Of a DNA stretch of 64,000 bases, positions 1 to 64,000 are shown in pieces. The stretch lies in the NCBI GenBank assembly GCA_000092065.1, contig CP000586.1. The stretch is one strand, 5' to 3'. Positions within the stretch are counted from its first letter, which is position 1. The number at the start of each line of letters is the position of its first letter. A model generated the notes under the pieces. It worked only from the letters and a program-made list of their open reading frames with translations. It was not told the DNA's origin and searched no databases. The position numbers were made by a program, and so were the translations under genes. The stretch comes from Ostreococcus lucimarinus (taxonomy: Eukaryota).

Positions 1-3000
1 GTGGTGGCATGCAGAGTGGCGGCGGTAGTGCAACATTTTTCTCGTCCACTATCGGCCGTTCAGGCGGAAGCAAGAACACTTCAACACCGCGATTCCGCAT
101 CGCTCGCGATACTTCACCGTGTCTGGGGTCAATAGCTAAGAACAAACGGAAGTTTGGATGCGCTTTCACGATGCGCGGTTGACCATCAATCAAACCGCAC
201 TCGTTCACGAGAAGAAATCCCTCAGGCTCAAGAAGCGGGTTCAAACGGTCAAGAACAGTCGGTGAGCACAAATTCGCGTTCTCTAGCAAAACCCACTCGC
301 CGCTGATGACCGCATTTAGTAAGACACCGTCGACCCACTCGAACTTTCCGGCATCTGGTGAGGGGCCAGGAGCCCACGCTGGTTGGCCAACATTTTCGAC
401 GCGCTCCTTCAAACGCAAGGAACGGGCACCGGCATCGACTTCATAGAGCGCTTTGAGCACATCCAGTAGAGCAGTGTATGAATCTCCACCGGACATATCG
501 ACACTACGCTGCATGATAACTTTGTAACGCTCCCACGTGGTCCAAATTGAGTCAAACAAATCGATGTTTGACCATGTGGCGTGGTTGCCGCACGCAGCCT
601 TGATGGCTGAGAATATGTCTTCTTCAACCGCGGCTCGATCGCGACTTGGATCGCGCTGTTCGAATGAGCCCAATAGCTCGCTTGTATCGGTTGCTGCAGT
701 CAATGCTGCTTGTCTCAAGCGATTACCGGATAATGAAGCCAACATTTGCACGATGGTTGTTTTGCCGCTCGCCGCGGAGCCCACGAGAATGGACATCCAA
801 CCTCGTTGCACGCAATGCGCAACGGCCTCGAACGCGCCGTATTGCCCAGGCAGTAGAGCATACTGGGAGTCGTCGAAGTTGCCCACTTTTGTTTCACCGC
901 AAATCACGCGCGCATCGCCGATACACAAGTGATCGGCGTCGACGTAGACTCTCCGCTCGTCGCACGTCGGCGGTGCGTACCCAAAAGCATCCTTGAAGAG
1001 TGCCTCGCATCGTTCGCGGTCGGCGTACGTGCGCAACCGTTGCACGAATAACGTACCAAACAAACGCTCCACCGCAACGTGAGGCGCAAACGTCGATGAT
1101 CGTTCGGCGAGGTCACACCAGCGCAAGACGTCGCGCAAGTTGAATTCCCACGGAGAGCCGGCTCTCGCAAATGTGCCACCAGGGATACTCGCCGCATGCG
1201 CGAGTGATGCGTTGAAACGAACCATTGCAGAAATACTCTCGGCCGGAATGGACGGATGGAGAGATCTTGAGATGTGCTTCAAGTCATCCGCGCACATCGG
1301 CTCGACATGCACTCGTGTGAAACGATTCAAGAATGACTTAGGCAAGCCCTTGCGACCACCGCCCTCTTGAACGGGGTTCTGCGCTGCAAAAACTCTGAAT
1401 GACGGTGGACACTTAAACGTCTGTCCAAGCTCTGGAACAAATACTTCCGCGCGATGATCCAAGACCGCGTTGAGACCCTCGAGCACCGGTTGCGGGGCGA
1501 GGTTTAACTCGTCGAGCAAAACCCAATCACCCGCTTTCAGAGCTGCCAAAAACGCACCGTCTGACCAAACAAACTCCCCTGCCGCACCACTGGCGGCAGG
1601 TAAATCGGCGCCGAGTAAATCCATCATATCGGTTTGTTCGCTCAAGTTGAGGCGGACAAGTTTATGACCTGACGCCGCTGCTAGTGCGGAAACAATCGAA
1701 GTCTTACCCACTCCAGGACTACCTTCGAGAAGTATAGGCTTACTCAACTGCATCGCACGCATAATTCTCGCCGCGTTCTTTTTCGTGGATGGCGCTGAAA
1801 GTTCAAAGCTACCTCGGCTGATGGCGTGATGACCGCATGATATCTTGAACGGCGCCACACCAAATAAACCATCGGCATCGACTTCAAAACTGGTCATCGC
1901 GCTACCTTCCGGAGAGGCCGCGAACGAGAGCGTCTCGTGCTCCTGCGTTGATTTAAACATGTCAGTAAAATATCGTTTTGAAGAAAACATAAATGATGAC
2001 GATTCAGTGGAGGTGCTCAGGGTTGTGAGAATATTGTCTCTCAGTACCGAAGCTCGGAAACTTACCAGGTACAACGGAGCATCATCGCACCTCCACTGAG
2101 TCGCCATCGTATCGCGGTCGAATGCACGCACCTCTTCTGGAAGTTGTCGCTGTAAGAAACTCAAACACTTGATCTTAATCTGCCTCGCTGCCTCTTCAGG
2201 CATGCCAAGTCCCAACCCGAGCCCATCAAGCAAGGTGAGGTACGCGCCGTGAGCGTACGCTTCTGACGGACTCAACGGAGCTCCACGAGACGGGTCTACC
2301 ATTTCGCGCATGAAGTTTGCCCAGCCAATTAAATCGCGCACCGCAAGCGCGGCGCGAGCTGTGCTACTGCCCGCATTATCGTGATAAAATTCCCAAAACT
2401 CTGCGAGACGCCTGGGAAACGGAGTGAGAGAGACTTGAGACATCCTCTTGGCGACGATGTTTTCCATCTCACTCGCTTTGCCGACGCTTCCGATCCATAC
2501 TTCGGTGAAACGATTTCGAAGTGCGGGCGAAAGCTCCTTCTTGCCGAAATCTCCACCAGGATTCATCGTTCCGAGAATCAAAAAGTTTGGATGCGCGGCG
2601 AGTTCTTCAACCTCGGCGCCACCCTTTTCAGGAAGCGTAATCGAACGACCGGGTTCAAGTACAGAGTTTAAACGCTCGAGTACAGAATCTTCCGCGAGTG
2701 AAAGTTCGTCCACAAGTAGGATATCACCATCACGCATGGCTTTGATCAAAGGGCCGTCTTCCCACGCAAATGGTGCAGCCGTTTTACCTTCATCCATCAT
2801 CTCCTGCCGTTCAGACGTTCTTGTCGGCCTGAAACCACCTATGAAATCGCTCGTCTCGGTGTGCTGATGACAGTTCAGAATGCGAAGATTTTGACCACGC
2901 AAGAGCGCTAGAAGTTGACAAACGGAGGTTTTCCCGCAACCCGTTTCGCCGACGAGCAACGCCGGTTCTTTGTGATTCATACAACCTTCAACCAACGCAA

Positions 3001-6000
3001 ACAGACGCCGCATTGCGGGCGTCCACGCGATTGTATCAGCTAACGCAGCGGCATCTGCAGCTTCCACTCCGCCAAGTTTCTTCGCTTGCGACGCAGCGTC
3101 GACCAAACTCTTCTCAAGCACACCTTCCTGCGCGGACGCATAAAGCGTGCTCTCGATTAGAGGTGGCACCTTCAAATACTTTTCGAGAACTTCACGGATT
3201 GAATGCCGTTCGACGTCGCTTCGAAGACGCTCACCGAGTACTCTGAAACCATCCGCGGCGAGCGCTTCGTAGCCGTTGCTTTGGCGATTCGCCCAGCGGA
3301 ACAAATCTCTCGCCGTGATGTAACCATCTTTACCGGCGAAGGCGCGAGACCCTTGACGCCGTCTTTGTAACTCGCGCATGACCTCGACAAGCTTGACGCA
3401 ATACGAAGGTGCGATTTCACATCGAGTGTGCAGAATTGTTTTCAGCTCTTCGTCGGGAATGTCACCTATATGAAGCTCCATGAACCTGTTTCTAAACGCC
3501 TTGCTGAGCACTTTACGACCGCCGTACACCGCCCCGGGTGGATTTTGTGTGGCAAATAGCATAAAGTGCGGATGCGGACGGATGGTCTCCTGCAACTCAG
3601 GTACAAACAGTTCTCTGTTGTCATCTAAAAGTCGGTTAAGCGCTTCAAGCACGTCCGTAGGCGCCAAGTTGAGCTCGTCAAGCACGACCCAGTAGCCTTT
3701 GCGAACAGCTTGCACGAGCGCTCCCTCCTGGAACACGAGTTGACCTGCGAGTGGAAGAAAGTAGCGTCAGAGTCAGTGTCGTTGGCGTCAGCGTCGACAA
3801 AACAAATGCAACCAAACGTGCCCGCTTGTTTCCGCGCGGCGAATTTCGGGACTCAAACCGTTCACGTCCTGGGTGCCAGGTTCTACGCCAGCGTTCGGCG
3901 ACGCAAACACGTAAGATATCCGCGTTGATGTTCGGCCACTTTCCGAGCCCCCGTTCCCACGGAATTAGGGAAGACGGCTAACGAACTAGTGGCCGGAAAA
4001 ACGGGACGAAGAAAGTTTGCGCACGCACCTGTCTCGTCGGTAACGTAAGTGCCGAGGTACTCTTGCAAATCCGTATGCTCGTGATTGTTGATGCGCATGA
4101 AGCGATGCCCGGTTCTGTGCGCGAGGTACTCCACGAGCGACGTTTTACCACTCGACGTGGGTCCTTGTAAGAGAATCGGATGCCGACGTAACAACACCGC
4201 GCGAGCCAGATTCGATAAGTGACCGCGAACGGTCTCCGTGACGACGTATTTGCCCTCTTCGGGATTGACACGAGGAAGATCACCCGCCTCCACCCAGAAA
4301 TGTTCCAACAGCACGTGCGTGTCCCCAGCCGGCGGGTTAGGGGGCGTTTTCATAGCCTGCGAATGCGAAACGTTAGTGTCAGTATCAGTGCGCGCAAACA
4401 TATGTAAGTGTAGAAAAACGTCTTCCAAAACCTCAGGAGATCAGAGATGGAATAGGTATTGTTTTTCGTGAATGTACCGTCGCTGGCGTGATACGCCCGA
4501 TCTCGCTAAGCCCATAAGCAGTGGGCCTCGAGAGCGTGAGCGACGGAAAAGTCGCGCAATCGATTGAATGTAAAAGTGGCGTACCTTTAGAGCGGCTCCA
4601 CGGAGAAGATGCTTGACCATGAGCTTTTCGAGAATGACGCCACTTTCGGTTTTGAGTAGCGTCAGAAAAGACATCGCGAAGCCGTCGAACAAAGCCCTTT
4701 GTAAGCCGTATATCCCAGTCGCTGCGCGCACGTATTCGCACGCGCGCGATAGCGTACGCAATGAGTACTGTGGCTTTTGATCCGCACTGTCCAGCAACGT
4801 CGTGTGAGCCGCTTGTCGGGCAGCGATGTAAAAGTCGACAATGTCGTCAACCTGCACCCCTGGAACGCCGTGCAAGTACGTGTCGACGATCATCGCCAGA
4901 TCATCTCGTCCCTCGGTCTCTCCGGCGTAAATTTCCACAAACCTGTGTTTCAACGCTGTTGGTAGATCTCTCTTACCTACATCGGTCGCGGGGTTCATGG
5001 CGCCGAAGAGGCGGAATCGAGGGTGGCGTGGAATCGGCTCGCCGTCGCCGCGCTCGCTCAGCACAATGCTGCCGGACTCGCTTTCTAAAATCCCTCCGAG
5101 ACGTTCAAGAGTCTCCGCTGGGGCTAAATTTATTTCATCAAGAAGTATCCAATGTCCTTCGCGAAGGGCGGTGATGAGTGCGCCTTCGACGAAAGCGAAA
5201 ACTGGCCCACCATTTTTGCTTGCGTTCGTGGAATGCTCCACGACGCTCAGATCACGCTCAAAGTCTCGCCACGCCGCGACGAGATCGTCCGACAACACGC
5301 TCGTCGTCTTCCGACGTTTATTTGCCTTTTTACCATCATCGGTATTCTCACGAGATTTTGCGTCCTGCGCGGCCTCCGCTGCAAGCTTTGCGACGCGTTC
5401 GACGCCGGCTCTAAATGCATGCAACAAGTGCGTCCACTTTTTCTTTTCTGCGTATCGCGATATGCGCGTGAGAAATTCCGCGTTGGAAGCCGAAGGGAAG
5501 GTTCGGTTGAACGCGTTATGAAACTTCGGAAGCAAAGGAAGGCACAAATGTCGCGCGCTTACCGGTTTGAAACCGCCGAGAAAATCCGCAGACTCGGACT
5601 GATTGCTCAAGTTAACGACGGTGAGCGGCGCGCCCGTGAGACGCGCGAGCTCCTGAACTAGGGCCGTTTTACCAGTCCCAGTCTCGCCCACGAGTAACAC
5701 GGGCTCGGTGAGCTGGACCGCCGCCGCCGTGCGCTCCAACAGGCGAGATGCATGTCCAGTCCTGGACCACTTGGCGCCGCGAGCGTTCGTTTTTCCGACG
5801 GGTAACGCGCACCGCCCAATCGTCACCGATTGGTGGCTCTCTTGAATGGTGGGCTTGTGCAACCGATCCGTCGCGTCTGCGGTGTCTTCCGCCGGAAGCC
5901 CCCACGTCGCAGCGATCATCTTCAACACTCGACGTCGACCTGGACCTGCGGGCAGCATGCCCGCGAGCACATCCGCGGCTTCCTCGTAAGCCGCCGCTCG

Positions 6001-7779
6001 AAGTTGCGGCGGCGCCGCCTTGCCCGGCTGCAATAACGCGAGTTCGTGCCTGCGAAGCGCCTGAATGCGTCGCGCCCAACGAATTAAATCTCTCAACGTA
6101 AAGGGACGACCAGCGTGCACGCGCGCTAACGCATGGTTGACGTCATTCGCTTGAGCTTCTAATCCAGACGCCGCGCGATCGAAGCGCGCGTCGTCGCTCG
6201 TCGCCTCCTGAATGGTGACGTCTTGCTCGGAGATCTCCCCAAGACCGGCGGCCTCGCCCGCGGCCGCGCCGCCTTGACCGCACAAACTTTGCACCTGACG
6301 AACTGTCGCCAGCATTGATTGCGCGAGCGGCGCCAAGTTTGGATACAAGCCGCAAAGAATCGCCGTCGCCTCGTCGCCGCGCGGCGGCTCGACGACGACG
6401 CGCGTCCACAGTCCGGAAAGCGGGTCCGCGCTCGCCGATGTCGACCGTCCGGCCTCGGTGGTGATTGAACCAAACAGTTGAAATCCAGGCGCGGCCTGAA
6501 TGCTCTCGCCGCGCCCCGGGACGTAAAGCCTGCGCTTCTCTAAAAGCGGCACCAGCGCGGAGAGCACCTCGAACGGCGCGAGATCGACGTCTTCGATGAG
6601 CACCCAGACCCCTCTCGTCACCGCCTGCGTCAACGCTCCGGGCTGCCACTTGAACTCGCCTGGGGCGGCGCCACACACGTACGCGCCGAGTAATGACTTC
6701 GAATCAGTTTGCGCGTCCAAGTGCAGGGTGACGAAATCGCCGTTGCCTGTCACGCGCGCCACCTCCTCGAGCGCGGCGGATTTTCCGCAACCGGCGGGAC
6801 CTTCGAGCAAGACGGGTCGGTTTCGGCAGAGCGCCAACGCGACGGCGGCGAGATTCCGGCGTGCGCTTTCGGTGTAAATCATCGGCGGCTTTTGTTCGCG
6901 CCCACTCGAACTCGCGTCGTCGGCGCCGCGCCGCCGTAACTCGACGCCGCCGACGCGCACGTATCCTTTCGCGGGCGCGGCGAAGTCGTCGACTCGGGAT
7001 AAATCCGCGGCGCCCAGAAAGTCCTCGTCGTCCGCGCCTGCGGACTCGCCGCTCGCTCGGACGCGCCCCGGATGTAACCAAAACATCGCGCGCGCGTTCG
7101 CAAACTCTAAATTTCGCGCCTCTCTCCGCGCTCCGTACTCGTGAAACGCCTCGTCGTCGCGCGTCGTCGCGCGACGCATCGCGTCCAACCCCTTCGCGCT
7201 CACCCCCAGCGCGAGCGCCACGAGCGCGCACGCGTTATACCTCACCTCATCGCTCTCCGCGCGCAACCACCTCGTCGCGGACGACCAATCGAACCTCTCC
7301 CGCGTCGACGGACACGCGCGCCAAATCGCCTCCAACGCTCGCGTCGCCGCGCTCGTCTCGCTCGCCTCCATCCCTCGCGTCTTCGCGTGCACCGCGCCCA
7401 CGACCCCATCGAACGCCCCCCGCGTCAAAATCTCCTCGCACGCCCTCGCGCAGTGCGGCAGCAGCTCGCACGCGACGCCCAGCGCCACGCACGTCGTCGC
7501 CGCGTCCCGCTCGCCGCGCGCGCTCGCGTCGCCCGCGTCGCCCGCCGCGGCCAGCATCCGCGCTCGCGCCGCCGACGCCGCCGCCATCGTCGTCCGCGGG
7601 CGCAGCACCGCGTCCAAGACGTCCGCGTCCGTCGCCCTCGACGCGTCGATCGCCCCGCGCGCGTCGTCGCGTCGCGCGTCGTCGTCGTCGCGCCTCTTCT
7701 CGCCGCCGCCGCCGTCGTCGTCGCGCGTCGTCGCGTCGTCCCCGCGTCGCGCGCGCGCGTCGCGACGCCGCGTCGACAT
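1..7779 (-). CDS. MDN1: Midasin (MDN1/Rea1) AAA+ ATPase, N-terminal tandem AAA ring region. Partial: the 3' end lies beyond the window start. Proposed structure: exons 7779..4585, 4356..4029 and 3744..1.
   Basis: Repeated AAA modules on the minus strand: VLLEGPAGCGKS, VLLVGETGTGKT, ILLQGPTSSGKTSLVEYLA, and LVFQEGALVQAVRKGYWVVLDELNLAP near 3660-3740. The ENANLCSPTVLDRLNPLLE module sits near 200-330, so the frame is open to position 1. The 7857 start of the ORF track is GTG; the first ATG is at 7779. Frame changes at ~4430 and ~3770-3880 are explained by two GT-AG introns. Confidence 0.85.
3745..4028 (-). other. Predicted spliceosomal intron 2 of midasin: 284 nt, phase 1, donor ACAG|GTGCGT, acceptor CTTTCTTCCACTCGCAG|GT.
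   Basis: The exon ends ...HEHTDLQEYLGTYVTDETG. After the intron the frame gives (G)QLVFQEGALVQAVRKGYWVVLDELNLAP, reconstituting the conserved midasin AAA3 motif. The unspliced ORF reads through into a non-homologous tail and a stop at 3883. Confidence 0.6.
4357..4584 (-). other. Predicted spliceosomal intron 1 of midasin: 228 nt, phase 0, donor AAG|GTACGC, acceptor TTCGCATTCGCAG|GCT.
   Basis: The upstream exon ends ...KHLLRGAALK and the ORF then runs into a stop at 4441. The downstream frame resumes with AMKTPPNPPAGDTHVLLEHFWVEAGDLP...LLQGPTSSGKTSLVEY. The boundaries are canonical and a pyrimidine tract precedes the acceptor. Confidence 0.55.
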
Positions 7780-8134
7780 CGCGACGCGCGCGCGCCCGCG
7801 AACGATCGCGCGTCCGACGCCGTTCGCCGCGACGCGCTCGCGCGCGCGCGAATGCACGCCTCGGAAGCGCGGTCGTTCGGTCGTTCGCGGTCGAGCGCGC
7901 GCGCGCCCGTAACAAAAACGAAATCATCGGCGTTCGCGTCGGCGGAGAGGCGACCGCGCGGTCGGGACGTCGCGATCCAGCGGGCGCGCGCACTGCGTCG
8001 ATGTCGTTCTATTTTCGCGCGCGGTCGAGCGCGCCGACGCGTCGAGTTCGCCGTCGCGCATGCATTCGTTCGCGCGCGCGCATTCATTCACTCCGTCTGT
8101 TCGTCTCGCGACGACGGACGGCCGCGACGGGGCC

Positions 8135-8326
8135 ATCGGTTGGTTTTCATATATATAGCTCAATTGGAGGTACTATACGTTCTCGGTGTGTATATAAAGA
8201 CGGTACGTCTACCCATGTACCGTATTCGATCGGTTGGTTTTCATATATACAGCGCAATTGGAGGTACTATACGTTCTCGGTGTACATATAAAGACGGTAC
8301 GTCTACCCATGTACCGTATTCGATGG
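8135..8326. repeat. AT-rich tandem duplication: 2 copies of a 94-bp unit, ~96% identical. It lies in the divergent intergenic region between midasin and the G-patch gene.
   Basis: The unit atcggttggttttcatatata.agc.caattggaggtactatacgttctcggtgt..atataaagacggtacgtctacccatgtaccgtattcg appears twice in direct succession. Each copy carries a TATATA/TATAAAG stretch and the 7-bp dyad ACGGTAC-N10-GTACCGT. Confidence 0.8.
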
Positions 8327-8426
8327 AACGGCGCGCGCCGCGCGCGCGCACGCGCGCGACGACGTCTTCACTCGCGCGCGCGCGGGACGCGCGCGACGCG
8401 CGCGGGACGCGGGCACGCGCGACGCG

Positions 8427-10772
8427 ATGGTGCGCACGTCTCGCGCGGCGTCGACCGCGGCGTCGTCGGCGAACGGCGACGTCTCGCACGTGACGCGCGG
8501 GACGGCGGTGACGCGCGACGCGACGGCGCCGCGCCGCGAGACGGCGACGGAGGCGTCCGATACACGACGGGTTCGCGGCGCGCGCGCCGGTGGGTTCGTC
8601 TGGGGGCGCGTCGACGCGGTCGGCACCGCGGCGGGGTTCGAGCCGGGGAGGTTTCGGTCGACGCGCGAGGCGCGCGCGACGACGACGCGAGGCGACGGTG
8701 CGGCGACGGATTACATGGACGAGGACGAGCGCGAAGAATACGAGAGCGTGACGCTGCGGGCGAGGGCGAGGTACGATACGTTCGGGGAGGGCGCGCGGGA
8801 GGCGCACAGGGCGATGGCGTGGGATCGGGGGGGGGCGGGGGGGTCGGCGAGCGAGACGCTGGCGCGGTCGGCGGCGGTGACGGATTTGTTCGTCGCGCCG
8901 CGCGAGGACGCGGTCGGGGCGCGGTTGTTGCGGTGCATGGGGTGGCGACGAGGGCGCGTGGGCGGCGGGACGGGCGGTGGGGTGGCGGTGGACGAGGACG
9001 AGACGCCGGCGTACGTCGCGGATCCGAAGAACGATAGGCGAGGCGTCGGGTACGACGCGTTCGCGGGGGCGGAGGAGTTTCGCGACGCGGCGACGCGGCG
9101 GAAGCGCGAGATGGAGCGGGAGAACGCGGGGTTGACGCGCGGGCGCGCGCGGGGGGAGGCGTTCGGCGTGGGGGTGTTCGAGGAAGAGGACGAGGCGCTG
9201 TACACGGAGGACGAGCCGAAATTGAACGAGTACGCGTTTGAGATGGAGGAGGAGGAGGAGGAAGACGAGTCGACGCGCGATCCGAGGGCGCGCGGGAAGG
9301 GCGCCGTGCTGGCGCTCGGCGCGGCGTTACCGAACGATTGTCTCGTGCGCGGGTTTCGCGTGTCGAGCGACACGCTCGCGCCGCCGAAATGGTTCGCGCC
9401 GCCCGTCGTGCCTCGCGACTTTCGGCCGCGCGCCGCGGCGACTTTGAAGGCGTCGATGAAGGCGAGCGCGATGGCGGCGTCGCAGCCCGAACTTCCACCG
9501 AAAGCGCCGCCGCCGGCGAACGAGGAGCGTAAAAAAGTCATCGACACTCTCGCCGCGTTCGTCGCCAGGCACGGGAAAACTTTCGAGGACATGGCCAAGG
9601 CGCGGCAAGGCGAAGACGACGAAAAGTTTTCCTTTCTCTTCGGCGGTAGAGATTCGGGATATTACAAATGGCGTTTGGCCACGGCGATGATCGAACAAAA
9701 CTCCGAAGCCGTGGCGCCACCCGCACGCCGCGCGCGACCGCTCGGAATGGAGGAGCGCGCGAGAATTCTCGGTGAGACGCCCTTGCCCGCGCGCGCCGGC
9801 GGCGGGGCGACGGACGCGCCGGCGCCGGCGCCGGCGCCGAGGCAAAAGTTGAGCATCGACGGCATCGCTGCCGACGATCGCGAGCGCATACAAAAGCTGT
9901 TGAGCAAAACGTTCACGTCAGGTGGCGTCGTGCAAACCGCCAAGGTTGAGAAAGTTGGTCTGCACGTCCTCGAGAAGAGCGCGCCGAAGCCCGCGCCGAA
10001 CGAGGAGGAAGCGGCGGCGCGCGCGGACATGGTTTCGCGCATGCCCATCGTTTCCGCGCGCAACACCATTGACTGGGCACCTGAACCACTGGTGTGCAAA
10101 CGATTCGGAATTCAAGATCCGTTCGCCAACAGAGCGCGTCCGGATACTCAAGAGTATAAATTCCGCACCGACGTCTTGGCGCTCGACGCGACGAGCGCCG
10201 CCGCGCTCGCGAACGCGCCCAAGTATCTGGACGTGCCCCCACCGCCGTCGGCTGTACAATCGACGACGCGTGCTATTCCGCCGCCACCTCCCCCATCGTC
10301 GACATCAGCGCCGCTCCCACCGCCGCCGCCGCCGCCCCGCGCCGCGACAACGATGGTCGAGGTGCCCCCGCCGCCGCCGTTTGTCGAAAAGCCGATGGGG
10401 CTGTTCAAAGCCATCTTCGAAAACTCAGACGACGACGTGGAAGCTGAAGAGGAAGCGAACGAAACGGAAGCGGACCTGGACGCCATCAAGGCGGCGCTTT
10501 CGACGCGATCGGACCCGGCGCCCGTCGAGGAGAAGGCTCGGCAGACCGAGGGACCTGTGTGGTCGTCGGCAGTCATGACAAACCCCGCGGCGGCGAGCGA
10601 GCGGGATTCCGAGAAGCGCAAGCGCTCGAAAAAGAAGAAAGAGAAAAAGGAGAAGAAGGAGAAAAAGCGTTCGAAAGATAGCCGTAGACGACGCAAAAAA
10701 CATAGAAAGCGTTCGAGACGCAACTACGATTCGTCGTCGTCGTCGTCGTCGAGTTCGTACACTAGCGATTGA
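8427..10772 (+). CDS. G-patch domain protein (GPATCH1/SUGP-like). It has a central SURP-like motif and a Lys/Ser-rich C-terminal tail.
   Basis: The G-patch-like motif GARLLRCMGWRRGRVGGGTGGGV is present. So is the SURP-like IDTLAAFVARHGKTFEDMAKARQGEDDEKFSFLFGGRDSGYYKWRL. The C-terminal WAPEPLVCKRFGIQDPF motif is followed by KRKRSKKKKEKKEKKEKKRSK...SSSSSSSS. The start is ATG. Confidence 0.6.
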   Translation: MVRTSRAASTAASSANGDVSHVTRGTAVTRDATAPRRETATEASDTRRVRGARAGGFVWGRVDAVGTAAGFEPGRFRSTREARATTTRGDGAATDYMDEDEREEYESVTLRARARYDTFGEGAREAHRAMAWDRGGAGGSASETLARSAAVTDLFVAPREDAVGARLLRCMGWRRGRVGGGTGGGVAVDEDETPAYVADPKNDRRGVGYDAFAGAEEFRDAATRRKREMERENAGLTRGRARGEAFGVGVFEEEDEALYTEDEPKLNEYAFEMEEEEEEDESTRDPRARGKGAVLALGAALPNDCLVRGFRVSSDTLAPPKWFAPPVVPRDFRPRAAATLKASMKASAMAASQPELPPKAPPPANEERKKVIDTLAAFVARHGKTFEDMAKARQGEDDEKFSFLFGGRDSGYYKWRLATAMIEQNSEAVAPPARRARPLGMEERARILGETPLPARAGGGATDAPAPAPAPRQKLSIDGIAADDRERIQKLLSKTFTSGGVVQTAKVEKVGLHVLEKSAPKPAPNEEEAAARADMVSRMPIVSARNTIDWAPEPLVCKRFGIQDPFANRARPDTQEYKFRTDVLALDATSAAALANAPKYLDVPPPPSAVQSTTRAIPPPPPPSSTSAPLPPPPPPPRAATTMVEVPPPPPFVEKPMGLFKAIFENSDDDVEAEEEANETEADLDAIKAALSTRSDPAPVEEKARQTEGPVWSSAVMTNPAAASERDSEKRKRSKKKKEKKEKKEKKRSKDSRRRRKKHRKRSRRNYDSSSSSSSSSYTSD

Positions 10773-10800
10773 TTTGAACAAGAATGTTCTAGATTCTAGC

Positions 10801-13800
10801 CTATTCATTTTGCGTTTGCCGCTCCTGCGCGTCTTCGTTCTCGTCGACATCGAAATTAGTAGTCGGCTCAACGCTCGCGCCAATGAAGAAGAAGATGTTC
10901 TTAACCATGGCTTCGCGAATGGATTCAACCAATGACACAAACGCTCGCGCGCCGTCGATGCGAAACTCATCTTTCGGGTCCAAGTGACCGAAGCTTCGCA
11001 CTTGTACGCTACTGCGCAACACCTCCATCTGCACCAAATGCCGCTGCCATAGTTCATCTATGGCGCGAAGAGCCCAAAGTCGCTCGACGCTTTCGAGTTC
11101 GGCGCGATCGTAGTCTTTTGCAGCCAGACGCGCGAATCGATCCAAGTACAGTTGCACGGCGGATTCAGTCAGGTATGAGCGTAAACGCCGAGCCTTCGCC
11201 GCGTGCCAGCCCTTGCTCCAACGACGAATGTACTCCTGCGAGTCGCGGACATCGGACGGTGGAGCTAAACGGTTGCGTAAACGTTCATTTATGGCGGCGT
11301 CCGAAGCTTCTGGTTCGGTGTCTTCCATGAGTGGGCCGACGACGCCCTCCGGCATGACGATTTCAACGCCCGCGATGGCCGCGAGGACGATAGCGGGGGC
11401 CACTTTCAAGGGTGGCATCTCGTGCGGAATGGGTAAATCACCTCCGCTCAATATAGCGTCGCGAATTGAATTCTCCCCGACCGCATTCACGCCCGGAAGG
11501 TAATGCGGCCTGTCGCCCGTGGGTAATCCGCGCGTCAAGGCGATGAAATCTGTTCGACCGATAAACACGCAACGCAGCTCACTCAAGAGCTGTTCGTAAT
11601 TCCACTTTTTCGGGTGAACATTGCCCGAAACACCCGCACGTTCGCACGCGTCGTCGACGACTCTGGCCATATACTTGAACAAGCGCTCACGCAGCGCCGA
11701 CTGGCTGCTCAGCAGAATTTGTCGCCGCAACTTGTACACCGCCTCGCGCTGACCATCGAGCACGCGATCGGATTCGAACGTGGACTGTCGGTGCGATGAC
11801 AGGTAGTCTTCGATTTGCTTTTGAACCATGCGAAGCTGACCGTCGACGATATCCGAGACGATGGGCGAGTACTCATCGACGCCGGCGAACATCCACAACT
11901 TATCGTTTCCCCAACCAGGCATGTACGTTTGTAACAACTCGTCTTCGGCCGACACACAGAAAACCGTACTTCCCGGATCACCCTGACGTGCGGCGCGACC
12001 GCGGAGTTGGTTATCAACGCGTCGACTGTCGTGAATGGAGGTACCGATGACTTGCAATCCGCCGACTTCTCGAACTTCTTCTCGTTCGTCGGAGCACTGC
12101 TTTTGGCAATCTCGCAAGACGTGGTACGCGGCAACGTTGACGAAATGCATCAACACTCGATCCTTATCCCATGCACCCGGCTTCTCCCCTCGACGTAGCA
12201 GTTCCTCTGCCTTGACCAACGCTTCTACCAACAATTCTTCAGCTTGTTCTTCGCTTAGCGATCCCGCCGAGGCAGTGGATTGCGTCGCCACATGCTCCGC
12301 CTGATTGAGCGTGATTTGGGCCTCTTGGGACAGATCAACGTACATGAGCAGAGCTGCGTCACCGATATCCCCTAGATCAAAAGCGGGCCAAAGTTTCTCC
12401 TTCAACGCACGCTTCGCCAAGCCCACAGGGCTACCACCGAGTAGAATGTCGGTACCGCGCCCAGCCATATTTGTGGCGATTGTCACCGCGTACTTTCTCC
12501 CAGCCTGTGCGATGATCTCGGCTTCTCTCGCCGCATACTGCGGACGCGCGTTTAGCAGCTCGTGTGGTACGCCAGCAATTTTGCGCCCATCGTTCGTCAC
12601 CCATCGATGCCGCGAGAGCAAGTCACTCAAAATTTCGGAATTTTCCACCGACGTCGTACCCACGAGTACGGGTCTGCCTTCGGCATGACACCTCTCAATC
12701 AAATCCACGACGGCGTACCATCTCGGTATGCTGTTTAAGAAGAGCGATGTCTGGCTATCTATTCGTAAATTGGGCTTGTTCGTCGGCACGCGCGCCACGC
12801 CGAGATTGTACGTGGTGAAGAACTCTTCCGATTCCGTCGACGCCGTGCCCGTCATGCCGCTCAGTTTCTTGTATAGCTTGAATAGACATTGGTAAGAAAT
12901 GGATGCGATGATTGAATTCTCGCCATTAATTTCTACGCCTTCCTTCGCTTCGACGGCTTGATGCAAGTTATCATTCCATCGCCGATTCATCTGCACTCGC
13001 CCGGTGGACGGATCGACGATGATGACTTTGCCGTCTCGCACAATGTAATCGATGTCCTTGATAAAGAGCGCCCTTGCCTTGACGGCGAGCAGAATGTACT
13101 TGCCCCAAGGGTTTTTTGCATCCCACAGATCGTTCACACCGAGGATCTGCTCCGCGTGCAACATGCCTTCGTCGGTGAGTTCGGCTGTTTTCTCCTTCAA
13201 GACGACTTTGAAGTCGCGCCCGGGGATTAAGCTTTCCGCAACTTTAGCCGCGGTCACGTACTGATCGTCGTCGTTCACGTCGCCCGTGCCAGTGATCAAT
13301 AGCGGATTGCGTCCTTCATCGATTAAGACGCTGTCGACCTCGTCCACGATGGCGAAATTGAACGGACGCGTCAACACGACCAATTCTTCCGCGTCGTTTG
13401 CCATGTTGTCGCGCAAGTAATCGAACCCAATCTCCGTGTTTGTCACATACGTGATGTCACACGCGTACGCCCGCTGCCGCTCCTCTGAAGTCATGTCAGA
13501 TTGAATCACGCCCACCGTGAGTCCTAAGAAACGATATATCCTTCCCATCTCCGTCGCGTCGCGCGCTGCCAAGTAATCGTTCACCGTCACCACGTGCACG
13601 CCCTTGCCATCCAACGCATTCAAATACGCGGGTAAAGTCGCCACCAAAGTCTTTCCCTCCCCTGTACTCATCTCCGCCACCCATCCCTCGTGCAAAAGCG
13701 CCCCCCCGATCAATTGCACGTCGAAATGTGTCAACCCGAGCTCGCGCGTCGACGCCTCTCGCACCACCGCGAACGCCTCCACTAAAATATCGTCCAACGT

Positions 13801-14214
13801 CTCCCCAGCTCGCAGCCGCGCGCGAAACGCGTCCGTCTTCCCGCGCAGTTCATCATTTGTGAGACTCCGCACGTCACGATCCAGCGCTCTAACCGCATCG
13901 ACGACGCGCGTCTGCAGTTCTGCGATTTGCCTAGCGTCGCCGTCTCGCCAGGCGCGGTCGCGTGCGACCGACATCATCGCCGTCGTCGTCGACGTCGACG
14001 CGTGCTCGAGCTCGTCATCGTCGAAGGACGCCGACGCCGACGCACCGATCGATCGCGCGTCGCCGTTCGTCGTCGCTCGCGCGCGCACGGCGGCGATTCG
14101 TCGTCGACTTTGAACCATCTTGCGGTGCGTCGTCGGTCGCCCGTGGTTCGCGCGCGCGCGCGGCACGCGCGACGGTGCGAGCGGCGCGTGCGAGCGCACC
14201 ATACCACGCGCCAT
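10801..14214 (-). CDS. secA: Preprotein translocase ATPase SecA, nuclear-encoded plastid type, with an N-terminal presequence.
   Basis: The core LHEGWVAEMSTGEGKTLVATLPAYLNALDGKGVHVVTVNDYLAARDATEMGRIYRFLGLTVGVIQSDM is textbook SecA DEAD-motor sequence. An N-terminal extension of ~100 aa is Arg/Ala/Ser-rich. The start is ATG. Confidence 0.9.
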   Translation of the reverse strand: MARGMVRSHAPLAPSRVPRARANHGRPTTHRKMVQSRRRIAAVRARATTNGDARSIGASASASFDDDELEHASTSTTTAMMSVARDRAWRDGDARQIAELQTRVVDAVRALDRDVRSLTNDELRGKTDAFRARLRAGETLDDILVEAFAVVREASTRELGLTHFDVQLIGGALLHEGWVAEMSTGEGKTLVATLPAYLNALDGKGVHVVTVNDYLAARDATEMGRIYRFLGLTVGVIQSDMTSEERQRAYACDITYVTNTEIGFDYLRDNMANDAEELVVLTRPFNFAIVDEVDSVLIDEGRNPLLITGTGDVNDDDQYVTAAKVAESLIPGRDFKVVLKEKTAELTDEGMLHAEQILGVNDLWDAKNPWGKYILLAVKARALFIKDIDYIVRDGKVIIVDPSTGRVQMNRRWNDNLHQAVEAKEGVEINGENSIIASISYQCLFKLYKKLSGMTGTASTESEEFFTTYNLGVARVPTNKPNLRIDSQTSLFLNSIPRWYAVVDLIERCHAEGRPVLVGTTSVENSEILSDLLSRHRWVTNDGRKIAGVPHELLNARPQYAAREAEIIAQAGRKYAVTIATNMAGRGTDILLGGSPVGLAKRALKEKLWPAFDLGDIGDAALLMYVDLSQEAQITLNQAEHVATQSTASAGSLSEEQAEELLVEALVKAEELLRRGEKPGAWDKDRVLMHFVNVAAYHVLRDCQKQCSDEREEVREVGGLQVIGTSIHDSRRVDNQLRGRAARQGDPGSTVFCVSAEDELLQTYMPGWGNDKLWMFAGVDEYSPIVSDIVDGQLRMVQKQIEDYLSSHRQSTFESDRVLDGQREAVYKLRRQILLSSQSALRERLFKYMARVVDDACERAGVSGNVHPKKWNYEQLLSELRCVFIGRTDFIALTRGLPTGDRPHYLPGVNAVGENSIRDAILSGGDLPIPHEMPPLKVAPAIVLAAIAGVEIVMPEGVVGPLMEDTEPEASDAAINERLRNRLAPPSDVRDSQEYIRRWSKGWHAAKARRLRSYLTESAVQLYLDRFARLAAKDYDRAELESVERLWALRAIDELWQRHLVQMEVLRSSVQVRSFGHLDPKDEFRIDGARAFVSLVESIREAMVKNIFFFIGASVEPTTNFDVDENEDAQERQTQNE

Positions 14215-14397
14215 TTTGCGCGCGCGACGCGGACGAGCGCGCGCGGCGAAGTGCGGAGCGTTGGTGAATGAGTTTTCTCAAAAGTTCCGGGGACGACGCG
14301 CGAAGACGCGCGGGCGCGAAAGAGCGCGCGACCGGCGAAGTTTCTGAGAGATTGCTACATCTTCAGGCTATGCTCGGGCTAAAAAGCTAGGAAATCC

Positions 14398-15309
14398 TCA
14401 CTGCTGCTCGTCGGGATCGCGCTCGACTGCGGCGCCGGCGAGCCAGCGCTCTAAGTCTTCGTCTCGGCGCGCGTTGCGATACGCGCTCCATCCGTCACCA
14501 GAATCGCTCGACGTCAACTTTTCCGCGCGCTTGCGATCGGCCAGCTCTCGCGCGCGCTCCTTTTTCATCTGCGATTTTGTGTTCAGTTGTTTTTTAATCG
14601 CCGCCGAGCGCCGCTTCGACTCTTCGTCGTCGTTTTCGCGAAGCGCTTCGAGTTGGCGTCTGAAAATTTTCTCCGTCTTTTCGATCACGGCGCGTTGCTT
14701 TTCGATCTTCACCAAGCCTTCGCGGCATCCTTTCGCTTCGCAAGGTAACGTTCCGACGCCTTGACACTTGGCGCACGTCGTCCGACCTTTCGGATACGCG
14801 ACCGCACCCCCCGGCGCGTCGACGTCGCCGACCCAGTCGAGCTCTTCCCGTTGCTTCCAACCCGCGCTCCACTCCATGCGATCCTTCAAAAACTTCACTG
14901 GAATGTCCACCGTGACCGAGGTATCGCATGTCGCGCGAAGCGTGAGCGTTTTCGCCTTGGGAGACGCACCCACGCACTCGAAGTGTCGCCATCCGCGCGT
15001 GCGCTTGTGGGCGGTCCAACGCGTCCCGACCGCGTTCTTCATGTCCACCACGTTCTTCAGGTGATAACCCCCCGGAGGAAGGAAACCTGATGCGTTACAA
15101 TCCTTGCAGTCGCACCTGCCGGTGTCGCGACACTTCCTGCACGCGCACGACGGCGCGTCGGCGCCGGCGTCGGCGTCCCGAGCCCCTCGAGTCGGCGTCG
15201 TCCCCAGGCGAGCCGGCGTCGAAGCGCGCCGAGCGAAGCGTCCCGACGTGCGTCCGGACGTGGACGCGCGCGGCGACGTCGCCGCGGCGACTCGCGCGGC
15301 GAACGCCAT
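14398..15309 (-). CDS. Hypothetical Cys-rich protein with DnaJ-type CxxCxGxG zinc-finger-like motifs, a predicted organellar presequence and a charged coiled-coil C-terminus.
   Basis: Cysteine clusters CACRKCRDTGRCDCKDCNASG and CAKCQGVGTLPCEAKGC are present. The N-terminus is Ala/Arg/Ser/Thr-rich. ATG start, single continuous ORF, coding-like GC3. Confidence 0.45.
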   Translation of the reverse strand: MAFAARVAAATSPRASTSGRTSGRFARRASTPARLGTTPTRGARDADAGADAPSCACRKCRDTGRCDCKDCNASGFLPPGGYHLKNVVDMKNAVGTRWTAHKRTRGWRHFECVGASPKAKTLTLRATCDTSVTVDIPVKFLKDRMEWSAGWKQREELDWVGDVDAPGGAVAYPKGRTTCAKCQGVGTLPCEAKGCREGLVKIEKQRAVIEKTEKIFRRQLEALRENDDEESKRRSAAIKKQLNTKSQMKKERARELADRKRAEKLTSSDSGDGWSAYRNARRDEDLERWLAGAAVERDPDEQQ

Positions 15310-15336
15310 GAAGCCTGGCGCGGCGCGGAGTGCGGG

Positions 15337-16674
15337 TCAATCGTCGCCTTCGTCGTCTTCGTCTCTCGCGCGTCGATTCCACCAAAACAGCACAAAGTTT
15401 GCGACGACGTATCTCGCGTCGATCGAAATGTTCGTCGTACACTTTGTGAAGAGCACGAAAAGCGCGGTCTGGTAGAGCGCTGCCGCCGTGCGATCGCTCG
15501 ATCGAAGTCGATGACAACACCGCTCGAAGACAACGCCCGCGGTGTTCGCTCCGAAGAAAACAAACCATGCCTTGGACTTCAAGCCGTGAAAGAGCAGAGA
15601 AAACGCCATGACGACGACAACGGAAATCACGCTCGATCCCAGTGGGCGGTAGAGTAAACGCACGAACGCCTCGTGCAGACTGCAGTGAAACTTTCTCCAA
15701 AACGTACCGAACGACGTTCCCGACTTTAGCCAATCGACGCTGACGTCGCGAATGACAACCTGACCGTCGATGACGGCCAGCGCGTGACTAAGATTGAAGA
15801 TCAACGTTGGCCCGGCCCACATCGCCGTCGTGTGCGTCCACGCGTGTGATATCTTTTCAAAGAGCGACGCGTTGGCGACGTCGGCGAAAGGATCGTAATA
15901 CGTCCGATGCGCAAACTCGAGTAACGCGTACCACGTCAAGGAGTCTACGGTCTCCAACGCCGCGTACAACCACCGCCGTCGATCGTGATCACACCGGTGT
16001 CGCTCGAACTCTCTGTAAAAGCAGAAAGGTCCCTTCGCTCTCAGAGGCGGGTACAGCACGTATCTCACGAATTTTCCGAGGTCTGGCGTCGCCGACTCCT
16101 CGACGCACTCTACGCCGAAACACATGACGCGCAGCAAATCGAAGCGACACGCGCGGTAACAGTTGAACGTCGTCGCGTTCATAATTCCGACGCGCGCGAC
16201 GTCCCCCGGTTCGCTTTCCAATTCATCCAAGACCAGATACGCCAAGACGCACGCGACCCAGACGTACGTGCGTTTCCGCCGCGCGCTAAACGGTGCCGCG
16301 CGCACCGCCACCGCGAACGCGTAAAACGCGCACACGAACGCCAGCACCCCGATCGTCCACCGCGCGCCGTGCGCCATCATCGCGACCGCGATCGCCATCG
16401 CCGTCGCCGCGCGTCGTCCGCGTCGTCCCGCGCCGACGTACGCCGCCGTCGACGCCACCTCCCACGCCAACGGCCCGCCCTCGACGTACTCGAACACGCG
16501 CGCGTGAAACGTCCACCGCCGTCCGATCCGATCGTCATCGCGCGCGCGCGCGCCGCCGCGCGTCGTCCGCGCCAACGTCGCCGCGCACGCCGCCGCCGCG
16601 CACCACCGCGCGTTCGCCGTCCACCCGAACCGATCGCGTCGTCGTCGTCGCCGCGGTCCGTCGTCGCGATCCAT
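15337..16674 (-). CDS. MBOAT-family membrane-bound O-acyltransferase.
   Basis: Multi-pass hydrophobic protein. MBOAT signatures: VLYPPLRAKGPFCFYREFE (the ...AGPI.RY.E.. region) and FWRKFHCSLHEAFVRLLYRPLGS (the WRRWHISL..W.RDY.Y.PLGG region with the invariant His). The 16698 start of the ORF track is GTG; the first ATG is at 16674. Confidence 0.65.
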   Translation of the reverse strand: MDRDDGPRRRRRRDRFGWTANARWCAAAACAATLARTTRGGARARDDDRIGRRWTFHARVFEYVEGGPLAWEVASTAAYVGAGRRGRRAATAMAIAVAMMAHGARWTIGVLAFVCAFYAFAVAVRAAPFSARRKRTYVWVACVLAYLVLDELESEPGDVARVGIMNATTFNCYRACRFDLLRVMCFGVECVEESATPDLGKFVRYVLYPPLRAKGPFCFYREFERHRCDHDRRRWLYAALETVDSLTWYALLEFAHRTYYDPFADVANASLFEKISHAWTHTTAMWAGPTLIFNLSHALAVIDGQVVIRDVSVDWLKSGTSFGTFWRKFHCSLHEAFVRLLYRPLGSSVISVVVVMAFSLLFHGLKSKAWFVFFGANTAGVVFERCCHRLRSSDRTAAALYQTALFVLFTKCTTNISIDARYVVANFVLFWWNRRARDEDDEGDD

Positions 16675-16869
16675 CGCGCGTCGTCGGGTCGCGGTCACCG
16701 TCGCGCGCCGTCGCGCGCGCTCGGCGTCGCGCGGTGACGCGTCGCGCGCGTCGAGCCGTCGCGTCGACGCCGAGCCGTCGCGTCAAACCCAAAAACGACG
16801 ATTCGCGTCCCAGGGCCGCGATCGCGCGCGATCGATCGGGGCGTCTTATCCGTCCCGCACATCGGCGCG

Positions 16870-16871
16870 AT

Positions 16872-16902
<31 letters not shown>

Positions 16903-18483
16903 ACGGCGACGCGGTGCGCGCGCGACGCGCGCGCGCGACGGGGAGGGACGACGACGGCGACGCGCGCGCGCGCGCGCGCGACGACGGCGGCGGCGACGCG
17001 CGACGTCGACGTCGTCGTCGTCGGCGCGGGCGTCAGCGGCCTGTCCACGGCGCACACGCTGAAGATGAAAAAGATGCGCGAGGCGACGGTGCTCGTCACG
17101 GAGGCGCGCGAACGCGTCGGAGGGAACGTCACGAGTCGATCGGATGGGACGTACACGTGGGAGGAGGGACCGAACTCGTATCAGCCGGGGGATGCGATCT
17201 TGACGCTGGCGTGCGACGCGGGGATGCGCGACGACATCTTGCTGGCGGATCCGGCGAGCAATCGGTACGTGCTGTGGGACGGGAAGCTGCGGATTTTACC
17301 GCACAGCATTGAGAGCGCGGTGTTGGGGGATTTTTTGACGTGGCCGGGGAAGATTCGGGCGGGATTGGGGGCGATCGGAATCAGGCCGCCGGCGCCGGGC
17401 AAGGAGGAGAGCGTGAAGGAGTTCGTGAGCAGAAACTTGGGGACGGAGGCGTTCGAACGTCTGATCGAACCGTTTTGCTCGGGCGTGTACGCGGGTGATC
17501 CCGCGGCGCTGTCGTCCGTGGCGGCGACGGGGCGCGTGCAACGACTCGAACCGCTCGGCGGGTCGCTCGTCGCCGGCGCCATCATGGCGCAAAAGGAGGC
17601 GGCGCAGAACAAGAAACCGCGCGATCCGCGCCTTCCCGAGGTCAAGGGCCAAACCGTCGGCTCGTTCCGCGGTGGTTTGAAGACGTTCCCGGAGGGTTTG
17701 GCCAAGCAGCTCGGCGACGACGTCGTCAAGTGCAACTGGAAGCTCGTCGGCGTCTCGAAATCCGCCGAGGGCGGGTACGAGTGCGCGTACGACACCCCAG
17801 AAGGGCCGCAAACGGTGAGAACGAAGTGTTTGTTGCTCACCGCGCCGGCTTACGTCGCGGCCGAGATGGTTAAGGACATGGCTCCCGCGGCGGCGACGGC
17901 GCTGAACAAGTTTTACTACCCACCCGTCGCGTCGGTGACGATTTCCTACAAGAAGGATTCGTTCCGCCTCGACGGCACCAGCGCGTTACCCGAAGGCGGC
18001 CTCACTGGCTTCGGTCAGCTCCACCCGCGCTCGCAAGGCATTCGCACGCTCGGCACGATTTATAGCTCGAGCCTGTTCAAGGACGACAAGCGTCAACCGG
18101 ACGACGAGTTCATGATTTTGAACTACATCGGCGGCGCGCGCGACGTCGCGATTAAAGACTTGAGCGAGGAGGAGCTCGTGAAGCAAGTCCACGAGGACGC
18201 CTTGAAGACAATCTTGAAGCCCGGTACGCCGCTTCCCAAGGTTGTCGGCGTCAAGGTTTGGGAAAAGGCCATCCCGCAATTCAACCTCGGCCACTTGGAC
18301 GTCCTCGCCGAAGCCGAGAACGCGTTAACCGCCGCCGACTGCGGCGAAAAAGACGGCTTGTTCCTCGGCGGCAACTACACCGCGGGCGTCGCGTTGGGTC
18401 GATGCGTCGAGTTCGGCATCGAGCAAGCGGACGAAGTCGTGGCGTACTTAAACGCCGCATCCAAGAAGGCCGTCGCGGTGTGA
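16870..18483 (+). CDS. PPOX: Protoporphyrinogen IX oxidase (PPOX/HemY) with a poly-Thr/Ala/Arg presequence.
   Basis: FAD-binding VVVVGAGVSGLSTAHTL...VLVTEARERVGGNVTS is present. PPOX-like conservation runs throughout. A TGTAA motif lies 10 nt past the stop. Confidence 0.85.
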
Positions 18484-18748
18484 TGCCGCCCTGTAATTAC
18501 AGTAACCGTTTAATATTCGCCTCGACGTTTCTCTCGCGGCTCGCCTCCGCCTCGGGCGCCACGCTCGCCGCGTCAGATCGGCAGAATCCCGCGCCTGGCG
18601 CGACCAAAACCTCGCGATAACCTCGCGAGCGTACCACATCGCGTGTACAACTGCACGCACGCGCTTCGCACGCGCGCTCACTCGCCCCGCGCGCGCACCG
18701 ACGCGGCGCTCTTCGAATCTCTCGCGCGGATTATAATCGCCATCGCCG

Positions 18749-21700
18749 ATGGGCGTCCCGAAGTTTTTCCGATGGCTCGCCGAGCGCTACCCGCTGCTCC
18801 AGCAAGAGATCGCGGGAAATCAGATCCCGGGGATCGATAACTTGTACCTGGACATGAATGGTGTCATTCACAACTGCTCGCACGGCGCAGGGACGGATGT
18901 GAATACGCGAATGACTGAAGACGAGATGATGTCCAAGGTTTTCGCGTATTTGGATCATCTGTTTCGAATGACGCGACCGAATAAGATGCTGTACATGGCG
19001 ATCGATGGCGTGGCACCGCGAGCGAAGATGAACCAACAGCGGAGTCGACGATTTCGAAGCGCGGCGGAGGCGGCGAAGGACCGCGAGGAAGCGCGTGCGA
19101 GAGGCGAACCGGAGCCGGAGGGCGAACCGTTTGATTCCAACTGTATCACGCCGGGGACGGAGTTCATGGCGCGGTTGACGGAACATTTGAAATTCTACGT
19201 GCGTAAGAAGCAAACGGAAGATCCACTTTGGGCAAAGGTGACGGTGATATTGTCTGGGCACGAAGTCAGAGGTGAGGGCGAGCATAAAATCATGGAGCAC
19301 ATTCGATGGGCGCGAACGCAGCCGGACTGGGAGCCGAATCAAACGCACTGTTTGTACGGCCTCGACGCCGATCTTATCATGCTTGCTCTCGTCACGCACG
19401 AACCTCACTTTTGTTTGCTTCGTGAGGTCGTGAAGTTTGGCGGCGGCGAGAAAGGGCAGCCGAGCCGGGAGATTTTGTCCAATCCCACCGACGACGGCTT
19501 CATCTTGTTGCACATCGGCTTGTTGCGCGAGTACTTGGATTTAGAATTCCGCGAAAAGAATCTTCCGTTCGGATACGAGCTCGAGCGCGTCATCGATGAC
19601 TTCATCTTACTGTGCATGCTCGTCGGGAACGATTTCTTGCCCGCTCTGCCGACGCTGAACATCGCCGAGGGCGCGCTGAACACGCTCTTCAAAGTGTACC
19701 ACGACACGTTGCCGATGCTTGGAGGTTATATCACTGGCGATGAAGGGGGGGGTACTTTTAACCCTGAACGTTTGGAGAAGATCATGAGCATCATGGCGAC
19801 GTTCGAGCGACAGGTGTTGGAAGAGCGCGCGATGGATGTCGAGAAGGAAGAGGAGAAGAAGTCTCGACGAAAAGGTCGCAACGGTGGTTCCGCGTCCGAT
19901 CTCACTCCCGAGGAGAAGTTCGACAAGGATTTGAGTGAGATGAGCGACACCGAAGGCGTGCCACAAGTTTCTGCCGACCCGACAATGATGAACGCTGCGA
20001 AGCGGGCGCTGATTCTCGAAGGTGGCGAGGAGGGCTTGCAAGCGTGGAAGGATACGTACTATCGCGAAAAGCTCGGTTTGAAGATTGGCGAAGCTGCACC
20101 GCTGGGTGAAATTAGACAAGCTTATTTCGATGGTTTGAACTGGGTCTTGCGTTACTACTATCGTGGTGTTGCGTCCTGGACTTGGTACTATCCCTACCAT
20201 TACGCGCCGATGGCGAGCGACTTGTGCGCCGGCATGGGCGGTCTCACGTCTGAGTTCGATTACGGCGAACCGTTCAAACCTTTCGAGCAGCTCATGGCTG
20301 TACAACCACCATCGAGCTCCAAGTTACTCCCCGAGCCATTCCGCCACTTCATGGAAGATCCGCAGTCGCCCTTGGCTGAGTTCTTCCCGGAAGACATCAA
20401 AGTTGACTTTGAAGGCAAGCGCAACGACTGGGAAGGCGTCGTGCTGTTGCCCTTTTTGGACGCCGATCGCTTGAAGGCTGCGGTCGCTTCCGTGGAACCG
20501 TCGCAGCTGACTGCTGGTCAAATCGCGCGAAATGTGCCCGGTAATCTTATATATTTCAACCACGCCCCCTCGGGCGCGGGAGACGTGCAGAGCACTTTGC
20601 CAAAGTCCTTTGCAGGCTTGTTTCCGGCGAAGAGTAAGATGACCATGCGCATGCCGCCGGGCGAGTTCCCGGATGAGATGAAGTGCTTCGGTGGCGAAGA
20701 TTCCGTGTTTCCAGGAACGACGCTTGGTTTAGACAGTCCAAGCGGCTTCCCGACGATCCGCACACTCCCCGTGTCGGGGTCTTTGAAAACCGCAGGCGTC
20801 AAAGTGTTTGGAAACGCGTCGAAGAAGGAATCGCTCATCATTCAAATCAACGGCGTAGACGTAAACTTGGTCGGAAACTTGGCGGGAGTCGGTGCGAAGG
20901 ACATTGCTCCAAGTCTCGTGAATAAACGTGTGCAAATTAAGTGGCCATATCTCCAAGAAGCTCTCGTCGTGGGCGTTTCCGACTCGAAGGAACGCATCGT
21001 TCCCGTTATCGGCAAGCCAAACGAGTTAGCAAGCAAGCCGAATAATGCCACGGAATGGAGCGCGGACATGGAAAAGGTTACCCGCGAGTATCTCGAGAAG
21101 TACGGTGTTAGTGCAGGGCGTTCGAACATTGCGCTACATTGCCGTGCGTGCGAAGGGCTCGTGAGACATCCGGACGGATCTTTGCAGAAGCGTTTCTCCA
21201 AGACAGAGATGACGGTGCCGATTCAGCTCGTCATCGCCAAGCACAACGCCCCTTCGACGCGTATGGACGAGCGTCCCGCGCTCGACGTCGGTGAGTCTAC
21301 TGGTGATTTCGTCGACGGTGATGTCGCGCTGTTCCTGGGTCGCTCAAACTTTGGAGCGCTGGCTGTCGTCACGGATGTTTCCCCCGCTGGTTTGGGCGTC
21401 TCGCTTCACCCCGTGCCTCTGGACACTGGCTTGTCGCGCCGCATTTTAAAAGGCGTTGGACAACGTTACATGGCCAGCGGTGAGATGGCACGTAAACTAG
21501 GAGTGAACCCGAAAGTTATCGGTTGCCTCACGGGCGCGGTCTGGGTGCAAGAGAGCGCCAAGGCGTCTCGCGGCGATCGCGTCGACGTCGGTCTGAACTT
21601 GAAGCACAATGGTAAAATGTTGTGCGTCGCGGGCTACTGTCGCCCGACACAAGGCGACAAGCCGGGTTGGGAATACAGTCAAGAGGCGTTGCGAGTGTTG

Positions 21701-23026
21701 CAAGAGTACAAGCGTGCGCATCATTGGGTTTTCGCCGCGGTCGATGCCGTTGATGACATGCGCGACGGAATCAACCTCGAAGACTTCATGGCGGACACGC
21801 CCGAGGCTGGACGTCTCGCCGCAGTCAAGGGCGTGAAGGCGTGGTTAAAGGCGCATCCCATCGCACGCCGGCCGCTTGTGCCAGCTTCGTCACAAGTCGC
21901 GACGGAGGAAGCGATTCGAACGCTCGTGAGCACGACCGCCGGTGGTGGTAAGCAGCCCAAGGTGGTCGATCTCGAGGGCGTGTCTCCGCTCTTGCTCATG
22001 CGCCCGGTGACCGAAGGTGCCATCGTCGACTTGTACGCCGGTGGTGATTTCGAACTCGGCGATCGCGTCATCATGGTAGGAGACAGTGGTCAACCCGCGT
22101 TTGGTTCGCGCGGCGCGATCGTCGCCGTGCACACGTACACGGACGCGCACACGCAAGACGCGCACGCTGAATCTGTGGAAGTGTTGTTCGACGAAGACTT
22201 TGTCGGCGGTAACGATCTTCACGGTATGATTCCAAACAAACGCGGCGCCATGCTTCCGGTGGCGCAGCTCATCAACTTGTCGCACCCGCCTGCAATGCCG
22301 AACCTCGGCAGCGCGGCGCCCAAGGTTGTGGTTAAAGACGCCAAGGGTGATATGAGCGCTCCGACGCAGTGGAGCGAGCGGGCGCCCAAGATCGAACGCG
22401 AAGTCGTCGTGCAGCCGAAACTCCCCGAGAAGGACAGCAAGGGCTTCGCCAGCGCGAAGGGCGCTGGTCGGGGCAAGGCGAAAGCAAGCGCCGCTCCGTC
22501 ACCAGCGATGATTCCGAGTAACGCGCGCATGCTCTCGATGTTGAACAACGCCAAGATTGCCTCCGTCGAAGCCAAGGCGGCCAAGCCGAAGAAGGCACCG
22601 ATGAGCGTGGCCGAGCTCGAGGCGCAAATGCTCAAGATGATGTCGCCTCCGAAACCACCGGCCAAGCCCGCGGATGGGTTGAAAAAGAAGCCGATGAGCA
22701 TCAAGGAGTTGGAGGAGAGCATCTTGGCCGCCGCCGCCTCTGGCGACGCGCCGCCCGCGCCGCCGGGCCCCAAACCGACCGAATCCCCCAACCCTCCGCG
22801 CAAGCCGAGAACGAAGAAACCAGTCGCCGCCGAGCCCGCCGCAACGCCACCGCTCCCTCCGACCCCACCACCGATGCCATCCGCCGCCATGCTGTCGAAA
22901 ACCGCCGCGAACGACGCGTCCGAACCCGCGTCGAGCGCCGAAGCCGAAGCCGAAGCCGAAGCCGAAGCCAAGCCCGCGACTCGCCGCATGGTTCCCCGCT
23001 TCCTTCTTCGCACCGGTAAATCGTGA
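18749..23026 (+). CDS. XRN: 5'-3' exoribonuclease, XRN1-like, with a long low-complexity Pro/Ala/Lys-rich C-terminus.
   Basis: The XRN N-terminal signature MGVPKFFRWLAERYPLL...LYLDMNGVIHNCSH...GEGEHKIMEHIR...LYGLDADLIMLAL is present. The ORF is continuous for 1425 aa. Confidence 0.9.
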   Translation: MGVPKFFRWLAERYPLLQQEIAGNQIPGIDNLYLDMNGVIHNCSHGAGTDVNTRMTEDEMMSKVFAYLDHLFRMTRPNKMLYMAIDGVAPRAKMNQQRSRRFRSAAEAAKDREEARARGEPEPEGEPFDSNCITPGTEFMARLTEHLKFYVRKKQTEDPLWAKVTVILSGHEVRGEGEHKIMEHIRWARTQPDWEPNQTHCLYGLDADLIMLALVTHEPHFCLLREVVKFGGGEKGQPSREILSNPTDDGFILLHIGLLREYLDLEFREKNLPFGYELERVIDDFILLCMLVGNDFLPALPTLNIAEGALNTLFKVYHDTLPMLGGYITGDEGGGTFNPERLEKIMSIMATFERQVLEERAMDVEKEEEKKSRRKGRNGGSASDLTPEEKFDKDLSEMSDTEGVPQVSADPTMMNAAKRALILEGGEEGLQAWKDTYYREKLGLKIGEAAPLGEIRQAYFDGLNWVLRYYYRGVASWTWYYPYHYAPMASDLCAGMGGLTSEFDYGEPFKPFEQLMAVQPPSSSKLLPEPFRHFMEDPQSPLAEFFPEDIKVDFEGKRNDWEGVVLLPFLDADRLKAAVASVEPSQLTAGQIARNVPGNLIYFNHAPSGAGDVQSTLPKSFAGLFPAKSKMTMRMPPGEFPDEMKCFGGEDSVFPGTTLGLDSPSGFPTIRTLPVSGSLKTAGVKVFGNASKKESLIIQINGVDVNLVGNLAGVGAKDIAPSLVNKRVQIKWPYLQEALVVGVSDSKERIVPVIGKPNELASKPNNATEWSADMEKVTREYLEKYGVSAGRSNIALHCRACEGLVRHPDGSLQKRFSKTEMTVPIQLVIAKHNAPSTRMDERPALDVGESTGDFVDGDVALFLGRSNFGALAVVTDVSPAGLGVSLHPVPLDTGLSRRILKGVGQRYMASGEMARKLGVNPKVIGCLTGAVWVQESAKASRGDRVDVGLNLKHNGKMLCVAGYCRPTQGDKPGWEYSQEALRVLQEYKRAHHWVFAAVDAVDDMRDGINLEDFMADTPEAGRLAAVKGVKAWLKAHPIARRPLVPASSQVATEEAIRTLVSTTAGGGKQPKVVDLEGVSPLLLMRPVTEGAIVDLYAGGDFELGDRVIMVGDSGQPAFGSRGAIVAVHTYTDAHTQDAHAESVEVLFDEDFVGGNDLHGMIPNKRGAMLPVAQLINLSHPPAMPNLGSAAPKVVVKDAKGDMSAPTQWSERAPKIEREVVVQPKLPEKDSKGFASAKGAGRGKAKASAAPSPAMIPSNARMLSMLNNAKIASVEAKAAKPKKAPMSVAELEAQMLKMMSPPKPPAKPADGLKKKPMSIKELEESILAAAASGDAPPAPPGPKPTESPNPPRKPRTKKPVAAEPAATPPLPPTPPPMPSAAMLSKTAANDASEPASSAEAEAEAEAEAKPATRRMVPRFLLRTGKS

Positions 23027-23224
23027 TCTGAGATTTGATTCGTAGAGACGTCGTCTCGACGGCGTCGGTATAACACGTTTGTAGTAGATCTGTACGCGTC
23101 TCGCTCGCGCCGTCCTCGCTCGGAGGGTTTAGGCCTCGCTGGCTGCCCGCTTATCCATCATCGCATCTTGTCGCCCGTCGCCCGCTTCGCGCGCGCACTT
23201 CGCGTCGCTCGCGGTCTCGACGCG

Positions 23225-24013
23225 ATGTTCGCGCGCACGACGTCCACGCCCGCCGCCCTCGCGCGCGCGACGCCTCGCGCTTCGCGCGCCGCGCCGCGCA
23301 CCGCCGCCGCGCGCCCGTCGTCGTCATCGATCGCGCGCGTCGGCGTCGCCGCGCGCGCGCCTCGCGCGGTGCGCGCGCCGACCGCGCGCGCCGACCGAAC
23401 CGCCGTCGTCTCGCGCGGCTTGTTCGACGGCGATAAGGACGAAGGCGGCACCGCGACGGCGCGCGTGAGCACGGACGCGGTGATGATCGACCCGGTGGTC
23501 GGCGCGAAACGCTTCAGCAACTACTTCTGGGCGGGCGTCGTCACCGCGGGCAGCACGGGATTCCTGCTCACCGGCGCGTCGGCGTACCTGCACCACAACC
23601 TGGTGTTTTTCCTCGACGCGACGGACATCAAGTTCTTCCCGCAGGGATTGGTGATGTCGTTTTACGGCGTCGCCGGCGCGATGCTCGCGACGTATCTCTG
23701 GTTGACGATTTCCTGGGACGTCGGCGCCGGATACAACGAATTCAACAAGGATGAGGGAATCATGCGAATTTTCCGCTACGGGTTCCCGGGGAAGAATCGT
23801 CGGGTGAATCTGGTGAGCGATCTCGCCGACGTGCAGGCGGTTCGCGTGGAGATCAGCGAGGGCGTCAACCCGCGGCGCGTGGTGTACGTTCGATGCAAGG
23901 GCAAGCGCGACATCCCGCTCACCCGCATCGGGCAACCGCTGACGCTGGCGGAGGTGGAGCAGCGCGCGGCGGATTTGGCCAAGTTTTTGCAGGTTCCGAT
24001 CGAGGGTCTTTGA
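23225..24013 (+). CDS. ycf4: Photosystem I assembly protein Ycf4, nuclear-encoded with a chloroplast transit peptide.
   Basis: The C-terminal 180 aa is highly Ycf4-like: KRFSNYFWAGVVTAGSTGFLLTGASAYL...FFPQGLVMSFYGVAGAMLATYLWLTISWDVGAGYNEFNKDEGIMRIFRYGFPGKNRRV...VQAVRVEISEGVNPRRVVYV...IPLTRIGQPLTLAEVEQRAADLAKFLQVPIEGL. It is preceded by ~85 aa of Ala/Arg/Ser/Thr-rich presequence beginning MFARTTSTP. The 23168 start of the ORF track is TTG; the first ATG is at 23225. Confidence 0.85.
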   Translation: MFARTTSTPAALARATPRASRAAPRTAAARPSSSSIARVGVAARAPRAVRAPTARADRTAVVSRGLFDGDKDEGGTATARVSTDAVMIDPVVGAKRFSNYFWAGVVTAGSTGFLLTGASAYLHHNLVFFLDATDIKFFPQGLVMSFYGVAGAMLATYLWLTISWDVGAGYNEFNKDEGIMRIFRYGFPGKNRRVNLVSDLADVQAVRVEISEGVNPRRVVYVRCKGKRDIPLTRIGQPLTLAEVEQRAADLAKFLQVPIEGL

Positions 24014-24121
24014 CGCATCCTCGTCCTCGCGTCCGCCTTTGCTTTAATCATTGATTTATTCAACCTTAGCGCACCACATTCGCCGCTTCGTTCGCGCGCC
24101 TCAGTCCGCGACGCCCGCGCG

Positions 24122-25276
24122 ATGCCGCGCGAGCGCGTCCGCGACGTCACCGCCGTCGACGTCGACCTCGCGCGCGCGCCGCGCGACGTCCTGACGCGCC
24201 TCGCCGACGAATTGCGACCGCGACTCGACGCCGCCGCGCGCGCCGCGCGCGACGCCTCGCGCGTGTTCTCGCGCGAGCGCGCGCTCCTGGACGCGCTGCG
24301 AAGGAAATCGCGCGCGCAGCACCGGGCGTCGAAGCATCACGGCGCGCTGACGCGCGCGTGCGCGCGCGGGAGGACGTACGACGCGCAGGAGGCGGTGGCG
24401 AAGCTCGAGGCGTTGGCGCGAGACGTCGACGCGTGCGCGCGCGACTCGCGGTTGGCGTACGGAAACGATGCGCTCGTCGTGCCGGCGCGCGCGCGCGCGG
24501 ACGAGGCGATGCGAGCGGCGTGCGCGGCGTGCGCGGTCCTGAGCGAGCTGCAGGGAGCGGGAGAGGATTGCGTGGAGGCGTTCGCGGGGCAGCTCGGTCG
24601 CGGGTACTTCATGGCGCTGAGCGCGACGGCGACGGCGTGCGCGAGTCGGGTGCGGTGCGAGAGCGCGCGGGTGTTGCGGGCGCTCGTCGGCGCGTATAAC
24701 GTCGTGGTGGACGTTCGGGAACACTTACCGCCGCCGGGAAGGTACGACGCGGCGTTCGGGCGACGGCCGCCGGCGGAGTTGCGCGTGGCGACGGCGGCGG
24801 ACGGCGGCGTGCGCGCGACGCCCGTGGGCGACGACGAGGTGCGCGCGGACGAGGAATTGGACGTGTTTTGGGCGTCGGCCGTATCGAACGCGCGAGAGGG
24901 CGCAGAACTGAGCGCAGATGTGAACGTGGAGGCGGACGACGAGCTGAGCGAGCTCGGCGTTCGCGTCGATCGCGACGACGTCGCCGAACGCGACGTCATC
25001 AGGGTGGCGAAGCAGTCGCAAGTGCCTCAGGCTAAGGCGCGAAAATACGAGCGCACTGTGAGTGTGGCGTCGCCATTCGGCGCGCTCACCGCCGCTCCCG
25101 CTGTTTTAAACCCATTCGCGCCGAAAAAACGTCGAAGAAAGAAGAAGGGCGGCGGCGAGGAGCCGCCGACGGCGGGGAAAAAGAAGAAACCGAAGCGGAG
25201 CGACGCGCCAAAAACTGCCGCAGACGCGTTCGAGCGATTGCGTCAAATAAGCTCGTACGGAGGCGGGCCCGACTAG
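24122..25276 (+). CDS. Hypothetical protein, probably nuclear, with a C-terminal KKRRRKKK nuclear-localisation-like patch.
   Basis: ATG-initiated ORF of 384 aa. Composition is non-repetitive in the N-terminal two-thirds. An acidic stretch and then a basic patch follow. No family was recognised. Confidence 0.4.
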   Translation: MPRERVRDVTAVDVDLARAPRDVLTRLADELRPRLDAAARAARDASRVFSRERALLDALRRKSRAQHRASKHHGALTRACARGRTYDAQEAVAKLEALARDVDACARDSRLAYGNDALVVPARARADEAMRAACAACAVLSELQGAGEDCVEAFAGQLGRGYFMALSATATACASRVRCESARVLRALVGAYNVVVDVREHLPPPGRYDAAFGRRPPAELRVATAADGGVRATPVGDDEVRADEELDVFWASAVSNAREGAELSADVNVEADDELSELGVRVDRDDVAERDVIRVAKQSQVPQAKARKYERTVSVASPFGALTAAPAVLNPFAPKKRRRKKKGGGEEPPTAGKKKKPKRSDAPKTAADAFERLRQISSYGGGPD

Positions 25277-25396
25277 CGTAGATTAGCGTAGAAATAGTGT
25301 GGTGGTGTACAATACAAAATGCGCGACGACCGAGCACGTTCGTTTGTTCGTTCGTTTGCGCGTCAAACGTCAATCAAGTATCAATCGACACCGCGC

Positions 25397-26137
25397 TCAG
25401 CTCATGAGCGCGAGTATCTCGTCTCTGAAAAGCAACCACTGCCCCGCGATTTCACGCCCGACGTCGCGCGTCAAGCGCGCGTCGTCATACATGACCGCCG
25501 CGGCGATCGCCATCCAAAATACCGCCCACAACCCGGCGAGCGCGAGCGCCACGCGCGTGGTCGCGCCCACCACCACACCGACGCACATCACGAACGTCTC
25601 CGGCGTCCATCGTTTCACGTTCGCGCCGCGTTCGCCCTTCGCGACAGCGACGGCGTCGCCATCGTCGTTCGCCCCGCGACCGGCGATTTCGCACGCCTCT
25701 GGCGACGCCTCGAACGCCGCGTTCTCCCGCGTCGACCACGTCGTCTTCGACCGTTTCACCGCGCTATCGATGTCGCCGTCGCCGTGACGCGCCACGCGAT
25801 CGTCCGCATCGCGCGTCACGAGCGCTTTCCGTTCCGCCTTGACCGCGCGTTCCAACGCTTCGATGCGTCGCTCGTGCCTTTCCGTCATCGCGTCCAGCGC
25901 GTTCGCCATCTCTTCGAGCTCGCGTCGGCTCGCCCGCGCGAGCTGCGTCGCCTTGTTCGCGTCCGCGGAAACGGCGTCTTTGACGTTACGCAGGCGCGTG
26001 CTGAACGTTTCGAGCGCGTCGTCGACGGCGCGTTGAAGCGCGTCGAGACGGACCGAGAGCGCGTCGTCGGCGGCGGTCGTCGTTCGCGCGCGCGCGTCGT
26101 CGCGCGCGGGCGCGCCCGCGAGCGAGACGTCGTGCAT
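25397..26137 (-). CDS. Hypothetical tail-anchored coiled-coil protein with a single C-terminal TM helix.
   Basis: ATG start. The central region is heptad-like and charged (LEEMANALDAMTERHERRIEALERAVKAERKAL). The C-terminal hydrophobic segment VMCVGVVVGATTRVALALAGLWAVFWMAIAAAV suggests a tail anchor. Confidence 0.45.
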   Translation of the reverse strand: MHDVSLAGAPARDDARARTTTAADDALSVRLDALQRAVDDALETFSTRLRNVKDAVSADANKATQLARASRRELEEMANALDAMTERHERRIEALERAVKAERKALVTRDADDRVARHGDGDIDSAVKRSKTTWSTRENAAFEASPEACEIAGRGANDDGDAVAVAKGERGANVKRWTPETFVMCVGVVVGATTRVALALAGLWAVFWMAIAAAVMYDDARLTRDVGREIAGQWLLFRDEILALMS

Positions 26138-26272
26138 CGTCGTGTCGTTACGTTCGAGCGCGTTTTCGCGACGACGAGGTCGTCGCGCGTCGCCGTGTGC
26201 CGTGGGAGACGAACCGACTCTTTGCTGTCTCGTCGCCGAATCGGCGACGCGCGCGCGACCCGAGCGCCGCGC

Positions 26273-27619
26273 TTAATCGTACTCCACACCGGCGAACGCG
26301 AGGCCCAAAGCCGGTGCGGGCGGAGCCGCGGCCCGACGCTCGCGCGACCGGGCGATTCTGAGCAGGACGTCGTCGTCGCCGGCGAAGACGGCGGCTTCGC
26401 GAATCGTCGTGGCGACGAGACAGCGAATCAACTTGCGCAAGAAACGGTCTGCGACGAGCTCGATGACGATGACTTCGTCGGCGTCGATGTCGGTGATGTC
26501 GATGGTGTCGTCGTGAGCGTCGTTTCGGCTTTTCGAGCGCCGAACGCCGGCGGTGACTTTGGAGTCGTTGTCGCTGTCGGCGCCGTCGCCGGGCGGCGAA
26601 GGCAATTTCGCCTCGAACGCCCTCGCGACGCGAAACGTGACGACGGAACTCTTCCCAGGCGGCGTGCCTCGCGCGAAGGCGTGCATATCGATCGGCGCGT
26701 TCGCGCACTCGCGCACGAGCGCGGCTAAGATTCGATCGATGATGCGCGCGTCCAAATCAGCCTTCGGCGTGCGCGACTCGCGAAACGCCTGATTCTTCGG
26801 CAAGCAATACACGTACCGTCGACTCTTCGCCGCGAATGTCGCGTGAAACGCCGAGCCCGTCTCGCGCACGTCCGACACGCGCAACAGACCCGCTTTGCCC
26901 GGCGCTGAATCCTCATTCACCAACCGCTCAATCTCCGCCGCGGAGATGGCGTCCGACTTGCTCCAAAGCGATACGCAGCTGGCGAGCGCGCTCACGCCGC
27001 GATCCGTCCTCCCCGCCGACGGCGTCGGGCGCGTCTTATCCAACACCGGTCGCAGCGCCAACTGCAACGCCGCCGACACCGACGCGCACCCCGGCTCGAA
27101 CGTCCCGTCGTACGCGAAATCCCTCGACGCGTTCCACGCGAAGCCCGCGAACGACGGCCCGTGATACGTACACTTCGCCGCGAACGTCCTTCGTCCTTCC
27201 CTGCGTCTTCGCCCCCCGCTCGCGCCCGCGTCGTCGCCGCTCGCGAACACGATTTCCGCCGCGCTCAATCCGAGCTCGCGCAGGCACGCGTCGCCTCGCA
27301 CGCACCGCCTGAAGAATCGCTCGACGCCGCGCCACGGCCTGTCGTCCGCGAACGCGCTCTGCTGCACCGGGTCCCAGCGCCCGACGTTGAACTCGCATCC
27401 GGCCGTCGCGCCGTCGTCGAGGACCAGGGTTTGACACGGATGTCGCGTCGCGACGCGCGCGTCGTCGCTCGCGTTCGCGTCGCTCGCGTCGCTCGCCCGC
27501 GACGTCGCGCCGACCGGCGGCGGGACGCGCGCGGTCGCCATCGACCCGCGACGCGCGCGCGCGCGCGCGGCGCGCGCGCGCGACGTTCGAGACGCTCGCG
27601 CGACGCGCGCGAGACGCAT
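26273..27619 (-). CDS. tRNA pseudouridine synthase, TruA/PUS1 family.
   Basis: The catalytic motif AGRTDRGVSALASCVSL matches the RTD.GVHA consensus. ...AKSRRYVYCL matches the ..R.Y.Y motif. The N-terminal KCTYHGPSFAGFAW matches the Y.G..F.G.Q-type start. The start is ATG. Confidence 0.6.
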   Translation of the reverse strand: MRLARVARASRTSRARAARARARRGSMATARVPPPVGATSRASDASDANASDDARVATRHPCQTLVLDDGATAGCEFNVGRWDPVQQSAFADDRPWRGVERFFRRCVRGDACLRELGLSAAEIVFASGDDAGASGGRRRREGRRTFAAKCTYHGPSFAGFAWNASRDFAYDGTFEPGCASVSAALQLALRPVLDKTRPTPSAGRTDRGVSALASCVSLWSKSDAISAAEIERLVNEDSAPGKAGLLRVSDVRETGSAFHATFAAKSRRYVYCLPKNQAFRESRTPKADLDARIIDRILAALVRECANAPIDMHAFARGTPPGKSSVVTFRVARAFEAKLPSPPGDGADSDNDSKVTAGVRRSKSRNDAHDDTIDITDIDADEVIVIELVADRFLRKLIRCLVATTIREAAVFAGDDDVLLRIARSRERRAAAPPAPALGLAFAGVEYD

Positions 27620-27716
27620 GCGCGCGCGCGAGGACGCGCGGGCGCGGCGTCGCGCGCCGATGTGCGACCGCGCGCGCGTCCCGGTCGTTCGCTAACGGTC
27701 GTCACTCGACGCCGCG

Positions 27717-28172
27717 ATGCGCGACGCCGACGCCGCGAGCGACGGCGACGACGGCGCGAGCGCGTCGGAAGAGTCGGACTCTTCGTCCTCGGGCGCGCTC
27801 GGGGACGTGGGCGCGCGCGAGCGCGATGAATTCTTCGACGAGGGCGCGGATGCGGCGGACGAGCGCGCCGTCGTTCGCGCGCTCGGTGGCGCCGACGCGG
27901 CGACGACGGACGCGCGCCTGTCCTGCCCGGGGTGCTTCGCGCTGGTGTGCGTGCTGTGTCAGCGACACGAGCGGTACAAGGGGCAGTACCGCGCGGTGTT
28001 CGCGCGAGGGGTGGAGACGTCGACGACGAGCTGTCTGCGGCCGACGGACGACGACGGCGACGGCGCGGACGAAAGGTACAGGGAGGTGACGTGCGCGCAG
28101 TGTGGGACCGTAGTCGCGGTGCAGGATGATGATGACGTGTATCATTTCTTTAACGTGTTCAGCGCGGGGTGA
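27717..28172 (+). CDS. Small acidic protein with a C-terminal Cys/His motif resembling the E2F-associated phosphoprotein (EAPP) C-terminal domain.
   Basis: The motif LSCPGCFALVCVLCQRHERYKGQYRAVFARGV...VTCAQCGTVV is present. It follows an Asp/Glu/Ser-rich N-terminus. The start is ATG. Confidence 0.45.
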   Translation: MRDADAASDGDDGASASEESDSSSSGALGDVGARERDEFFDEGADAADERAVVRALGGADAATTDARLSCPGCFALVCVLCQRHERYKGQYRAVFARGVETSTTSCLRPTDDDGDGADERYREVTCAQCGTVVAVQDDDDVYHFFNVFSAG

Positions 28173-28296
28173 TGGTGAGTGATGGGATCGACGACGCGAA
28201 CGCGGCGGGACGGGACGGCTGCTATTTACGTCGTCGCCGAGTAAATTTCTCGTCGCGAGACGTCATTCGTGCGCGCGCGACGAAAACGGCGCGACC

Positions 28297-29931
28297 ATGC
28301 GGAAACGTGCTGACGTCGGTGGATCGATGGCGTACGAGACGATGACACCGGCGTCGCACGGTGAGGGCGAGGACGACGCGACGGCGACGAGCGAGTCAAA
28401 CGCTTTGACCAACGGGATTTTCAAAAGCGGAGATACACGTAAACACGCGCGCGCGGAGACGCCACCGACGCTTCGGGATGCTGCGTGGGACTGGATAAGC
28501 GTACAAGCATGCATCGTCGCAGGCATCATCGTGATAACTGGCTACTTTTCCTTCATATCCACCGGTACGTGGCGCAAGTGCGTGAAATCTCTCGACGTAG
28601 ACCTGCGTGATGCTTCGGGGCGAGAAGAAGTCATTCGAACGTTTCTACGCTGCACTTTCGCGCGCGAACGAGGTAAAAACTATCGACCGTGGCGAATGGG
28701 TGACTTTTCCGTGCTCTTCGTGCGGCTGTCGACGATCACATTTTACGGCGAGGTGATTTTTCACCAGATGAGCGCGTGGCACGTCTCAAAATATCGTAAG
28801 TGGCGCACAAAGTTCGCCGTGCAATCGTTCGCGCAAATGTACATCGTTTACTTTGTCATGATATCGATTTTGGGGTATCACTCGACATATTCTCACATTG
28901 TCGTCCTGAACTCCTTTAGTGCGCTCTTCCTTTGCGGTGCGACGGCGAAGGAGTTTTGGAACACAAAAGGTTTGAGTTGGTTCTGGACGTACTTTTTTGG
29001 ACCTGGCATCATCGGTAGGCCAGTGGTTGAATTCTTCCTCGTCATCGTCGCCGATCCGAACGTTAGCGCGCCTCTCAAGCTCGCCGTGCGGTTCATTTTT
29101 CTGCCCTTACTGTGGGAAACTTTTCGCGGTTTTGAAAGGCACTTCACGAGGTTGAATCCGTCTCCTGGGCCGTGCCTTAATCTTCCGTATTTCATCTCTA
29201 GCACGCTCCAGGAGTCCTTCGTCTCGAGGTATGTGATGTTTCTGCTCTCTGCGGGCGGTGCGGTGAAAAGCATGGCAACCGTGCAGGCGATACTGGCTTT
29301 ACACGAACTCATGATGAACGTCGTGCAGAAGGATCGAGACGTGCACTTGGTTAAGTTATTCCTCGGAAAACAGTCCGCGGAAGCTCTGCTCGTGTCGCGC
29401 AAGCAGCACGATATCGTTGCCTTAAACTCAATCGTCTCTTCATTCGCAGAGATTTGTGCAATCATCGTGATTTCTCTGTACTTGTATGTCTTTCGCATGG
29501 CGAGCGAAGGCAACGAGGACGTCGTCGACTTGAAGGCGTACGGTGTGCAGGCGATAAACTTGATAGCGATCGAAATGGTGCTTTCGTTCTTCATCATGTA
29601 CGTTCAGCAACGGTTCCACGGTATACGACACGGCGATGTTTTCCCTAAAGGGTATTTTTTACGCAAGGGAAGATGGCTCGCCGTGAGCTATAAATTCGTC
29701 GTTTTTCTGTGGATCACCGCCATGATGGCGCACAAGGTGACAATTTATCTCGTTGGTAATCAGTTCCACAAGTACCTGTGCCCGCGTATCAACGATGATG
29801 GGAGCGTCTTCACCTTTCAATGTTCGACAGAGGATTACAAACTCGCGCCAGGAGGGTTTTACTACAACTCGGAGGCGTGGTTGATTCAACAGTACGACTA
29901 TCCCGTCGCCGTTTTGTCGGACAAGGGGTAG
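28297..29931 (+). CDS. Hypothetical multi-pass membrane protein, ~10-12 predicted TM helices, no recognisable family. It is encoded at markedly lower GC than its neighbours.
   Basis: ATG-initiated 544-aa ORF, rich in F/I/L/Y/W hydrophobic stretches: FVMISILGYHSTYSHIVVLNSFSALFL, WFWTYFFGPGIIG, AIIVISLYLYVF. No conserved catalytic motif was recognised. Local GC is roughly 50% against 65-75% around it. Confidence 0.5.
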   Translation: MRKRADVGGSMAYETMTPASHGEGEDDATATSESNALTNGIFKSGDTRKHARAETPPTLRDAAWDWISVQACIVAGIIVITGYFSFISTGTWRKCVKSLDVDLRDASGREEVIRTFLRCTFARERGKNYRPWRMGDFSVLFVRLSTITFYGEVIFHQMSAWHVSKYRKWRTKFAVQSFAQMYIVYFVMISILGYHSTYSHIVVLNSFSALFLCGATAKEFWNTKGLSWFWTYFFGPGIIGRPVVEFFLVIVADPNVSAPLKLAVRFIFLPLLWETFRGFERHFTRLNPSPGPCLNLPYFISSTLQESFVSRYVMFLLSAGGAVKSMATVQAILALHELMMNVVQKDRDVHLVKLFLGKQSAEALLVSRKQHDIVALNSIVSSFAEICAIIVISLYLYVFRMASEGNEDVVDLKAYGVQAINLIAIEMVLSFFIMYVQQRFHGIRHGDVFPKGYFLRKGRWLAVSYKFVVFLWITAMMAHKVTIYLVGNQFHKYLCPRINDDGSVFTFQCSTEDYKLAPGGFYYNSEAWLIQQYDYPVAVLSDKG

Positions 29932-30040
29932 TGGCGGTCGCGTGGTTGTTTGTCCGCGAGCTACAAGCGAAACAAACTGTCACAAAGTAGAAGATGTAAT
30001 AGCGATAGGTTTACTGAAACACACCTCCCGATAAAATAGT

Positions 30041-33000
30041 TTACAAATCGCGCGCACTTCTATCCTCGGGTAGCGTGGGTAAAGACAAGCTCTCTAGACT
30101 CACGCCGCGCGAATGCGTCGGAGTGCGATCTTGGCTACTCCGGCGACCTCCTGGGACGTCGGGAAATTGCGTTTCTTTGCCCCAAACATCAGCGAAAGAC
30201 AGTTTACGACGGTGTTTTGGCGCCTTGATCTCCTCCGCTTTCACCGGAGCGATTCCTAAGCTTTCAACGACGACGCCGTGTAAAGTACCACTTCTTCGAG
30301 GCGACTTGAGTTCAACGTCCACTTTTTGGCGAGGCTCGACGCCCTCCTTTTCGCTCTTTCCGCCGGACGACCTCCGGATAGCTGCGTCTCTATCTTGCAC
30401 CTCATCGGCTAAAGTCGGCCTAAAATATCGCATGAACATGATGGACGCAATGTAGGGCCAGATGGAGATGATCGCCACCGGCCAAAACCCGAGCCAGTAT
30501 TTCATCACCTGAGACGTTATCGGTAAAAACGTCTTGTAACTGTAAGTGGAGTAGTACACTTCCGTCTCACTTAACGCCATGTTCAAGATGAACCACAGTA
30601 GGATGGAACCCCATATGACTACGTGATGAAATAAAGTCCAAAAGTTGCACAACAATCCGAGTTGTACGTTCAAAGCGATGAGGAGCGCAGTGTACAAAGT
30701 CGTTCCGACCTCCCACAGCCCAAACGGCTGTCCGCTTTCCGCGTCCGCTTCGCCCGTGTGGATGCCGTAGAAGACCATAACGAAGCTCACAACCGCGACG
30801 TAAATACCGTACGCAAACCAAGTCAAACGACGGCGCGACGTAAACTGTGAGTTCGCCTGTGTTTCTCTGTACAGTTCCGGAACCTCCATCGAACTCTGCG
30901 GTTTCACGTCTTGGTCAAGGATACCGAGCGCTAGTACCGGAAAGTTGGTGAAGAAAATGTTGAACGACGACATCAGCCAATCGTTGTACACAGTCTGTCC
31001 GCTGGCTTTGGTGTGCATGTTGAATATGAAAATAGTCAAACCAAAAGCGATGTTCTTAAAGAAGAAGTACGTCACCATGCGTGCAATTCGCTTGTAATTG
31101 TATCGACCGTGGAGGAGAAGAAGGCGCTCCAAGAAGCGGAACTGGGCAAATGCGAAATCCGACGCCATGACTGCTTGCATACCCTCTTGGCCACTGATGC
31201 CGACACCGATGTGAGCGGCTTGAATCATCCCGACATCGTTCGCACCGTCACCGATAGCGAGCGTGATGCGTCCAGAATCCTTCACGAGAGTCGTCACGAG
31301 CGCCTTTTGTAAAGGCGACACGCGGCAGCAAATAACCGCGCTGCACTTGGTTCCCAGGGCTAGGAAGCTTCCGGCGAGCTCTGGTTTGAGAGCCAGCGTG
31401 AGCGAACGACCGTCGATAACCATACCGACGTCGGCGTCGAGCTGAATCGCGGCTTCGGCGTCTACTAAACCAGCTTCAATCTGCTGCTTCACTGAGGCCA
31501 TGGCGAGGCGTTGAAATGTCGCGCTGTCGATCTCGCCGTTGTTTTCTTGTTTAACCAAATCTTCGACGTTGATGACGCGGACCTTCATTTGCGGAGTGAT
31601 GAGCGAGCACGCTTGCCCGATGTTTATCGCAGTATCTTGCTTGTCACCGGTGAGTACCCAAACTGCGATGTTTGCCTTCATGAGTTGTTCAATGGTACGC
31701 GGTACGCCGACTTGCAATTTGTCTTCAATCGCAGTCGAGCCCAACAGCGTGAGGTCTTTCTCGATGAGATTCGCCACCTCTTCCAGTTTCTCTTCACGAT
31801 TTTGGAGAGCTTGGCTCGCCTCGATGAACTTTTCATTCCACGAAGCGTACTCAGAAGGGTTGATGACTCGACGCGCGAGGCACAACGTGCGCAAACCGCA
31901 CTTTGCCCACGCATCCATGTGCTCCTGGGTCGCATCCTTGAATTCATTGCCGTTCTGAGACAGTCGCTCATAAATGACGTTGTCGGCACCCTTGGTGAAG
32001 AGAAGGATACGTCCATCGTTTTTGCTCTTCACGATGACGCTCATGCGCTTTCGAGCCGACGTGAACTCCAGCGTGTTGAGAATGGTGTACGTCACGTCCT
32101 CCGTCCCCGGTCGCCCGTCATTGAATGCTTCTTCCTCAACCGTGATTGTCGTTGCCGAACGATGCTTGAAGAAGAAGCCGAAGCGCTTTGCCGCGACGAC
32201 GAACGCAAGTTCATCCGGGCTCTCCGCCTGATAAACGATTTCAGACGGGACAGGATTTCCTTCAGGAATAACCGTTTGACAAATGCCGAGTACACGGAAA
32301 AAACCGCGACAAATGTCAGCGTCTGATCTCTTATGCCACGCTCCGTTCTCAAGTCGCTTATCGCGGAAATTGAACGATGGCTCGATTGCGTCACCATTTT
32401 TTGGTGGCAACGGCTCGCCCTTGCGCTGCATGATGGCTCGTTCTATCTCCGTCACACCCTCGCCGTACGCGACGCCAGCGATCGAGCACTTGAAGAACTC
32501 CATCGTGTTGCACGTCAGGGTACCAGTCTTATCACTCAGCACGGTGTGTACCATACCGAGCTCTTCATTCAGGTTGGTCGTTCTCGCGAGCGCGGGAGTG
32601 TCCGTCTCTTCGTGGTACATCGCTCGATCCTTGTTCAGGAAGACAAATCCTTGGAAAACCTTCACCAACTCCAAAGAAACGTAAAGAGAGATTGGAATAA
32701 GATAGCCGTATAGGACGTAGGACGTGAAAAAGGCAATAACACCAACGCTGGTTCTGTTATCCGGATTGAACGTAACATCCTGTAAGTGCACGGCCAAGTA
32801 CCAATGGTCCTTCGCGCCGCTACCAATCCAGGCGGAGCAATAAATCGCCGAGGCCGTGCTCATAACGAACAGCGCTATCAACATGGTGATGACGACCCCA
32901 TCCATTTGCTTTTCGAGGTGCGAGCGCTTAGACGGGGTATCCGTGGCGTTCATCATAACCTTTGAATCGTGTCCAGTGTACACGCACACGCCGACGATCC

Positions 33001-33814
33001 ATTCCGTGTTGCGAAGACTTGAACCTCGCAGCAACATATTTGAAGGATTAAGCGAGACTTTCTTACCGTTCGGGTACAACGGCGCGCCGATGGACAAGTT
33101 TCCAGAGTACGTGTACAAAGAGTTGTTTGGATGCTCGCATTCGATGAACGTCTTTCCCTCGGACATCTTCGCAAACGTTTCGCGATCAAACTTCAAGTCC
33201 GCGACGTCAACCGAACGCTTGGTTTTCAAGTTTGTTTCCCCGTCCAAGTTCTTCGTCTCGACGTAACACGCGTTTTCGTCACTCGAGCTATCGAGCATGA
33301 TGAGGTCGCAAGGGAAAAACTGGTCTCGCACCACGCGCACGATGTTGCCGACCTTCAAGTCGTGCCACTCGCAGTTCTCAAACGACTCCCCGTTAAATCG
33401 TTCAGTCGTCGACGTGTTTTGGACGCGATCTTGCACGTGTCTCTTGTAATCTTCTACCGCTTCCTTAGCCAGCGACAGCCCAATCACCATAGTCAAGGGC
33501 GTCCACGTCGTGTACGGCTGGATCGGCGAGACGGTCGGAAAGAGCGAAATCACCGCCACGGACAAGAAATACAGGTTCGCCACCCGACGAAACTGTTCGT
33601 ACAGCCCCTTCGGCGCGAAAGTCACGACATTGTACTTCCCCGTGCAGATGGAATTATCCTTACACTTAAACTCCTTCGCCAAATCCTTCCCGTCGTTCGG
33701 TTCGCCCGCGCCGAGCACCAATTTGCGCGCCGTCGGCTTTGCCCTTTTCCGTCGCAAACGTTCGACCATCGTCGGCCTGCGCTCCAGCGCCGCCGCTGCG
33801 GTCGTCGGCGCCAT
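30041..33814 (-). CDS. P4-type ATPase, a phospholipid flippase of the ALA/Drs2 family.
   Basis: P-type motifs DKTGTLTCNTMEF (phosphorylation site), TGDKQDTAINIG and GDGANDVGMIQAAHIGVGISG are present. The P4 N-terminal GKYNVVTFAPKGLYEQFRRVANLYFL is also present. The 34189 start of the ORF track would overlap the upstream PreP gene; the first plausible ATG (MAPTTAAAALERRP) is at 33814. Confidence 0.85.
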   Translation of the reverse strand: MAPTTAAAALERRPTMVERLRRKRAKPTARKLVLGAGEPNDGKDLAKEFKCKDNSICTGKYNVVTFAPKGLYEQFRRVANLYFLSVAVISLFPTVSPIQPYTTWTPLTMVIGLSLAKEAVEDYKRHVQDRVQNTSTTERFNGESFENCEWHDLKVGNIVRVVRDQFFPCDLIMLDSSSDENACYVETKNLDGETNLKTKRSVDVADLKFDRETFAKMSEGKTFIECEHPNNSLYTYSGNLSIGAPLYPNGKKVSLNPSNMLLRGSSLRNTEWIVGVCVYTGHDSKVMMNATDTPSKRSHLEKQMDGVVITMLIALFVMSTASAIYCSAWIGSGAKDHWYLAVHLQDVTFNPDNRTSVGVIAFFTSYVLYGYLIPISLYVSLELVKVFQGFVFLNKDRAMYHEETDTPALARTTNLNEELGMVHTVLSDKTGTLTCNTMEFFKCSIAGVAYGEGVTEIERAIMQRKGEPLPPKNGDAIEPSFNFRDKRLENGAWHKRSDADICRGFFRVLGICQTVIPEGNPVPSEIVYQAESPDELAFVVAAKRFGFFFKHRSATTITVEEEAFNDGRPGTEDVTYTILNTLEFTSARKRMSVIVKSKNDGRILLFTKGADNVIYERLSQNGNEFKDATQEHMDAWAKCGLRTLCLARRVINPSEYASWNEKFIEASQALQNREEKLEEVANLIEKDLTLLGSTAIEDKLQVGVPRTIEQLMKANIAVWVLTGDKQDTAINIGQACSLITPQMKVRVINVEDLVKQENNGEIDSATFQRLAMASVKQQIEAGLVDAEAAIQLDADVGMVIDGRSLTLALKPELAGSFLALGTKCSAVICCRVSPLQKALVTTLVKDSGRITLAIGDGANDVGMIQAAHIGVGISGQEGMQAVMASDFAFAQFRFLERLLLLHGRYNYKRIARMVTYFFFKNIAFGLTIFIFNMHTKASGQTVYNDWLMSSFNIFFTNFPVLALGILDQDVKPQSSMEVPELYRETQANSQFTSRRRLTWFAYGIYVAVVSFVMVFYGIHTGEADAESGQPFGLWEVGTTLYTALLIALNVQLGLLCNFWTLFHHVVIWGSILLWFILNMALSETEVYYSTYSYKTFLPITSQVMKYWLGFWPVAIISIWPYIASIMFMRYFRPTLADEVQDRDAAIRRSSGGKSEKEGVEPRQKVDVELKSPRRSGTLHGVVVESLGIAPVKAEEIKAPKHRRKLSFADVWGKETQFPDVPGGRRSSQDRTPTHSRGVSLESLSLPTLPEDRSARDL

Positions 33815-34157
33815 CGTCCGCGCGATCGATCTTCCGCGCGATCGTCCTCGCGCGCGGGCGTGCGCGGCGCGATCTCGCGAGCAATTTTTGGCGGTTGGAA
33901 ACGATCGGTCGTTCGATCGGTTCGCGCTCGCGATGCGTCTCGCGTCGCGTCGCGTTCGGGTCGAGGATGCGCGTCGCGAGTCAACGTCGGTATCGATCGA
34001 CGGTGCGATGTCTCGCGCGCGTGCGGCCGCGTCGCGCGACGCGCGAGGGCGGTTGTGAAGTCTCCGGGCCTTCGACGAGTCGTGAACCGCGAAAAAACCG
34101 GTTTGAAAAATTAAATTGGCGACTGCGATTACAACGAAAGCGAGGGCGCGGCGACGA

Positions 34158-37100
34158 CTAGGCGACGCGAGGCGCGCCCTGGGCGTCAAGATTCACCCAG
34201 CTCGCGTCCGCGAGCGGAGCCTTCTCGGATGAACCGATGATGGCGATCGCGGGGGCGACGCCGCGGAGGTGGGCGGCGGCGACGCGAGATAAATCCGCCG
34301 GCGACGCGGCGAGCAACCCGTCGCGGAAACGCTGACGCTCTTCGTCGGTGACGCCGGTTAAGAAACCGGAGTTTCCGCGCGCGCTGGGAGCGAGCGGGGC
34401 GTCGAGTTGCTTGAACGCGCGAAGTTGAGCCTCTTCGAGCTCTTTTGTGGTGATGTTCTCCGAGTTCGTGGCCCATTCGATGGATTTGGTGAAAGTGTCC
34501 AACGTCTCCGTCGTGTTCGGATCGCGGTAGGAGAAGAAGGTGAAGAGCGAGGACATCGGGTCCGAGGCACAACCACCGCCGTAAGCGCCGCCCTTTTCGC
34601 GAATTTCACGGTGAAGGTAGCCCGCGCTCAACGCTTGCGCGAGCAAGAATAATGCCGGAGCGTCGGGGTGGCTGTACGGCAACGCCGGAAGCGCGGCGGA
34701 GCAGTAATTGGTTTGCCCCGGGATGGAGACAAACACCTTGGAAAGCTCGGGTTTGAACGTCTTCAACTTCGTCGCCACGGTGTCCTTGTCGCTCGGACTG
34801 GCGGCAACCGGCTTGATATCTTTCAAGAACTTTGCGAATCGACGTTCGGTGGCGGAAAAGCTTTCTTTTTGGCACGCGATGCGGCATCGCTGTACGCGCT
34901 CGGGGCGAAGCGCGAACGCGGCGATTTCGGCCATCGCGGTTTCAACTTCATCGATCGCGCCTTCCTTGGACAAGCGCGAGACGAGGCCGACGTGAGGCAA
35001 TCCACTCGTTTCGTTCGACAACGCACTCGTGGCGCTGATTTGAGCGCCTGCGAGGTTTCTCGCGTATTGCATGCCTTGCTGTCCAACGGAGGCGCCGAGT
35101 GCGGCGGCACGACGTGTCAACAACAACTTGACGCGCTCTTCTTCCCCTCGCCACTTCGCCGTTTGCAAATCGGTGAGAATATCGAACATCGCGTCGACGT
35201 TGCGTTCGAGCGCGTGACCGCTGATGGACAGCGACATCGTCGGCGTACCTTTGCCGTCGGTGGGAGTACGAACGACGGAGCCGACGGAAAAGCCGCCTGT
35301 GCGAAGCTTGATTTGTTCCGCCAAATCCTTGTACTTCATCTTTTCCGTGCCGAGCTGATCGATGAAATCCATGAACATGTCTAAATAAGGCACCAACCGC
35401 TGCGGAAGACCATCCAGATCAAAGTGCGTGCTAAAGTAGACGACACCGTTGGTCGGTTGCTCGTCGTACTGAAGCGGAATGTTACCGGCGATTTTCATAT
35501 TCTTCGACCCCCAGCGCTTAATGTCTTTCGGCACGGCCTCGGCGACGATCAGGGTGGGTAACACCGATACGTCTTCCTTCTTATCTTGATTCTCTTTGAG
35601 CACGAGCGCGTCGGCGACGATCTTCTTCTTCTGGTCCTCGGTCAACGTCTTTTCGATGCTCTTCAGCTTTGCCTTCTCCGCTTCGTCGAGCTTTTTGTCG
35701 TAATCAGGATCAGTGCGCGCGGTGATCGTGAGACGGTGCGTGTTGTCTAAGAACCACTTTTTGATGAGCTTTTGCCAGTACTGCGGATCCGCGTCGAGCG
35801 CGGCGTTGAGCTTGGCCGCGAGCTCGGGCGTGCGCAACGCGCGCAGCGAGTCGCCGTCGTGCACCCACGTCGAGAAGGCTCCGAAACCGGTGTACAATCC
35901 GAACTGCGTCGTAACCGCCGCGGAGTCGAGTTCGAGCTGGTGCATCACCGCTTCGACGCGCTCGCGCGGGAACCCTTCGCGAGAGATGCGCTCGAGAACG
36001 TCGAGAATAGTCTTTTCAATCTTGTCCATATCCGCGTCGGCGACATCCTTCAAGCCGACGGCGAAGGACGTCTCTCGGCGAGAGCCACCGTAGCCAGTGC
36101 CCGGGGCGAAACCGCTCCCGAGGCCGGGCTCGAGGAGCGCTTCGTAAAGGTACGATTGCGGTCCGCTCGTGAGCAAGTCACTGGCGACGCCCAAGGCGAA
36201 GTTGTCCAACGAAACTGGATCCTCGATTTGGTTCACCATGAGCCACGCGAGAGAGATGAGCGACTGCTTGTTCGCGTCAGCCACCACCGCGTCCGCGGGT
36301 ACGGTGGCTTCGACGCGCTTCGGCGCGGTGAAACGCTTTTCGTCTTCGACGATCAACTTGCTCACGTCGAGTTTATCAAAGCGGTGCAACGCCGAGTCTT
36401 CGATTTGCTGCAAAGTCTCCTCGAGCGGCAAGTCGCCGTACGTGTAAAACTTCGCGTTTGACGGGTGATAATGCAACGCGTGGAACGCCTTGAGCTGTTC
36501 GTACGTCAAGTCGGGAATGTTGACCGGATCTCCACCGCTGTTCCAATGGTACGTGGACGTCGGGAACAAGTTCTCGCCGAGCGCTCTGCCGTATCGCGCG
36601 CTCTGCGACCCCATCGCGCCCTTCATCTCGTTGAACACGATGCCCTTGTAAATCAAATCGCTCGTCGGGTCGTCCATCTTCGCGAACTCGAAGCGGTGAC
36701 CTTCTTGCGAGAAATCCTCCGCGGCGATCTTGGGGAAAAACGCGGCGTCCAAGTAGACGTCGAGCAAGTTTTTGTAATCCACGCGGTTCATCGTCGAAAA
36801 CGGGTAGCACGTGAAATCGCTCGCCGTCATCGCGTTCATGAACGTGCTCAACGATCGTCGCAGCATGTTAAAGAACGGATCTCTCACCGGAAACTTTTCG
36901 CTTCCGCACAACACCGTGTGTTCCAACACGTGCGCCACGCCCGTCGAATCCCGCGGCGTCGTCCGAAACGCCACGTTGAATCCCGCGTTCGAGTCGTCCG
37001 CGCCCACGTGCAGCACCTTCGCCCCCGTCTTCACGTGCTCCAGCTCCACCGCCACGACGTCGTACGGCATCACTCGCTTCGTCGACGTCACCTCGAACGC

Positions 37101-37403
37101 CCCTCCCGCGAGCCTCGTCCCCGGTTTCAAATTTTCCAGCGCGTCGAGCGTCGCCTTCGCGTCCTCGCTCGTCGCCCGTTTCGTCGCCGTCGCCGTCGCG
37201 TTCGCCCCCCCGACCCGTCCCGCCCCGATCGCCGACATCGACGCCGCGCTCGTCCCGACCATCACCTCTCGCCGCGTCGCTCGCGTCGCTCGCGTCGCGT
37301 CTCGTCCTCTTCGCCCGCGTCGTTCGCCGAGTCTCGTCCTCGCGAATCCGCGCGTCGTCGTCGTCGCCGTCGTCGTCGACCGTCGCGCGACCGCTCGAAG
37401 CAT
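34158..37403 (-). CDS. PREP: Presequence protease PreP, an M16C pitrilysin-family metalloprotease, with an organellar presequence.
   Basis: The inverted zinc motif GVAHVLEHTVLCGSEKFP (HxxEH) lies ~170 aa from the N-terminus. The length of 1081 aa is typical for PreP. The N-terminus is Thr/Arg-rich. The start is ATG. Confidence 0.85.
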   Translation of the reverse strand: MLRAVARRSTTTATTTTRGFARTRLGERRGRRGRDATRATRATRREVMVGTSAASMSAIGAGRVGGANATATATKRATSEDAKATLDALENLKPGTRLAGGAFEVTSTKRVMPYDVVAVELEHVKTGAKVLHVGADDSNAGFNVAFRTTPRDSTGVAHVLEHTVLCGSEKFPVRDPFFNMLRRSLSTFMNAMTASDFTCYPFSTMNRVDYKNLLDVYLDAAFFPKIAAEDFSQEGHRFEFAKMDDPTSDLIYKGIVFNEMKGAMGSQSARYGRALGENLFPTSTYHWNSGGDPVNIPDLTYEQLKAFHALHYHPSNAKFYTYGDLPLEETLQQIEDSALHRFDKLDVSKLIVEDEKRFTAPKRVEATVPADAVVADANKQSLISLAWLMVNQIEDPVSLDNFALGVASDLLTSGPQSYLYEALLEPGLGSGFAPGTGYGGSRRETSFAVGLKDVADADMDKIEKTILDVLERISREGFPRERVEAVMHQLELDSAAVTTQFGLYTGFGAFSTWVHDGDSLRALRTPELAAKLNAALDADPQYWQKLIKKWFLDNTHRLTITARTDPDYDKKLDEAEKAKLKSIEKTLTEDQKKKIVADALVLKENQDKKEDVSVLPTLIVAEAVPKDIKRWGSKNMKIAGNIPLQYDEQPTNGVVYFSTHFDLDGLPQRLVPYLDMFMDFIDQLGTEKMKYKDLAEQIKLRTGGFSVGSVVRTPTDGKGTPTMSLSISGHALERNVDAMFDILTDLQTAKWRGEEERVKLLLTRRAAALGASVGQQGMQYARNLAGAQISATSALSNETSGLPHVGLVSRLSKEGAIDEVETAMAEIAAFALRPERVQRCRIACQKESFSATERRFAKFLKDIKPVAASPSDKDTVATKLKTFKPELSKVFVSIPGQTNYCSAALPALPYSHPDAPALFLLAQALSAGYLHREIREKGGAYGGGCASDPMSSLFTFFSYRDPNTTETLDTFTKSIEWATNSENITTKELEEAQLRAFKQLDAPLAPSARGNSGFLTGVTDEERQRFRDGLLAASPADLSRVAAAHLRGVAPAIAIIGSSEKAPLADASWVNLDAQGAPRVA

Positions 37404-37489
37404 GCACCGCGCGTTCGGCGTCGTCTTCGCGTCGCTCGTCCCTCGTCCGTCGCGCGTTCGTTCCTTCGCGCGCGCGCGCGTCGCCGTGT

Positions 37490-37538
<49 letters not shown>

Positions 37539-37600
37539 TCGTCGCTGTTACGGTTTTTTTTACGCGTCGGCGGCGGTCATCGCGGCATCGCGCGACGCGC

Positions 37601-39457
37601 ATGCGACGCGCGTGGCGGTGCGCGCGCGTCGCGACGCGCGCGATGCCGACGGCGACGACGCGCGCGAGCGGCGCGAGCGTCGCGGCGCGCGCGCAGCGGA
37701 CGACGACGACGACGACGACGGCGGCGGGGACGCGATGGGGACGGACGGGCGGGAGCCAGCGACGGGGGCGCGCGGCGACGGCGCGCGCGCGCGCGGTGGG
37801 GACGGGAACGCCGAGCGTGTGCCCGGGGTGCGGGGTCGGGCTGCAGCGCGAGGACGCGAACGCGCCGGGGTACTACGTGACGCCGAGACGCGCGCTGGAG
37901 GCGGCGGCGGCGGCGGAAGAGAGGAACGACGAGGACGACGCGGAGGAAGCGAGCGAGGCGTTCGAGTTCGAGGACGGCGACGACGATGTGGACGACGACG
38001 CGATCGACGAGACGTACGTGCCGCCGGGGTTCGAGTTGATGGATGAAGAAAACGTGAGCGGGTTGGACGCCGAGGAGGCGGCGGCGCGGTTGGACGCGTT
38101 GAATTCTTTGTTTGACGACGACGAGGACGACGAGGCGACGAAACGACGGGCGAAGAAAAAGCGTGGACCGCCGACGGTGGTGTGCGCGCGGTGCTTCGCG
38201 CTGCGAACGAGCGGACGGGTGAAGAACGCGGCGGCGGAGGTACTGTTGCCGTCGTTCGATTTCGCGCGCGTCGTCGGCGATAGTTTCGAGCGGTTGACGG
38301 GCGAAGGCCGCGCCGTGGTTTTACTCATGGTCGATTTACTGGATTTCGACGGATCGTTTCCGGTGGATGCCATCGACGTCATCGAGCCGTACGTGGAGAA
38401 GGGCGTGGTGGACGTCTTGCTCGTGGCGAACAAGGTGGACTTGATGCCCACGCAGTGCACGCGCACGCGCTTGACTTCGTTCGTGCGACGGCGGTCGAAG
38501 GATTTCGGGCTTTCGCGATGCGCGGGCGTGCACTTGGTGAGCGCCAAAGCGGGGATGGGGGTGGCGATTTTGGCGCAACAGCTCGAAGACATGCTCGATC
38601 GAGGGAAAGAGGTGTACGTCGTCGGCGCGCAAAACGCGGGTAAGAGTTCGTTGATCAACCGCTTGAGTCAAAGGTACGGCGGCCCGGGTGAAGAAGACGG
38701 AGGCCCGATCGCGAGTCCGCTTCCTGGGACGACGCTCGGGATGGTGAAGCTCCCGGCGCTGTTGCCGAACAGTTCAGACGTCTACGACACGCCCGGATTG
38801 TTGCAACCGTTTCAACTCTCTTCGCGATTGAACGGCGATGAGATGAAGGTCGTTTTACCGAACAAGCGTGTCACGCCGCGCACGTATCGCATCGAAGTCG
38901 GTGGCACGATTCACATAGGTGGTTTAGCGCGCATCGACGTCTTGGAATCGCCGCAACGCACGCTATACCTCACCGTGTGGGCGTCGAACAAGGTCGCCAC
39001 GCACTACGCGCGCACGACAAAGGGAGCGGACACGTTTCTCGAGAAGCACGGAGGGACGAAGATGACGCCTCCGATCGGAGAGGCTCGCATGAGACAGTTT
39101 GGCGCGTGGGGGTCACGCGTCGTGAACATCTATGGCGAAGACTGGCAAGCGTCGACGCGAGACATCTCCATCGCCGGGCTCTGTTGGATCGGCGTTGGGT
39201 GCAATGGGAACGCTTCGTTCAAGATTTGGACGCACGAGGGCGTGCAAGTCGTCACTCGCGAAGCGTTAGTTCCCGACATGGCCAAGAGTTTAATGTCGCC
39301 CGGTTTTTCCTTTGAAAACGTCGGCGGCGATTCGTCAAACAAGCGTCCGAACGATCGCGCGAATCGGCAACGCGGTCGAGGCGGCGGCGGCGGCGGCGGC
39401 GGTCGAGGCGGTCGAGGCGGTCGAGGCGGTCGAGGCGGTCGATCGCGGTCGTCATAG
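37601..39457 (+). CDS. NOA1: NOA1/YqeH-type circularly permuted GTPase with an N-terminal CxxC zinc-finger and a C-terminal RGG/GGR repeat tail.
   Basis: The motifs are permuted, with G4 before G1: LLVANKVDL then VVGAQNAGKSSLINRL, followed by TPGLLQP. CPGCGVGLQ sits near the N-terminus. The C-terminus is GRGGGGGGGRGGRGGRGGRGGRSRSS. Confidence 0.8.
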   Translation: MRRAWRCARVATRAMPTATTRASGASVAARAQRTTTTTTTAAGTRWGRTGGSQRRGRAATARARAVGTGTPSVCPGCGVGLQREDANAPGYYVTPRRALEAAAAAEERNDEDDAEEASEAFEFEDGDDDVDDDAIDETYVPPGFELMDEENVSGLDAEEAAARLDALNSLFDDDEDDEATKRRAKKKRGPPTVVCARCFALRTSGRVKNAAAEVLLPSFDFARVVGDSFERLTGEGRAVVLLMVDLLDFDGSFPVDAIDVIEPYVEKGVVDVLLVANKVDLMPTQCTRTRLTSFVRRRSKDFGLSRCAGVHLVSAKAGMGVAILAQQLEDMLDRGKEVYVVGAQNAGKSSLINRLSQRYGGPGEEDGGPIASPLPGTTLGMVKLPALLPNSSDVYDTPGLLQPFQLSSRLNGDEMKVVLPNKRVTPRTYRIEVGGTIHIGGLARIDVLESPQRTLYLTVWASNKVATHYARTTKGADTFLEKHGGTKMTPPIGEARMRQFGAWGSRVVNIYGEDWQASTRDISIAGLCWIGVGCNGNASFKIWTHEGVQVVTREALVPDMAKSLMSPGFSFENVGGDSSNKRPNDRANRQRGRGGGGGGGGRGGRGGRGGRGGRSRSS

Positions 39458-39587
39458 CGGTCAATCAATAAAAGTTGTAGTTTAACCATTCGCGCCCAAA
39501 GTCAACCATCGACAAGGGAAGAGGAACTGACTTTTTCGAGTCAACGAGGGTCCTTCGTCTCGCGCGTAAGACGCCACCTCACGCCTG

Positions 39588-40196
39588 ATGACGTACTGCG
39601 AGTGTTGCGGAGAACAAATTTCGCACATCCCTCGTCCGCGAAAAACACGCGCGAAAAACACGCGCGAGGACGCGTACGTCGCGTTGCCGCGCGACGAGGA
39701 TTATCACATGAGCGGCTATGAATTGAACGACGCCGAAAAAGCGCTTGAGTCTGCGGTGCGCGAGGCGCTCATGGACACGGTGCACCCCAAAGGAGTCGCC
39801 ATGAATCGAGCGCTAGTGACTCTGACGGTGTTCAAGTTTGTGCCGCACCCGCGCGTCGGGCGTTCGTTCAAGGTCGACTGCACACTAGACGCTACCACCG
39901 GAGCGCTGGTCATCCAAAACTTTACGAGACGGAATTTCCTGAAGCTCGCGAGCGATTACGGGAGATTAGATTTTGGACAGACGGCGGTGATCATACGCAC
40001 ATTTTACGCGACGAAAAAGGGCGATCGAGGAATGCCGTACAAGCGCGTGCGCGGCTTCGTCATGTGGTCGAAAGGGCGGAGGCGGCCGGACGGTTCGCGA
40101 GACGTAGCTTTCGGACGAGCGTCCAAGGCGGAGTTAATCGCGTCGTACGCCATGGACCCTCCACCCCCAGCCGAGCGCGTCGAGTTCATCGGCTGA
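39588..40196 (+). CDS. Hypothetical small protein. The real start may be the internal ATG at 39708 (MSGYELND...).
   Basis: ATG-initiated ORF. The first 40 codons have UTR-like composition and a repeated cgcgaaaaacacgcg motif. Downstream the sequence is non-repetitive and protein-like. It is convergent with the small minus-strand gene ending at 40273. Confidence 0.35.
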   Translation: MTYCECCGEQISHIPRPRKTRAKNTREDAYVALPRDEDYHMSGYELNDAEKALESAVREALMDTVHPKGVAMNRALVTLTVFKFVPHPRVGRSFKVDCTLDATTGALVIQNFTRRNFLKLASDYGRLDFGQTAVIIRTFYATKKGDRGMPYKRVRGFVMWSKGRRRPDGSRDVAFGRASKAELIASYAMDPPPPAERVEFIG

Positions 40197-40272
40197 TTTT
40201 TAATGTCACGAAATAAGACTCGCCGACTCGATAAATATTACACGCGAAGACGACGGATGCGCCGTAGACGCG

Positions 40273-40791
40273 TCAATCTTCAGATTCCTCTGCGCCCTTT
40301 TCGGCGATGCGTTGATTTTCCTTGATCCTATCCATGAGCTTATCCGCGATCCCGTCCTTCCAATCTCCACTCTCCACCTTCTTCACCTCCACGACTTCGC
40401 CGTTTTCGTCCAACTCCATCTCGCGCTCCAACGACTTCGCCACGCCGAGCACGCTCTTCCCCATCACCGCCGCCGTCACCACGTCCGCGAGCACCAAAAT
40501 CACCCCAAGCTTCCCAAACTTCGTCGCCGTCTTCCCCACGTCCGCCGGTTCGCGCTCTTCGTCCGTCGTCGTCGTCGCCTTTTCCTTCGCCGTCTCGCGT
40601 CTCTTCTCCGCCGCCTCGCGTCGCCACGACTCCGACCCCGCCGCCGCGTCTCCCTTCGCCGACGCCTTGATGATCTCCACGAGATCGACGTCTTCGTCGA
40701 ACGTCGACTGCATCAACCAATCGATCGGCTGGCCCGCCGCGTCGGCGCGCCGCGGCGCCGTCACCGCGAGCGCGCCCGCGAGCGCAATCAT
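40273..40791 (-). CDS. Hypothetical small single-TM protein of 172 aa with a presequence-like N-terminus. It is a divergent partner of Twinkle.
   Basis: This is the C-terminal part of the 457-aa ORF of the ORF track, whose N-terminal part is antisense junk over Twinkle. The first ATG (MIALAGALAV...) is at 40791, confirmed as cat on the plus strand at 40789-40791. The TM segment is FGKLGVILVLADVVTAAVMGKSVLGVA. The tail is charged (DWKDGIADKLMDRIKENQRIAEKGAEESED). Confidence 0.4.
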   Translation of the reverse strand: MIALAGALAVTAPRRADAAGQPIDWLMQSTFDEDVDLVEIIKASAKGDAAAGSESWRREAAEKRRETAKEKATTTTDEEREPADVGKTATKFGKLGVILVLADVVTAAVMGKSVLGVAKSLEREMELDENGEVVEVKKVESGDWKDGIADKLMDRIKENQRIAEKGAEESED

Positions 40792-40987
40792 CGTCTCGCG
40801 CCGTCCCGTCGCGTCGCACCTCGCGCGCGCGCGCCGTCGCGCGCCGTCGCGCGTCGCGCGCGCACCGCGCGAACGTCGCCGCGTCGCGGTCGCGCCGCTC
40901 GACGCCGTCGCGCGCGTCGCGCGCATGATTTGAATTCGCGCGGGAAAGTGCCGCGCGCGCGACAGTTCGCGACGCGACGACGCGCGC

Positions 40988-43453
40988 ATGCGAAGCGCCG
41001 CGCCGCGATCGACCGAATCGATCGCTGGACGCGCGAGCGCCGGACGCGCGAGCGCGAGCGCGAGCGCGCGCGCGCGCGGACGATCGACGATTCGAAGCGA
41101 ACAATCCATCGATTGCGCGCGACCGATGCGACGCGCGGTGGCGCGCGCGGTGCGAACGACGCGGTGCGACGCGGCGTGGACGATCGGCGGGACGACGGCG
41201 AGTCGGAGTCGAGGGGGAGCGGCGCGCGAGGTGCGGACGGCGGCGAGCGGATGGCCCGGGGACGGCGCGAACGGGACGGGTGGCGCGGGCGACGCGAAGC
41301 CAAAGGGCGCGAGCGTGCAGTGGTTGCGCTCGGGACAAGCGCCGACGCCGGGATCTGGGGGCGCGCGACCGACGCAAGGGCAAGGGATGATGCGAGGGCA
41401 GCCGATGGCGCCGCCGGCGCAGCGGGGACAGCCGGGACCGCCGCCGCCGCCGAGAGGCGCGGCGCCGGCGAACGGCGGACGTCCGCCGGCGAACGGCGGG
41501 GCGCAGAGGCCGCAGAGCGCGGGACAGAAGCCGCAGGGTAACGTAAATGGAGGTTCGGCGACGACGGCGCATTTCAGCACGCCCGCGCCGGTGGTGCATC
41601 GATCGAAGCCGGACGCCGAGGGCGAGTACGCGCAGCAAGGAAGCACGGGACCGCCCGGTTTGCGCGACGCGCTGATGGATCACCGCATCGTGCTGCAGAG
41701 CTACACCCCGGGTCAGCATCGAATCATTTGCCCGACGTGCAACGGTGGGTCCACGGGCGAGCGCTCGCTGGCCGTGCACGTAGAGGATGATGGGAAGAGC
41801 GCGGCGTGGATGTGCCATCGAGCCAACTGCGAGTGGTCTGGTGGCACTGGTATGGATGGGCGCACGCGCGCGTCCAAGGGCGCGGACGGCGCGACATCGA
41901 ACAGACGTGTGGCGAAACCCAAGTTGCCGGCGCCGGAGGACTTGCAGCGCATCGGACCGGGAGAAATGACGGCGGCGGCGACGAAGTGGGCGGAGATGCT
42001 CAAGTCGCGCGGCATCTCGCTCGAAACCGCCGAACGCAACGGTTTGGCGGTACAGAGTGTGTACTCCCCCATCGCGAGTGGTTACGTCGATGCTTTGTGC
42101 TTTCCGTACATGCGTGACGGAGAGTTGATCAACATCAAGTACCGCGGTCCGGACAAGACGTTTTGGCAAGTCAAGGGCGCCGAAAAGATCTTGTACGGCT
42201 TGGACGACGTGACTGGTGAAGAGGAAGTTATTCTCGTCGAAGGCGAGATGGATAAACTGGCGCTCGAAGAGGCAGGCTTTAAGAATGTGGTCTCGGTTCC
42301 GGACGGTGCGCCGGGCAAAGTGAAGGACGGCCCGACGCCTGCGCCCGAGGAGGACAAAAAGTACGAGTACCTTTGGAATTGTCGCGCGCAGCTCGACACG
42401 ATTTCTCGATTCGTCATCGCCACCGATTCCGATGGGCCAGGTCAGGCGCTTTCGGAGGAGCTCGCGCGACGCCTCGGGAAAGAGCGCTGCTGGCGCGTCA
42501 CCTGGCCCGAAGGCTGCAAGGATGCCAACGAAGCGCTTCAGAAAGAGGGCGCCGACGTCGTGCGCGAGTGCCTCACCACGGCTGAGGGCTTCCCTCTGCG
42601 AGGATTGTTTAGATTTTCCGAATTCGCGCCCGAAATTGAGTCGTATTTCAACATGACCACCGCGAACGAGCTTCGTGGCGTGTCTACGGGGTGGCGCAAC
42701 ATCGACAACAACTACAGAATCGTCCCGGGCGAGCTCACAGTCGTCACCGGCGTGCCGAATAGCGGTAAGTCAGAGTGGGTGGATGCGTTGATGTGCAATT
42801 TAGCGGTTCAGCACGGCTGGTCGTTCGCGCTTTGTTCTCTCGAAAACAAAGTGCACGAACACGCGAGAAAGTTGGTGGAGAAATACGTGGGAGAACCTTG
42901 GTTCGAAGGAAAATATTCGAAAGCGCCGCGAATGAATCCGGATACGATGCGCTCCGGGATGAAGTGGTTGAACGAGCATTTCGTGCTCATTCGTCACGAA
43001 GACGACGAACTTCCTAGTGTGGATTGGATCTTAGGATTGGCGCGCGCCGCGGTGTTGCGTCACGGCATCCGTGGGCTCTTGATCGACCCTTACAACGAGC
43101 TTGATCACAAGCGTCCCACGGGCCAAACGGAAACCGAGTACGTGTCGCAAATGCTCACTCGAATCAAACGGTTCGCTCAGCACTACGACGTCCACGTCTG
43201 GTTTGTCGCCCACCCGCGTCAGTTACACAACTGGAAAGGCGAAGCCCCGGGTCTGTACGACATCTCCGGCTCGGCGCACTTCATCAACAAGTGCGACAAT
43301 GGCATCGTCGTCCACCGTAATCGCGACGAAAAGCTCGGATCGCTTCGTGAGGTGACGATTAACGTTCAAAAAGTTAGAAATAAAGTCGCTGGCTCTATCG
43401 GCGACCCAAAACTCGAGTACAACGTCTCCAACGGTCGTTACGTCGACATCTAG
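40988..43453 (+). CDS. TWINKLE: Twinkle-type organellar DNA primase-helicase: zinc-finger plus TOPRIM primase, then a DnaB/gp4-like helicase.
   Basis: The primase zinc finger is CPTCNGGSTGERSLAVH...WMCHRANCEWSGG. A TOPRIM-like region is ILVEGEMDKLALEEAGFKNVVSVPDGA. The helicase Walker A is TGVPNSGKSEWVDAL and DnaB-like motifs include HVWFVAHPRQ. The N-terminus is long, low-complexity and presequence-like. Confidence 0.8.
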   Translation: MRSAAPRSTESIAGRASAGRASASASARARGRSTIRSEQSIDCARPMRRAVARAVRTTRCDAAWTIGGTTASRSRGGAAREVRTAASGWPGDGANGTGGAGDAKPKGASVQWLRSGQAPTPGSGGARPTQGQGMMRGQPMAPPAQRGQPGPPPPPRGAAPANGGRPPANGGAQRPQSAGQKPQGNVNGGSATTAHFSTPAPVVHRSKPDAEGEYAQQGSTGPPGLRDALMDHRIVLQSYTPGQHRIICPTCNGGSTGERSLAVHVEDDGKSAAWMCHRANCEWSGGTGMDGRTRASKGADGATSNRRVAKPKLPAPEDLQRIGPGEMTAAATKWAEMLKSRGISLETAERNGLAVQSVYSPIASGYVDALCFPYMRDGELINIKYRGPDKTFWQVKGAEKILYGLDDVTGEEEVILVEGEMDKLALEEAGFKNVVSVPDGAPGKVKDGPTPAPEEDKKYEYLWNCRAQLDTISRFVIATDSDGPGQALSEELARRLGKERCWRVTWPEGCKDANEALQKEGADVVRECLTTAEGFPLRGLFRFSEFAPEIESYFNMTTANELRGVSTGWRNIDNNYRIVPGELTVVTGVPNSGKSEWVDALMCNLAVQHGWSFALCSLENKVHEHARKLVEKYVGEPWFEGKYSKAPRMNPDTMRSGMKWLNEHFVLIRHEDDELPSVDWILGLARAAVLRHGIRGLLIDPYNELDHKRPTGQTETEYVSQMLTRIKRFAQHYDVHVWFVAHPRQLHNWKGEAPGLYDISGSAHFINKCDNGIVVHRNRDEKLGSLREVTINVQKVRNKVAGSIGDPKLEYNVSNGRYVDI

Positions 43454-43775
43454 GCTCGCTTTTAATCGAATCGTTCTTCTCACCTTTACGACACAGTCTT
43501 CGCGCCGCGGCGTTCGACGTCCCGGCGTCACGACGACCGGCGCACATCGCCTCGAAAACGCACTCGAGAGCTCGTAAAATCGAAACGGGGATACACTTAT
43601 GTTATTCTTTGCATTAACATGCGCTAACCTGCGCTAGTCTCTCGCCGTCGAACTTTGCAGCCGTCGCCGCGGAACCCTCGCCTGAAGAACCACCACCGCC
43701 GCTCGCGTCCGCTACCCGCGTCGCGCGCGCTCGCGGTCGATCTCGAGCGACGCGCGTCTGACCTAATCGTCGTCC

Positions 43776-44012
43776 TCACAGGCTCACGCCCGGAAAGCAA
43801 TGCTCGAACGTCTGTTTCGGGTGTTTATTATCGCTGTGCTCCTTCAGCTTAATCGGCGCGAGCGTGCACATGAAGCTCGCGCGGCACACTTGACACACCG
43901 TCGACATCGCCTTGGCGTTCGCCGCGAGCTGCGACCCCGCCCCGGCTTTCTGCGCCTTCTCCATCGCCTTCTTCCGCGCCGTCGCCGATTTTTGCGCGTT
44001 CCCTCCGCCCAT
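43776..44012 (-). CDS. Small 78-aa 4F5/ZNF706-like C2H2 zinc-finger protein (plant At2g23090-like). Not in the supplied ORF track as a separate entry.
   Basis: [78 protein letters not shown]. The MGGGNAQKS start and the C.VC...F.C....K.H...KHPK finger are diagnostic of this small conserved family. The ATG is at 44012-44010 on the minus strand. Confidence 0.65.
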
Positions 44013-45267
44013 GATGCGTCGTGATGTGCGACCGGCGCCGCATTTCGCGCCTCGCCTCGCCGTCGACATGCGCGCGGTGCTCGAGCTGACGCGCAGACGC
44101 GCGAGAAACGCTCGTTTCGCGCGCGCGCGCGCCGTCGTCGGCGCGAGAGCGCGCGCGGCGGACGCGCAGGAGCTTCGGGACGACTCGAAGGGGGGCTCGA
44201 GCGTGGATAAAGCGACGTCGACGGCGGCGGAGGCGCGCGAGACGGCGCACACGCTCGAGGGATTTCGCGAGGCGCTGAGGCACGGACCGGGATTCGATGA
44301 CTTCGTGCGAGGCGACGTGGCGTACAGCGTGCCGGCGCCGAAGAGCCTGAAGGATAAGACGACGCGTAAGCCCGCGTGGCTGAAGCGCGAGGTGCCGGGG
44401 GGCGAGCGGTACACGGAGATAAAGTCCAAATTGCGCGAGCTGAAGCTGGCGACGGTGTGCGAGGAAGCGAAGTGCCCGAATTTGGGCGAGTGCTGGGGGG
44501 GCGGGGACGGGAAGACGGCGACGGCGACGATCATGATCATGGGCGACACGTGCACGCGAGGGTGCCGGTTTTGCGCGGTGAAGACGGCGAAGGCGCCGCC
44601 ACCTTTGGATAAGGATGAACCGGCGAACGTGAGCAAGGCAATCGCGGCGTGGGGATTGGATTACGTCGTGCTGACGAGCGTCGATCGGGACGATATCGAG
44701 GATCAAGGAGCGGGGCATTTTCGGGAGACGGTGCAACGTCTCAAGGCGTCTTGCGACGTCTTGGTCGAGGCGTTGACGCCGGATTTCAGGGGCGAGAAGC
44801 ACTTGGTCGAGCTCGTGGCTACTTCAGGCTTGGATGTTTTCGCGCACAACGTCGAGACGGTTCCCGAGCTTCAACGCGACGTCCGTGATCGACGGGCGAA
44901 CTGGGACCAATCCATCGAGGTTTTGAAGCACGCGAAAAAGTCGGGGGCGAAAATCACGAAGACGTCCATCATGCTTGGTCTCGGAGAGACGCATGAGCAA
45001 GTCGTCAACGCGCTGAAATTACTTCGTGAGGCTGACGTGGACGTTGTGACGTTTGGTCAGTACATGCGACCGACGAAGAAACACTTGGCAGTCGTCGAAT
45101 ACGTCACCCCGGAGGCGTTCAAGCGGTATCAGGAAATCGCCGAAGAAATGGGCTTTCTGTACGTCGCCTCCGGCGCAATGGTGCGATCGTCGTACAAGGC
45201 TGGCGAATTCTTTTTAGCGAATGTCATTAAACAGCGCAAAGCGAAGGAAGCTGCGGCAGCGAACTAA
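44011..45267 (+). CDS. LIPA: Lipoyl synthase (LipA/LIAS) with a presequence. An alternative start is at 44068.
   Basis: The two radical-SAM / auxiliary cluster motifs are [16 protein letters not shown] and [12 protein letters not shown]. LipA conservation runs to the C-terminus. The 43912 start of the ORF track is TTG; in-frame ATGs are at 44011 (MMRR...) and 44068 (MRAVLEL...). Confidence 0.85.
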
Positions 45268-45323
45268 TGTTTTATCGTTAGAACTTCTTGTACAATACGA
45301 GCGAAAGAGTTGCAGACCATTCA

Positions 45324-46232
45324 CTACACGCGACACCGCGCAATGTGACGAATCAGATCGGTTTCGTCGTCGACGAAATAAATTTCACGAATCTTCACCG
45401 TGAGAAGCAAGATTTTGAACGTGTAATTGATGTGCCAAGTCGACCACTCGCGCTCATTCGGCGCCCGGCCTTTGTAATTCGGGCCGTCGACGCTGCATTT
45501 CATGTACTTGAGCGTTCTTCCGTCGCCACGCGTGCTCGCGCCTCGCATGCGCGTCGACATGCGGCGAACGGATTCATTCAAACTCAATACAACTTCTTCT
45601 TTCCCTTTGAAATAATCACCGTGCACGTTCAAGTAATCTACGTCGTCGGAGAACAGCGCGCCGATTTCCTCCGCCGACGCCCACTCAAAGTCTTGATTTT
45701 GGATTGCGAATCCGAACGCTTTGGACAGCGCCTTTGGCCCTTTCGGCTCCTCGCGCGCGGTCAACCGCGTGGTAGCTTCCGACGAGGGTTTCGGCATCAG
45801 CGCGGGTAAGCTTTTCAAGTACGCAAACTTCTTCTCCGTCTCCTCGTCCAAACCTTGCTCGATCATAAACTTGGCCGCGTTGCGAACGGTTTCGTTCGAG
45901 GATTTCAACGCCTCCACGACCGTCGGATGAAGCTCATTCGACGGCTTCCTTTTCACGCGTCGTTTACCGTTCGTCCCATCGCGATCGTCACCGTCGACGC
46001 GCGTTCTCGTGAGTTCCAACGGATCAAACTTCGCCGCGACGTCCTCCGCGCGTTCGCGTTCGCCCTCGCCCTCGTCGAGCTCCTCCGCGGAGTCCCTCGT
46101 GGACGACCGACGCACTCGATCCTTCGTCGCGACGTCGCGTCTCGTCGACGCCGCGTCCGCGGCATCCGCGACGCGCTCGTTCGCCCCGTCGTCGTCCGCG
46201 ACCGCGCGTTCGACGCTCGCGCACGCCCCCAT
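45324..46232 (-). CDS. Hypothetical protein of 302 aa with an N-myristoylation-type start (MGACAS) and an acidic N-terminal half.
   Basis: This is the C-terminal part of the 563-aa ORF of the ORF track. The upstream part is antisense to the DUSP gene and Arg-rich junk. The first sensible ATG (MGACASVERAV...) is at 46232, confirmed as cat at 46230-46232. The C-terminal domain is non-repetitive (...DYLNVHGDYFKGKEEVVLSLNESVRRM...WHINYTFKILLLTVKIREIYFVDDETDLIRH). Confidence 0.45.
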   Translation of the reverse strand: MGACASVERAVADDDGANERVADAADAASTRRDVATKDRVRRSSTRDSAEELDEGEGERERAEDVAAKFDPLELTRTRVDGDDRDGTNGKRRVKRKPSNELHPTVVEALKSSNETVRNAAKFMIEQGLDEETEKKFAYLKSLPALMPKPSSEATTRLTAREEPKGPKALSKAFGFAIQNQDFEWASAEEIGALFSDDVDYLNVHGDYFKGKEEVVLSLNESVRRMSTRMRGASTRGDGRTLKYMKCSVDGPNYKGRAPNEREWSTWHINYTFKILLLTVKIREIYFVDDETDLIRHIARCRV

Positions 46233-46523
46233 CGCGCGCGTCGCGTCGCGCCCTCGCCGAACGTCCTTTCGTCTTCCGACCACCCTCGCGCGACGCGCGG
46301 CGCGCTCGAGCTCGCGTCGCGCGCGCGGGACGCCGCGAACGCGCGCGCGCGCGTTTCTATCGCGCGTCGCGCGCGCGCGGCGTCGAGAGAAACGCGCGCC
46401 TCGGGCGTGACGACGCGCGTCGGACGCGCTAACATCCAAGAACGTTCCGAAACGCTCGCGCGGCACTTCGCGACGCCCGCGCGCGGACGCGCGACCGCGT
46501 CGCGCGAACGCGTCGCGCGGTCG

Positions 46524-47258
46524 ATGCTGGCCGACGTCGCGCACGCGCGATCGGCGTACGACGCGATCAAGGCGCTCGTGCTCCGCGACGGCGCGCGTCG
46601 AGGCGACGGCGTGTCGAGGGTGTTGAGCCGCGGCACGCGCGGCGACGGCGACGGCGACGCGCGCGCGCGCGCGATGGATAAATCGACGCAAGACGCGAGA
46701 GTGAAGGCGCTGTTCGCCGCGCTGCTCACCGCGCGGTCGGTGAAGAACGACTCGCGCGCGGTGGAGGTGACGAAGGGCGTGTACATCGGGAGCGTGGGCG
46801 CGGCGAAAAACGTCGAGGCGCTGCGCGAGCTCGGCGTCACGCACGTGTTGACCGCGTGCGGTGGAATGCCGCGCGAGGGGTTCTATCCCGATGATTTCGA
46901 GTACGCCACGTGCGCGGTGGACGATAAGCCCGACGCCGCGATCGATGAACACTTTGACCGATGCTTCGACTTCATTCGCGACGCGCTCGCGCGAGACGGA
47001 AAGGTGTTGGTGCACTGCTTTCAGGGTAAGAGTCGAAGCGCGACGATTTGCGCCATGTACATGATGCGCGCGCTCGGCATGGATTTAGACGAGGCGATGA
47101 CCGCCATTCGTGAGGTGCGGCCGTGCGCGCAGCCGAACTCCGGGTTCATTCGAGCGTTGCGAGCGCTCGAGCGCTCGCTCGCCGCGCGCTCCGTTCCGAG
47201 CGGCGACGAGTCGCCGAAGAAGAAGACCAAGACGACCGCGCCGACGCGCGCGCGCTGA
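46524..47258 (+). CDS. Dual-specificity protein phosphatase (DUSP).
   Basis: The active site VHCFQGKSRSATICAMYMM matches the HCxxGxSRS P-loop. It is preceded by a ...VTKGVYIGSVGAAKNVEALRELGVTHVLT DUSP fold. The upstream part of the ORF-track ORF is Arg-rich antisense of the neighbouring gene. The first ATG is at 46524. Confidence 0.7.
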   Translation: MLADVAHARSAYDAIKALVLRDGARRGDGVSRVLSRGTRGDGDGDARARAMDKSTQDARVKALFAALLTARSVKNDSRAVEVTKGVYIGSVGAAKNVEALRELGVTHVLTACGGMPREGFYPDDFEYATCAVDDKPDAAIDEHFDRCFDFIRDALARDGKVLVHCFQGKSRSATICAMYMMRALGMDLDEAMTAIREVRPCAQPNSGFIRALRALERSLAARSVPSGDESPKKKTKTTAPTRAR

Positions 47259-47404
47259 GCGCGCGCCGATCGCCGATGCGATAGCGCACGGAATTAGCCT
47301 CTCTCACCCACGGTCGAGATTGTGTACTCGTAGAAAGTAGGAAATTGACGTTGTAGCGAGCAGTCGCCCGCGCGAGCCAGACACAAGATGTTCACTCTCG
47401 ACGA

Positions 47405-50311
47405 ATGCACCGCCGCAGTGGCCGGCGCGCGCGGCGCGCGGTCGACATCGCGCTGGCAGGCGTCGCGGTACGAATGAAGTACGCGATGGCGACGCCCGAG
47501 CCGCCGCCGAACGCGCCGATACCGCGCACGGCGACGCTGAACGTCACCGATCGAGACCAATGGGACAGAATCTCGAGCGCGATCCTTTCCGGCGCCGGGC
47601 CGCGCGACGCAGGCGACGACGCGCTGAACGTGGAGCGGAAAGCGATGGCGAAAGAACTAGCGGCGATGCGTCGGTACGTCAAAGAGCTGGAGATCGAGCG
47701 GGAGGCGAGCGAGGAGCGGGCGGCGCAGAGAGAGCGGGACGCTCGGGACGCGGAGCAGCGCGCGAACGCGGGAGACGCGAGAAACGCGGAGAGGCTGGCT
47801 ATGAAGGAGCTCGAGATGACGCAGCGAGAGCGTGAACTGATCTTAAGAGAGGAGGAAGTCGACGCGCGGGCGCGGGCGACGGAGGACGCGGAGGTTTTTG
47901 AGGCGAATTTGAAGAGACGCGCGGCGCGTTTGGACGAACGCGAGCGAGCGATGCGAAACGCGAGGGATGATTTAGATTTACGGGACGATCAACTCACGGA
48001 AGCGATCGTCGGGCTCGAGCGCGAAAATGAGGCTGTGCGTCGCGAGACGGCGGCGATGGAACGCCGTCGCGAGGAGATTGTCCGCGAGCTCACGGATCGG
48101 GAGGTGGGCGTATTGAAGCGCGAGGAGAGCGCCACGGAACGTGAGCACGAGTTGCGCGTGGTGGAGGGGCGTTTAGGAGCGCTGAAGGAACGCGCTTCGG
48201 ACGAAGAGGCGCGGTTGAGGCGCGCGATAGAGCGCGCAGACGCGGCAGAGAAGCGAGAGGCGGACGTCGCCAGGCGACTTCACGAACTTGAAAACGACGA
48301 GCAGCGCGTGCGGACGAATTTGCGAGAGGTGCAGGCCGATGTGGGGCGCGCTGTCGACGTCAAGGCGAGCGCGCAACGCGAAACGGATGCGTTGAAGAAG
48401 GACGTCGAAATATTGCGCGGAGAACTCAGCGCGCTTACGGCTGAAAAGGCGCGACAAGTGCAATTCATCCAGAGCGTACGCTCCGATTTAGACGAGCGCG
48501 AGCGCGAAACTGCGGACGCGGCGGAAATCGCGGCGAACGAGTGCGAAGCCATCGCCGTTGCGTGGGACGAAATTGAAAGCATGCGCTCTGACTTGGAGCG
48601 TCAAGAAAAGATGATCGAAGACACGGCGGCACAGTTGGAAGAAAACGTCAAGGCGTTTGACCGCGACGCCACGGCGATGCGCGAGCGTCAGGAGGAAAAC
48701 GAGCGAAAGCTCGATGAGTTGCGCGAACACGAGGAGTTTTTACGTCGATTAGCGAGCGAAAACGAATCAAAGGCGCGCGAAGTCTCGACGCTCGAAGCGG
48801 AGATCGCCGAGCGACTCCGCGACGTGGAGGCGCGAGAGGCGGAAGTAGCCGAATGGAGGCCGCAAATTGACGAGTTCAAGTCAAAACGAGTGGACATCGA
48901 GGCGCACGCGGCAGCGATCGAAACAGCCAAGACGCAACTCGTCGAGCTGAGCGCTCGTGAGAAAGAGCTCGAAGAGAAAGAGTTACAGCTCGAGCGACGC
49001 GAAGAGGCGGCGGCTCGTCAGTTGAGCGCCGCGGCTGAAGCGGAGGTAATCTTGAATGAAGAAAACGCCAAGTTGGAGCAAAAGCTGCAAGAAATGGCGC
49101 CGAACTTGATCGCCGCTGAGCTCGAACGCGAAGTGGTCGAATTAAAGATGGAGCTCGAACGCACGAAAGCCGCAGCGAACGCCGTGATGGCGAACGCGGA
49201 CATGGAGCGACGACGCCGCGAGGAAGAAGAATCTTCCAGCGGCGCCGCCGCCGGCGACGCTGACCCTTTTGCCGCGGTCGGTGAGGAGAAAATTCGTCAA
49301 GAGGAGCGCGCGCGCGCAGAACAAGTCCTTGAGTCTAAGACGGCGGCGCTCTTACGCGCGAACGCGCTTCTAGATGCGAGAGAAAATGAGCTCGCCAAGC
49401 GCGAATTCGCGTTGACGGATGAGCTTGAACGACTCGAGCACGATACTGCGCGCCTGTTGACGCTACAAGACGAAGTGAACGAGCGAATGAAGGACGTGCT
49501 CGAGGTCGAGATGCACGGCATCGGCGGTGAGCCGCGCAAACGGCGAGAAGACGCGTCGGACTACGCGACCGTCGCCAACGCCGAGCGTCACGCGGCGACC
49601 ATTCTCGCCGACGCGGAGGAGGTGCGCCGAACCGCGCGCGCCCACCTCGAGGCCGCTACGGCTACCGCACAAGCCGCGCGGGCGATCAACGACGCATGCG
49701 AGTCCAGCGAAAGAGAAGGCGCGGCGACGATAAAGCGCGTATCCGCCGTCGTGGCCTCGGCAATTCAGGCGGCGAAGCGACAGGGCGACGAATTACGCGC
49801 CCGCCGCGAGCAAGCCTCTACGTCCGTCGTCGCGCTCGATCGCGACGCCAAGATTGATTTACTCGACGCTCAACTCGAGTACGTCGCCAAGGCCAAGGCT
49901 GACCTCGACCGCCGCGAGGCGTCCATACGAAGCGACTCGTTCGCCGCGGCGTCTCGCCGTCGCGCCGACGCCGCGACGTCCAACGACGAGCTCTCCTCCC
50001 GAGCCCGAACCGCGCGCCTTCGCGAGGAAGTCCACGGCGCCGCCGAGCATCTTCTCGAGTGTTTGTCTCAGGGCGAGACCGCGCTCGCGCGAGCCGACGC
50101 CGTGCTCCACGCGCCTCGCGTCTCCGAGCTCCGTCTCAAGCTCGCCGGATTACTCGGCGTCGCCGATCGTCTCGCGCGCGCGCGCGTCGACGTCTCCGGC
50201 GACGACACCGAAGAGGACATTTTATCCGATCGTCTCGCCGCGTTAGAGCACGAGATTCGTCGCGCCGGCGGTTGGTTCGAGGACTTGCGTCGCGCCGTTC
50301 GCGAGGTGTAA
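47405..50311 (+). CDS. Long coiled-coil protein, extremely Glu/Arg/Ala-rich. Family unknown.
   Basis: 968-aa ATG ORF made of heptad-like ERE/ARE repeats: LEIEREASEERAAQRERDARDAEQRA, ELEEKELQLERREEAAARQL. There are no globular motifs. Most apparent antisense ORFs on the opposite strand are artefacts of its composition. Confidence 0.55.
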   Translation: MHRRSGRRARRAVDIALAGVAVRMKYAMATPEPPPNAPIPRTATLNVTDRDQWDRISSAILSGAGPRDAGDDALNVERKAMAKELAAMRRYVKELEIEREASEERAAQRERDARDAEQRANAGDARNAERLAMKELEMTQRERELILREEEVDARARATEDAEVFEANLKRRAARLDERERAMRNARDDLDLRDDQLTEAIVGLERENEAVRRETAAMERRREEIVRELTDREVGVLKREESATEREHELRVVEGRLGALKERASDEEARLRRAIERADAAEKREADVARRLHELENDEQRVRTNLREVQADVGRAVDVKASAQRETDALKKDVEILRGELSALTAEKARQVQFIQSVRSDLDERERETADAAEIAANECEAIAVAWDEIESMRSDLERQEKMIEDTAAQLEENVKAFDRDATAMRERQEENERKLDELREHEEFLRRLASENESKAREVSTLEAEIAERLRDVEAREAEVAEWRPQIDEFKSKRVDIEAHAAAIETAKTQLVELSAREKELEEKELQLERREEAAARQLSAAAEAEVILNEENAKLEQKLQEMAPNLIAAELEREVVELKMELERTKAAANAVMANADMERRRREEEESSSGAAAGDADPFAAVGEEKIRQEERARAEQVLESKTAALLRANALLDARENELAKREFALTDELERLEHDTARLLTLQDEVNERMKDVLEVEMHGIGGEPRKRREDASDYATVANAERHAATILADAEEVRRTARAHLEAATATAQAARAINDACESSEREGAATIKRVSAVVASAIQAAKRQGDELRARREQASTSVVALDRDAKIDLLDAQLEYVAKAKADLDRREASIRSDSFAAASRRRADAATSNDELSSRARTARLREEVHGAAEHLLECLSQGETALARADAVLHAPRVSELRLKLAGLLGVADRLARARVDVSGDDTEEDILSDRLAALEHEIRRAGGWFEDLRRAVREV

Positions 50312-50384
50312 TTTAACCAACTCTCTCCGCGCGCCGGGCGCTGCCATCGTCAAAAGTCGACGCCTCGCGACCGCGCGCGGCGCG

Positions 50385-51473
50385 ATGGATCGCGCGCCCG
50401 CGACGGACGCGCCGTCCGTGTTCGCCCGGCTCGACTCCAACGCCGCCGCGCGCGTCGCGCGCGTCGAGGCGCGACGAAACGATGCGAAACTCGACGCGAA
50501 TCCGCTCGAAGACGCGGCGAAATGCGTCGACGCGTTCGAACGCGCGCGACGCGAGATCGAGGACGCGCTGCGAGACGTCGCGCGCGATGCCGCGCGCGCG
50601 CGGACGAGCGCGCGGGACGACGCGGAGACGAACGAGGCGAGGGAGACGGGGAAGGCGGCGCTGCGCGCGGTCAACGCGCGCGTCGTCGATTTGGACCGCG
50701 CGACGGCGGAGTGGAGTTATTTCTTGCCGGCGTACGACGCGAGGGTGATGATGCGGAAGATGGGGGAGCTCAGGGAGCAGTTCGAGCGCGCGGTGGCGTG
50801 CGTGACGCCGAGAGAGAGGTTTAGGTTTAAATCGAGAGGGGGACGCGCGACGGTCGGGGGCGCGGCGGCGAGCGCGGCGACGCCGGCGAATCAAACGGCT
50901 GTCGCGATGGCGGCGCTGGATTTGTGCGACGCGGACGACGGGCCGGGGACGCGAGATAGGCGCGGGGAGACGATCGTGATCGATCGCGCGACGAATGATG
51001 GTGAGGATTACGCGTTGGAGAGGCTGGTGGATTGCGACATTTTCGTGCTCGGAGCGATTCGCGCTTTGCGGGCGTACGATTTGAGACGGTGTCGCGTGTA
51101 CGTGCTCGCGATCGCCGGCAGCGCGCTCGTTGAAAACATCGTAGACAGCGTCGTGTGCGTCGCGACTCGACAGTTGCGCGTGCACGCGGCGAGACGGACG
51201 AACTTTCACGTGCGCGCGACGTCGAGACCGATCGTGGAGGATTCGCGCGAAGTCGCCTTTGCGCCGCGTTTTTCGATCGAATCGCCGAACGAAGAGGAGG
51301 TGTTGAAAGCGCACGGGTTATTTGAAGAGAATCACATGTGGAGAGAGGTCGATGATTTTTTGTGGCTCAAGTCGAGTCAATCGCCGCATTGGCGCTTGCT
51401 CGACGAGCGCGATCGAGCCGAAGACGAGCGAGCGACGCGAGAGCGATTCGACGAATTTCGTCTTAGGAAGTAG
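50385..51473 (+). CDS. TBCC: Tubulin-folding cofactor C (TBCC)/RP2-like protein with a C-CAP/cofactor C beta-helix domain.
   Basis: The C-terminal domain ...LERLVDCDIFVLGAIRALRAYDLRRCRVYVLAIAGSALVENIVDSVVCVATRQLRVHAARRTNFHVRATSRPIVEDSREVAFAP matches the repetitive TBCC beta-helix. The N-terminal coiled region resembles TBCC N. Confidence 0.65.
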   Translation: MDRAPATDAPSVFARLDSNAAARVARVEARRNDAKLDANPLEDAAKCVDAFERARREIEDALRDVARDAARARTSARDDAETNEARETGKAALRAVNARVVDLDRATAEWSYFLPAYDARVMMRKMGELREQFERAVACVTPRERFRFKSRGGRATVGGAAASAATPANQTAVAMAALDLCDADDGPGTRDRRGETIVIDRATNDGEDYALERLVDCDIFVLGAIRALRAYDLRRCRVYVLAIAGSALVENIVDSVVCVATRQLRVHAARRTNFHVRATSRPIVEDSREVAFAPRFSIESPNEEEVLKAHGLFEENHMWREVDDFLWLKSSQSPHWRLLDERDRAEDERATRERFDEFRLRK

Positions 51474-52389
51474 TCGTAGTCTTCGTGGAAGTCATCTTAG
51501 CACCGCCGCGACGACCAACGCACGATTCGACGTGCGCGCGCCATTCTTTCGCCGTCGGTTCGTTCGCGAGACATTCCTCGCAGCAGTTCCACTCGCCGCA
51601 ACGCGAACACCGCGACATCGAGACATCTTCTTCCAGACATTTATCGCAGTACGCGCGTCGGCGGCAGATGTCGCAAACGACGAGAAGATACGAGCATTTT
51701 CGGCAAAAGCCAGCTTCCGCGCGTCCACAGTGCGCGGTGCGCAAGCGCAACTCATCTGGATCGTGCTTCGATCCCACTCGTTGTTGACATCGATCGCAAA
51801 AGAACGTGTCGTGGCACCTCGCGCACGCCTTCAGCACGCCGTGCGCGCAACGATAGCAATGCTCGCGAAGTAAATTCGGCGTGACGTGGCAATCGAGAAG
51901 CACCGTCCCCCCCGTGAGCGTCATGCACCGTCGACACAGCAACGCCACGGCTTCGCACTTTTTACATCGCGCCAAGTGATGATAATCGCACAGGAATTTC
52001 TTGCAATTCGCGCACTGCGAGATGTCCATCTCGCAGCGATGCCCCGCGTACGGGGCCAACCATTTTCGTATCGACACCGAAGTCTGCAACAGCAGCGAGA
52101 TCTGAAACGCTGTGTTCTGAACCGCTGTGTTCGCGTCTTCGCCCGGTAATTCGCGACCCTCGTCGCGCTCGTGGGATTCGCACGCGTCCTGATACTTGGG
52201 CACGAGACTACGAAACGTCCTGTTCAGCTGCGAGCACACGAGGTTGCCGACGAAACTCGCCGGTATCGCGCCCTCGTTGCCGCAAGGGCAACGCGCGCGC
52301 GCGATCTCGGGCGTGTTGAGCCTGCTCAGGATGTGCGTCTCGAAGACGTCGTAGTGCGAGATCACGAAGGGCGTCAGATGGTCCGTCAT
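51463..52389 (-). CDS. Hypothetical Cys-rich protein, ~40 Cys in CxxC/CxC clusters with multiple zinc-binding-like modules.
   Basis: ATG start. Repeated CxxC...CxxC units: CANCKKFLCDYHHLARCKKCEAV, CYRCAHGVLKACARCHDTFFCDRCQ, CRKCSYLLVVCDICRRRAYCDKC, CSRCGEWNCCEEC. Its 3' end overlaps the TBCC stop by 11 nt, tail to tail. Confidence 0.4.
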   Translation of the reverse strand: MTDHLTPFVISHYDVFETHILSRLNTPEIARARCPCGNEGAIPASFVGNLVCSQLNRTFRSLVPKYQDACESHERDEGRELPGEDANTAVQNTAFQISLLLQTSVSIRKWLAPYAGHRCEMDISQCANCKKFLCDYHHLARCKKCEAVALLCRRCMTLTGGTVLLDCHVTPNLLREHCYRCAHGVLKACARCHDTFFCDRCQQRVGSKHDPDELRLRTAHCGRAEAGFCRKCSYLLVVCDICRRRAYCDKCLEEDVSMSRCSRCGEWNCCEECLANEPTAKEWRAHVESCVGRRGGAKMTSTKTTTTS

Positions 52390-52860
52390 GATGTGCCGCG
52401 TCGACGCGCGTCGTTACACGTCGTCGTCGGAGAGTCGAACGATCGATTCGCATCGTGCCTCTACCGCGCGCGTCCTCGAACGTACGCGTCGACGTTAAAT
52501 ATATCCTCGCTGAGAATCGGCCCACCCCGCTCGCGTCCCCGTCCCCGCGCGCGTTCGCGTTCGCGTTCGCGCGCGTTCGATTTCGCGCCCCCTCGCGCCG
52601 TCCCCGTCGTCGCCTCGCCGCCGCTCCCGCCGCCGCTCGAATCCCCCCCGCTCGAATTCACGATCACCGTCGTCGATATTCTCTTCGAAAACGACACGCT
52701 CTTCCGTCCTCGACGCGCGTCCGCGTCGTCGTCGTCGCCGTCGCGCGCGCTCGAAGACCTCGACAGCGACGACCGCCGCGCGCGCGCGCCGCCCTCCGAC
52801 CGCGCGCTGTCCGTGCGCTCCATCGACGCCGTCGCGCGCGCGCGCCTCGCCTCGCTCGCC

Positions 52861-52861
52861 T

Positions 52862-52926
<65 letters not shown>

Positions 52927-52935
52927 TCGTCGCGC
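52861..52935. repeat. (GTC)n microsatellite, about 15 perfect units plus imperfect flanks, in the NO66 upstream region.
   Basis: tcgcgcgtcgtcgtcgtc...gtcgccgtcgtcgtcgcgtcgtcgcg. It generates the poly-Arg, poly-Val and poly-Asp runs seen in overlapping ORF-track entries. Confidence 0.9.
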
Positions 52936-53093
52936 GCGTCGTCGTCCGGCGTCGACGCGCGCGCGGCGCGGCAGCCGAGGCACGCCATCCGGACGAACGC
53001 GTCGCGCGTCGCGTCGGCGCGCGCGCGCGGCGACGCGCGCGCGTGTGCGGCGACGCGCGGCGCGACGCCGCCACATCATCGCGCGTCCGAACG

Positions 53094-54641
53094 ATGTCGA
53101 CGCCGCGCAAGCGCGCGCGCGCCGGCGACGGCGCCGGCGCGCGCGACGACGACGACGACGACGGCGACGACGACGGCGGCGGCGACGCGCGACGACCGCT
53201 CGTCGTGGACGCGCGCGACGCGACGCTGCCCGACGCGGCGCTCTGGGACGAACACGCCGAGCGCGGCGACGCCGACGCGCTGTTCGAACACGCGATCGCG
53301 CCGCTCGACGCGGCGACGTTCGCGACGTGCGTCGATAGACGCGCGGTGTGCGTCAAGCGCGGCGGACGGGCGCACTACGGGTCGTGGATGACGATGGAGG
53401 CGGTGACGCGGGCGACGCGCGACGGCGAGGCGCGGTACGGCGTGGATTTAGACGTGACGTCGTACGTCGACGGCGTGCGAAGGACGCATAATAGGAATAG
53501 CGACGCGGGACGCGAGGCCGACGACGAGGACGACGATGTCGGGGAATTGGTGGACGCGGACGCGGTGTTGACGCGGAGGTTCGGCGAGGAACGACGGTCG
53601 GTGCGGTTGTTGCATCCGCAGACGCGGTGCGACGCGACGTGGAAGATTTTAGCGACTCTGGAGCGGTATTTCGAGTGCGCGTGTGGGTGCAACGTGTACG
53701 TGACGCCGGCGAGTTCACAAGGGTTCGCGCCGCATTACGACGACATCGACGCGTTCGTGTTGCAGATCGAAGGCGCGAAGCGGTGGCGGGTGTACGAGCC
53801 GTTCGAGGACGAGACGCACCCGAGGACGAGCTCTAGGAACTTCACGCAAGAGGAGATCGCGACGCAGCGCGTGGTTTTCGACGACGTGCTCGAGGCTGGG
53901 GACTTTTTGTACCTGCCGCGCGGTTGGATTCACCAGGCGGAGTGCTCGTCGTCGACGCACAGCGTGCACGCGACGTTATCGACGAATCAATCCAACGCGC
54001 CGGCTGATGCGCTCGAAATCGCGTTGAACAACGCGCTGGCTTCCACGATCGACGGTCGCGCGGAGTTACGAAGGAGTTTCGTTTCCACGTTGAACGACGA
54101 GCGTCGTCGCGACGCCGCGTTGGAGGGACTGGGAGAAGAGTTGCGCGCGTTTGCGAGCGAGCTCCAAGGCGACTTCGGCGCGGCGCTCGTAGAGCACGCG
54201 TACGCGTCGCTCGAGGCACGGTTCATGATGCAACGGTGCCCACCGCCGGATTCACACTTGCTGCGATCGAAAGCGCGGTGCACCGGAGACGTCGCCGCGG
54301 CTGAGCTGCGGAGCGGCGCGAGAACGCGAGTGGCGTCGCAAATCGAAGGCGCGCCGTTTTCAATTTTACGAGAGAGCCCGGCGACGACGTTGTTTCATCC
54401 ATTTCAAAATCGCCGCGACGGCGCGCACGTGCGCGTGCTCGGCGTCGATAGCGCCGACGAAGACCGACTCGGTCGCGTCGTCGTGCCGAGCGACGTCGAC
54501 GACGAGCGTCTCGACGAGCTTCTGGACGCCGTGCGGTCGGGCGACGCGCTCGAAATCGCAAAAACGAACTTTCGCGAGAACAACTTTCTCGAGCTCGTGT
54601 GCGAGCTCGTTCGGTGCGGGGCGTTGGCGGCGTTAGATTAG
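53094..54641 (+). CDS. RIOX: Ribosomal oxygenase NO66/MINA53 (RIOX)-like JmjC-domain protein.
   Basis: CNVYVTPASSQGFAPHYDDIDAFVLQIEGAKRWRVYEP...VLEAGDFLYLPRGWIHQAECSSSTHSVHATLST matches the NO66/MINA53 JmjC core, with the HxD...H iron-binding residues in place. The upstream part of the ORF-track ORF, from 52455, is Arg-run junk over the (GTC)n. The first ATG in the homologous region (MSTPRKRARAG, NLS-like) is at 53094. Confidence 0.75.
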   Translation: MSTPRKRARAGDGAGARDDDDDDGDDDGGGDARRPLVVDARDATLPDAALWDEHAERGDADALFEHAIAPLDAATFATCVDRRAVCVKRGGRAHYGSWMTMEAVTRATRDGEARYGVDLDVTSYVDGVRRTHNRNSDAGREADDEDDDVGELVDADAVLTRRFGEERRSVRLLHPQTRCDATWKILATLERYFECACGCNVYVTPASSQGFAPHYDDIDAFVLQIEGAKRWRVYEPFEDETHPRTSSRNFTQEEIATQRVVFDDVLEAGDFLYLPRGWIHQAECSSSTHSVHATLSTNQSNAPADALEIALNNALASTIDGRAELRRSFVSTLNDERRRDAALEGLGEELRAFASELQGDFGAALVEHAYASLEARFMMQRCPPPDSHLLRSKARCTGDVAAAELRSGARTRVASQIEGAPFSILRESPATTLFHPFQNRRDGAHVRVLGVDSADEDRLGRVVVPSDVDDERLDELLDAVRSGDALEIAKTNFRENNFLELVCELVRCGALAALD

Positions 54642-54773
54642 ATGAGTCGGAAATCGGGTATGAGAATAGCTTAGGTGAACTAAATAATATGATGTACAGT
54701 AATGATGGGCTAAAAAGCATATCCGATCGCATGACGTAACGGGTGATGAGCAAAAGTTAACAGTGAGGGATGA

Positions 54774-54949
54774 TGACTCCGGTGGGGTTCGAACCCACGC
54801 CCTTTCGGACCAGAATGTTACGTTGCGATTGTTCTCGCATGGTACGAAAGCGGGCGCGCGCGCGACTCGCGTCGCGCGCGTTGTTTTTCCCGTAGTTCCT
54901 CCTCGTGTTCTCCTTAATCTGGCGCCTTAGACCACTCGGCCACAGAGTC
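54774..54949 (-). tRNA. tRNA-Leu(AAG): tRNA-Leu (anticodon AAG), class II long variable arm, interrupted by a ~96-nt intron at the canonical 37/38 position.
   Basis: On the minus strand the 5' exon is GACTCTG-TG-GCCGAGTGGTCTAAGGC-G-CCAGA-TTAAGG and the 3' exon is T-TCTGG-TCCGAAAGGGC-GTGGG-TTCGAAC-CCCAC-CGGAGTC-A. The acceptor stem has 7 pairs (6 Watson-Crick, 1 G-U). The A box is TGGCCGAGTGG and the B box is GGTTCGAACCC. The discriminator is A. A TTTT run lies ~20 nt downstream. The exons are plus 54949..54912 and 54815..54774. Confidence 0.75.
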
Positions 54950-55628
54950 CACAGAGTCCTCATAATACGATACTCATCAACGATAAATTCCGCCCACCGA
55001 CCCGCGCGCGCACGCGTGCGCAAAGTTACGGGTTTCTCGATCGCGCGCGGCGCGCACATACCCGTGAGAGCCACTTCACACCGTGATTTAGGTGCGTCAT
55101 CGCGCGCCCCCCCCGAAAAAAAACAAAAAAAACGCTGGCGCGTGAATCTTCGCGAATCGAATCTATCGCGCGCGACCCCCCCTGTCGTTGAGTCGCGACT
55201 CGCGGAACGCCACCGCACTTTTTCCCCGCGTCCGCGTCAGCGCTTCGCCCGACGGCGACGGCACTCCCCCGCACGCGCGACCGACGTCGCCGCGACCGAC
55301 CCACGGCGTCCACGCGGTCGCGACGCGCGCGTCGAATCCATCCCAGACAGAGTTCCGCGCCGAGCGCGAACGAGGTGCGCGCGGTCGAGCGACGACGCGA
55401 GCGGACGATCGCGGGGACGACCGCCGCGCCATCTTATAAGATGGGGGAATCCAGATCTCGCGGGGACGGACGGACGATTCGTTCGTTCGTTCGTTCGTTC
55501 GCGGTTCGCGGTTCGCGGTTCGCGATGGATCGCGATGGATCGCGACGCGTTTCGCGCATCGCGCGTACTGACCGCGTCTCCGTCGTCACGCAGAAGAAAG
55601 CCCTCCGACCGATCGCTCGAGATTCGGA

Positions 55629-58600
55629 ATGACTTTTAAAGACGCCGCCTCGGCCGTCGCGACGCTCGGAAATTCCGATGACGAAGCGACGAAGATTTCG
55701 GTGATAAACGCCATCGGTGCCGCGATGACGTCCTCGGCTGATGTTTCGGCGCACGCGGAGATCACGCTGAGCGAACCGCTCGTCGCGGCGCTCCTCGCCG
55801 CGTCGGCGGACAAAAAGTCGAGCGACGTGTGCGCCGCCGCCTCGGCGACGCTTCAAACGTTGGCGACGAAAGCGCACGATTTCGTCGTCGGCGCCGCGAT
55901 CATTCCGGCGACTCTCGCCGCGCTCGATCCGAAGGAGCGCTGGCAGACGCAAGTCGCCGCCGCCGAAGTGTTGTCCAAGCTCTCCGACTGCGCGCCGCAA
56001 GCCGTCGCGTCGAACATGATCTCCATCTTGCCCGTCGTCACGTCCATGGTGAACGACGCCAAGAAGGAGGTCGCGGATGCGACCAGAAAGGCTCTCGAGC
56101 GTCTGTGCCACACCATCGACAACCGCGACGTCGAACCGTTCATTTCGGCGATGGTTGAGGCGACGATTGATCACGAGAAAACCGACGAGTGCGTGCAAAA
56201 GCTCGCGTCGACGACCTTCGTGCAAACCGTCACGGCGGCGCCGTTGGCGTTGATCTCGCCGATTCTCCTCTTGGGGTTCCGCGCCAGGACGACCGCGACC
56301 AAGCGCATGTCCGCCGTCATCGTGAACAACATGTCCAAGCTCGTGGAGGATCCCGAGGACGCGGCGCCCTTCTTGCCCAACCTCTTGCCCGCGGTGTCCA
56401 AGGCGTCGGACCAAATCTCCGATCCCGAGGCGCGCACGGTGTGTGGCAAGGCTTGTGAGCAGTTGCAATCGATCGAGGACCGATTGAAGGACGCGTCTTT
56501 CAAGTCCAAGCGAGCCGTCTTCGACGTCGTCAAGGGCGAGGTGGACAAGCACCTCGGCGCCAAGTTCGACGCTTCGTTGTCCACGTATTACACCACCATC
56601 GCCTGCGCGTTGGTGAACGCGAAGTGCCATGACTACGATTACGAGGAAGCGTTCAAGTCGTTCGACGCCGTCAAGGAAGTTCGCGCGCTTCACGAAGCCT
56701 TGGACAAGATTTACGGCGACGTCGAAGTCGACGACGACGACGACGACACCGCCGACGTCTTGGCCGATTGTCAGTTCACCTTGGCGTACGGTTCAAAGGT
56801 TTTGTTGCACAACACCAAGTTGAAGCTCAGGCGTGGCCACAAGTACGCCCTTCTCGGCGGTAACGACAGCGGTAAGTCGTCGCTCATGCGCGCCATCGCC
56901 AACGAACAAGTTGAAGGCTTCCCGCCCGCCACCGAGCTTCGCACCGTCTTCGTCGAAGCCGACATCATCGGCGAGCTTTCCGATTTGCCGTGCGTGGATT
57001 ACATTCTGGCCGATCCGCGCATCAAGGCGGCGGGCATTTCCGAACAGACGGTGGAGAAGATGCTTCTCAACGTCGGCTTCGGTGAGATGCAAAACGGCGC
57101 GCGCAACTTGGTCACCTTCCTTTCGGGCGGCTGGCGCATGAAACTCGCGCTCGCGCGCGCGATGTGCTTGAACGCGGATATTTTGCTCATGGACGAACCC
57201 ACGAACCACTTGGACGTGATGAACGTGAAGTGGGTCGAAGAGTACTTGAAGTCTCTCACCGACGTCACCGCGATTTTGGTTTCGCACGACACCGGCTTTG
57301 TCGACCGCGTGTGCAACAACATCATCTCCATCGAAAACTTGAAGTTGAAGCAGTTCCGAGGTAACTTGACCGAGTTTGTCGAGAAAAATCCCAAGGCGAA
57401 GTCCTTCTTTGAGCTCAAGAGCTCGACCGGTTTCGTCATGCGCTTCCCACAACCGGGTTACATCGACGGCGTCAAGTCCAAGGGCAAGCCGCTGATGAAG
57501 ATGGCGCACTGCACGTACACTTACCCGGTGAACAACGCGCCAACCGTGAAAGATGTCACCGTGCAAGTCTCTCTCGCCTCGCGAGTCGCGTGCGTCGGGC
57601 CGAACGGTGTTGGCAAGTCGACGATGATTAAGCTTCTCACCGGAGAAATCGTCCCGCAAGAGGGCACGGTTTGGAAGCATCCGAACGCGCGCGTGGCGTA
57701 CGTCGCCCAGCACGCGTTCCACCACATCGAGCAGCACTTGGACAAGACGCCGAATGAGTACATTCGCTGGCGTTACCAGCACGGCGACGACAAGGAAGCT
57801 TTGGTCAAGGACACGATGACGCTCACGGATGAAGAGCGCGAGCGCTGCAAGCAGCCGATCATGATTGACCTCGGAAACGATGAGAAGGGCAACCCGATCA
57901 AGCTCAAGATGGCCATCGAAAAACTCACCGGCGGTCGCAAGCAAGTGAAGAAGGAGTACGAGTACGAAGTGCAATTCGTCGGTCGTGATTACAACTCGAA
58001 CCGCTACTTGCAAGCGTCCAAGCTCGCGAAGTGGGGCTTCGAAAAGCACATGAAAATTGTGGACGAAAAGGTCGCCGCTCGCGCGGGCGCCATGCACACT
58101 CCGTTAACGACGGCGAACGTCGAGAAGCACCTCGAAGACGTCGGCTTGGACAAGGAGTTTGGCACCCACACTCGCATGGGTGCGCTTTCCGGCGGGCAAA
58201 AGGTCAAGGTCGTCATCGCGGCGTCCATGTGGAACTGCCCGCACATCGTCATTCTCGACGAACCGACCAACTACTTGGATCGCGATTCCCTCGGCGCGCT
58301 CGCGGGTGCGATTCAAGTCTACGAAGGCGGTGTCGTCATGATTACGCACAACAACGAGTTCTGCTCTGCGCTTTGCCCGGAGACTTGGCTCATGGAGAAG
58401 GCGGACGACGGCATCGCGCGATGCAACTGCAAGGGCGACGCGGAATGGATGGCCAAGGCTGCCAAGAAGGACGTCACCGCCGCCGCCGCGCTCGAAGAGT
58501 TCACCGACGCTTTGGGCAACGTCGTCGAAGTCAAGAAAAAGGTTGACAAGAACAGCAAGGAGGCGAAGAAAAAGGCCAAGCTCAAGGCGAAGCGTCGCGC

Positions 58601-58667
58601 GCGCGGCGAAGAAGTGAGCGACAGCGAAGACGGCGAATGGGAAGGCTTTGGCGAAGGCGAGGATTAA
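55629..58667 (+). CDS. eEF3: Translation elongation factor 3 (eEF3): HEAT-repeat N-terminus, two ABC cassettes with a chromodomain-like insertion in ABC2, and a Lys-rich C-terminal tail.
   Basis: Near-colinear with fungal eEF3: VLLHNTKLKLRRGHKYALLGGNDSGKSSLMRAIAN...LSGGWRMKLALARAM...LLMDEPTNHLD...NLKLKQFRGNLTEFVEKNPKAKSFFEL...RVACVGPNGVGKSTMIKLLTGE...QHAFHHIEQHLDKTPNEYIRWRYQ...LSGGQKVKVVIAA...LDEPTNYLDRDSLGAL. The C-terminus is KKVDKNSKEAKKKAKLKAKRRARG. Confidence 0.9.
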   Translation: MTFKDAASAVATLGNSDDEATKISVINAIGAAMTSSADVSAHAEITLSEPLVAALLAASADKKSSDVCAAASATLQTLATKAHDFVVGAAIIPATLAALDPKERWQTQVAAAEVLSKLSDCAPQAVASNMISILPVVTSMVNDAKKEVADATRKALERLCHTIDNRDVEPFISAMVEATIDHEKTDECVQKLASTTFVQTVTAAPLALISPILLLGFRARTTATKRMSAVIVNNMSKLVEDPEDAAPFLPNLLPAVSKASDQISDPEARTVCGKACEQLQSIEDRLKDASFKSKRAVFDVVKGEVDKHLGAKFDASLSTYYTTIACALVNAKCHDYDYEEAFKSFDAVKEVRALHEALDKIYGDVEVDDDDDDTADVLADCQFTLAYGSKVLLHNTKLKLRRGHKYALLGGNDSGKSSLMRAIANEQVEGFPPATELRTVFVEADIIGELSDLPCVDYILADPRIKAAGISEQTVEKMLLNVGFGEMQNGARNLVTFLSGGWRMKLALARAMCLNADILLMDEPTNHLDVMNVKWVEEYLKSLTDVTAILVSHDTGFVDRVCNNIISIENLKLKQFRGNLTEFVEKNPKAKSFFELKSSTGFVMRFPQPGYIDGVKSKGKPLMKMAHCTYTYPVNNAPTVKDVTVQVSLASRVACVGPNGVGKSTMIKLLTGEIVPQEGTVWKHPNARVAYVAQHAFHHIEQHLDKTPNEYIRWRYQHGDDKEALVKDTMTLTDEERERCKQPIMIDLGNDEKGNPIKLKMAIEKLTGGRKQVKKEYEYEVQFVGRDYNSNRYLQASKLAKWGFEKHMKIVDEKVAARAGAMHTPLTTANVEKHLEDVGLDKEFGTHTRMGALSGGQKVKVVIAASMWNCPHIVILDEPTNYLDRDSLGALAGAIQVYEGGVVMITHNNEFCSALCPETWLMEKADDGIARCNCKGDAEWMAKAAKKDVTAAAALEEFTDALGNVVEVKKKVDKNSKEAKKKAKLKAKRRARGEEVSDSEDGEWEGFGEGED

Positions 58668-58906
58668 TCGTCGCGTCAATCATCTCTACCGATCGCACAG
58701 AGAATCAATACCTCGCCACACGTCGACCGCGCGGCGGCTTCTCCTTTACCGCGCCCCGCGCTCTTCGGTCGCACCTGAATAATCTTTACACCGTTACCAA
58801 CACACCCACCCGAATGTAATACGCCCGCGCGCGAGGACGGGACTCGTTGTAATTACGCACACGTATCATACACAGTTATTAACCAATCTTTTATAAAATG
58901 TATCTG

Positions 58907-61900
58907 CTACGTCGATCGAGGCGCGGGAGCGGTGAAAAAGGCGTGCAGCGACGCCTGTTGTCTGTTGACTTGTTTCAGCGGACTGCGCTTTCGAGGCGTT
59001 GACGTCTTCGATTTCGGGCTAGTCGAGCGTCGACGTTGCGCTTGCTTTGTCTGCCACATTCGGAGCGCCTCCATGTCGCGCTTCAGGCGCGCCTCGGTTG
59101 CGGCTTTCTTTTGTGCGGCGAGAATTTCAGCCTTGGACGGTTTCTTCGGCGGGCGCAGAAGAGCTTGTAACAATCGCGCGAGACGCGTTTTGAGCGTCGA
59201 CAATGGCGGCCAATCCACCACCTCGCGGTACTCGCCGTCGTCGTACACGCCGGTTCTCGCGGCGAATCGTAACGATCGATCGTTACGCACGCACTCGAGC
59301 TGCTTCTCGAGCGCCGGCGTGTACCCCGGCGTGTAGCCGTAGCGTAAAGAACCGCGAAGAAGATCGGCGTCATCCTCCGTCGTCCACCACGACGCTGGGA
59401 CGGTCGCTTTGTGCCCGAGAGTTGGAACATTAAACTCCGCCTTTTCCTTTGGCAACCCAGTCTTCAAGGCCGTTTGCGCCGAATCCGCGCCCTCGACGTC
59501 GATCAGTTCTTCGTCTACTTGCACGAGTTTCGCCAGCGCCGCGCGCTGTCGCATCAGTTTGGCGCGGCGCGGCATGGCGCGGAGCATCTTCGTCCACAAC
59601 ACGCGACTCACGAGCGCGTTGGTCGCTCGTTCGGGAACGACGACTCGCTCCAAAGCCGAAAACACGGCGGCTTTCGTCTCCTCGGTATCTTCGCCCTCGT
59701 CGCCATCTTTGTCATCATCCTTGTCGCCATCATCGTCCTTGTCGCCGTCTTGCACATCACTCGCGCGCGTTTGTACCGTCGAAACGCCGTCGCTCGTCGA
59801 CTTCCCTCGAGCGGCTTCGATGGCGGCGAACATGGCCAGAATCGCGTTCGCTACCTCCATCTTCTGCTCGAACGGCTTGTCCACGTCCAGGGTCCCATAC
59901 GTGACGGCGCGAAAAACGTTCCCATCTGGTGCGCCGAAAGCGACGACAGCATCGATAGTTTGCTCAACTTCGTACGTCAACCAGTTTAGCTTCGCTTCCT
60001 CTCTCGCGCGCTCCTTCTCCGCCGCGCGCTCCTTTCGGCGCGCCTCACGATCTTCGTGTCTGAGCTTCTTGTCCTCCTCGCGCTGACGCTTGGATTCGGC
60101 TCGGCGCTGGTTGTACGTCTCGCGCGACGACTTTCGACCGTGAGGAGGCGCTTCGGCGTTTTGTATGAGCGCAACACTTTCTTTGTAGTTGACCTTGCGC
60201 CGCTTGCGCGGACCTTCGACGGCGAAACGCTTGTCCACGACTTGCTCAGCCGCCTTGTCTTTCGCCGCTTGAATCGCGGTGCTCCCGAACGCCTCGGCCC
60301 AGAACGTTTCGTCATCTACGTCATCACCTGCCTCAGCGCCGAATGTGGCCACGGAGAACGAGTTACCGACGCGCGGACCAACCTCTCGGTGCTCGGCGCG
60401 ACGCGCGAGAATCTCGTCGATGTCCTCCGCCTCGAACGCGTTCGCCTCTTCACCTGAACCGTCCTTCAGGGCACCGTGAACACCGAATTTGAGCAACTCG
60501 TTTATTCTCTGCGCTTGTTCTTTAGCCGTCTTCTTAGATTGACGCCCCTCGCCACCGCCGTACTCATCGTCGCCGCCGCCGCCCAGGATCGCCTCGTCAA
60601 GACCGTACTTTCTCGAAGCCGTCTCAAACAACGACTGCTCGTACGTGTCCTTGGTGATGAACCGATACACCTTCACTTCTTTGGTTTGACCGATACGATG
60701 ACAGCGCGCCATAGCTTGCAAGTCATTCTGCGGATTCCAATCAGAATCGAAGATGATGGCGGTATCCGCGGACGTGAGCGTGATGCCCATGCCGCCCGCC
60801 CGAGTCGAGAGCAAGTACGCGAATCCCGCGCCCGGAGTGTTGAATCGATCGATGCCCGCCTGGCGATTTTCCGCGGACGTGTTACCATCTAAACGTTCGG
60901 TTTCATGACCGGATGCGTTCATGAAATCCTGAATAAGGTCGAGAACCATGGTGAATTGCGAGAAAATCAACACCTTGTGTCCGTCGCGTTTGAGCTTGGC
61001 CAGAAGCTTGGCGAGCAAGCCCATCTTCCCGCTTCCCTCGACGAGCAACTGCAGCGCGTTGGGCGGTTGATCACCCTTTTCCGCACACGCCGCCAACCGT
61101 TTATTCGTGTAGTCTTCTTCCAACCCGTCGCACAAGAATGGATGATTGCACACCTTGCGAAGCTCCATGGACAAGTTGCGAAGCTGCGGGACGCTCTTCA
61201 CCTTGGATCCTTCCAACAAGACGTGAATTTGGTTCTCATACAGTGCGCGGTAGTACCCTCGCTGCTGCGCCGTGAGCTCTACCCAGACCACAACTTCTTC
61301 CTTCGCCGGGATCTTTTCCACATCCTCCTTCATTCGTCGCAACATGCGAGGCTTCAAAAGTTCGCGCAGACGCATGACTTGCTCGGCGTCGACGTCGCCG
61401 GATTCGTCACAAAACTCGTCTTGGAAATCCTCCCACGAATGAAACTGTCGAGGATCTAGAATGTGCAGCATGCCGTAGAGTTCTTTAATATTATTCTGGA
61501 TCGGCGTTCCGGTGAGTAAAAGCAACCAATCATATCGAAGCGCGGTCACCGACAGCGTCGTCTGCGAGTTGACGTCTTTGAGTTTGTGCGCCTCGTCGAC
61601 GACGCACATCGCCCAAGAAAACTGCTCGAACAATTCCGTGTTCCGACGCACGTTCTCAAAACTCACCAACATGACGTCAAACTTCACCCTTCGCGTCCCC
61701 GGTATGAAGAACTCGTGCTCGGCGCACATCTCGCGATCCGCCGCCGAGCCGTCGTACACGACGGCGTTCATGTCGGTCCACTTTTCCATTTCGCGCTTCC
61801 AGTGTCCGAGCGTGGTGAGCGGGGCCACGACGCACACGGGTTGTCGTCGACGGATGAGGTTCTTGCGCACGTACTCAATCACCGAGATACACTGCGCCGT

Positions 61901-62677
61901 CTTTCCCAAACCCATCTCGTCGCCCAAAATGACGTTGCGTCCGCGGCAATAATTATTCACCATCCACTCGAAGCTCGTCACTTGGTACTCGCGCAGCGCC
62001 ATGTTGTTCTGAAACTCCGGTGGCACCGGCTTGCCGTGTGGCATTTCCGTGCGTTCGAAAAATTCTGGCTTGGAAAATCGCCAATACCGCGCCACCTGCG
62101 CCTCGTCCACCGGAGTCGCTAAACTTTCGCTCGCTTCCCACGTCGCCGCCGCGTACCCGAGCCCGCACCACTTGACCAAATACTCCACCGAACCCTCCGA
62201 TTCGCCGTCTCTGTGCGCGATGACGCGATCGATGACGTCATACATCGCCGGATACGGCGCGTCCTGCGCCTCGACGCCGTGATGCTTGCGCAGAAACGTC
62301 TTCAGCTTGTGCGGCGCCTCCCGCTGGAGCGTCTCCTCGATTTCCCACGAGCATCGTCTATGGCTCACGCCTTCCCACTTCACGCAAAATTCCAACGTCG
62401 ACGTCACCGTTCCATCTCCGTCTTTCATCGCGCGACAGTACACTATTTTTTCCACCACGTCCCGATCGATCTCGTCGTCGTCTTCACCGCCCGCGTCCGC
62501 GTCGTCGTCCTCGCTCGCGCTCGTCATCAATTCGTCGTCGTCGTCCGAGTCCACCTCCTTGAACGCGCCGCGCGCCGCGCGCGCCGTCGCCCGTCGCGGT
62601 CGTCCTCGGACGTCCTCCGCGACGTCATCGCCATCGAGCGACGATAACGATTCGTCCGACGTTTCGCTCGCATCGCT

Positions 62678-62721
<44 letters not shown>

Positions 62722-62947
62722 TCGGTTCCGACGCGCTCGACCGCGCGTCATCGTCTGCGTCTTCGTCGTCGCTCGTCCACGTCTTCGCGCGCGCTGAACC
62801 GTCGACACGACGACGGACGGCAGCGGCATCGCGTTCATCGATCGCGTCGCGCGCGTCGTACGCGAACGCCTCGAACGGCGGATTCATGCGTCGTCGTGTG
62901 CGACGCGACGCGAATCGAATTTGAAATCGCGTCTGAGAGTCGGACAT
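58907..62947 (-). CDS. CHD: CHD1-like chromodomain-helicase-DNA-binding protein: tandem chromodomains plus an SNF2 ATPase.
   Basis: The chromodomains are EKIVYCRAMK...EFCVKWEGVSHRRCSWE and YLVKWCGLGYAAATWE. SNF2 motifs are ILGDEMGLGKTAQ, DEAHKLKD and the helicase-C region LLSTRAGGMGITLTSADTAIIFDSDWNPQNDLQAMARCHRIGQ. The upstream part of the ORF-track ORF, 62948..63367, is Arg-rich junk. The first ATG after an AT-rich promoter island (MSDSQTRFQ) is at 62947; an alternative at 62887 is MNPPFEAF. Confidence 0.85.
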
Positions 62948-63110
62948 TCGGCGCGTGTACAAACGTATGTACAAACAGTGAAGACATATATACCACGAAT
63001 GTACACCAGTGTACGTATTGTGTGTACACGCACGCCCATATCGCGCGCGCGCGCGAACCGTCGTTTCGCGCGCGTCGACGTCGCGAGGCGACGGCACTCG
63101 CCGTCGCGCG
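62948..63110. promoter_or_regulatory. Compact bidirectional promoter/5'UTR region shared by the CHD gene (minus) and the amino-acid transporter gene (plus).
   Basis: This is a 163-bp interval between two divergent first ATGs. It contains an AT-richer island with repeated TGTACAAAC/TGTACA motifs (gtgtacaaacgtatgtacaaacagtg...gtacaccagtgtacgtattgtgtgtacacg) and a tatata stretch. Confidence 0.5.
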
Positions 63111-64000
63111 ATGCGCGCGCGCGCGACGCCGCGCGCGCCCGCCGCGCGCGCGACGTCCGCGGCGCGCGCGCGACTCGGACGCGCGGCGCCGACGCGACCC
63201 GCGCGCGACGCGCGCGAACGCGACGCGCGACGGCGACCGAAGACGCCATCGCGACGACGACCGAAGACGCGCGCGGTCGTCGACGCGCGCGAACGACCGC
63301 GGGGCGCGGGGCGCGGCGCGCGAACGTGGGACGACGCGGACGCGACGCGAGAGGTCGGGACGAGCACGACGGCGCAGGCGCGCGCGAACGCGGTGAATAT
63401 CTTGCTCGGCGTGGGGACGCTGAGCGTGCCGTACGCGCTGCGCGAGGCGGGATGGAGCGGATTGGGGGTGCTGATGACTTTGGGGGTGGTGACGAATTAT
63501 ACGGGGAAGATTTTGATCAAGTGTCAGCGGCGAGGGAGCCTGCCGGCGAATGAACGGTCGGTCGACGTGAGAAACGCGGCGGAGCTCGCGATGAACACCG
63601 GAGTGTGCGGCGATGAATTTTGCGCGGATGTGGACTACGACGACGCGCGGTTTCGGGCGATGCGATCGCCTCGTCGGGCGTTGATGTCGTACGAGGACAT
63701 CGGAGAGGCCGCGTTCGGGGTGAACGGGCGGAATTTCATCACGTTCGTCTTGTACACGGAGCTGATTGGCACCGCAGGCTTGTTTTTCATTCTCGAGGGC
63801 GATCATCTGGCGAAGCTTTTCCACATGCAAGGTAAAGAGGAACTCTTTTCCGCATGCGCGGCGCTCGCGATGGTGCCAACGACGTGGCTGTTAGATTTAT
63901 CCAGCCTGTCGTACGTCGGCGCGCTCGGCTTGTGCGCTTCGGTGAGCGTCACCGGCGTGATGCTGTACGAATTATTTAGCCAAGTCATATCGACCGGAGA
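63111..64000 (+). CDS. Amino acid transporter (Aa_trans/AVT-SLC38-like family), N-terminal part. Partial: it continues beyond the window end.
   Basis: The open frame runs from the ATG at 63111 to the window end; the ORF track does not list it because no stop lies in the window. It contains NAVNILLGVGTLSVPYALREAGWSGLGVLMTLGVVTNYTGKIL, typical of the first TM of Aa_trans transporters. An Arg-rich N-terminal region precedes it. Confidence 0.65.
   Translation, partial: MRARATPRAPAARATSAARARLGRAAPTRPARDARERDARRRPKTPSRRRPKTRAVVDARERPRGAGRGARTWDDADATREVGTSTTAQARANAVNILLGVGTLSVPYALREAGWSGLGVLMTLGVVTNYTGKILIKCQRRGSLPANERSVDVRNAAELAMNTGVCGDEFCADVDYDDARFRAMRSPRRALMSYEDIGEAAFGVNGRNFITFVLYTELIGTAGLFFILEGDHLAKLFHMQGKEELFSACAALAMVPTTWLLDLSSLSYVGALGLCASVSVTGVMLYELFSQVISTG

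Follow-up and report, generated by a model that had tools for sequence, protein, structure and literature searches.

The AT-rich tandem repeat located between the midasin and TGH/GPATCH1 genes in the analyzed 64-kb stretch of Ostreococcus lucimarinus DNA (the window) is, in our judgment, very probably a resident and locally duplicated copy of a young, non-autonomous, AT-rich mobile element associated with promoters, which we term E1. The dispersal of E1 and its insertion polymorphism are observed directly in metagenome contigs, which derive from JGI samples, Tara Oceans, and other marine data sets of ENA, and we hold both with high confidence; our confidence in any particular mobilization mechanism or regulatory effect of the element is low.

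Structure of the tandem repeat

Direct alignment resolved two 94-bp units at positions 8135-8322, which are identical at 90 of 94 positions and differ by four substitutions, in agreement with the preliminary description of a ~96% identical 94-bp duplication. Tandem Repeats Finder placed the repeat at 8135-8324 (period 94, 2.0 copies, 95% matches, no indels, score 352), and the 94-bp unit was by far the strongest repeat that the program reported in the neighborhood. The GC content of the repeat is 41.5%, compared with 72% to its left (7779-8134) and 84% to its right (8323-8426), so that the AT-rich island described earlier was confirmed; the accompanying claim that the interval is otherwise above 75% GC holds for the right flank but not for the left one. 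The distance between the start codons of the two divergent genes, previously given as ~570 bp, is 648 bp. The identity of both neighbors was supported by Pfam domains and named homologues. The first ORF of the midasin gene (4441-7778, minus strand), which is transcribed away from the element, carries the AAA_5 and midasin AAA lid domains, and the right neighbor (8427-10772, plus strand) encodes a protein with the DUF1604 and Surp domains, the homologues of which are named G patch domain-containing protein 1 or TGH.

Comparison of filled and empty alleles at another locus (locus B, see below) defined an 86-bp core within the repeat. Core copy 1 (TGGTTTTC...CCGTATT) occupies positions 8141-8226 on the plus strand (nhmmer E-value 4e-28) and has four differences from the family consensus, and core copy 2 occupies positions 8235-8320 on the same strand (nhmmer E-value 3e-28), with four differences from copy 1 and four from the consensus. 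The GC-rich left arm GGGGCCATCGGT (8129-8140, plus strand) consists of 12 nt that also precede the core at two other loci, E (contig L047) and F (contig L083), but not at loci B, C, and D. The right arm CGATGGAACGG (8321-8331, plus strand) follows the core both here (locus A) and at locus E, and aligns with the 3' part (AAATGGCAAAGG) of a diverged subfamily, E2. The junction between the two cores, CGATCGGT (8227-8234, plus strand), equals the first 4 nt of the right arm followed by the last 4 nt of the left arm.

The TATATA and TATAAAG elements noted in the preliminary description were all found in the sequence where they had been placed. The predicted TATA box directed toward TGH/GPATCH1 is TATATAAAG in copy 1 (8191-8199, plus strand) and ATATAAAG in copy 2 (8286-8293, plus strand). 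A (TA)4 tract in copy 1, TATATATA (8150-8157, minus strand), reads as a TATA box directed toward midasin, and its counterpart in copy 2 is ATATATA (8243-8249, minus strand). The inverted repeat ACGGTAC-N10-GTACCGT was likewise recovered in both copies (8200-8223 and 8294-8317). A dyad of at least 7 bp appeared in 5.8% of shuffles of the 94-mer, which is near the chance level; moreover, the dyad is broken without compensation in the variant copies L039, L044, and L036 and is not kept in E2. The RNA fold z-scores of the element ranged from -0.1 to -0.6 relative to shuffles of either strand. A function as an RNA or DNA hairpin was rejected on these grounds, the fold energies being equal to those of shuffles and the dyad being neither above chance nor conserved.

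No third copy of the unit was detected within the 64-kb window by blastn (word size 7) or nhmmer. The earlier remark that nothing else in the window resembles the repeat thus stands with respect to sequence; it does not stand for composition, since a second AT-rich island, non-homologous to the repeat, is present at 62940-63040 in another divergent promoter of the window.

Copy-number variation at the midasin/TGH locus

Among the other proteins encoded in the window is a chloroplast-type SecA, and the GC content rises to ~80% at every 5' gene end. The exact SecA protein was found in 432 blocks of the public assembly collection; its best named relative is that of Bathycoccus prasinos (54% identity), and metagenomic relatives (69-75%) are encoded in the same gene order. 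Fourteen haplotypes of locus A were compared: the window, six contigs with an identical SecA (L001-L006), and seven contigs obtained by a DNA pattern scan (L036-L038, L042, L043, L046, and L048). Every one of the 14 haplotypes contained the element, in one copy or two. A single copy was observed in L003, L005, L038, and L043, and L036 contained one copy together with an inverted partial copy 55 bp away. Contig L048 ends inside the element and was counted as neither one-copy nor two-copy.

The remaining haplotypes (8 of 14) carry two copies and fall into four duplication periods: 93 bp (L001, L002, and L042), 94 bp (the window), 95 bp (L037), and 105 bp (L004, L006, and L046). In the 93- and 94-bp duplications, the right arm is joined to the left arm, as CGAT/GGT (junction CGATGGT) and CGAT/CGGT, respectively. 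In the 95- and 105-bp duplications, the unit extends into unique DNA of the right flank and restarts within the (TA)4 tract. The latter is a recurrent breakpoint, since the inverted partial copy of L036 is broken there as well. The duplication junctions show 2-bp microhomologies. From these structures, we concluded that at least two, and possibly four, independent duplications have occurred at locus A. The agreement between independent assemblies indicates that these structures are not assembly artefacts, and the 4-5% divergence between copies within one haplotype indicates that the duplications are not brand new.

The sister lineage L007 (89% TGH identity, same gene order) is devoid of the core at the syntenic site, which keeps GGAACGG repeats similar to the right arm and is too diverged for the junctions to be defined. 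In more distant relatives, only ~40 bp separate the two start codons. Locus A has no clean target duplication.

Dispersed copies of the element

The search for dispersed copies, suggested earlier as a BLASTN comparison with the genome, was run here as a scan of JGI metagenome contigs with an exact 23-mer, AATTGGAGGTACTATAYGTTCTC, that is conserved in all copies. The result was positive, with the unit recurring at at least five other loci. Among the 14 contigs matched, seven represent locus A and seven represent loci with unrelated flanks. The core shared by all E1 copies comprises 86 bp with a GC content of 40% (TGGTTTTCATATATATAGCGCAATTGGAGGTACTATACGTTCTCAGAGTGCATATAAAGACGGTACGTCTACCCATGTACCGTATT), and the cores in at least five other promoters, each with unrelated flanking DNA, are 98-100% identical. 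The cores of L003 (locus A), L045 (locus B), and L047 (locus E) are identical to each other, and the TATA block ATATAAAGACGG is invariant in all 20 distinct copies.

The additional loci were assigned by their neighboring genes. Locus B (L035, L041, and L045) lies between an HPAT/ShK glycosyltransferase gene and a Sua5/YrdC gene, locus C (L039) upstream of a response-regulator gene, locus D (L040) at the 5' end of an ABC-F ATPase gene, locus E (L047) ~400 bp upstream of a RAD16/SNF2 gene, and locus F (L044 and, later, L083 and L089) upstream of an HMG-box gene. All copies examined are in 5' intergenic DNA and, where both neighbors are known (loci A, B, and F), in a divergent promoter. Loci B and C have exactly the same 86-bp ends, and locus D agrees with them at the left end. 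The long form of the element, in which the core is accompanied by the GC-rich arms, is ~110 bp and was seen at loci A, E, and F.

The E2 subfamily is 79% identical to E1 over 73 ungapped positions. Three blocks are conserved between E1 and E2, namely TATATAGCG (minus-strand TATA), ATTGGAGGTA, and CATATAA.GACGG (plus-strand TATA). Thus, both of the opposed TATA boxes are present in E2, whereas the 7-bp dyad is missing from it.

The copy number observed for the family is low, with six loci found, which counts against a mobile element. Searches of the window and of ~0.6 Mb of related sequence with nhmmer, using the E1 and the combined E1 and E2 profiles, recovered the copies already known and E2 at locus F but no additional, more diverged ones. 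Many contigs terminate inside the element, as is expected from the way assemblers treat repeats. Contig L044, at first read as another right flank of locus C, is better accounted for by an allele of locus F with its left 116 nt joined via the repeat, probably as an assembly chimera. A prasinovirus origin of E1 was rejected, as the 23-mer had no matches in IMG/VR and none of the 24 matches to a 16-mer extended beyond ~20 nt. A prokaryotic origin was likewise rejected (no matches in GTDB genomes).

Filled and empty alleles

Other haplotypes of four loci (B, C, E, and F) were retrieved through the neighboring proteins, and all four loci proved to be polymorphic for the insertion. The empty alleles numbered 8 contigs at locus B, 10 at locus E, and 15 each at loci C and F; these numbers are not allele frequencies, since the longest contigs come first and filled alleles break assemblies, which biases the counts against filled alleles.

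At locus B, all eight contigs that reach the site, including one of 947 kb, have the empty structure ...TTTTTGTATGCGCAA/ACAGTCAGACG (in short form, ...GTATGCGCAA/ACAGTCAG). The filled allele reads ...TTTTCGTGTGCGCAC-core-GCGCACGCAGTCGGACG (in short form, ...GTGTGCGCAC-core-GCGCACGCAGTCGG), and the 6-bp sequence GCGCAC is duplicated on either side of the core. At locus C, the 15 empty contigs read ...GGGGGCCATCGCGTGTGGGCAAAC AGTG CGATGACG (in short form, ...GGGCAAAC(AGTG)CGATGACG), and the filled allele reads ...GGGCACAC-core-CGATCGCG, with a loss of the 4-bp AGTG and no duplication. At locus E, the filled contig diverges from the 10 empty ones after GAAAAGTGACG; its insert begins with a stretch of 24-28 nt that matches the locus A left flank exactly and continues with the core and CGATGG. 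In three contigs of locus F, E1 follows GGGCCATCGGT, ends with ...CCGTA, and is flanked by a direct duplication of ~36 bp; E2 is present at the same locus in plus orientation in two contigs and in minus orientation in one. Altogether, the inserts at loci E and F carry 12-28 nt of the locus A left flank. Since the empty alleles possess an intact target motif (see below) and represent the widespread state, we concluded that insertion is the derived event at the polymorphic sites.

Target motif

The empty sites of loci B and C have in common the 9-mer GCAAACAGT (GCAAAC^AGT), and the element resides inside this motif in the same orientation at both loci. Two independent insertions into one 9-mer cannot be a coincidence. 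An extended version of the motif, TATG[CT]GCAAACAGTG[CA]GA, is also found at a second place in locus C and, in reverse orientation, directly adjoins three different insertions at locus F. The window itself contains the extended motif as TATGTACAAACAGTGAAGAC (62962-62985), inside the AT-rich island of the other divergent promoter. All occurrences of the extended motif are in intergenic DNA, and other occurrences of CAAACAGT in the compared sequence have no extended context. The exact 9-mer GCAAACAGT was not found elsewhere in the 64-kb window, where one-mismatch matches occur at chance frequency. No insertion was detected at the motif at 62962-62985 in the three other haplotypes compared.

Possible promoter role

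The proximal plus-strand TATA box is located 141 nt upstream of the TGH start codon (8427) at locus A, and the corresponding box at locus B is ~150 nt upstream of the Sua5 start codon. The two opposed TATA boxes, with the consensus sequences TATAAA and TATATATA, show the highest conservation within the family, and a core promoter, as suggested earlier, is one possible reading. Given this placement near start codons and the conservation of both TATA boxes, a contribution of the element to transcription initiation is plausible from its sequence. The arrival of 86 bp of AT-rich DNA with two opposed TATA boxes in a promoter of ~80% GC would probably alter initiation at the neighboring genes, and a tandem duplication would then double the dose of TATA boxes and AT-rich DNA.

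Classification of the element

The preliminary description had raised the possibility of a short mobile element such as a MITE or an introner-like element. The mobile nature is upheld by the dispersal and presence/absence polymorphism of E1, whereas neither of the two named classes is. E1 has several traits of MITEs, being 86 bp long with 40% GC, non-coding, and present at six loci, four of which have empty alleles. However, a strict MITE assignment was rejected, as terminal inverted repeats are absent from the core and the changes at the flanks (+6, -4, and approximately +36 bp) vary in length. The ends of the core, TGGTTTTCATATA and, as reverse complement, AATACGGTACATG, are not complementary, and the long form has only one 6-bp inverted pair, CCATCG/CGATGG. 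The left arm of E1 is similar to the reverse complement of the right end of E2. Given this likeness and the 6-bp pair, degenerate inverted termini in the long form are conceivable from the sequence. An introner-like element or 5'-UTR intron was rejected, as the copies are all intergenic and have no GT...AG boundaries, their plus strand running from TG to TT and their minus strand from AA to CA.

Other classes were considered and rejected as well. A solo LTR is contradicted by the ends of E1, which starts with TG but terminates with ...CCGTATT rather than CA, and by the inconstant duplication length. The ends also misfit the 5'-TC...CTRR-3' structure of a Helitron, and further points against this class are the GC-rich insertion sites and the duplications at loci B and F. 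A SINE or other tRNA-derived element was suggested by the A-box-like sequence TAGCGCAATTGG and the B-box-like TTCGAT, but there was no match to tRNA, 7SL, or 5S families of Rfam at E-values up to 10. The Rfam scan of positions 7800-8700 at the same threshold gave chance-level matches only, none of them over the element. ARAGORN found no tRNA with default settings, and its calls at 60-80% thresholds were inconsistent and mostly in the GC-rich flanks. At locus B, TTCGAT is outside the element. There is no real SINE tail, just AAAACCA on the minus strand, and the target duplications are variable. Every classical transposable element signature is incomplete in E1 (terminal inverted repeats, TG...CA ends, poly-A, and a target duplication of fixed length are all missing), and no autonomous partner, intermediate, or enzyme was seen in the sequences compared; both points count against its interpretation as a mobile element. 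A full-text literature search for the sequence itself and for repeats or MITEs of Ostreococcus and Mamiellales returned no description matching the element. Based on these results, we concluded that E1 is a previously undescribed element that fits no standard class.

Proposed mechanism and alternative explanations

The junctions range from a loss of 4 bp to duplications of 6 and ~36 bp, and this variability argues against a transposase with a fixed stagger. We propose that E1 is mobilized in trans by a process that would start from a break at or near the target motif, and that it may be copied by target-primed reverse transcription or during break repair. Variable junctions, a specific target, a common orientation at loci B and C, and co-copying of flanking DNA would appear to fit either of these routes better than cut-and-paste transposition. 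The tandem copies would arise at a later step, by unequal exchange or replication slippage, with the breakpoints of periods 93 and 94 falling at 2-bp microhomologies in the arms and those of periods 95 and 105 in the (TA)4 tract. A more far-reaching version of this proposal, which we regard as doubtful, presents E1 as a mobile core promoter: an 86-bp cassette with two opposed TATA boxes would be copied in a fixed orientation into GCAAAC^AGTG by sequence-specific cleavage and copying (homing-like or target-primed) and would rewire transcription initiation at housekeeping and regulatory genes in natural populations of an alga that is among the smallest free-living eukaryotes, with locus A as the fixed master copy and its one- or two-copy state under selection on expression.

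One rival, in which slippage merely duplicated a unique segment of the promoter in place, is in line with two adjacent copies in the window, the lack of a third copy within its 64 kb, and the 2-bp microhomologies at the duplication junctions. The recurrence of the unit in no fewer than five further loci, where the flanks are unrelated and empty alleles occur, refutes slippage as the full explanation and leaves it next to no probability; it survives only as a second step. Accordingly, in the earlier reading of the repeat as a local duplication, the duplication is sound, and indeed recurrent with four periods, but its origin from purely local, unique sequence is not. The dispersal could instead reflect a family of genes for small non-coding RNAs. 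Each gene would have a TATA box of its own upstream, selection would keep the dispersed gene copies similar, and the tandem pair would be a gene duplication. High identity among copies at different loci, the conserved TATA boxes, and the resemblance of TAGCGCAATTGG to a tRNA D-arm/A box, together with a T-run, are consistent with such genes. We nevertheless consider this explanation very unlikely: no Rfam family was matched at E-values up to 10 and ARAGORN calls were absent or inconsistent; the fold energies are no better than those of shuffles on either strand; the sole hairpin is not conserved in E2 and is disrupted in variants with no compensating change; and the majority of copies are rare alleles inserted into a motif that they split, unlike members of an essential gene family.

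Dispersal without any transposition enzyme would be achieved if E1 were a portable cassette that moves between promoters through ectopic gene conversion or the repair of breaks, using a short homologous module shared by these promoters, GGGGCC...GTRTGSGCAAACAGTGMGAYGAC. Breaks in this module would be mended from a paralogous promoter with an AT-rich insert, and a variable length of donor flank would be copied along. Such a process could account for the locus A-type flank (12-28 nt on the left and at least 6 nt on the right) that accompanies the core to loci E and F, for the variability of the junctions (6-bp duplication, 4-bp loss, and 36-bp duplication), and for the motif common to the targets at loci B, C, and F; locus C additionally has GGGGCCATCG and CGATG in common with the locus A arms. 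The locus A flank at loci E and F fits copied DNA or a read-through transcript but fits ectopic gene conversion also, which counts against transposition. However, no donor flank was copied at loci B or C, and the right side of locus B has no homology to any known donor flank, so homologous repair would have nothing to pair with at this site. In addition, the exact 86-bp ends recur at loci B and C, and the left end at locus D, and the diverged E2 behaves alike. We therefore judge gene conversion to be an unlikely explanation and retain a promoter-associated mobile element with secondary local duplication as the best account of the repeat.

Implications and comparison with known systems

Few free-living eukaryotes have genomes as compact as those of Mamiellales picoalgae. 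If E1, a tiny and recently active element, inserts into promoters of gene-dense regions with typical GC content such as the window, differs between wild populations, and repeatedly rearranges in place, it would constitute an overlooked source of regulatory and structural variation in very abundant marine phytoplankton. The tight link to one short motif provides a handle both on a putative targeting activity and on an uncharacterized promoter motif. On the practical side, E1 breaks metagenome assemblies at these promoters. According to a recent preprint (bioRxiv 10.1101/2025.04.21.649811), the transposable elements of Mamiellales are concentrated on two outlier chromosomes. In Bathycoccus prasinos, promoter length variants of a yrdC-domain gene and of the response-regulator gene TOC1, with marker sizes of 200/400/1400 bp and 700/2200 bp, have been used as population markers, and no repeated element was described in them (PMC11539686). 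E1 could serve as a strain marker in the same way as these promoter INDELs. Like E1, they are natural presence/absence variants, and loci B and C precede Sua5/YrdC and response-regulator genes, respectively; however, the Bathycoccus variants belong to another genus, and the likeness is one of gene names.

Among known classes of mobile DNA, E1 is similar to MITEs in that it is very short, AT-rich, non-coding, located beside genes, multi-copy, and presence/absence polymorphic, but its insertion is tied to one motif, in contrast to the 2- to 10-bp targets dictated by the transposase superfamily in MITEs. With SINEs and the site-specific non-LTR elements of the R2 type, including their short, internally deleted derivatives, it shares the absence of inverted repeats, the variable target duplications and deletions, a sequence-specific target, an orientation-specific insertion at loci B and C, and a short A-rich stretch near one end of the minus strand (TATGAAAACCA), and the co-copying of flanking DNA resembles transduction. 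In contrast to these elements, E1 has no recognizable Pol III head and no poly-A or simple-repeat tail, and at loci B and C it is bounded precisely on both sides, with neither end variably truncated. We know of no partner LINE for E1. The preference for 5' intergenic regions is reminiscent of promoter-targeting transposons, such as the P elements in Drosophila heat-shock promoters, Tf1 in S. pombe, and the Ty elements upstream of Pol III genes, and as in these systems a single promoter can be hit repeatedly, with at least three independent insertions at locus F. The P, Tf1, and Ty elements, however, are kilobase-sized or have known enzymes, and they target chromatin or bound factors, whereas the insertions of E1 are tied to a 9-bp motif.

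Genomic context of the element at locus F and in the midasin/TGH promoter

On metagenome contig L082 (1000-2000), the locus F allele carries E2, the 79%-identical subfamily of the 86-bp AT-rich element E1, and its upstream genes are unlike those of all other haplotypes (L080 and L093-L102), with a TRIP4-domain gene where those have EamA and GWD genes. In this allele, the element is therefore located at a synteny breakpoint. The breakpoint could have arisen by ectopic recombination between element copies, or it could be an assembly chimera formed through the repeat.

The element is missing from the midasin/TGH promoter of the sister lineage (L007:3490-3800), where a separate tandem duplication of about 180 bp is present. 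This duplication includes GCGCGCCCGTAACA...AAATCAT and two differing AT-rich stretches, each with a T7-8ATT end, and the promoter shares a CCCGTAAC block with window 7907-7914. This promoter seems to be duplication-prone in both lineages. A 12-bp indel polymorphism (CAAACGCGTCCG) was observed at window position about 8089/8090, 50 bp left of the element; the 12 bp are absent from the window and L005 in comparison with L001-L004 and L006.

The adjoining midasin call comprises three consecutive ORFs of 1112, 172, and 4648 aa (window 4345-4487 and L001:19792-20518). Because an AT-rich stretch (37% GC) marks the first ORF boundary, this arrangement points to short AT-rich introns or to changes of frame in midasin.

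Base composition and other features of the window

Across the whole window, GC content rises to ~78-86% at all 5' gene ends and in all divergent promoters (e.g., 7400-7800, 16400-17000, 27400-27800, 37600-37800, and 53000-53200), which carry CG-rich low-complexity repeats, with gene bodies at 50-58% GC; TRF listed 263 rows of short GC-rich repeats. A second AT-rich island (62940-63040) lies inside another of these GC-rich divergent promoters, between a minus-strand ATG at 62887 and a plus-strand ATG near 63112. Direct repeats TGTACAAAC occur in it, along with five GTAC cores and ATATATAC. The target motif in which E1 is inserted at loci B and C also has a copy here (TATGTACAAACAGTGAAGAC at 62962-62985). 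The island shows no homology to the element and is almost unchanged in three other haplotypes.

A class II type tRNA gene was recognized on the minus strand at 54774-54949 (Rfam, 42 bits), its anticodon loop being split by an insert of ~100 nt; ARAGORN at default settings did not detect this gene.

Comparison with Bathycoccus promoter markers

Two of the polymorphic insertion sites are located upstream of a Sua5/YrdC gene (locus B, L041/L045) and of a response-regulator gene (locus C, L039). In Bathycoccus prasinos, published promoter INDEL markers precede a yrdC-domain gene and TOC1 (PMC11539686).

Follow-up and report, generated by a model that had tools for sequence, protein, structure and literature searches.

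A nuclear ycf4 gene with a predicted chloroplast transit peptide in Ostreococcus lucimarinus

The ycf4 gene and its chromosomal neighbourhood

We analyzed a stretch of 64,000 nucleotides from contig CP000586.1 of the Ostreococcus lucimarinus assembly GCA_000092065.1, referred to below as the window, and characterized the ycf4 gene that it contains (Table 1). The open reading frame spans positions 23168-24013 of the plus strand; position 23168 is a TTG start that was picked mechanically, and the first ATG is found at 23225. Translation from this ATG yields a 262-aa product that begins with MFARTT and ends with FLQVPIEGL. The identity of the product was tested against two profiles, Pfam PF02392 (Ycf4) and the NCBIfam equivalog NF002712 ('photosystem I assembly protein Ycf4'), using the curated thresholds of each. 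PF02392 matched residues 85-253 of the product with an E-value of 8.8e-77 and 256.8 bits (cut-off 34.7) and was covered from position 2 to 170 of its 170 positions, and NF002712 scored 258.1 bits against a cut-off of 220 over positions 4-188 of 188. Both matches are far beyond chance. An earlier reading of the same DNA, made from the letters alone (the sequence-only reading), had described a near-canonical Ycf4 domain at this locus, and the full-length profile matches above the curated cut-offs bear this out; the ORF, the first ATG and the two profiles also showed that its coordinates, the 262-aa product, the motifs and a presequence of ~85 aa were all correct. An identical copy of the 262-aa protein is present in assemblies from NCBI, JGI, ENA and Logan (386 index blocks), and in the 4 assembly locations displayed XRN1 and the downstream neighbours were the same as in the window.

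Table 1. Positions of ycf4, its parts and selected neighbouring genes in the window
Feature	Position	Strand	Basis
SecA	10801-14214		Pfam
PPOX-type amine oxidase	16870-18483		Pfam
XRN1-type 5'-3' exoribonuclease, 1425 aa, upstream of ycf4	18749..23026	+	Pfam XRN_N, XRN_M, D1, D2/D3, SH3
Spacer from XRN1 stop codon to ycf4 ATG, 198 bp	23027..23224	+	ORF coordinates
ycf4 coding sequence, complete, intron-less, 262 aa plus stop	23225..24013	+	Pfam and NCBIfam matches
N-terminal extension, residues 1-85	23225..23479	+	Alignment and composition; none in plastid/cyanobacterial Ycf4
Ycf4 domain, residues 86-262 (177 aa)	23480..24010	+	Profile matches, conserved columns, dN/dS
Predicted transmembrane helix 1 (YFWAGVVTAGSTGFLLTGASAY), residues 100-121	23522..23587	+	Aligned to first plastid hydrophobic segment
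Predicted transmembrane helix 2 (GLVMSFYGVAGAMLATYLWLTI), residues 141-162	23645..23710	+	Hydropathy peak
384-aa protein without confident Pfam family, downstream of ycf4	24122..25276	+	Syntenic with 375-aa O. tauri gene
PreP	34158-37403		Pfam
YqeH/NOA1-type GTPase	37601-39457		Pfam
Twinkle-like primase-helicase (Toprim+DnaB_C)	40988-43453		Pfam
Lipoyl synthase	44011-45267		Pfam

Pfam analysis of the window revealed a compact, intron-poor set of genes with eukaryotic nuclear content. The left part carries, in order, midasin, DUF1604/SURP, SecA, DUF2389, an MBOAT acyltransferase, the PPOX-type amine oxidase, XRN1 and ycf4. To the right of ycf4 lie two genes without a family, Eapp, a P4-ATPase flippase, PreP and the YqeH/NOA1-type GTPase, and the right end holds the Twinkle-like gene, lipoyl synthase, a dual-specificity phosphatase, TBCC, JmjC, EF3 and a CHD remodeller. 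The GC content of the window varied between 52 and 71% when measured in 2-kb windows. The ycf4 gene itself, with a GC of 0.68 and a GC3 of 0.87, was within the range of the neighbouring genes, while a plastid-borne ycf4 located in an rpl19-ycf4-cemA-petA contig had a GC of only 0.30. Flanking plastid genes such as cemA and petA were not found in the window. The nuclear setting beside an XRN gene, with nuclear GC and codon usage, that the sequence-only reading had proposed was therefore confirmed by the eukaryotic Pfam neighbours and the GC3 value, and Pfam also agreed with the identities it had given to SecA, PPOX, PreP, LipA, NOA1, Twinkle and XRN. On the other hand, its suggestion that the region is enriched for organelle-targeted products did not hold up: 7-8 of about 27 genes belong to this category, which corresponds to a binomial P of 0.29-0.16 when ~20% of genes are assumed to be organelle-targeted, and the tail reached 0.04-0.10 only when the assumed rate was lowered to 15%. 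The short spacer between XRN1 and ycf4 presumably holds a putative promoter and 5' UTR, as judged from the compact spacing of the genes.

The Ycf4 domain and the N-terminal leader

The domain retained 54 of the 58 columns that are near-invariant (>=95% conserved) in plastid and cyanobacterial Ycf4, and the four differences (S>A, R>K, S>A and W>Y) were all conservative. We also compared the window sequence with those of O. tauri, M. pusilla and one Bathycoccus-like sequence by the pairwise Nei-Gojobori method. Across these four Mamiellales genera the domain was 82-92% identical, with dN/dS values of 0.07-0.12 at dS values of 0.7-2.6, and it is under strong purifying selection.

Two transmembrane helices are predicted within the domain, and both align with hydrophobic segments of plastid Ycf4. 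The first is weakly hydrophobic, with a mean Kyte-Doolittle value of 0.91, and the second is clearly hydrophobic, with a mean of 1.51 and a peak of 1.2-1.6 in 19-residue windows. The means for the two helices were 0.97 and 1.49 in the nuclear clade as opposed to 1.19 and 1.85 in plastid and cyanobacterial Ycf4 (P about 1e-13 for the lower hydrophobicity of the nuclear copies), a difference that does not count as independent evidence, given that all nuclear sequences fall into one clade and that the comparison is confounded by GC bias. No related sequence with a solved structure turned up in a sequence search of the PDB. Plastid Ycf4 of Chlamydomonas, tobacco and other green plants, and Ycf4 of cyanobacteria, belong to the same family as the window protein and have the layout of two helices plus a soluble domain that is predicted for it, but they are 184-191 aa long and have no leader. 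According to a review, the scaffold role in photosystem I (PSI) assembly was studied experimentally in plastid and cyanobacterial Ycf4, and Chlamydomonas requires the protein, whereas Synechocystis and tobacco can do without it. By analogy with these proteins, the window Ycf4 would be located in the thylakoid and take part in PSI assembly.

The presequence of ~85 aa is real, since the Ycf4 domain begins only at about residue 78-86. We aligned the best 120 homologues of the window protein and found that, among these, P0001-P0055 carry 65-160 additional N-terminal residues or are truncated gene calls of the same clade, and those from P0056 onward mostly have ~5-20 residues ahead of the conserved GSRR motif. 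All nuclear-type homologues carry an extension of 65-125 aa, and plastid and cyanobacterial Ycf4 have none. In the window protein, A, R, S and T make up 65% of residues 1-85 and 74% of the first 50 residues, which include 10 basic and 0 acidic residues; the first acidic residue is D57, leaving residues 1-56 acid-free. The leaders of O. tauri, M. pusilla and the Bathycoccus-like sequence likewise have 0 acidic residues in their first 50 positions. Between genera the leader was only 18-36% identical with pN about equal to pS, indicating that it drifts almost freely in sequence while its composition is kept. The same composition was seen at the N-termini of SecA, PPOX, PreP, NOA1, Twinkle and DUF2389 in the window (56-78% A+R+S+T, 0-3 acidic residues), whereas the N-termini of XRN1, TBCC, EF3, the flippase and CHD, used as cytosolic controls, had 14-50% A+R+S+T and 5-9 acidic residues.

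The composition of the leader is what would be expected of a transit peptide, and residues 1-56 likely represent a chloroplast transit peptide. This assessment of the leader is based on its composition and on comparison with other sequences; composition alone cannot separate plastid from mitochondrial targeting, and the assignment to the plastid is therefore also based on the function of Ycf4. Residues 58-65 form a semi-conserved R-x-x-V-x-x-[RK]-[AG] stretch that is followed by an acidic patch. This stretch is a plausible candidate for the processing region, and the predicted cleavage site would lie near residues 60-66.

Relatives of the nuclear gene and the plastid copy

The closest named relatives of the window protein are the nuclear Ycf4 proteins of O. 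tauri and M. pusilla CCMP1545. The O. tauri orthologue (XP_003079977/CEF98447, 'Photosystem I Ycf4, assembly') is encoded on CAID01000006.2, the 794-kb chromosome 6 record; its domain is 92% identical to that of the window (dN/dS 0.10, dS about 0.7), and its leader is of the same composition type with 36% sequence identity. This domain identity and dS suggest that the window belongs to an Ostreococcus species different from O. tauri. The RefSeq model of this protein is 198 aa long and has no leader. An in-frame ATG 168 bp upstream (L001 7833) extends it to 254 aa with a typical leader, and since this upstream start restores the leader, the database model looks N-terminally truncated. The M. 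pusilla CCMP1545 protein (XP_003062175/C1N1T5, 'photosystem I assembly protein ycf4'), encoded on a 952-kb scaffold, is nuclear, leader-bearing and 273 aa long, and its domain is 88% identical to that of the window. The nuclear Ycf4 of M. commoda is XP_002507870. Some of the Micromonas-like ycf4 gene calls are fragmented, which may mean that they contain introns.

The order of genes around ycf4 was compared among these relatives. Collinearity of the window with O. tauri chromosome 6 extends over PPOX, XRN1, ycf4, the 375/384-aa gene, Eapp, a 545-aa gene and the flippase, and the order PPOX-XRN1-ycf4 also occurs in Bathycoccus-like contigs with 49% GC. In M. pusilla the order is SecA-ycf4-dynein heavy chain, so that ycf4 is flanked by SecA and dynein heavy chain where the window has XRN1 as the neighbour; the window has SecA as well, four genes upstream of ycf4. 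The synteny fits one old transfer event.

We also built a neighbor-joining tree from the 177 columns of the domain and bootstrapped it with 100 replicates on 48 sequences. These sequences are mostly metagenomic proteins, classed by their length and by a few anchors, namely Chlorokybus (P0062), Streptosarcina (P0078) and P0056, which lies on plastid contig L011, for the green plastids, and Rivularia (P0117) for the cyanobacteria. The Mamiellales-like clade received a bootstrap of 100, as did the group of all leader-bearing, nuclear-type Ycf4 and that of the nuclear-type plus green plastid-type sequences against the cyanobacterial-type sequences; monophyly of the plastid-type sequences received 99. 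The confinement of leader-bearing Ycf4 to a single clade beside green plastid Ycf4 fits one old plastid-to-nucleus transfer. The nuclear clade was sister to the sampled green plastid-type sequences and was not nested among them, a position that could also be expected if ycf4 had been acquired horizontally from a cyanobacterium or a different alga and had later replaced the plastid copy. We consider such an acquisition improbable. The grouping with green plastid-type rather than cyanobacterial-type sequences speaks against it, as do the best leader-less matches, which are green-lineage plastid proteins (P0056 from the rpl19-ycf4-cemA-petA contig and Chlorokybus, each 64% identical, as compared to 58% for Rivularia), and a GC-driven shift in the composition of the nuclear copies would yield the same sister position. 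Within the reading of a transfer from a green plastid, the donor is not narrowed to a particular prasinophyte plastid since the tree is distance-based and consists mostly of metagenomic sequences, and it leaves some room for another green alga as the source.

The tree also contained a second group of nuclear-type genes, leader-bearing or intron-split (P0053, P0055, P0057, P0059, P0060 and P0061), which formed a clade with the Mamiellales genes at a bootstrap of 100. On L010 and L013, contigs with 69% GC from the 'BUCK21-1' and 'GROS21-1' metagenomes, ycf4 lies beside CD36, RWP-RK/NLP, Cullin-4 and SRP54, and the nearest named matches to the L010 Cullin-4 were those of land plants, at 62-63%. 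The leader of this second group is probably encoded on a separate exon. No poly(A) tails were seen on short Logan contigs with P0053. It is possible, although we lean somewhat against it, that the relocation of ycf4 is older and wider than the Mamiellales.

Most plants and algae keep ycf4 in the chloroplast genome. For O. tauri, an organelle paper from 2007 by Robbens et al. reportedly describes a reduced plastid gene set. In plastids ycf4 resides in AT-rich DNA as part of a psaI/rpl19-ycf4-cemA-petA cluster, and the protein is synthesised inside the organelle. Several published tables bear on whether the Mamiellales have retained such a copy. Sobotka et al. (2017) recorded for each thylakoid protein whether it is encoded in the plastid, encoded in the nucleus or absent. 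In their Table S1 the Ycf4 entries are the nuclear accessions XP_003079977.1 (O. tauri) and XP_002507870.1 (M. commoda), whereas Ycf3, in both species, and PsbA appear under plastid YP_ accessions. Lemieux et al. (2014) reported 75 genes common to 12 prasinophyte plastomes, a set that includes ycf1, ycf3 and ycf12 and does not include ycf4. The single text match to 'ycf4' in the same paper turned out to be 'ycf47'. A plastome survey gives Ycf4 as lost in 6 algal plastomes; it also reports that the plastomes of O. tauri and M. commoda have no cemA, the gene that ancestrally adjoined ycf4. Our full-text literature search did not find an explicit statement that the Ostreococcus or Micromonas plastome is without ycf4. 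Taken from these literature tables, the evidence points to the plastid gene having been lost.

The nuclear gene is already known from its GenBank annotation in O. tauri and Micromonas, from the 2017 table and from an expression study. In that study, a genome-wide array of O. tauri (2010), the Ycf4 transcript was diel and fell into a late-night cluster that also contains genes of chloroplast biogenesis. No lengthy discussion of nuclear ycf4 in Mamiellales was found in the open-access literature searched. In the Fabeae legumes Lathyrus and Pisum the plastid ycf4 has been lost or pseudogenised, and the gene is likewise gone from the plastome; PMC7058334, citing Magee et al., states that no nuclear copy was found in legumes. 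The Fabeae would then be a case of loss without relocation, whereas in the lineage of the window the gene was relocated and kept.

Origin and significance of nuclear ycf4

The sequence-only reading had seen in this locus a functional plastid-to-nucleus transfer, and the nuclear context, codon usage, leader, dN/dS of ~0.1, synteny and tree position support it. We consider it highly probable that Ostreococcus carries a functional nuclear ycf4 that derives from one plastid-to-nucleus transfer and that gained nuclear codon usage and a transit peptide. The gene would have moved once from a green plastid to the nucleus, no later than in the last ancestor shared by Ostreococcus, Bathycoccus and Micromonas (Mamiellales), and would then have acquired its nuclear codon usage and N-terminal chloroplast transit peptide. 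A short promoter in the XRN1-ycf4 spacer may drive transcription of the mRNA, which would be translated in the cytosol. The basic, hydroxylated and acid-free leader of ~60 aa would direct import through the envelope translocons and would be cleaved in the stroma, leaving a mature protein of ~200 aa. The mature Ycf4 may insert into the thylakoid membrane by its two hydrophobic helices and serve there as a scaffold on which the photosystem I core is assembled, like plastid-encoded Ycf4. With this relocation, the supply of a PSI assembly factor would have come under nuclear, diel-regulated transcription.

Insertions of plastid DNA into nuclear genomes do occur, and the locus could in principle be such a fragment (NUPT) or a pseudogene, the working gene being still in the plastome. 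This is very unlikely. The reading frame is intact, the GC3 is unlike that of plastid DNA, the leader is kept in kind across four genera, and dN/dS has stayed at about 0.1 over the whole range of dS. Moreover, the gene occupies a syntenic position across genera, the window is devoid of cemA and petA, the O. tauri orthologue is diel-expressed and a published table gives nuclear accessions. The conserved columns, the dN/dS values and the expression in O. tauri render a non-functional copy untenable. A further alternative is that DNA of an organelle, a cyanobacterium or a contaminant was misread as nuclear; the sequence-only reading had named an organellar or contaminant contig as an objection to its own view. 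This alternative is ruled out by gene content and has next to no chance of being correct, as eukaryote-specific genes lie on both sides of ycf4 (midasin, XRN1, SURP, Eapp, TBCC, CHD and EF3), the GC content is that given above, the PPOX-to-flippase segment matches O. tauri chromosome 6 in gene order and many marine assemblies have the identical protein on long contigs with the same neighbours.

Since annotations and tabulated accessions of nuclear ycf4 already exist for Ostreococcus and Micromonas, the probable functional transfer described here leaves current understanding unchanged. The locus is a clean case of a protein, predicted to sit in the thylakoid membrane with two helices, that moved from the plastid to the nucleus. 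The slightly lower hydrophobicity of the nuclear helices agrees with the idea that hydrophobicity limits transfer, although it represents one event and is confounded by GC. The ycf4 locus may also be used as a marker of Mamiellales-type nuclear contigs in marine metagenomes. If the second group of nuclear-type genes belongs to deeper Mamiellophyceae (e.g. Monomastigales, Dolichomastigales) or to another prasinophyte class, the transfer would predate the Mamiellales; nuclear ycf4 would then be a synapomorphy of a larger clade, and the SecA...PPOX-XRN1-ycf4 neighbourhood could mark the original insertion site. For the organism itself, the relocation would mean that PSI assembly is under nuclear, diel-regulated control.

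Two groups of nuclear ycf4 genes and their gene models

A second group of Ycf4 genes in nuclear context, carried by metagenome scaffolds and short Logan contigs, formed one clade with the Mamiellales genes (bootstrap 100%). The genes adjoining its members encode CD36, RWP-RK/NLP, Cullin-4 and SRP54, and the closest named proteins to this Cullin-4 were those of land plants, at 62-63%. The ycf4 gene on the BUCK21-1 scaffold had no in-frame ATG. A leader-like ORF (MAATSMRLALSPAAQ...) lies upstream of it in a different frame, and these two features suggest that the gene is split by an intron.

The RefSeq model of O. tauri Ycf4 (XP_003079977.2) has 198 aa, starts at an internal methionine and lacks a transit peptide. 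An upstream in-frame ATG in the O. tauri gene gives a 254-aa protein, the N-terminus of which (MFTSVSAPTKVV...) could be aligned with the leaders of other genera. The database model thereby appears to lack its true N-terminus.

Features located in the window and in related stretches
Feature	Location	Strand	Remark
Second-group ycf4	L010 5334-6576		metagenome scaffold BUCK21-1, GC 0.69
Second-group ycf4	L013 6368-6988		metagenome scaffold GROS21-1, GC 0.69
Second-group ycf4 (P0053, P0055)	L014-L016		short Logan contigs
Extended O. tauri ycf4 ORF	L001 7833-8597 = CAID01000006.2 about 579182-579946		from upstream in-frame ATG
Dynein heavy chain gene	L003 8979-16822	opposite to ycf4	
Dynein heavy chain gene	L004 8999-16909	opposite to ycf4	
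PPOX N-terminal run	window 16870-16915		MTTTTTTTATTTAT
PreP N-terminal run	window 34158-34230		STTTATTTTT
NOA1 N-terminal run	window 37601-37730		TTTTTTTAAG
Midasin-type AAA_5/AAA_lid domains, long ORF	window 2-3562	(-)	
Midasin-type AAA_5/AAA_lid domains, long ORF	window 4441-7779	(-)	
172-aa ORF	window 3883-4401		between the two midasin-type ORFs

Genomic surroundings of ycf4

Directly downstream of ycf4, M. pusilla and the 49% GC Bathycoccus-like contigs carry a dynein heavy chain gene, while the same position in the Ostreococcus window (24014-25276) and in O. tauri is held by an unassigned gene of 375-384 aa. Beside the conserved XRN1-ycf4 pair, gene order seems to differ locally. The GC content of the window, taken in 2-kb windows, swung strongly between 0.52 and 0.71. 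Its peaks matched poorly conserved or unassigned genes (e.g. 6001-10000, 24001-28000 and 40001-42000) and its lower stretches matched conserved enzymes such as a flippase and a 544-aa gene (e.g. 28001-34000).

Several organelle-targeted genes in the window (PPOX, PreP and NOA1) begin with threonine and alanine runs, and this genome seems to favour low-complexity leaders in general. The two midasin-type ORFs could be a single very large gene that is broken by an intron or a frame change and extends past the left end of the window.

Helix hydrophobicity and the plastid neighbour cemA

In a comparison with homologues P0056-P0120, both predicted helices (window 23522-23710) were less hydrophobic in the nuclear-encoded Ycf4 clade than in plastid and cyanobacterial Ycf4, with mean Kyte-Doolittle values of 0.97 versus 1.19 for helix 1 and 1.49 versus 1.85 for helix 2. 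Such a difference fits the notion of a hydrophobicity barrier against relocation, but only a single clade shows it, and GC content confounds the comparison. According to Supplementary File S4 of PMC7650654, the plastomes of O. tauri and M. commoda also lack cemA, the gene that ancestrally adjoined ycf4 in plastids. Both genes may thus have disappeared from the plastome as a pair.

Follow-up and report, generated by a model that had tools for sequence, protein, structure and literature searches.

A low-GC pocket around a conserved, unannotated membrane-protein gene of Ostreococcus lucimarinus probably reflects protein composition and weak codon bias

The low-GC pocket described here in the genome of Ostreococcus lucimarinus is real, yet it is ordinary. 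The gene at its center encodes a polytopic membrane protein and is hereafter called the target gene. This intronless nuclear gene is very probably native to its prasinophyte host (Bathycoccaceae) and inherited vertically, with a low GC content resulting from a hydrophobic, conserved protein together with weak codon bias. We analyzed it within a window of 64,000 nucleotides (64 kb) of contig CP000586.1 (assembly GCA_000092065.1), in which 25 ORFs were taken as genes. An earlier interpretation of the same DNA, made from the letters and the ORFs only (the sequence-only reading), had described the gene as an orphan and had offered amino-acid composition, horizontal acquisition and codon selection for high expression as possible causes of its low GC content.

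Table 1. Positions of the target gene, its neighboring features and the predicted parts of its protein.
Feature	Position	Strand	Remarks
Eapp_C-domain gene	27717..28172	+	151 aa; GC 0.70; directly 5′ of target; Pfam
Tandem spacer	28173..28296		124 bp; GC 0.63; upstream edge of the GC drop
Target CDS	28297..29931	+	Intronless, uninterrupted ORF; 544-aa polytopic membrane protein
Convergent 3′-3′ spacer	29932..30040		109 bp; GC 0.45; between target and flippase
P4-ATPase (phospholipid flippase) CDS	30041..33814	-	Tail-to-tail with target; Pfam PhoLip_ATPase_N/C
Low-GC block	28400..33700		GC 0.519; target, convergent spacer and flippase CDS; windowed GC
Disordered, non-conserved N-terminal tail	residues 1-58		Predicted model
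About 10 long helices	residues 59-96, 134-163, 169-192, 197-216, 225-252, 258-286, 297-319, 368-398, 412-441, 465-488		Predicted model
Conserved soluble helical insert	residues 326-365		Motifs HELM...KDRD...LGKQxAEA

The uninterrupted ORF that had been noted on the plus strand is indeed present. In databases, an alternative start is used at Met11 (position 28327), which gives 534 aa, judging from the lengths within the protein cluster. The promoter and the 5′ UTR of the target gene must both lie within the tandem spacer. On the other side, the mechanical ORF of the flippase extends to a TTG at 34189. The ATG at 33814 is the likely start of the flippase and gives 1257 aa; the orthologue has 1247 aa. 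A 234-aa antisense ORF (28893-29597) had no Pfam match and, being enclosed in the conserved CDS of the sense strand, was treated as spurious. No tRNA was found in the 64-kb window, and no Rfam element was found in the 26-35 kb region around the target gene.

With a GC content of 0.519 (GC1 0.505, GC2 0.398 and GC3 about 0.655), the target gene is the lowest among the 25 ORFs, and it ranks in the bottom 2.7% when every 1635-bp window of the 64 kb is considered. The surroundings are not uniformly at 65-75% as had been stated. The mean GC content of the window is 61%, and midasin (1-4 kb), SecA and XRN1 have gene bodies at 52-58%. Similarly, of the abrupt changes reported at both gene boundaries, only the upstream one was found. 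GC content falls steeply 5′ of the target gene, from 0.81 (27450-27749) to about 0.50 by 28650, that is, within about 1 kb. There is no GC boundary on the 3′ side, where the GC-poor convergent spacer is followed by the whole flippase CDS, and GC content stays low to about 33.7 kb. The flippase (GC 0.530, GC3 0.658) is close to the target gene in composition. The pocket is therefore a 5.3-kb block of two genes, flanked by DNA with a GC content of 0.687 (23-28 kb) on one side and 0.623 (34-39 kb) on the other. The GC minimum of the whole window (0.4997, at 29435-31069) spans the junction of the two 3′ ends. Throughout the window, the GC content of spacers varied with gene orientation: it was 0.32-0.52 in convergent 3′-3′ spacers and 0.62-0.80 in divergent 5′-5′ spacers. 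The target gene and the flippase would merge into one trough because their 3′ ends adjoin, their compositions are the same, and convergent 3′ ends are the GC-poorest sites of this genome.

Ostreococcus, Micromonas and Bathycoccus have low-GC outlier chromosome regions (mentioned in PMC3673656 and PMC5635611), and the window might in principle lie inside such a region of a Mamiellales genome. We consider this extremely unlikely. The pocket is only 5.3 kb long in a window with a mean GC content of 61%, the neighbors are common housekeeping genes, and synteny is conserved, as described below. In addition, the genes appear intronless, and the target gene and the flippase are both single ORFs that are collinear with their orthologues.

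We computed the GC deficit of the target gene at each codon position against all other ORFs of the window pooled. The deficits were -0.131, -0.084 and -0.092 at positions 1, 2 and 3, respectively. About 70% of the total deficit is carried by codon positions 1 and 2, so this share can be ascribed to amino-acid composition; the rest is at GC3. Among the causes offered earlier, amino-acid composition is therefore supported as the main one. The protein is rich in phenylalanine (7.7%, compared with 3.3% in the other ORFs), isoleucine (6.4% versus 3.2%) and tyrosine (4.6% versus 2.0%), as had been suggested, and also in tryptophan (2.4% versus 1.2%). The suggested enrichment of lysine and asparagine was absent in comparison with the other ORFs (4.6% versus 4.7% and 2.8% versus 2.8%, respectively). 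Alanine (7.9% versus 12.9%), arginine (5.7% versus 9.8%) and the two acidic residues D and E together (8.0% versus 14.1%) were less frequent than in the other ORFs.

At the third codon position, the GC3 of 0.654 was lower than the 0.754 expected from the gene's own amino acids and the codon usage of the window (z = -5.6), and it was depressed for almost every amino acid. The sequence-only reading had held that its suspicion of an anomaly should be dropped if related algae had orthologues of similar GC content and if GC3, once corrected for amino-acid composition, equaled that of neighboring genes. Orthologues with a similarly low relative GC content do exist (see below), but GC3 stays about 10 points under the corrected expectation. 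Similar shortfalls were observed elsewhere in the window, in the flippase (z = -8.1), SecA (z = -6.5) and XRN1 (z = -5.4). The target gene lies at the end of a compositional continuum with these three genes and midasin. Across the window, longer ORFs tended to have a lower GC3 (rho = -0.60, p = 0.0014), and GC12 was positively correlated with GC3 (rho = 0.53). In the other genes, GC3 was 0.83 over the first 100 codons and had dropped to about 0.69 past codon 600. The target gene is flat along its length (0.60-0.69), without the 5′ rise of the other genes.

The neighbors with a GC content of 69-71% encode poorly conserved, Ala/Arg-rich proteins, and the conserved genes PreP, flippase and target are GC-poor. 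The poor conservation of the GC-rich neighbors fits a GC-ward pressure under which unconstrained sequence drifts to a high GC content. In O. lucimarinus, gene conversion is reported to be GC-biased (PMC5635611). Being a membrane protein is by itself insufficient to produce a low GC content, because the other membrane protein gene of the window, MBOAT (15337-16698), has a GC content of 0.62 and a GC3 of 0.76. We suggest the following scenario. The genome would be pushed GC-ward, and its poorly conserved genes would drift to Ala/Arg/Gly/Asp-rich products and a GC content of 69-71%. A constrained, hydrophobic and aromatic-rich protein probably holds codon positions 1 and 2 of its gene at low GC. 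Weak codon bias would place the GC3 of the target gene at the baseline of about 0.65-0.69 that long genes show in their distal parts.

No gene of the window has a weaker codon bias than the target gene (Nc 52.8; CAI 0.408 with EF3 as the reference). For comparison, EF3 has an Nc of 35.5 and a GC3 of 0.817. In O. tauri, almost all optimal codons are G/C-ending, and the bias grows with expression (PMC3673656, Michely et al. 2013). Judged by codon usage, the target gene would be expressed at a low rather than a high level. This bears on the idea that translational selection for high expression has shaped its unusual codon usage. The deviation of GC3 from the amino-acid-corrected expectation is the only observation in favor of that idea, and it goes in the opposite direction, toward less bias than in EF3 and toward the lowest CAI. 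A strong bias toward the G/C-ending optimal codons of the host was not found in the target gene, in which the depression at the third position affects nearly all amino acids, and in O. tauri such codons are used more as expression rises. Selection for high expression is thus contradicted, and we regard it as a most improbable cause.

The target gene is not an orphan. Among 5.8 billion proteins, we found 17 close homologues, which fell into groups at 66-71% and 47-53% identity. Bathycoccus prasinos CAL6397252.1 is a member of a cluster of the second group. The first group represents other Ostreococcus-like genomes and the second Bathycoccus. Aligned to 13 homologues, the target protein is collinear over its full length except at the N-terminal tail, which is variable, and at a loop insertion specific to Bathycoccus; about 200 columns are invariant. 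The gene thus appears to lack introns and to evolve under purifying selection. An exhaustive HMM search of 1.84 billion cluster representatives returned only 28 matches. One of them, P0076, lies on a contig with 61% GC and is a full-length relative at about 28% identity. Relatives at 18-20% identity include Mv14757 of Mesostigma viride. The three distant relatives whose genomic source was inspected are all eukaryotic: the Mesostigma protein, a protein from a 7-Mb assembly contig, and a gene beside Vps35. Further word-indexed searches with profiles revealed no new lineages. A non-algal best match had been proposed as something to look for; instead, identity decreases from the Ostreococcus clades to Bathycoccus, then to a high-GC relative and then to Mesostigma. 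The target protein probably belongs to a small, well-conserved, unannotated family of eukaryotic membrane proteins, present in the Ostreococcus clades, Bathycoccus, the high-GC relative, Mesostigma viride and a few others. The family is abundant in marine metagenomes, with clusters of 100-400 member sequences. The gene had also been called the only sizeable one in the window that could not be assigned to a family, which is incorrect: four other ORFs (384, 246, 563 and 968 aa) are likewise without a Pfam match.

Orthologous loci were compared in an Ostreococcus-like genome (L001-L003) and in Bathycoccus (L004 and L005). The gene order NEPRO, an unknown gene, pseudouridine synthase, Eapp_C and target is kept in both L001 and L004, and the case for synteny is anchored by the conserved adjacency of the Eapp_C gene to the target. 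Downstream of the target orthologue, L001, an Ostreococcus-like contig with 60% GC, has the flippase and PreP, and L004, a Bathycoccus contig with 48% GC, has Ldh_2, not the flippase. The target protein is 68.5% identical to its orthologue in L001 and 47.6% identical to that in Bathycoccus; the corresponding values for the upstream neighbors are 56-64% and 28-46%. In each locus, the target orthologue is the GC-poorest gene (0.497 versus 0.54-0.67 in L001 and 0.458 versus 0.49-0.57 in Bathycoccus). Within the family, GC3 tracks the host genome, with values of 0.57 for Bathycoccus, 0.61-0.65 for the two Ostreococcus-like genomes and 0.84 for the high-GC relative.

These comparisons bear on the possibility that the gene was acquired recently by horizontal transfer, whether from a prasinovirus, a bacterium or another eukaryote, in which case the low GC content and the poor codon adaptation would be the un-ameliorated signature of the donor. 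The target gene does have the lowest GC content, the lowest CAI and the highest Nc among the 25 ORFs, no annotated family matches it, and prasinoviruses are GC-poorer than their hosts (PMC3673656). However, syntenic orthologues are present in the Ostreococcus-like and Bathycoccus genomes, the divergence of the target gene is in step with that of its neighbors, and the composition of the family follows each host genome. No relatives of the target were found in the IMG/VR scan, in the structure search of BFVD or among the curated prokaryotic family models of NCBIfam, and every distant relative of inspected source is eukaryotic. The gene has no flanking tRNA or mobile-element signature, and its compositional twin next door is a core eukaryotic P4-ATPase. 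A transfer into the common ancestor in ancient times could not account for the composition observed today. Because of the synteny, the host-tracking GC3 and the lack of relatives in these viral and prokaryotic collections, we rejected the idea that horizontal acquisition caused the pocket. It is largely refuted, and a recent acquisition is very unlikely.

A regional cause is conceivable for the part of the deficit that lies at GC3. The block at 28.4-33.7 kb could be a local cold spot of recombination or gene conversion, far from GC-rich divergent promoters and centered on convergent 3′ ends, and expression-linked selection on the target gene would then not be the cause. Several observations are consistent with this: the nearly equal GC3 of the target and the flippase (0.655 and 0.658), the trough centered on their junction, the dependence of spacer GC on gene orientation, the 5′-to-3′ gradient of GC3, the correlation of GC12 with GC3 across genes, and the gene conversion reported for this species. 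However, the flippase of L001 has a GC3 of 0.706, clearly higher than the 0.609 of the target orthologue beside it. In Bathycoccus, the downstream neighbor is a different gene with a GC3 of 0.76, yet the target orthologue is still the GC-poorest of the locus. These two contrasts suggest that part of the low GC content is intrinsic to the gene. The regional explanation overlaps with the combination of protein composition and weak codon bias and differs from it only in the cause of the approximately 30% of the deficit at GC3. We consider it rather unlikely.

The protein structure was predicted by AlphaFold2. With 14 close homologues only, the pLDDT was 42 and the model was uninformative. With 29 sequences including distant relatives, the best model reached a pLDDT of 80.7 and a pTM of 0.81, and the five models ranged from 76.7 to 80.7. 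The long helices of this confident model agree with the 10-12 hydrophobic helices previously estimated for a multi-pass protein. The model also has two small beta-hairpins, and the C-terminal one is flanked by the invariant residues Cys495 and Cys509. P270 and R281 are invariant even in the relatives at 18-20% identity, and R265, R311 and D348 are conserved in at least 90%. In or at the ends of predicted helices, charged or polar residues that are invariant in Bathycoccaceae are E152, H156, Q157, E245, D253, E274, N377, E385, N421 and E426, and R265, R281 and R311 are also among the invariant charged residues. By the positive-inside rule, the topology was ambiguous (19 versus 25). The N-terminus has no transit-peptide-like character, and an hhalign comparison of the N-terminal and C-terminal halves found no internal repeat.

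In the curated databases, the claim that the protein has no recognizable family motif was correct. The target and 29 family members had no match in Pfam at E values up to 10, and the target had none in NCBIfam. Among PDB sequences, a single-sequence query had no match and a profile query matched only CP43, at chance level. A Foldseek search with the predicted model, which the sequence-only reading had recommended, revealed no structural relative in PDB (best E 0.07, TM-scores of 0.21 or lower).

Invariant charged or polar residues within or at the ends of helices are typical of channels and transporters. Given such residues and an N-terminus without transit-peptide-like character, the target might tentatively be regarded as acting like a channel or a transporter, either in the endomembrane system or in the plasma membrane, although the probability of this role is low. 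The TMEM16 (anoctamin), OSCA-TMEM63 and TMC proteins, a superfamily of channels and lipid scramblases, are characterized by a shared 10-TM fold, an acidic Ca2+ site in TM6-TM8 or a pore or groove lined by TM3-TM7, and a dimeric assembly. None of the 29 members matched the Pfam families Anoctamin, RSN1_7TM or TMC at E values up to 10, and the resemblance to TMEM16/TMEM63 may be taken as a lead, not as membership. It is conceivable, though improbable, that the target founds an undescribed fold family with about 10 TM helices in early-branching green algae (Mamiellophyceae and Mesostigma) and a few other protists, related only very remotely in structure to the TMEM16/OSCA/TMC superfamily. If true, the tail-to-tail flippase neighbor in Ostreococcus would suggest a part in lipid handling or ion conduction. 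A functional link between the target and the flippase was itself considered and rejected: their adjacency carries no functional weight because it is confined to Ostreococcus-like loci and Bathycoccus has Ldh_2 in that place.

The compositional anomaly of the target gene thus gives no sign of anything exotic. In a compact, GC-driven algal genome, GC content can differ by 20-30 points between adjacent genes, depending on how constrained and how hydrophobic the protein is, on codon bias, on the orientation of the genes and on the position along them. A GC pocket in a prasinophyte genome is accordingly poor ground for calling horizontal transfer. The remaining value of the locus is modest. It lies in a conserved and entirely unannotated family with a confident predicted structure and no solved structural relative, and functional study of this family would be reasonable in O. 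tauri, which is genetically tractable.

Compared with known systems, the target gene may be likened to horizontally transferred islands in its deviant local GC content and codon usage, although both lie at the end of a continuum with other genes of the window. Unlike them, it has syntenic orthologues and a composition that tracks the host, and it has neither a foreign best match nor mobility features. The pocket resembles the outlier regions of Mamiellales in having a GC content lower than the mean of its Ostreococcus-type genome. However, those regions extend over hundreds of kb with lowered GC content and atypical gene structure, whereas here about 5 kb with ordinary gene content and conserved synteny are involved. 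The weakly biased, low-expression genes of O. tauri are characterized by a high Nc and few G/C-ending optimal codons (PMC3673656), and the target gene is like them in both features.

GC content in the window varied with both protein conservation and gene orientation. When the 23-28 kb part was compared with the 28-37 kb part, GC was inversely related to protein conservation. The weakly conserved neighbours of the low-GC membrane-protein gene, namely the 246-aa ORF, PseudoU and NEPRO (34%, 56% and 60% identity to their orthologues, respectively), had a GC content of 69-71%, while the strongly conserved flippase (a P4-ATPase; 79%) and PreP (83%) had only 53-60%. Intergenic spacers across the window differed according to the orientation of the flanking genes. 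GC was 0.32-0.52 in convergent (3′-3′) spacers, such as 10773-10800, 45268-45323 and 29932-30040, and 0.62-0.80 in divergent (5′-5′) ones, such as 27620-27716 and 16699-16869. Within coding regions, GC at the third codon position fell from 0.83 in codons 1-100 to about 0.69 past codon 600.

Midasin was present as two minus-strand pieces separated by a gap of about 670 bp, which points to an intron, a frameshift or misassembly. Its downstream part formed a further GC pocket (52-55%). A 1.5-kb stretch (39458-40987) contained no assigned ORF. It gave way to a region (40273-42169) with a GC content of 65-72% and long overlapping ORFs on both strands, lying upstream of the Twinkle-like primase-helicase ORF and extending into it, and the gene model there is tentative.

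Four more sizeable ORFs had no Pfam match at E <= 1e-3 or 1e-5. A Pfam search also returned no match for the antisense ORF contained in the membrane-protein CDS, and we regard this ORF as a by-product of the codon pattern on the sense strand.

Features identified in the window and in the related Ostreococcus-like contig L001
Feature	Position	Strand	Remarks
Midasin, two long ORFs	2-3766 and 4441-7857	-	AAA_5 / Midasin AAA lid domains
Ycf4-domain ORF	23168-24013	+	PF02392, E = 9e-77
Ycf4 counterpart	L001 413-1243
384-aa ORF	24122-25276		No Pfam match; syntenic with NEPRO_N-like gene in related contigs
246-aa ORF	25397-26137		No Pfam match; syntenic with unannotated gene in related contigs
234-aa antisense ORF	28893-29597	-	Within membrane-protein CDS
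Twinkle-like primase-helicase ORF	40988-43453
563-aa ORF	45324-47015		No Pfam match
968-aa ORF	47405-50311		No Pfam match

The Ycf4 domain was complete in an ORF of nuclear context, where it was preceded by an N-terminal extension of about 100 residues, and the gene order around this ORF was also kept in L001. It looks like a nuclear-relocated gene with a putative transit peptide. We read it as relocated because, in plants and most green algae, the gene for this photosystem I assembly factor usually resides in the plastid genome.

Follow-up and report, generated by a model that had tools for sequence, protein, structure and literature searches.

The divergent locus examined here lies in a window of 64,000 nucleotides from Ostreococcus lucimarinus (contig CP000586.1), which is the whole stretch of DNA that was analysed. 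The reading that best accounts for it as a whole, and which we regard as highly probable, has five parts: an already annotated gene for an At2g23090-like microprotein, a head-to-head lipoyl synthase (LipA) gene that starts at ATG 44068, an overlap of antisense ATGs that is a by-product of base composition, an intergenic spacer that has shrunk to 55 bp, and an inferred minimal promoter. The features on which the argument draws are as follows.

40988..43453, plus strand: Twinkle-like primase-helicase gene, given as the first-ATG ORF, with Pfam domains Toprim_4 and DnaB_C.

43776..44012, minus strand: coding sequence of the At2g23090-like SERF-N/zinc-finger microprotein, a single exon of 78 codons plus TGA, from translation and database match.

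43788..43895, minus strand: zf-met2 zinc-binding domain of the microprotein, residues 40-75 (PF12907).

43905..44006, minus strand: SERF-like (4F5) N-terminal segment of the microprotein, residues 3-36, rich in Lys and Ala (PF04419).

43849..44043, minus strand: 64-codon ORF from an out-of-frame upstream ATG at 44043, overlapping the small coding sequence, read from the sequence.

44013..44067, no strand: spacer of 55 bp between the two start codons, 70% GC and without a TATA-like element.

44011..44067, plus strand: optional in-frame extension of LipA by 19 codons, giving a 418-aa version, in the weak context cccATGa.

44024..44089, plus strand: 21-codon uORF from an out-of-frame upstream ATG, overlapping the 44068 start, read from the sequence.

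44068..45267, plus strand: coding sequence of mitochondrial LipA, 399 aa plus stop (XP_001418286.1; UniProt A4RZ86).

Translation of the minus strand from 44012 to 43776 gave exactly 78 codons and a stop, with a product that runs from MGGGNAQKS to CFPGVSL. This agrees with the 78-aa protein reported in a preliminary description of the DNA, which had also correctly located the gene inside a 286-aa ORF; it forms the 3′ end of that mechanical ORF (43776..44636, minus strand, TTG start). The same description had called the gene unlisted and had remarked that gene callers routinely miss small genes of this kind, and neither point applies here. The exact protein is deposited for O. lucimarinus CCE9901 (XP_001418532.1, ABO96825.1, UniProt A4RZ85), the NCBI and UniProt annotation of the species lists A4RZ85 beside LipA (A4RZ86), and the gene is absent solely from the mechanical ORF track. 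The 78-aa gene, its family and the compact head-to-head organisation of Ostreococcus were all already known. The gene may be single-copy in O. lucimarinus. Among the homologues found, none from an NCBI source belonged to O. tauri RCC4221, O. mediterraneus or Bathycoccus prasinos; in those species the gene may lack an annotation, the one setting where the remark on missed small genes could still apply.

In DNA this rich in GC, an open frame antisense to LipA or beside it could in principle be a product of chance and no gene at all, and the position of this one within a 286-aa mechanical ORF that is itself a GC-rich artefact antisense to LipA would fit such an origin. The Pfam, PDB and homologue matches, however, are many orders of magnitude past chance. 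A homologue search returned 62 homologues at E ≤ 1e-3, including proteins from Micromonas, Chlorella and brown algae as well as MMETSP transcripts, the latter belonging to other algae only. In a phmmer comparison with the PDB, residues 2-76 matched residues 10-84 of the chain in the Arabidopsis At2g23090 structure (PDB 1WVK) at E 6.6e-23. A chance frame would equally have to explain a length of exactly 78 aa in five Ostreococcus-type orthologues and both Micromonas proteins, invariant zinc ligands, a GC content of 0.82 at codon position 3 (0.54 and 0.49 at positions 1 and 2), and dN/dS values against orthologues that are well below 1 (0.08-0.43 at dS 0.5-1.3). These ratios point to purifying selection acting on the small gene. 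The start codon is flanked as atcATGg, and in alignment A3 all 31 homologues share the M1 column. We give the chance reading virtually no credence and consider it already refuted by these comparisons, from which we conclude that the 78-aa gene is a real nuclear gene of O. lucimarinus.

Two domains make up the microprotein. The zf-met2 model (PF12907) matched residues 40-75 at 61.2 bits (cut-off 27, E 1e-16, profile positions 2-37/38), and SERF-like_N (PF04419, 4F5) matched residues 3-36 at 28.3 bits (cut-off 22.3, E 3.5e-6). Membership of the SERF/4F5 family, as first suggested from the sequence, is upheld by the latter score, which is above the Pfam cut-off. The SERF-like_N match is marginal within the family: the Micromonas commoda (P0041) and Chlorella (P0040) proteins scored 21.6 and 21.5 bits, under 22.3, and no SERF-like_N match was found by Pfam in the sister protein P0047. 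The predicted zinc ligands C40, C43, H59 and H64 have the spacing C-X2-C-X15-H-X4-H and are followed by the motif C72-F73-P74; the four ligand columns were invariant in a 16-sequence alignment (A1), and CFP was nearly invariant in the algal/plant branch.

In the AlphaFold model the finger adopts a beta-beta-alpha arrangement (strands 37-39 and 46-48, helix 53-63) with pLDDT 87-92, and a Foldseek search of the PDB with the predicted model as query gave 1WVK as the top match. The finger is thus predicted to fold as beta-beta-alpha and to bind zinc via C40/C43/H59/H64. Residues 1-30 had pLDDT 55-67, with a helix predicted at low confidence. This segment is rich in Lys, Arg and Ala, and the positively charged SERF-like N-terminal half is probably disordered. 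The PDB title of 1WVK describes At2g23090 as ‘partially disordered’.

The preliminary description had named the family At2g23090/ZNF706, and only the first half of that label held. Identity to At2g23090 was 57% (alignment A1), and within the At2g23090-like (zf-met2) branch of plants and algae the protein ranks, on sequence similarity, as a member at orthologue level. To human ZNF706 the identity was 28% in the same alignment (38% over 40 residues by BLASTP, E 9e-6 in a single comparison), with a different finger spacing and a different Pfam model, which makes the algal protein, as judged from these alignments, only a distant relative of animal ZNF706. By comparison, fly and human members of the ZNF706 orthologue group share 64% identity (PMC12749969). 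The Ostreococcus small gene is intronless and both Micromonas orthologues have one intron.

ZNF706, SERF2 and Simba1/2 are the animal relatives whose activities have been studied, and by homology with them the microprotein is most likely a small protein that binds nucleic acids; the analogy rests on animal proteins 28% identical to it and with a different finger spacing. The SERF-like tail would make the main nucleic-acid contacts with the finger assisting, as in the animal relatives, where such contacts include G-quadruplex RNA or DNA. ZNF706 combines a SERF-like N-terminus with a single finger and binds G-quadruplexes mainly via the N-terminus (PMC11077067), and Simba1/2 and ZNF706 bind DNA (PMC12749969). 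In the literature searched, no demonstrated function was found for the At2g23090-like branch; At2g23090 itself turns up there solely as a target for NMR, as a stable-mRNA control and as a candidate from a KEOPS pull-down. A link to the MBS (methylene-blue sensitivity) proteins, small zinc-finger proteins of Chlamydomonas and Arabidopsis, was also considered, and we propose no kinship with them.

On the other side of the spacer, LipA was recognised by its LIAS_N (PF16881, 72.4 bits) and Radical_SAM (PF04055, 90.4 bits) domains and by an exact match to UniProt A4RZ86, titled ‘Lipoyl synthase, mitochondrial’. The ‘Tara’ entry for LipA has a gene-caller header.

The eukaryotic reference annotation places the LipA start at ATG 44068. 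Two upstream ATGs, at 44011 and 44014, are in frame with the lipoyl-synthase ORF, and 44068 is the next in-frame ATG after them. Initiation at one of these would produce a precursor of 418 or 417 aa. It would also make the coding sequences overlap by 2 nt, head-to-head, and the 5′ ends of the mRNAs would of necessity be mutually antisense. The frame is indeed open from 43912 through 44068, the extension is Arg-rich and compatible with a mitochondrial presequence, and the 418-aa version is given by the JGI/IMG and Logan gene callers on many contigs. All three ATGs share one frame, so a functional precursor would result from any TSS. The callers that report 418 aa, however, use prokaryote-type first-start or longest-ORF logic and the reference annotation chooses 44068; furthermore, 44011 has a C at -3 and hence a weak context, and 18 open codons at 70% GC are expected by chance (P 0.77).

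Comparison with related lineages also speaks against the upstream start. In three relatives (L007, L014 and L015) LipA has 398, 386 and 404 aa, and the stretch that separates its ATG from the small gene contains in-frame stops. Because of these upstream stops, and because lengths of 386-404 aa are near 399 aa and fit the shorter model, the evolutionarily homologous LipA start is, on this comparative evidence, ATG 44068. Residues counted by hand on the LipA sequences of four lineages showed presequences of similar length up to the GPGFDDF motif (GPSFDDF in L015) only if translation in O. lucimarinus starts at 44068: about 68-76 aa across the four, against about 92 aa from 44011. The frame of the 19-codon extension is open solely in O. 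lucimarinus among the lineages compared, and it is kept open from 44011 to 44068 in all O. lucimarinus-type contigs, which leaves some room for a 418-aa precursor. On balance we consider initiation at 44011 or 44014 decidedly improbable.

The plus strand from 44010 to 44016 reads c-a-t-g-a-t-g, so that the minus-strand ATG (44012-44010) overlaps the first plus-strand ATG (44011-44013), which is followed by the second (44014-44016). The positions given in the preliminary description were exact; the significance attached to them was weakened. An antisense ATG overlaps the small-gene start because CATG is a palindrome, that is, because a C stands at -1 of that start, and a crude census found C at -1 in 10/27 starts within the window. 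Such an ATG falls in frame by chance in 1 in 3 cases, and the probability that 18 codons at 70% GC contain no stop is about 0.77. The open 19-codon stretch upstream of LipA likely arose by chance, and the start-codon overlap at 44010-44013 is a by-product of the CATG palindrome and of a stop-free GC-rich stretch.

The distance of 55 bp that had been noted for a LipA start at 44068 was borne out by measurement (44013-44067). The divergent genes, less than 1 kb apart and with start codons separated by these 55 bp, are a head-to-head (bidirectional) gene pair by the usual definition, and the spacer is identical in the O. lucimarinus-type metagenome contigs L001 and L003. The 55-bp spacer must hold both 5′ UTRs and/or a shared divergent core promoter. 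Rfam (over the whole window) and ARAGORN returned nothing at or near the locus, and thus no structured RNA explains the spacer. A bacterial-type scan of 43400-44400 gave a sigma-70-like match at 43552-43580 and no terminators, and was set aside as irrelevant for a eukaryotic nuclear locus.

Out-of-frame upstream ATGs give indirect bounds for the transcription start sites (TSSs) on both strands. Because of the uORF at 44024, LipA mRNA translated from 44068 would have its TSS downstream of 44026 and a 5′ UTR of ≤41 nt. Because of the out-of-frame ATG at 44043, the TSS of the small gene would lie at or below 44042, leaving a 5′ UTR of ≤30 nt. These bounds come from a scanning model and assume that ATGs in moderate contexts are recognised efficiently; leaky scanning would loosen them. 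Read in this way, the sequence suggests 5′ UTRs of ≤30 nt for the small gene and ≤41 nt for LipA. The upstream ATGs fit very short UTRs with no or barely any overlap equally well as they fit mRNA overlap, and the ‘almost certainly’ that the preliminary description attached to overlapping mRNAs goes too far.

Each gene could instead be driven by a separate promoter within the coding region of the other, in which case the mRNAs would overlap by tens to hundreds of nt at their 5′ ends, and antisense pairing or transcriptional interference would couple or oppose their expression. A space of only 55 bp for two core promoters speaks for this arrangement, as does the observation that UTR overlaps in O. 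tauri are common enough for RNA-seq assemblies to concatenate neighbouring genes (PMC4378021). The cost to translation is considerable, however. A small-gene mRNA begun above 44043 would gain the out-of-frame ATG and its 64-codon ORF across the real start, one begun above 44069 would lengthen the N-terminus by 19 aa, which is seen in no homologue, and a LipA mRNA begun upstream of 44024 would carry the out-of-frame uORF over the 44068 start. Moreover, the overlaps on record for Micromonas are convergent (3′-3′), and the spacer varies three- to nine-fold among lineages without conserved sequence, which argues against a conserved regulatory overlap. Extensive 5′ overlap is for these reasons rather unlikely.

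In the preferred reading, with short UTRs and the LipA start at 44068, transcription would start inside the 55-bp spacer or at its edges, and the upstream promoter sequence of each gene would lie in the transcribed region of the other. The arrangement would in effect be a bidirectional promoter of minimal size, and the 5′ ends might overlap by as much as 16 nt. Under the scanning model, either such a promoter or a slight overlap of the 5′ ends is plausible. A more ambitious proposal is that the spacer together with intragenic sequence ranks among the smallest bidirectional promoters to occur naturally in free-living eukaryotes, or that 5′-overlapping mRNAs couple the two genes mechanistically, either having arisen when a spacer of 170-480 bp collapsed in O. 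lucimarinus. We hold this proposal to be quite unlikely.

The start codons of the pair are separated by 170-479 bp in three related Ostreococcus-type lineages, against 55 bp in O. lucimarinus. The head-to-head orientation is kept in at least four other Ostreococcus-type lineages, and from these gene orders the pair of small gene and LipA is ancestral in the sampled Ostreococcus-type lineages. In O. lucimarinus a spacer of 170-479 bp has contracted to 55 bp, matching its genome-wide compaction. No conserved promoter motif was found when the inter-ATG region was compared with those of L007, L014 and L015, which aligned in the coding flanks only.

In Ostreococcus-type loci and in both Micromonas genomes the small gene has kept the Twinkle-like gene as its tail-to-tail neighbour; metagenome callers give the latter 597-682 aa in O. 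lucimarinus-type contigs. Since both Micromonas keep the Twinkle-like neighbour and not LipA, the adjacency to LipA looks like plain synteny. For this reason we set aside the idea that the microprotein and LipA are functionally linked: in neither Micromonas genome is the small gene near LipA.

Within the window, 55 bp was the tightest of seven divergent pairs that could be delimited, the other six being 97-647 bp apart, and tandem or tail-to-tail gaps went down to 27, 28 and -11 bp. This list of gaps comes from a crude GC3-based census and is indicative only: the census missed the 78-aa gene and a 968-aa Glu/Arg/Ala-rich gene, and some of its first-ATG models, such as that of the phosphatase gene at 45927, were too long. 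Such spacing is in keeping with published values for related algae, with a mean intergenic distance of 167-211 nt in Micromonas (PMC4815162) and 2288 bidirectional transcript pairs in O. tauri (PMC4035068). The tight head-to-head placement beside LipA is ordinary for the very compact Ostreococcus genome.

As a discovery the locus carries little weight, for the gene, a family with a solved Arabidopsis structure and the compact organisation of Ostreococcus are all on record. It does illustrate that in GC-rich eukaryotic DNA a mechanical ORF track or a caller of the prokaryote type can be misleading: here they give a 286-aa shadow ORF, LipA versions of 418 and 451 aa, and microprotein versions of 62 and 97 aa. 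For the engineering of Ostreococcus, the 55-bp divergent spacer could be used as a candidate minimal bidirectional promoter, and it could also serve as a test of TSS placement when almost no intergenic DNA remains. A streamlined alga is also a reasonable system in which to ask whether the G-quadruplex and RNA binding of ZNF706 and SERF2 extends to the At2g23090-like branch.

Among known proteins, the closest counterpart is At2g23090 (UniProt O64818; NMR structure 1WVK). It belongs to the same 78-aa class, has an identical GGGNAQKSA N-terminus, and shares the C-X2-C-X15-H-X4-H spacing, the C-terminal CFP motif and the two-part layout of a probably disordered SERF-like half and a finger; the differences are ordinary substitutions and nothing structural. 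Human ZNF706 (Q9Y5V0) and Drosophila Simba1/2 resemble the algal protein in length (about 76-78 aa) and in a SERF-like_N match above the Pfam cut-off in both. ZNF706 likewise has a single Cys2His2 finger in the same place (C41/C44, against C40/C43 in the alga), and this finger also ends in KHPK. Its finger, however, is C-X2-C-X12-H-X4-H and matches zf-met (PF12874), whereas the algal finger is three residues longer; in the Pfam search human ZNF706 gave SERF-like_N and zf-met without zf-met2, and the 78-aa algal protein gave no PF12874 match at E ≤ 0.01. ZNF706 also lacks the CFP motif and starts MARGQQK, against MGGGNAQK in the alga, and it is for the animal proteins alone that G-quadruplex binding, aggregation effects and transcriptional roles have been demonstrated. 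SERF1/2 and MOAG-4 (4F5 family, PF04419) correspond to the N-terminal 36 residues, which fit SERF-like_N at 28.3 bits, but these SERF proteins have no zinc finger. As a gene pair, the locus is like other compact head-to-head pairs of the Mamiellophyceae in being divergent with a spacer far below 1 kb, and it differs from them in that its 55 bp are three to nine times below the spacing of the same pair in related lineages.

The small gene was translated on the minus strand, and both the coordinates and the sequence statements of the preliminary description proved correct:

43776-44012, minus strand: coding sequence of the small gene, translated as 78 residues followed by TGA (protein sequence not shown)

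In the mechanical ORF track this coding sequence is the 3' portion of a longer, 286-aa ORF (43776..44636, TTG start). That ORF continues antisense across the N-terminal coding region of LipA, the lipoyl synthase gene on the plus strand. The small ORF is a genuine gene. Residues 3-36 match Pfam SERF-like_N (PF04419, the 4F5 family; 28.3 bits, E 3.5e-6, cut-off 22.3) and residues 40-75 match zf-met2 (PF12907; 61.2 bits, E 1e-16, cut-off 27). A search of 5.8 billion proteins with the 78-aa peptide recovered 62 homologues, among which are proteins annotated in Micromonas commoda, M. pusilla, Chlorella variabilis and brown algae as well as several MMETSP transcriptome ORFs. A structure search gave a single solved match, 1WVK (E 6.6e-23, residues 2-76), which is Arabidopsis At2g23090 solved by NMR. 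When 16 sequences were aligned, the C40, C43, H59 and H64 columns were invariant, and the MGGGNAQKS N-terminus and the C-terminal C72-F73-P74 motif were near-invariant among the algal and plant sequences. Five Ostreococcus-type orthologues, each exactly 78 codons long, gave dN/dS values of 0.08-0.43 at dS 0.5-1.3, and GC content at codon positions 1, 2 and 3 (0.54, 0.49, 0.82) followed the pattern of this genome's real genes.

The interpretation given in the preliminary description is supported in part: the gene was rightly recognised, but it had been described as unlisted. An exact look-up contradicts this, as the protein is deposited as XP_001418532.1 / ABO96825.1 / UniProt A4RZ85, a 'predicted protein' of Ostreococcus lucimarinus CCE9901; the gene thus has an existing annotation, and the family it belongs to is known and includes a solved structure. 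No NCBI-sourced family member from O. tauri or Bathycoccus prasinos was present among the 62 homologues, though close metagenomic relatives exist, and the orthologue may be unannotated in these two reference genomes. The adjoining LipA was retrieved by exact look-up as XP_001418286.1 / A4RZ86, 'Lipoyl synthase, mitochondrial', whose 399 aa correspond to a start at ATG 44068. Other versions occur in calls on metagenome contigs, namely LipA of 418 aa (from 44011) or 451 aa (from a TTG at 43912) and the microprotein of 62 aa (from Met17) or 97 aa (from an ATG at 44069). These are the output of non-eukaryotic gene callers.

The small gene had also been reported to overlap the first ATG of LipA with its own start codon. 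The overlap is physically present: the plus strand reads CATGATG at 44010-44016, which places the minus-strand ATG of the small gene at 44012-44010 and plus-strand ATGs at 44011-44013 and 44014-44016. Both plus-strand ATGs are in the LipA ORF frame, and the next in-frame ATG is 44068. We compared this arrangement with related Ostreococcus-type contigs (L007/L008, L014 and L015), in all of which LipA is head-to-head with the small gene. In that order, small-protein identity to O. lucimarinus was 88%, 81% and 74%, called LipA lengths were 398, 386 and 404 aa, and ATG-to-ATG spacers were 172, 170 and 479 bp; in every one, in-frame stops separate the LipA ATG from the small gene. By our residue count on the displayed sequences, the distance from the LipA start to GPGFDDF (GPSFDDF in L015) is ~68-76 residues across four lineages only if the O. 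lucimarinus start is 44068; a start at 44011 gives ~92 residues. Because presequence length agrees across the four lineages and stops lie upstream in the relatives, the comparison supports 44068 as the homologous LipA start, matching the reference annotation.

The start-codon overlap is an artefact of a palindrome and follows from the local sequence context. A C at position -1 of any start creates a CATG palindrome and therefore an antisense ATG offset by one base; the small-gene start context is atcATGg, and a crude census of the window counted C at -1 in 10 of its 27 gene starts. Such an antisense ATG has a 1-in-3 chance of falling in the neighbour's frame, and when the 54 nt between 44014 and 44067 (70% GC) were shuffled, the frame lacked a stop in 77% of trials. 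The CATG at 44067-44070 likewise gives a minus-strand ATG at 44069 in the small-gene frame. Both real starts (44067-44070 and 44010-44013) thus lie in CATG palindromes with each antisense ATG in frame with the opposite gene, which accounts for the 97-aa and 418-aa metagenome versions. The small-gene start in L007 is also CCATGG, and the antisense frame there stops after a couple of dozen codons.

The distance of 55 bp (44013-44067) between the small-gene ATG and LipA ATG 44068, noted previously for a LipA start at 44068, was confirmed from the sequence. In a rough and imperfect GC3-based census of the window, the six other head-to-head gaps were 97, 105, 195, 197, 569 and 647 bp, and tandem or tail-to-tail gaps went down to 27, 28 and -11 bp. 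The small gene and LipA are the tightest divergent pair in the window, yet of the same kind as neighbouring pairs. In O. tauri, 2288 bidirectional transcript pairs were reported (PMC4035068) and overlapping UTRs concatenate neighbouring genes so that RNA-seq assembly fails (PMC4378021), and in Micromonas intergenic distances average 167-211 nt (PMC4815162). The spacer is genuine and short by the standards of this genome, but its kind is on record for Mamiellophyceae. Alignment of the inter-ATG regions revealed no spacer conservation between lineages; L001 and L003, the two O. lucimarinus-type contigs compared, have the same spacer sequence. Two upstream ATGs provide indirect bounds on the transcription start sites (TSSs) under a scanning model:

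44043, minus strand (small-gene strand): out-of-frame upstream ATG opening a 64-codon ORF across the true small-gene start
44024, plus strand (LipA strand): out-of-frame upstream ATG opening a 21-codon uORF that overlaps 44068

The small-gene TSS would be expected at 44013-44042 and, given a start at 44068, the LipA TSS at 44027-44067. Within these ranges the mRNA 5' ends would overlap by at most 16 nt or not at all. Should LipA transcription begin upstream of 44011, the first two AUGs would be in frame and yield a slightly longer LipA precursor; with 44011 and 44014 in the LipA frame, the locus tolerates either TSS arrangement.

Elsewhere in the window, the callers' gene models disagree at 45322-47258, between LipA and a dual-specificity phosphatase (DSPc) gene. 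A minus-strand gene there is called at 197 or 302 aa and seems to start MGACASV, resembling an N-myristoylation/palmitoylation signal; for the phosphatase the calls are 443 or 244 aa, and first-ATG models of the two would overlap head-to-head. Two further features were recorded:

47405-50311, plus strand: 968-aa Glu/Arg/Ala-rich ORF, coiled-coil-like by composition
54774-54949, minus strand: tRNA (RF00005), Rfam 42.2 bits, 176 nt

The strong AT skew at 48-50 kb (0.30) is explained by the 968-aa ORF, which the GC3-based census overlooked; coding filters that rely on composition thus fail on genes of this type. ARAGORN called no tRNA at 54774-54949 (minus), a segment that reads as a putative tRNA-Leu (anticodon loop ...cagaTTAAGGa..., anticodon AAG) with a ~100-nt intron just after the anticodon.

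The pairing with LipA was also present in a fifth, frameshift-ridden contig of a related lineage (L013). Neither Micromonas genome has LipA within 4 kb of the small gene, but both retain a Twinkle-like primase-helicase as its tail-to-tail neighbour. The adjacency to LipA thus reflects lineage-level synteny and does not speak for a functional link. The Twinkle-like gene (40988-43453, plus), kept in this position from Ostreococcus to Micromonas, has a first-ATG ORF of 821 aa whose N-terminal region is long and rich in Arg, Ala, Gly and Pro; on O. lucimarinus-type contigs the gene is called at 597-682 aa by metagenome callers, which leaves its true start uncertain. The Ostreococcus small genes have no intron, whereas both Micromonas orthologues (L011:4001-4326, M. 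commoda; L012:4001-4378, M. pusilla) have one at the same site. These introns measure 89 and 141 nt and apparently interrupt the Gly26 codon in phase 1, where the SERF-like half meets the GSQL motif.

An AlphaFold model of the small protein built on 31 sequences (mean pLDDT 76.9) predicts a low-confidence, helix-prone N-terminal half (pLDDT 55-67) and a confident beta-beta-alpha unit in the C-terminal half (E37-39, E46-48, H53-63; pLDDT 87-92). Its top PDB fold match was 1WVK, whose title describes the At2g23090 protein as 'partially disordered', followed by weak matches to UBZ and C2H2 fingers. Residues 1-9 (MGGGNAQKS) of the protein encoded at 43776-44012 (minus) are near-invariant in plant homologues and in those of green and brown algae. 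With Gly2, small residues after it and Lys8, the segment resembles an N-myristoylation motif; equally possibly, it may correspond to the SERF 'RGNQ' motif.

The evidence on the small protein at present is its sequence and predicted fold. By analogy with ZNF706 and SERF2 (PMC11077067), contact with structured nucleic acids such as G-quadruplexes would fall mainly to the basic disordered N-terminal half, with the finger adding affinity or specificity, and a modulating effect of the protein on RNA or protein condensation or aggregation would be expected. Alternatively, it might act on DNA, as Simba1/2 and ZNF706 do (PMC12749969). We consider it an even call that nucleic-acid binding through the N-terminal tail is the core activity of the algal protein. 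In the literature searched, the plant/algal branch was represented only by incidental mentions of At2g23090: as an NMR target, as a control mRNA with a half-life >24 h (PMC4911357) and among the candidate interactors from an Arabidopsis KEOPS pull-down (PMC11077089).

At2g23090 and the small protein are 57% identical and have in common the C-X2-C-X15-H-X4-H spacing, the MGGGNAQKS start and the CFP motif, which places the small protein at orthologue level within the plant/algal At2g23090-like branch. Kinship with human ZNF706, whose sequence was confirmed by exact look-up, is real but distant. Both proteins pass SERF-like_N. However, the human finger is C-X2-C-X12-H-X4-H (Cys41, Cys44, His57, His62; PMC11077067) and matches zf-met (PF12874) rather than the zf-met2 of the small protein; overall identity in the alignment is 28%, and BLASTP aligned just 40 residues (38%, E 9e-6 for a single comparison). 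'ZNF706 orthologue' would be the wrong name, and the label 'At2g23090/ZNF706 family' used initially is acceptable at the superfamily level.

Follow-up and report, generated by a model that had tools for sequence, protein, structure and literature searches.

A very probably functional tRNA-Leu(AAG) gene with a 96-nt intron at the canonical 37/38 position in Ostreococcus

Introduction

Does a tRNA gene whose anticodon loop is interrupted by about 96 nt still encode a working tRNA, and, if it does, is the interruption an intron of the ordinary kind or an element with a role of its own? This question is raised by a locus in a 64,000-nucleotide stretch of DNA (referred to here, at its full length, as the window), in which an initial annotation had picked out by eye the two halves of a tRNA-Leu(AAG), separated by a long insert and preceded by a short duplication of the tRNA 5′ end. 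Disrupted tRNA genes are common in Ostreococcus (PMC13578239, PMC3531208, PMC3978253), and most tRNA families of O. tauri and O. lucimarinus include genes with an intron at 37/38 (PlantRNA; Maruyama et al. 2010, as relayed in PMC13578239, PMC3531208 and PMC3978253). A 2026 review describes the tRNA introns of O. tauri as unusually long (~64 nt) and several of its tRNA genes as permuted (PMC13578239). Ostreococcus genomes contain only 44–48 tRNA genes (PMC3673656; bioRxiv 10.64898/2026.07.10.737489).

Results

The tRNA gene and its genomic setting

We found a complete tRNA-Leu(AAG) gene of class II on the minus strand of the window, running from nucleotide 1 (G54949) to the discriminator A at 54774. 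The pre-tRNA body, comprising the 5′ exon, the intron and the 3′ exon, occupies 54774..54949 and is 176 nt long. Its identity and class, first assigned by eye, were reproduced computationally; the locus itself was correctly noted, but its strand had been left out. The Rfam tRNA model RF00005 matched the gene with 42.2 bits against a gathering threshold of 29 (E = 1.4e-5 for the whole 64-kb window). This match spans model positions 1–71, which is full coverage, and places a 101-nt insertion in the anticodon loop. An acceptable cloverleaf, on which the initial annotation had made its reading depend, is thus supported by a covariance-model score above the gathering threshold. ARAGORN with introns enabled (-i) reported Leu(aag) with a mature length of 80 nt and a 96-nt intron. 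In default mode the same program found no tRNA gene in the window, because introns are disallowed in that mode.

The 5′ exon (tRNA positions 1–37; 54912..54949, minus strand), as delimited by Rfam and ARAGORN, contains the acceptor 5′ strand GACUCUG, the D arm, the anticodon stem strand CCAGA and the loop bases UUAAGG, with the anticodon AAG at 54913-54915 on the minus strand. The 3′ exon (positions 38–73; 54774..54815, minus strand), which was placed by both programs and by the cloverleaf alignment described below, contributes U38, the anticodon stem strand UCUGG, the variable arm, the T arm, the acceptor 3′ strand and the discriminator. As the initial annotation had counted, the acceptor stem GACUCUG / CGGAGUC makes seven pairs, six of them Watson–Crick and one U6-G67, and the discriminator is A73. 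The D arm is GCC-GAGUGGUCUAA-GGC. The anticodon stem CCAGA / UCUGG closes a loop that reads UUAAGG-intron-U, in which U33 and G37 are present. The variable arm of 11 nt, UCCGAAAGGGC, has three pairs and shows one C-G to U-A covariation among orthologues, and the T arm is GUGGG-UUCGAAC-CCCAC. The gene is collinear and not permuted.

Both internal boxes that had been named from the sequence were found again on the minus strand: a putative A box promoter element, TGGCCGAGTGG, starts at nucleotide 8 (54932..54942), and a putative B box, GGTTCGAACCC, starts at nucleotide 155 (54785..54795). Their spacing is ~147 bp because the intron lies between them; this is well above the usual A-to-B box spacing of 30–60 bp. 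The first run of four Ts 3′ of the tRNA, at +19 to +22 (54752..54755, minus strand), is a likely Pol III terminator, and a run of at least four Ts occurs within 3–45 nt downstream in all orthologues. As judged from these motifs, the features of an RNA polymerase III type-2 gene (A box, B box and T-run terminator) are complete.

The reported position in the NO66-eEF3 intergenic region was borne out by Pfam searches of the flanking open reading frames. The upstream neighbour (53154..54641, plus strand) encodes a JmjC_2 protein of the NO66/RIOX-like type (PF08007, E = 1.1e-33), and the downstream neighbour (55629..58667, plus strand) encodes elongation factor 3 (eEF3; domains HEAT_EF3_N, HEAT_EF3_GNC1 and ABC_tran), so that eEF3 and the tRNA are transcribed divergently. 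The gene also remains the only tRNA in the 64 kb, since the other ARAGORN -i candidates are without Rfam support. These were an Ala candidate at 27504 and an Arg candidate at 40798 with a 122-nt 'intron', neither of which was matched by the Rfam tRNA model at E ≤ 10; we regard both as false positives.

The intron lies between positions 37 and 38

The window sequence alone leaves each splice boundary uncertain by ±1 nt. We place the intron between tRNA positions 37 and 38 because no other cut gives the loop UUAAGGU that is seen in the intronless relatives. With this boundary the intron, AGAACACG...CGUAACA, is 96 nt long (54816..54911, minus strand), in agreement with ARAGORN and with the first estimate of about 96 nt inserted exactly after position 37. 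In-silico splicing at 37/38 yielded an 80-nt tRNA-Leu(aag) for five of five intron variants, and the predicted exon junction joins ...CCAGAUUAAGG to UUCUGGUCCG.

The spliced loop UUAAGGU is identical to the loop of the intronless gene on the syntenic contig L002. The same loop occurs in at least 120 intronless tRNA-Leu(AAG) genes of the land-plant type, which were found in a metagenome scan whose query, a 22-mer of the 5′ exon, was written to leave out the window-type intron. The predicted spliced anticodon arm is thus the form conserved across Viridiplantae. The acceptor stem of the gene was seen in none of the land-plant and moss tRNA-Leu(AAG) matches listed from the metagenome scan. A scan of viral contigs returned only intronless viral tRNA-Leu(AAG) genes, which have no bearing on the intron.

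A relaxed splice-site structure and a proposed processing pathway

The 3′-terminal bases of the intron, UAACA (54816..54820, minus strand), are identical in L020, a contig of the deepest Ostreococcus-like branch (see below), and the intron end UAACA followed by U38 is common to that contig and the window's lineage. These bases allow the anticodon-intron (A-I) pairs U32:A(-3), U33:A(-4) and A34:U(-5). The resulting A-I helix would consist of three Watson–Crick pairs, each of them A-U, and a mismatch of A35 with G(-6), and would stand beside a 3-nt bulge at the 3′ splice site formed by C(-2), A(-1) and U38. The only pair possible further out, past the 5′ bulge, is G(+2):C(-7). The strict archaeal hBHBh′ motif consists of two 3-nt bulges with a 4-bp helix between them and, to either side, a flanking helix of 2 bp or more; it is not formed here, with A35 facing G(-6) and no helix past the 5′ bulge. 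What the sequence predicts is only the relaxed hBH form, made up of the anticodon stem, the 3-nt 3′ bulge and the A-I helix. This relaxed form is the norm for nuclear tRNA introns (PMC3978253). The initial annotation had proposed that failure to form a bulge-helix-bulge motif at the exon-intron junctions would imply a pseudogene or a split relic. The strict motif is indeed absent, but the relaxed eukaryotic form is present, and the proposed test was too strict because nuclear introns normally have the relaxed form (PMC3978253, PMC10539383).

The human tRNA splicing endonuclease TSEN recognises the mature tRNA body and needs an A-I helix that starts at 32:(-3), beside a 3-nt bulge containing the 3′ splice site; intron length is tolerated because the remaining intron is flexible (PMC10539383). 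The predicted A-I pair and 3-nt bulge of the window's gene are exactly where human TSEN requires them. The gene thus has in common with the human pre-tRNA-Arg seen with TSEN by cryo-EM (PMC10539383) the 37/38 site, the 32:(-3) pair, a short A-I helix and the 3-nt bulge; it differs in that its A-I helix has three A-U pairs and an A-G mismatch, and in that its cleavage is a prediction.

Thermodynamic folding favoured this arrangement little. ViennaRNA gave the A-I helix a probability of ~0.03, and the unconstrained minimum free energy fold of the 176-nt precursor (-70 kcal/mol) is not a cloverleaf, compared with -64.4 kcal/mol for the constrained cloverleaf. For tRNAs, low thermodynamic support of this kind is a caveat that reflects the limits of folding predictions and is not evidence against function. 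When the mature domain was constrained, the intron folded by itself into a GC-rich hairpin and a small 3′ hairpin; in this folding model, independent folding probably keeps the intron from disturbing the tRNA body.

We propose the following pathway. Pol III would use the internal A and B boxes to transcribe the gene and would stop at the T4 run ~19 nt downstream. RNase P would trim the 5′ leader, including the extra 9-nt copy described in the next section. The tRNA splicing endonuclease would bind the folded mature domain, measure to the A-I helix and cut both in the 3-nt bulge (C-2 and A-1 before the cut, U38 after it) and after G37, and a tRNA ligase would then seal the halves to give the anticodon loop UUAAGGU.

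Invariant exons and a polymorphic duplication within the lineage

Contigs syntenic with the window were gathered by looking up variants of eEF3, and have the gene order JmjC, tRNA, eEF3, chromo-SNF2 helicase. The comparison leaves out one eEF3 homologue, P0003 (L021), whose contigs are too short upstream to reach the tRNA. An independent contig from a read archive matches the window with 100% identity over 9,552 bp. Beyond the window, 12 metagenome and read-archive contigs (L005-L016) carry the same gene on the same strand, with an intron of 96, 94 or 93 nt. The exons are identical in 13 of 13 contigs of this lineage, and differences are seen in the leader, the trailer and the upstream copy of the repeat.

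The tandem copy of the tRNA 5′ end that had been noted in the leader is real, but the reported unit, GGACTCTGT, is shifted by one base, so that it takes in position -1. Tandem Repeats Finder described an array at 54940-54959 with period 9, 2.2 copies and 100% match, and the extra copy of the first nine tRNA nucleotides, GACTCTGTG, lies at 54950..54958 on the minus strand. The 9-mer is present as a single copy in L015 and L016, and a T-to-G change is found in L005, L008 and L010 in the upstream copy only, with the tRNA copy invariant. This pattern suggests that the duplication is recent and lineage-specific and that the upstream copy is unconstrained leader. It is apparently a young, polymorphic and tolerated micro-duplication without evident role.

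The same locus in other lineages

We used the adjoining eEF3 gene to place the window among its relatives. The closest named relatives of this protein are those of Micromonas pusilla (71% identity) and Bathycoccus (70%), and a neighbour-joining tree put the window in a clade with 100% support, sister to Bathycoccus and outside Micromonas. The host group of the gene is the order Mamiellales, family Bathycoccaceae, and the eEF3 sequences suggest that the clade holding the window is most simply Ostreococcus.

Several states of the tRNA gene were found across this tree. The deepest Ostreococcus-like branch (L019/L020) has the gene in the same orientation with an 84-nt intron at the same site. In L018 and in two Micromonas species the gene adjoins eEF3 and is intronless, and in the lineage that is sister to the window's (L002-L004; bootstrap 99) it is inverted and intronless. 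The Bathycoccus gene also adjoins eEF3 and has a ~56-nt insertion in the D loop instead of a 37/38 intron. One syntenic tRNA gene therefore exists in four states: without an intron, with a long canonical intron, as an intronless inverted copy and with a D-loop insertion.

Although the eEF3 proteins of the window and L020 lineages are only ~83% identical, the two introns are homologous over their last ~29 nt, with ACCAUGCGAGAACA, AUCGCAA and UAACA in common. The 5′ two-thirds of the L020 intron could not be aligned with the window intron. These observations suggest a history in which the 37/38 intron was gained once on the Ostreococcus stem and was later lost in at least two descendant lineages, as read from one neighbour-joining tree of one protein.

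Two of these genes escaped the usual searches. The intron-bearing L020 gene and the D-loop-interrupted Bathycoccus gene were both missed by Rfam at E ≤ 1, and ARAGORN -i miscalled the L020 gene as a tRNA-Val. Both were recovered by in-silico splicing followed by ARAGORN.

Covariation of the cloverleaf

We aligned seven syntenic orthologues to the cloverleaf, with the intron-bearing ones spliced in silico. All 161 of 161 cells, for 23 pairs, were paired (100%), compared with 33–52% in slid controls. Ten of the 23 pairs had changed on both sides, a result that none of 500 shuffles reached. The two intron-bearing lineages themselves differ by compensatory changes in the acceptor stem, U6-G67 to G-C and G7-C66 to A-U, which indicates that both lineages have kept working tRNAs since they diverged.

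Structure within the intron

The initial annotation had called the intron extremely GC-rich. This applies to its central 27 nt (89% G+C), but not to the intron as a whole, which at 59% G+C is close to the window (61%). The strong hairpin suspected there was found by folding as a 10-bp GC-rich helix capped by a GCGA tetraloop, CGCGCGCGAC-GCGA-GUCGCGCGCG, with a free energy of -21.1 kcal/mol (54857..54880, minus strand). A small 5-bp hairpin, UGCGA-GAACAA-UCGCA, lies near the 3′ end of the intron (54824..54839, minus strand) and is conserved in L019/L020. Within the window's lineage, the GC hairpin shows a compensatory double change from C-G to A-U in L014-L016, and the beginning of the L020 intron can be drawn as a GCGA-capped GC hairpin with a further A-U to G-C exchange. 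The alignment of this hairpin holds three sequences only, and its 93% of cells that pair are equalled by 42 of 500 shuffles. The minimum free energy fold of the L020 intron differs from the drawn hairpin and is no better than that of shuffled sequence (z = -0.65). Conservation of the GC hairpin in L020 is therefore only suggestive.

A search of the intron region against Rfam at E ≤ 10 gave nothing apart from the tRNA itself. Box C/D guide RNAs are defined by a C box, RUGAUGA, and a D box, CUGA, and are encoded within introns of archaeal tRNA-Trp genes. Reading of the intron sequence found neither UGAUGA nor CUGA. With neither box motifs nor an Rfam match, a snoRNA or other non-coding RNA within the intron finds no support. 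To look for an origin from a repeat or mobile element, we searched for further copies of the GC hairpin and the 3′ module, and found none in the 64-kb window with up to 3 mismatches.

Discussion

The cloverleaf covariation, the invariant exons and the position of the intron together argue that this is very probably a functional nuclear tRNA-Leu(AAG) gene. It could instead be a pseudogene or a split relic, in which the 96-bp insert disabled the anticodon loop and another tRNA-Leu gene serves in its place. Such a history might be read from the unconstrained precursor fold, which is not a cloverleaf, from the absence of the strict BHB motif and from the intronless genes that sister lineages have at the same locus. 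An inactivating insertion would have had to fall exactly at 37/38 and to bring with it the A-I pair and the 3-nt bulge, and it would then have persisted across a deep divergence, with the A box, the B box and the T-run terminator left intact. The exons are invariant in 13 contigs whose flanks vary, and the stems have changed in a compensatory manner between the intron-bearing lineages with pairing at 100%. The 13 contigs and the seven-orthologue alignment contain none of the marks of a pseudogene that we looked for (broken stems, decayed boxes, exon drift). In addition, a dead copy is unlikely in a genus with a minimal set of 44–48 tRNA genes (PMC3673656). We consider decay of the gene very unlikely. 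Assembly errors typically fall in GC-rich palindromes and short tandem repeats, which might point to the intron, the duplication or both having arisen in assembly or sequencing. The independent read-archive contig, identical over 9.5 kb, indicates that neither is an assembly artefact; the same structures are found in 11 more contigs, which come from different projects, and presence or absence of the duplication tracks haplotype. An artefact is extremely improbable.

Given a functional gene, the intron might be more than a passive spacer, with its structured modules yielding a stable RNA, either linear or circular like the metazoan tricRNAs, or regulating maturation of the tRNA. The last ~29 nt and the hairpin architecture are conserved where the remaining intron is unalignable, and the GC hairpin has compensatory changes. 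There is also a precedent in the Drosophila tRNA-Tyr gene CR31905, whose 113-nt intron has a covarying structure and gives rise to the circular tric31905 through RtcB ligation (PMC4536317). The window's gene resembles CR31905 in having an unusually long nuclear intron with a structure backed by compensatory changes; its structural support, at 1–2 compensatory events, is much weaker. Splicing constraints alone can explain conservation beside the 3′ splice site. Statistical support for the hairpin is weak (three sequences, equalled by 42 of 500 shuffles), the fold of the L020 intron is no better than that of shuffled sequence (z = -0.65), and the window's intron matches no Rfam family and has no C/D-box motifs. 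Moreover, at least two sister lineages have lost it and acquired nothing in its place, and Micromonas lacks it, which suggests that it is dispensable. A role beyond that of a spacer thus seems quite unlikely to us. In its most specific form, a maintained functional RNA module that gives a stable, possibly circular RNA or acts as a gate on tRNA maturation, the idea is made improbable by sister lineages having lost the intron more than once. If it were true, those losses would amount to a natural experiment on the purpose of tRNA introns.

A functional gene with an intron of the usual kind accords with what has been described in related algae. With the tRNA introns of O. tauri and O. lucimarinus, the one described here shares the algal group, the canonical 37/38 site and a minimal gene set. 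Its 96 nt is well above the ~64 nt quoted for O. tauri, and it is several times longer than human and yeast tRNA introns. The initial description of its length as being at the long end for eukaryotes is fair in general, but the length is less unusual within Ostreococcus (PMC13578239). The non-canonical introns and permuted genes of Cyanidioschyzon merolae and the Mamiellales (PMC3978253, PMC3728597) have in common with this locus disrupted tRNA genes and tiny genomes. Unlike introns of the D loop or T loop, of which the insertion in the Bathycoccus orthologue is an example, the window's intron occupies the canonical site, and it lacks the strict BHB motif. The gene adds one case to a class that is already documented; its intron is long even for the genus, but precedented among eukaryotes.

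As a standard-position intron in algae already noted for long tRNA introns, the finding is an ordinary one. Its practical point concerns annotation: default tRNA finders miss the gene, which is probably the sole tRNA-Leu(AAG) of a minimal genome, and in a genome with ~45 tRNA genes such a miss leaves an apparent gap in the decoding set. A single locus that takes four states among close picoalgae also offers a compact, mildly useful system for studying how tRNA introns are gained and lost.

Evolution of the tRNA-Leu(AAG) locus

A tRNA-Leu(AAG) gene and the eEF3 gene in divergent arrangement were common to Micromonas (L221/L222, 4876-4955; L225, 4451-4530), Bathycoccus (L223) and the Ostreococcus-like clade, including the window (54774-54949). 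The remaining neighbours of the pair vary, being DNA methylase and actin in Micromonas and JmjC and SNF2 helicase genes in the window. The syntenic Bathycoccus gene (L223/L224, about 5660-5795, minus strand, 136 nt) carries an AT-rich insertion of approximately 56 nt in its D-loop. The insertion junctions read GCCGAGT/TGGTATGAAA...CTTGTA/GGTCTAAGG, with edges that are ambiguous by a few nucleotides. Removing the insertion from the sequence yielded a clean 80-nt tRNA-Leu with a fully paired cloverleaf. The Bathycoccus orthologue of the window's tRNA-Leu(AAG) is interrupted by an intron of the non-canonical type.

In the lineage nearest to that of the window (L002-L004), the tRNA-Leu(AAG) gene has no intron and lies within the same JmjC-eEF3 spacer in the orientation opposite to the window's (for example, L002, 4356-4435, plus strand). 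This arrangement suggests either that the gene was inverted or that a re-inserted intronless copy replaced it. Intronless tRNA-Leu(AAG) genes were also found on many viral contigs (L022-L100, 79 IMG/VR contigs), which are probably from prasinoviruses; tRNA-Leu-AAG has been reported as encoded by BpV1 and BpV2 (PMC3673656). The viral genes share with the window's gene an identical 22-nt sequence spanning the D-arm and anticodon stem, whereas their T arms and acceptor stems differ.

Sequences flanking the gene

The tRNA-Leu(AAG) gene of one haplotype of the window's species (L009, 3156-3331, minus strand) is followed directly, in its 3′ trailer, by a tandem duplication of approximately 23 nt, in which the final 6 nt of the tRNA recur (GAGTCAACCCTCACCGT, twice). 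With the 9-bp 5′ duplication of the window's gene also counted, micro-duplications that include terminal tRNA bases occur at both ends of this gene. On both strands of the window at 52455-53150, long low-complexity runs rich in Arg, Asp, Thr and Val (for example, VVVVVVVVVVVVVV) make up the 5′ extension of the JmjC ORF as well as overlapping antisense ORFs. These runs reflect a GC-rich tract of trinucleotide repeats, which lies upstream of what is probably the true start of JmjC (MSTPRKRARAG...).

Detection of intron-containing genes

Rfam did not detect the Bathycoccus tRNA-Leu(AAG) on L223/L224, and ARAGORN with introns enabled (-i) drew its 5′ half wrongly. The orthologue with an 84-nt intron on L020, from the deepest branch of the Ostreococcus-like clade (31-195, minus strand), was mistyped by ARAGORN -i as tRNA-Val(aac) and went unreported by Rfam with a cut-off as lax as E ≤ 1. 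When spliced in silico at 37/38, it gave tRNA-Leu(aag). Standard tools easily overlook or mis-type the long-intron tRNAs of these algae.
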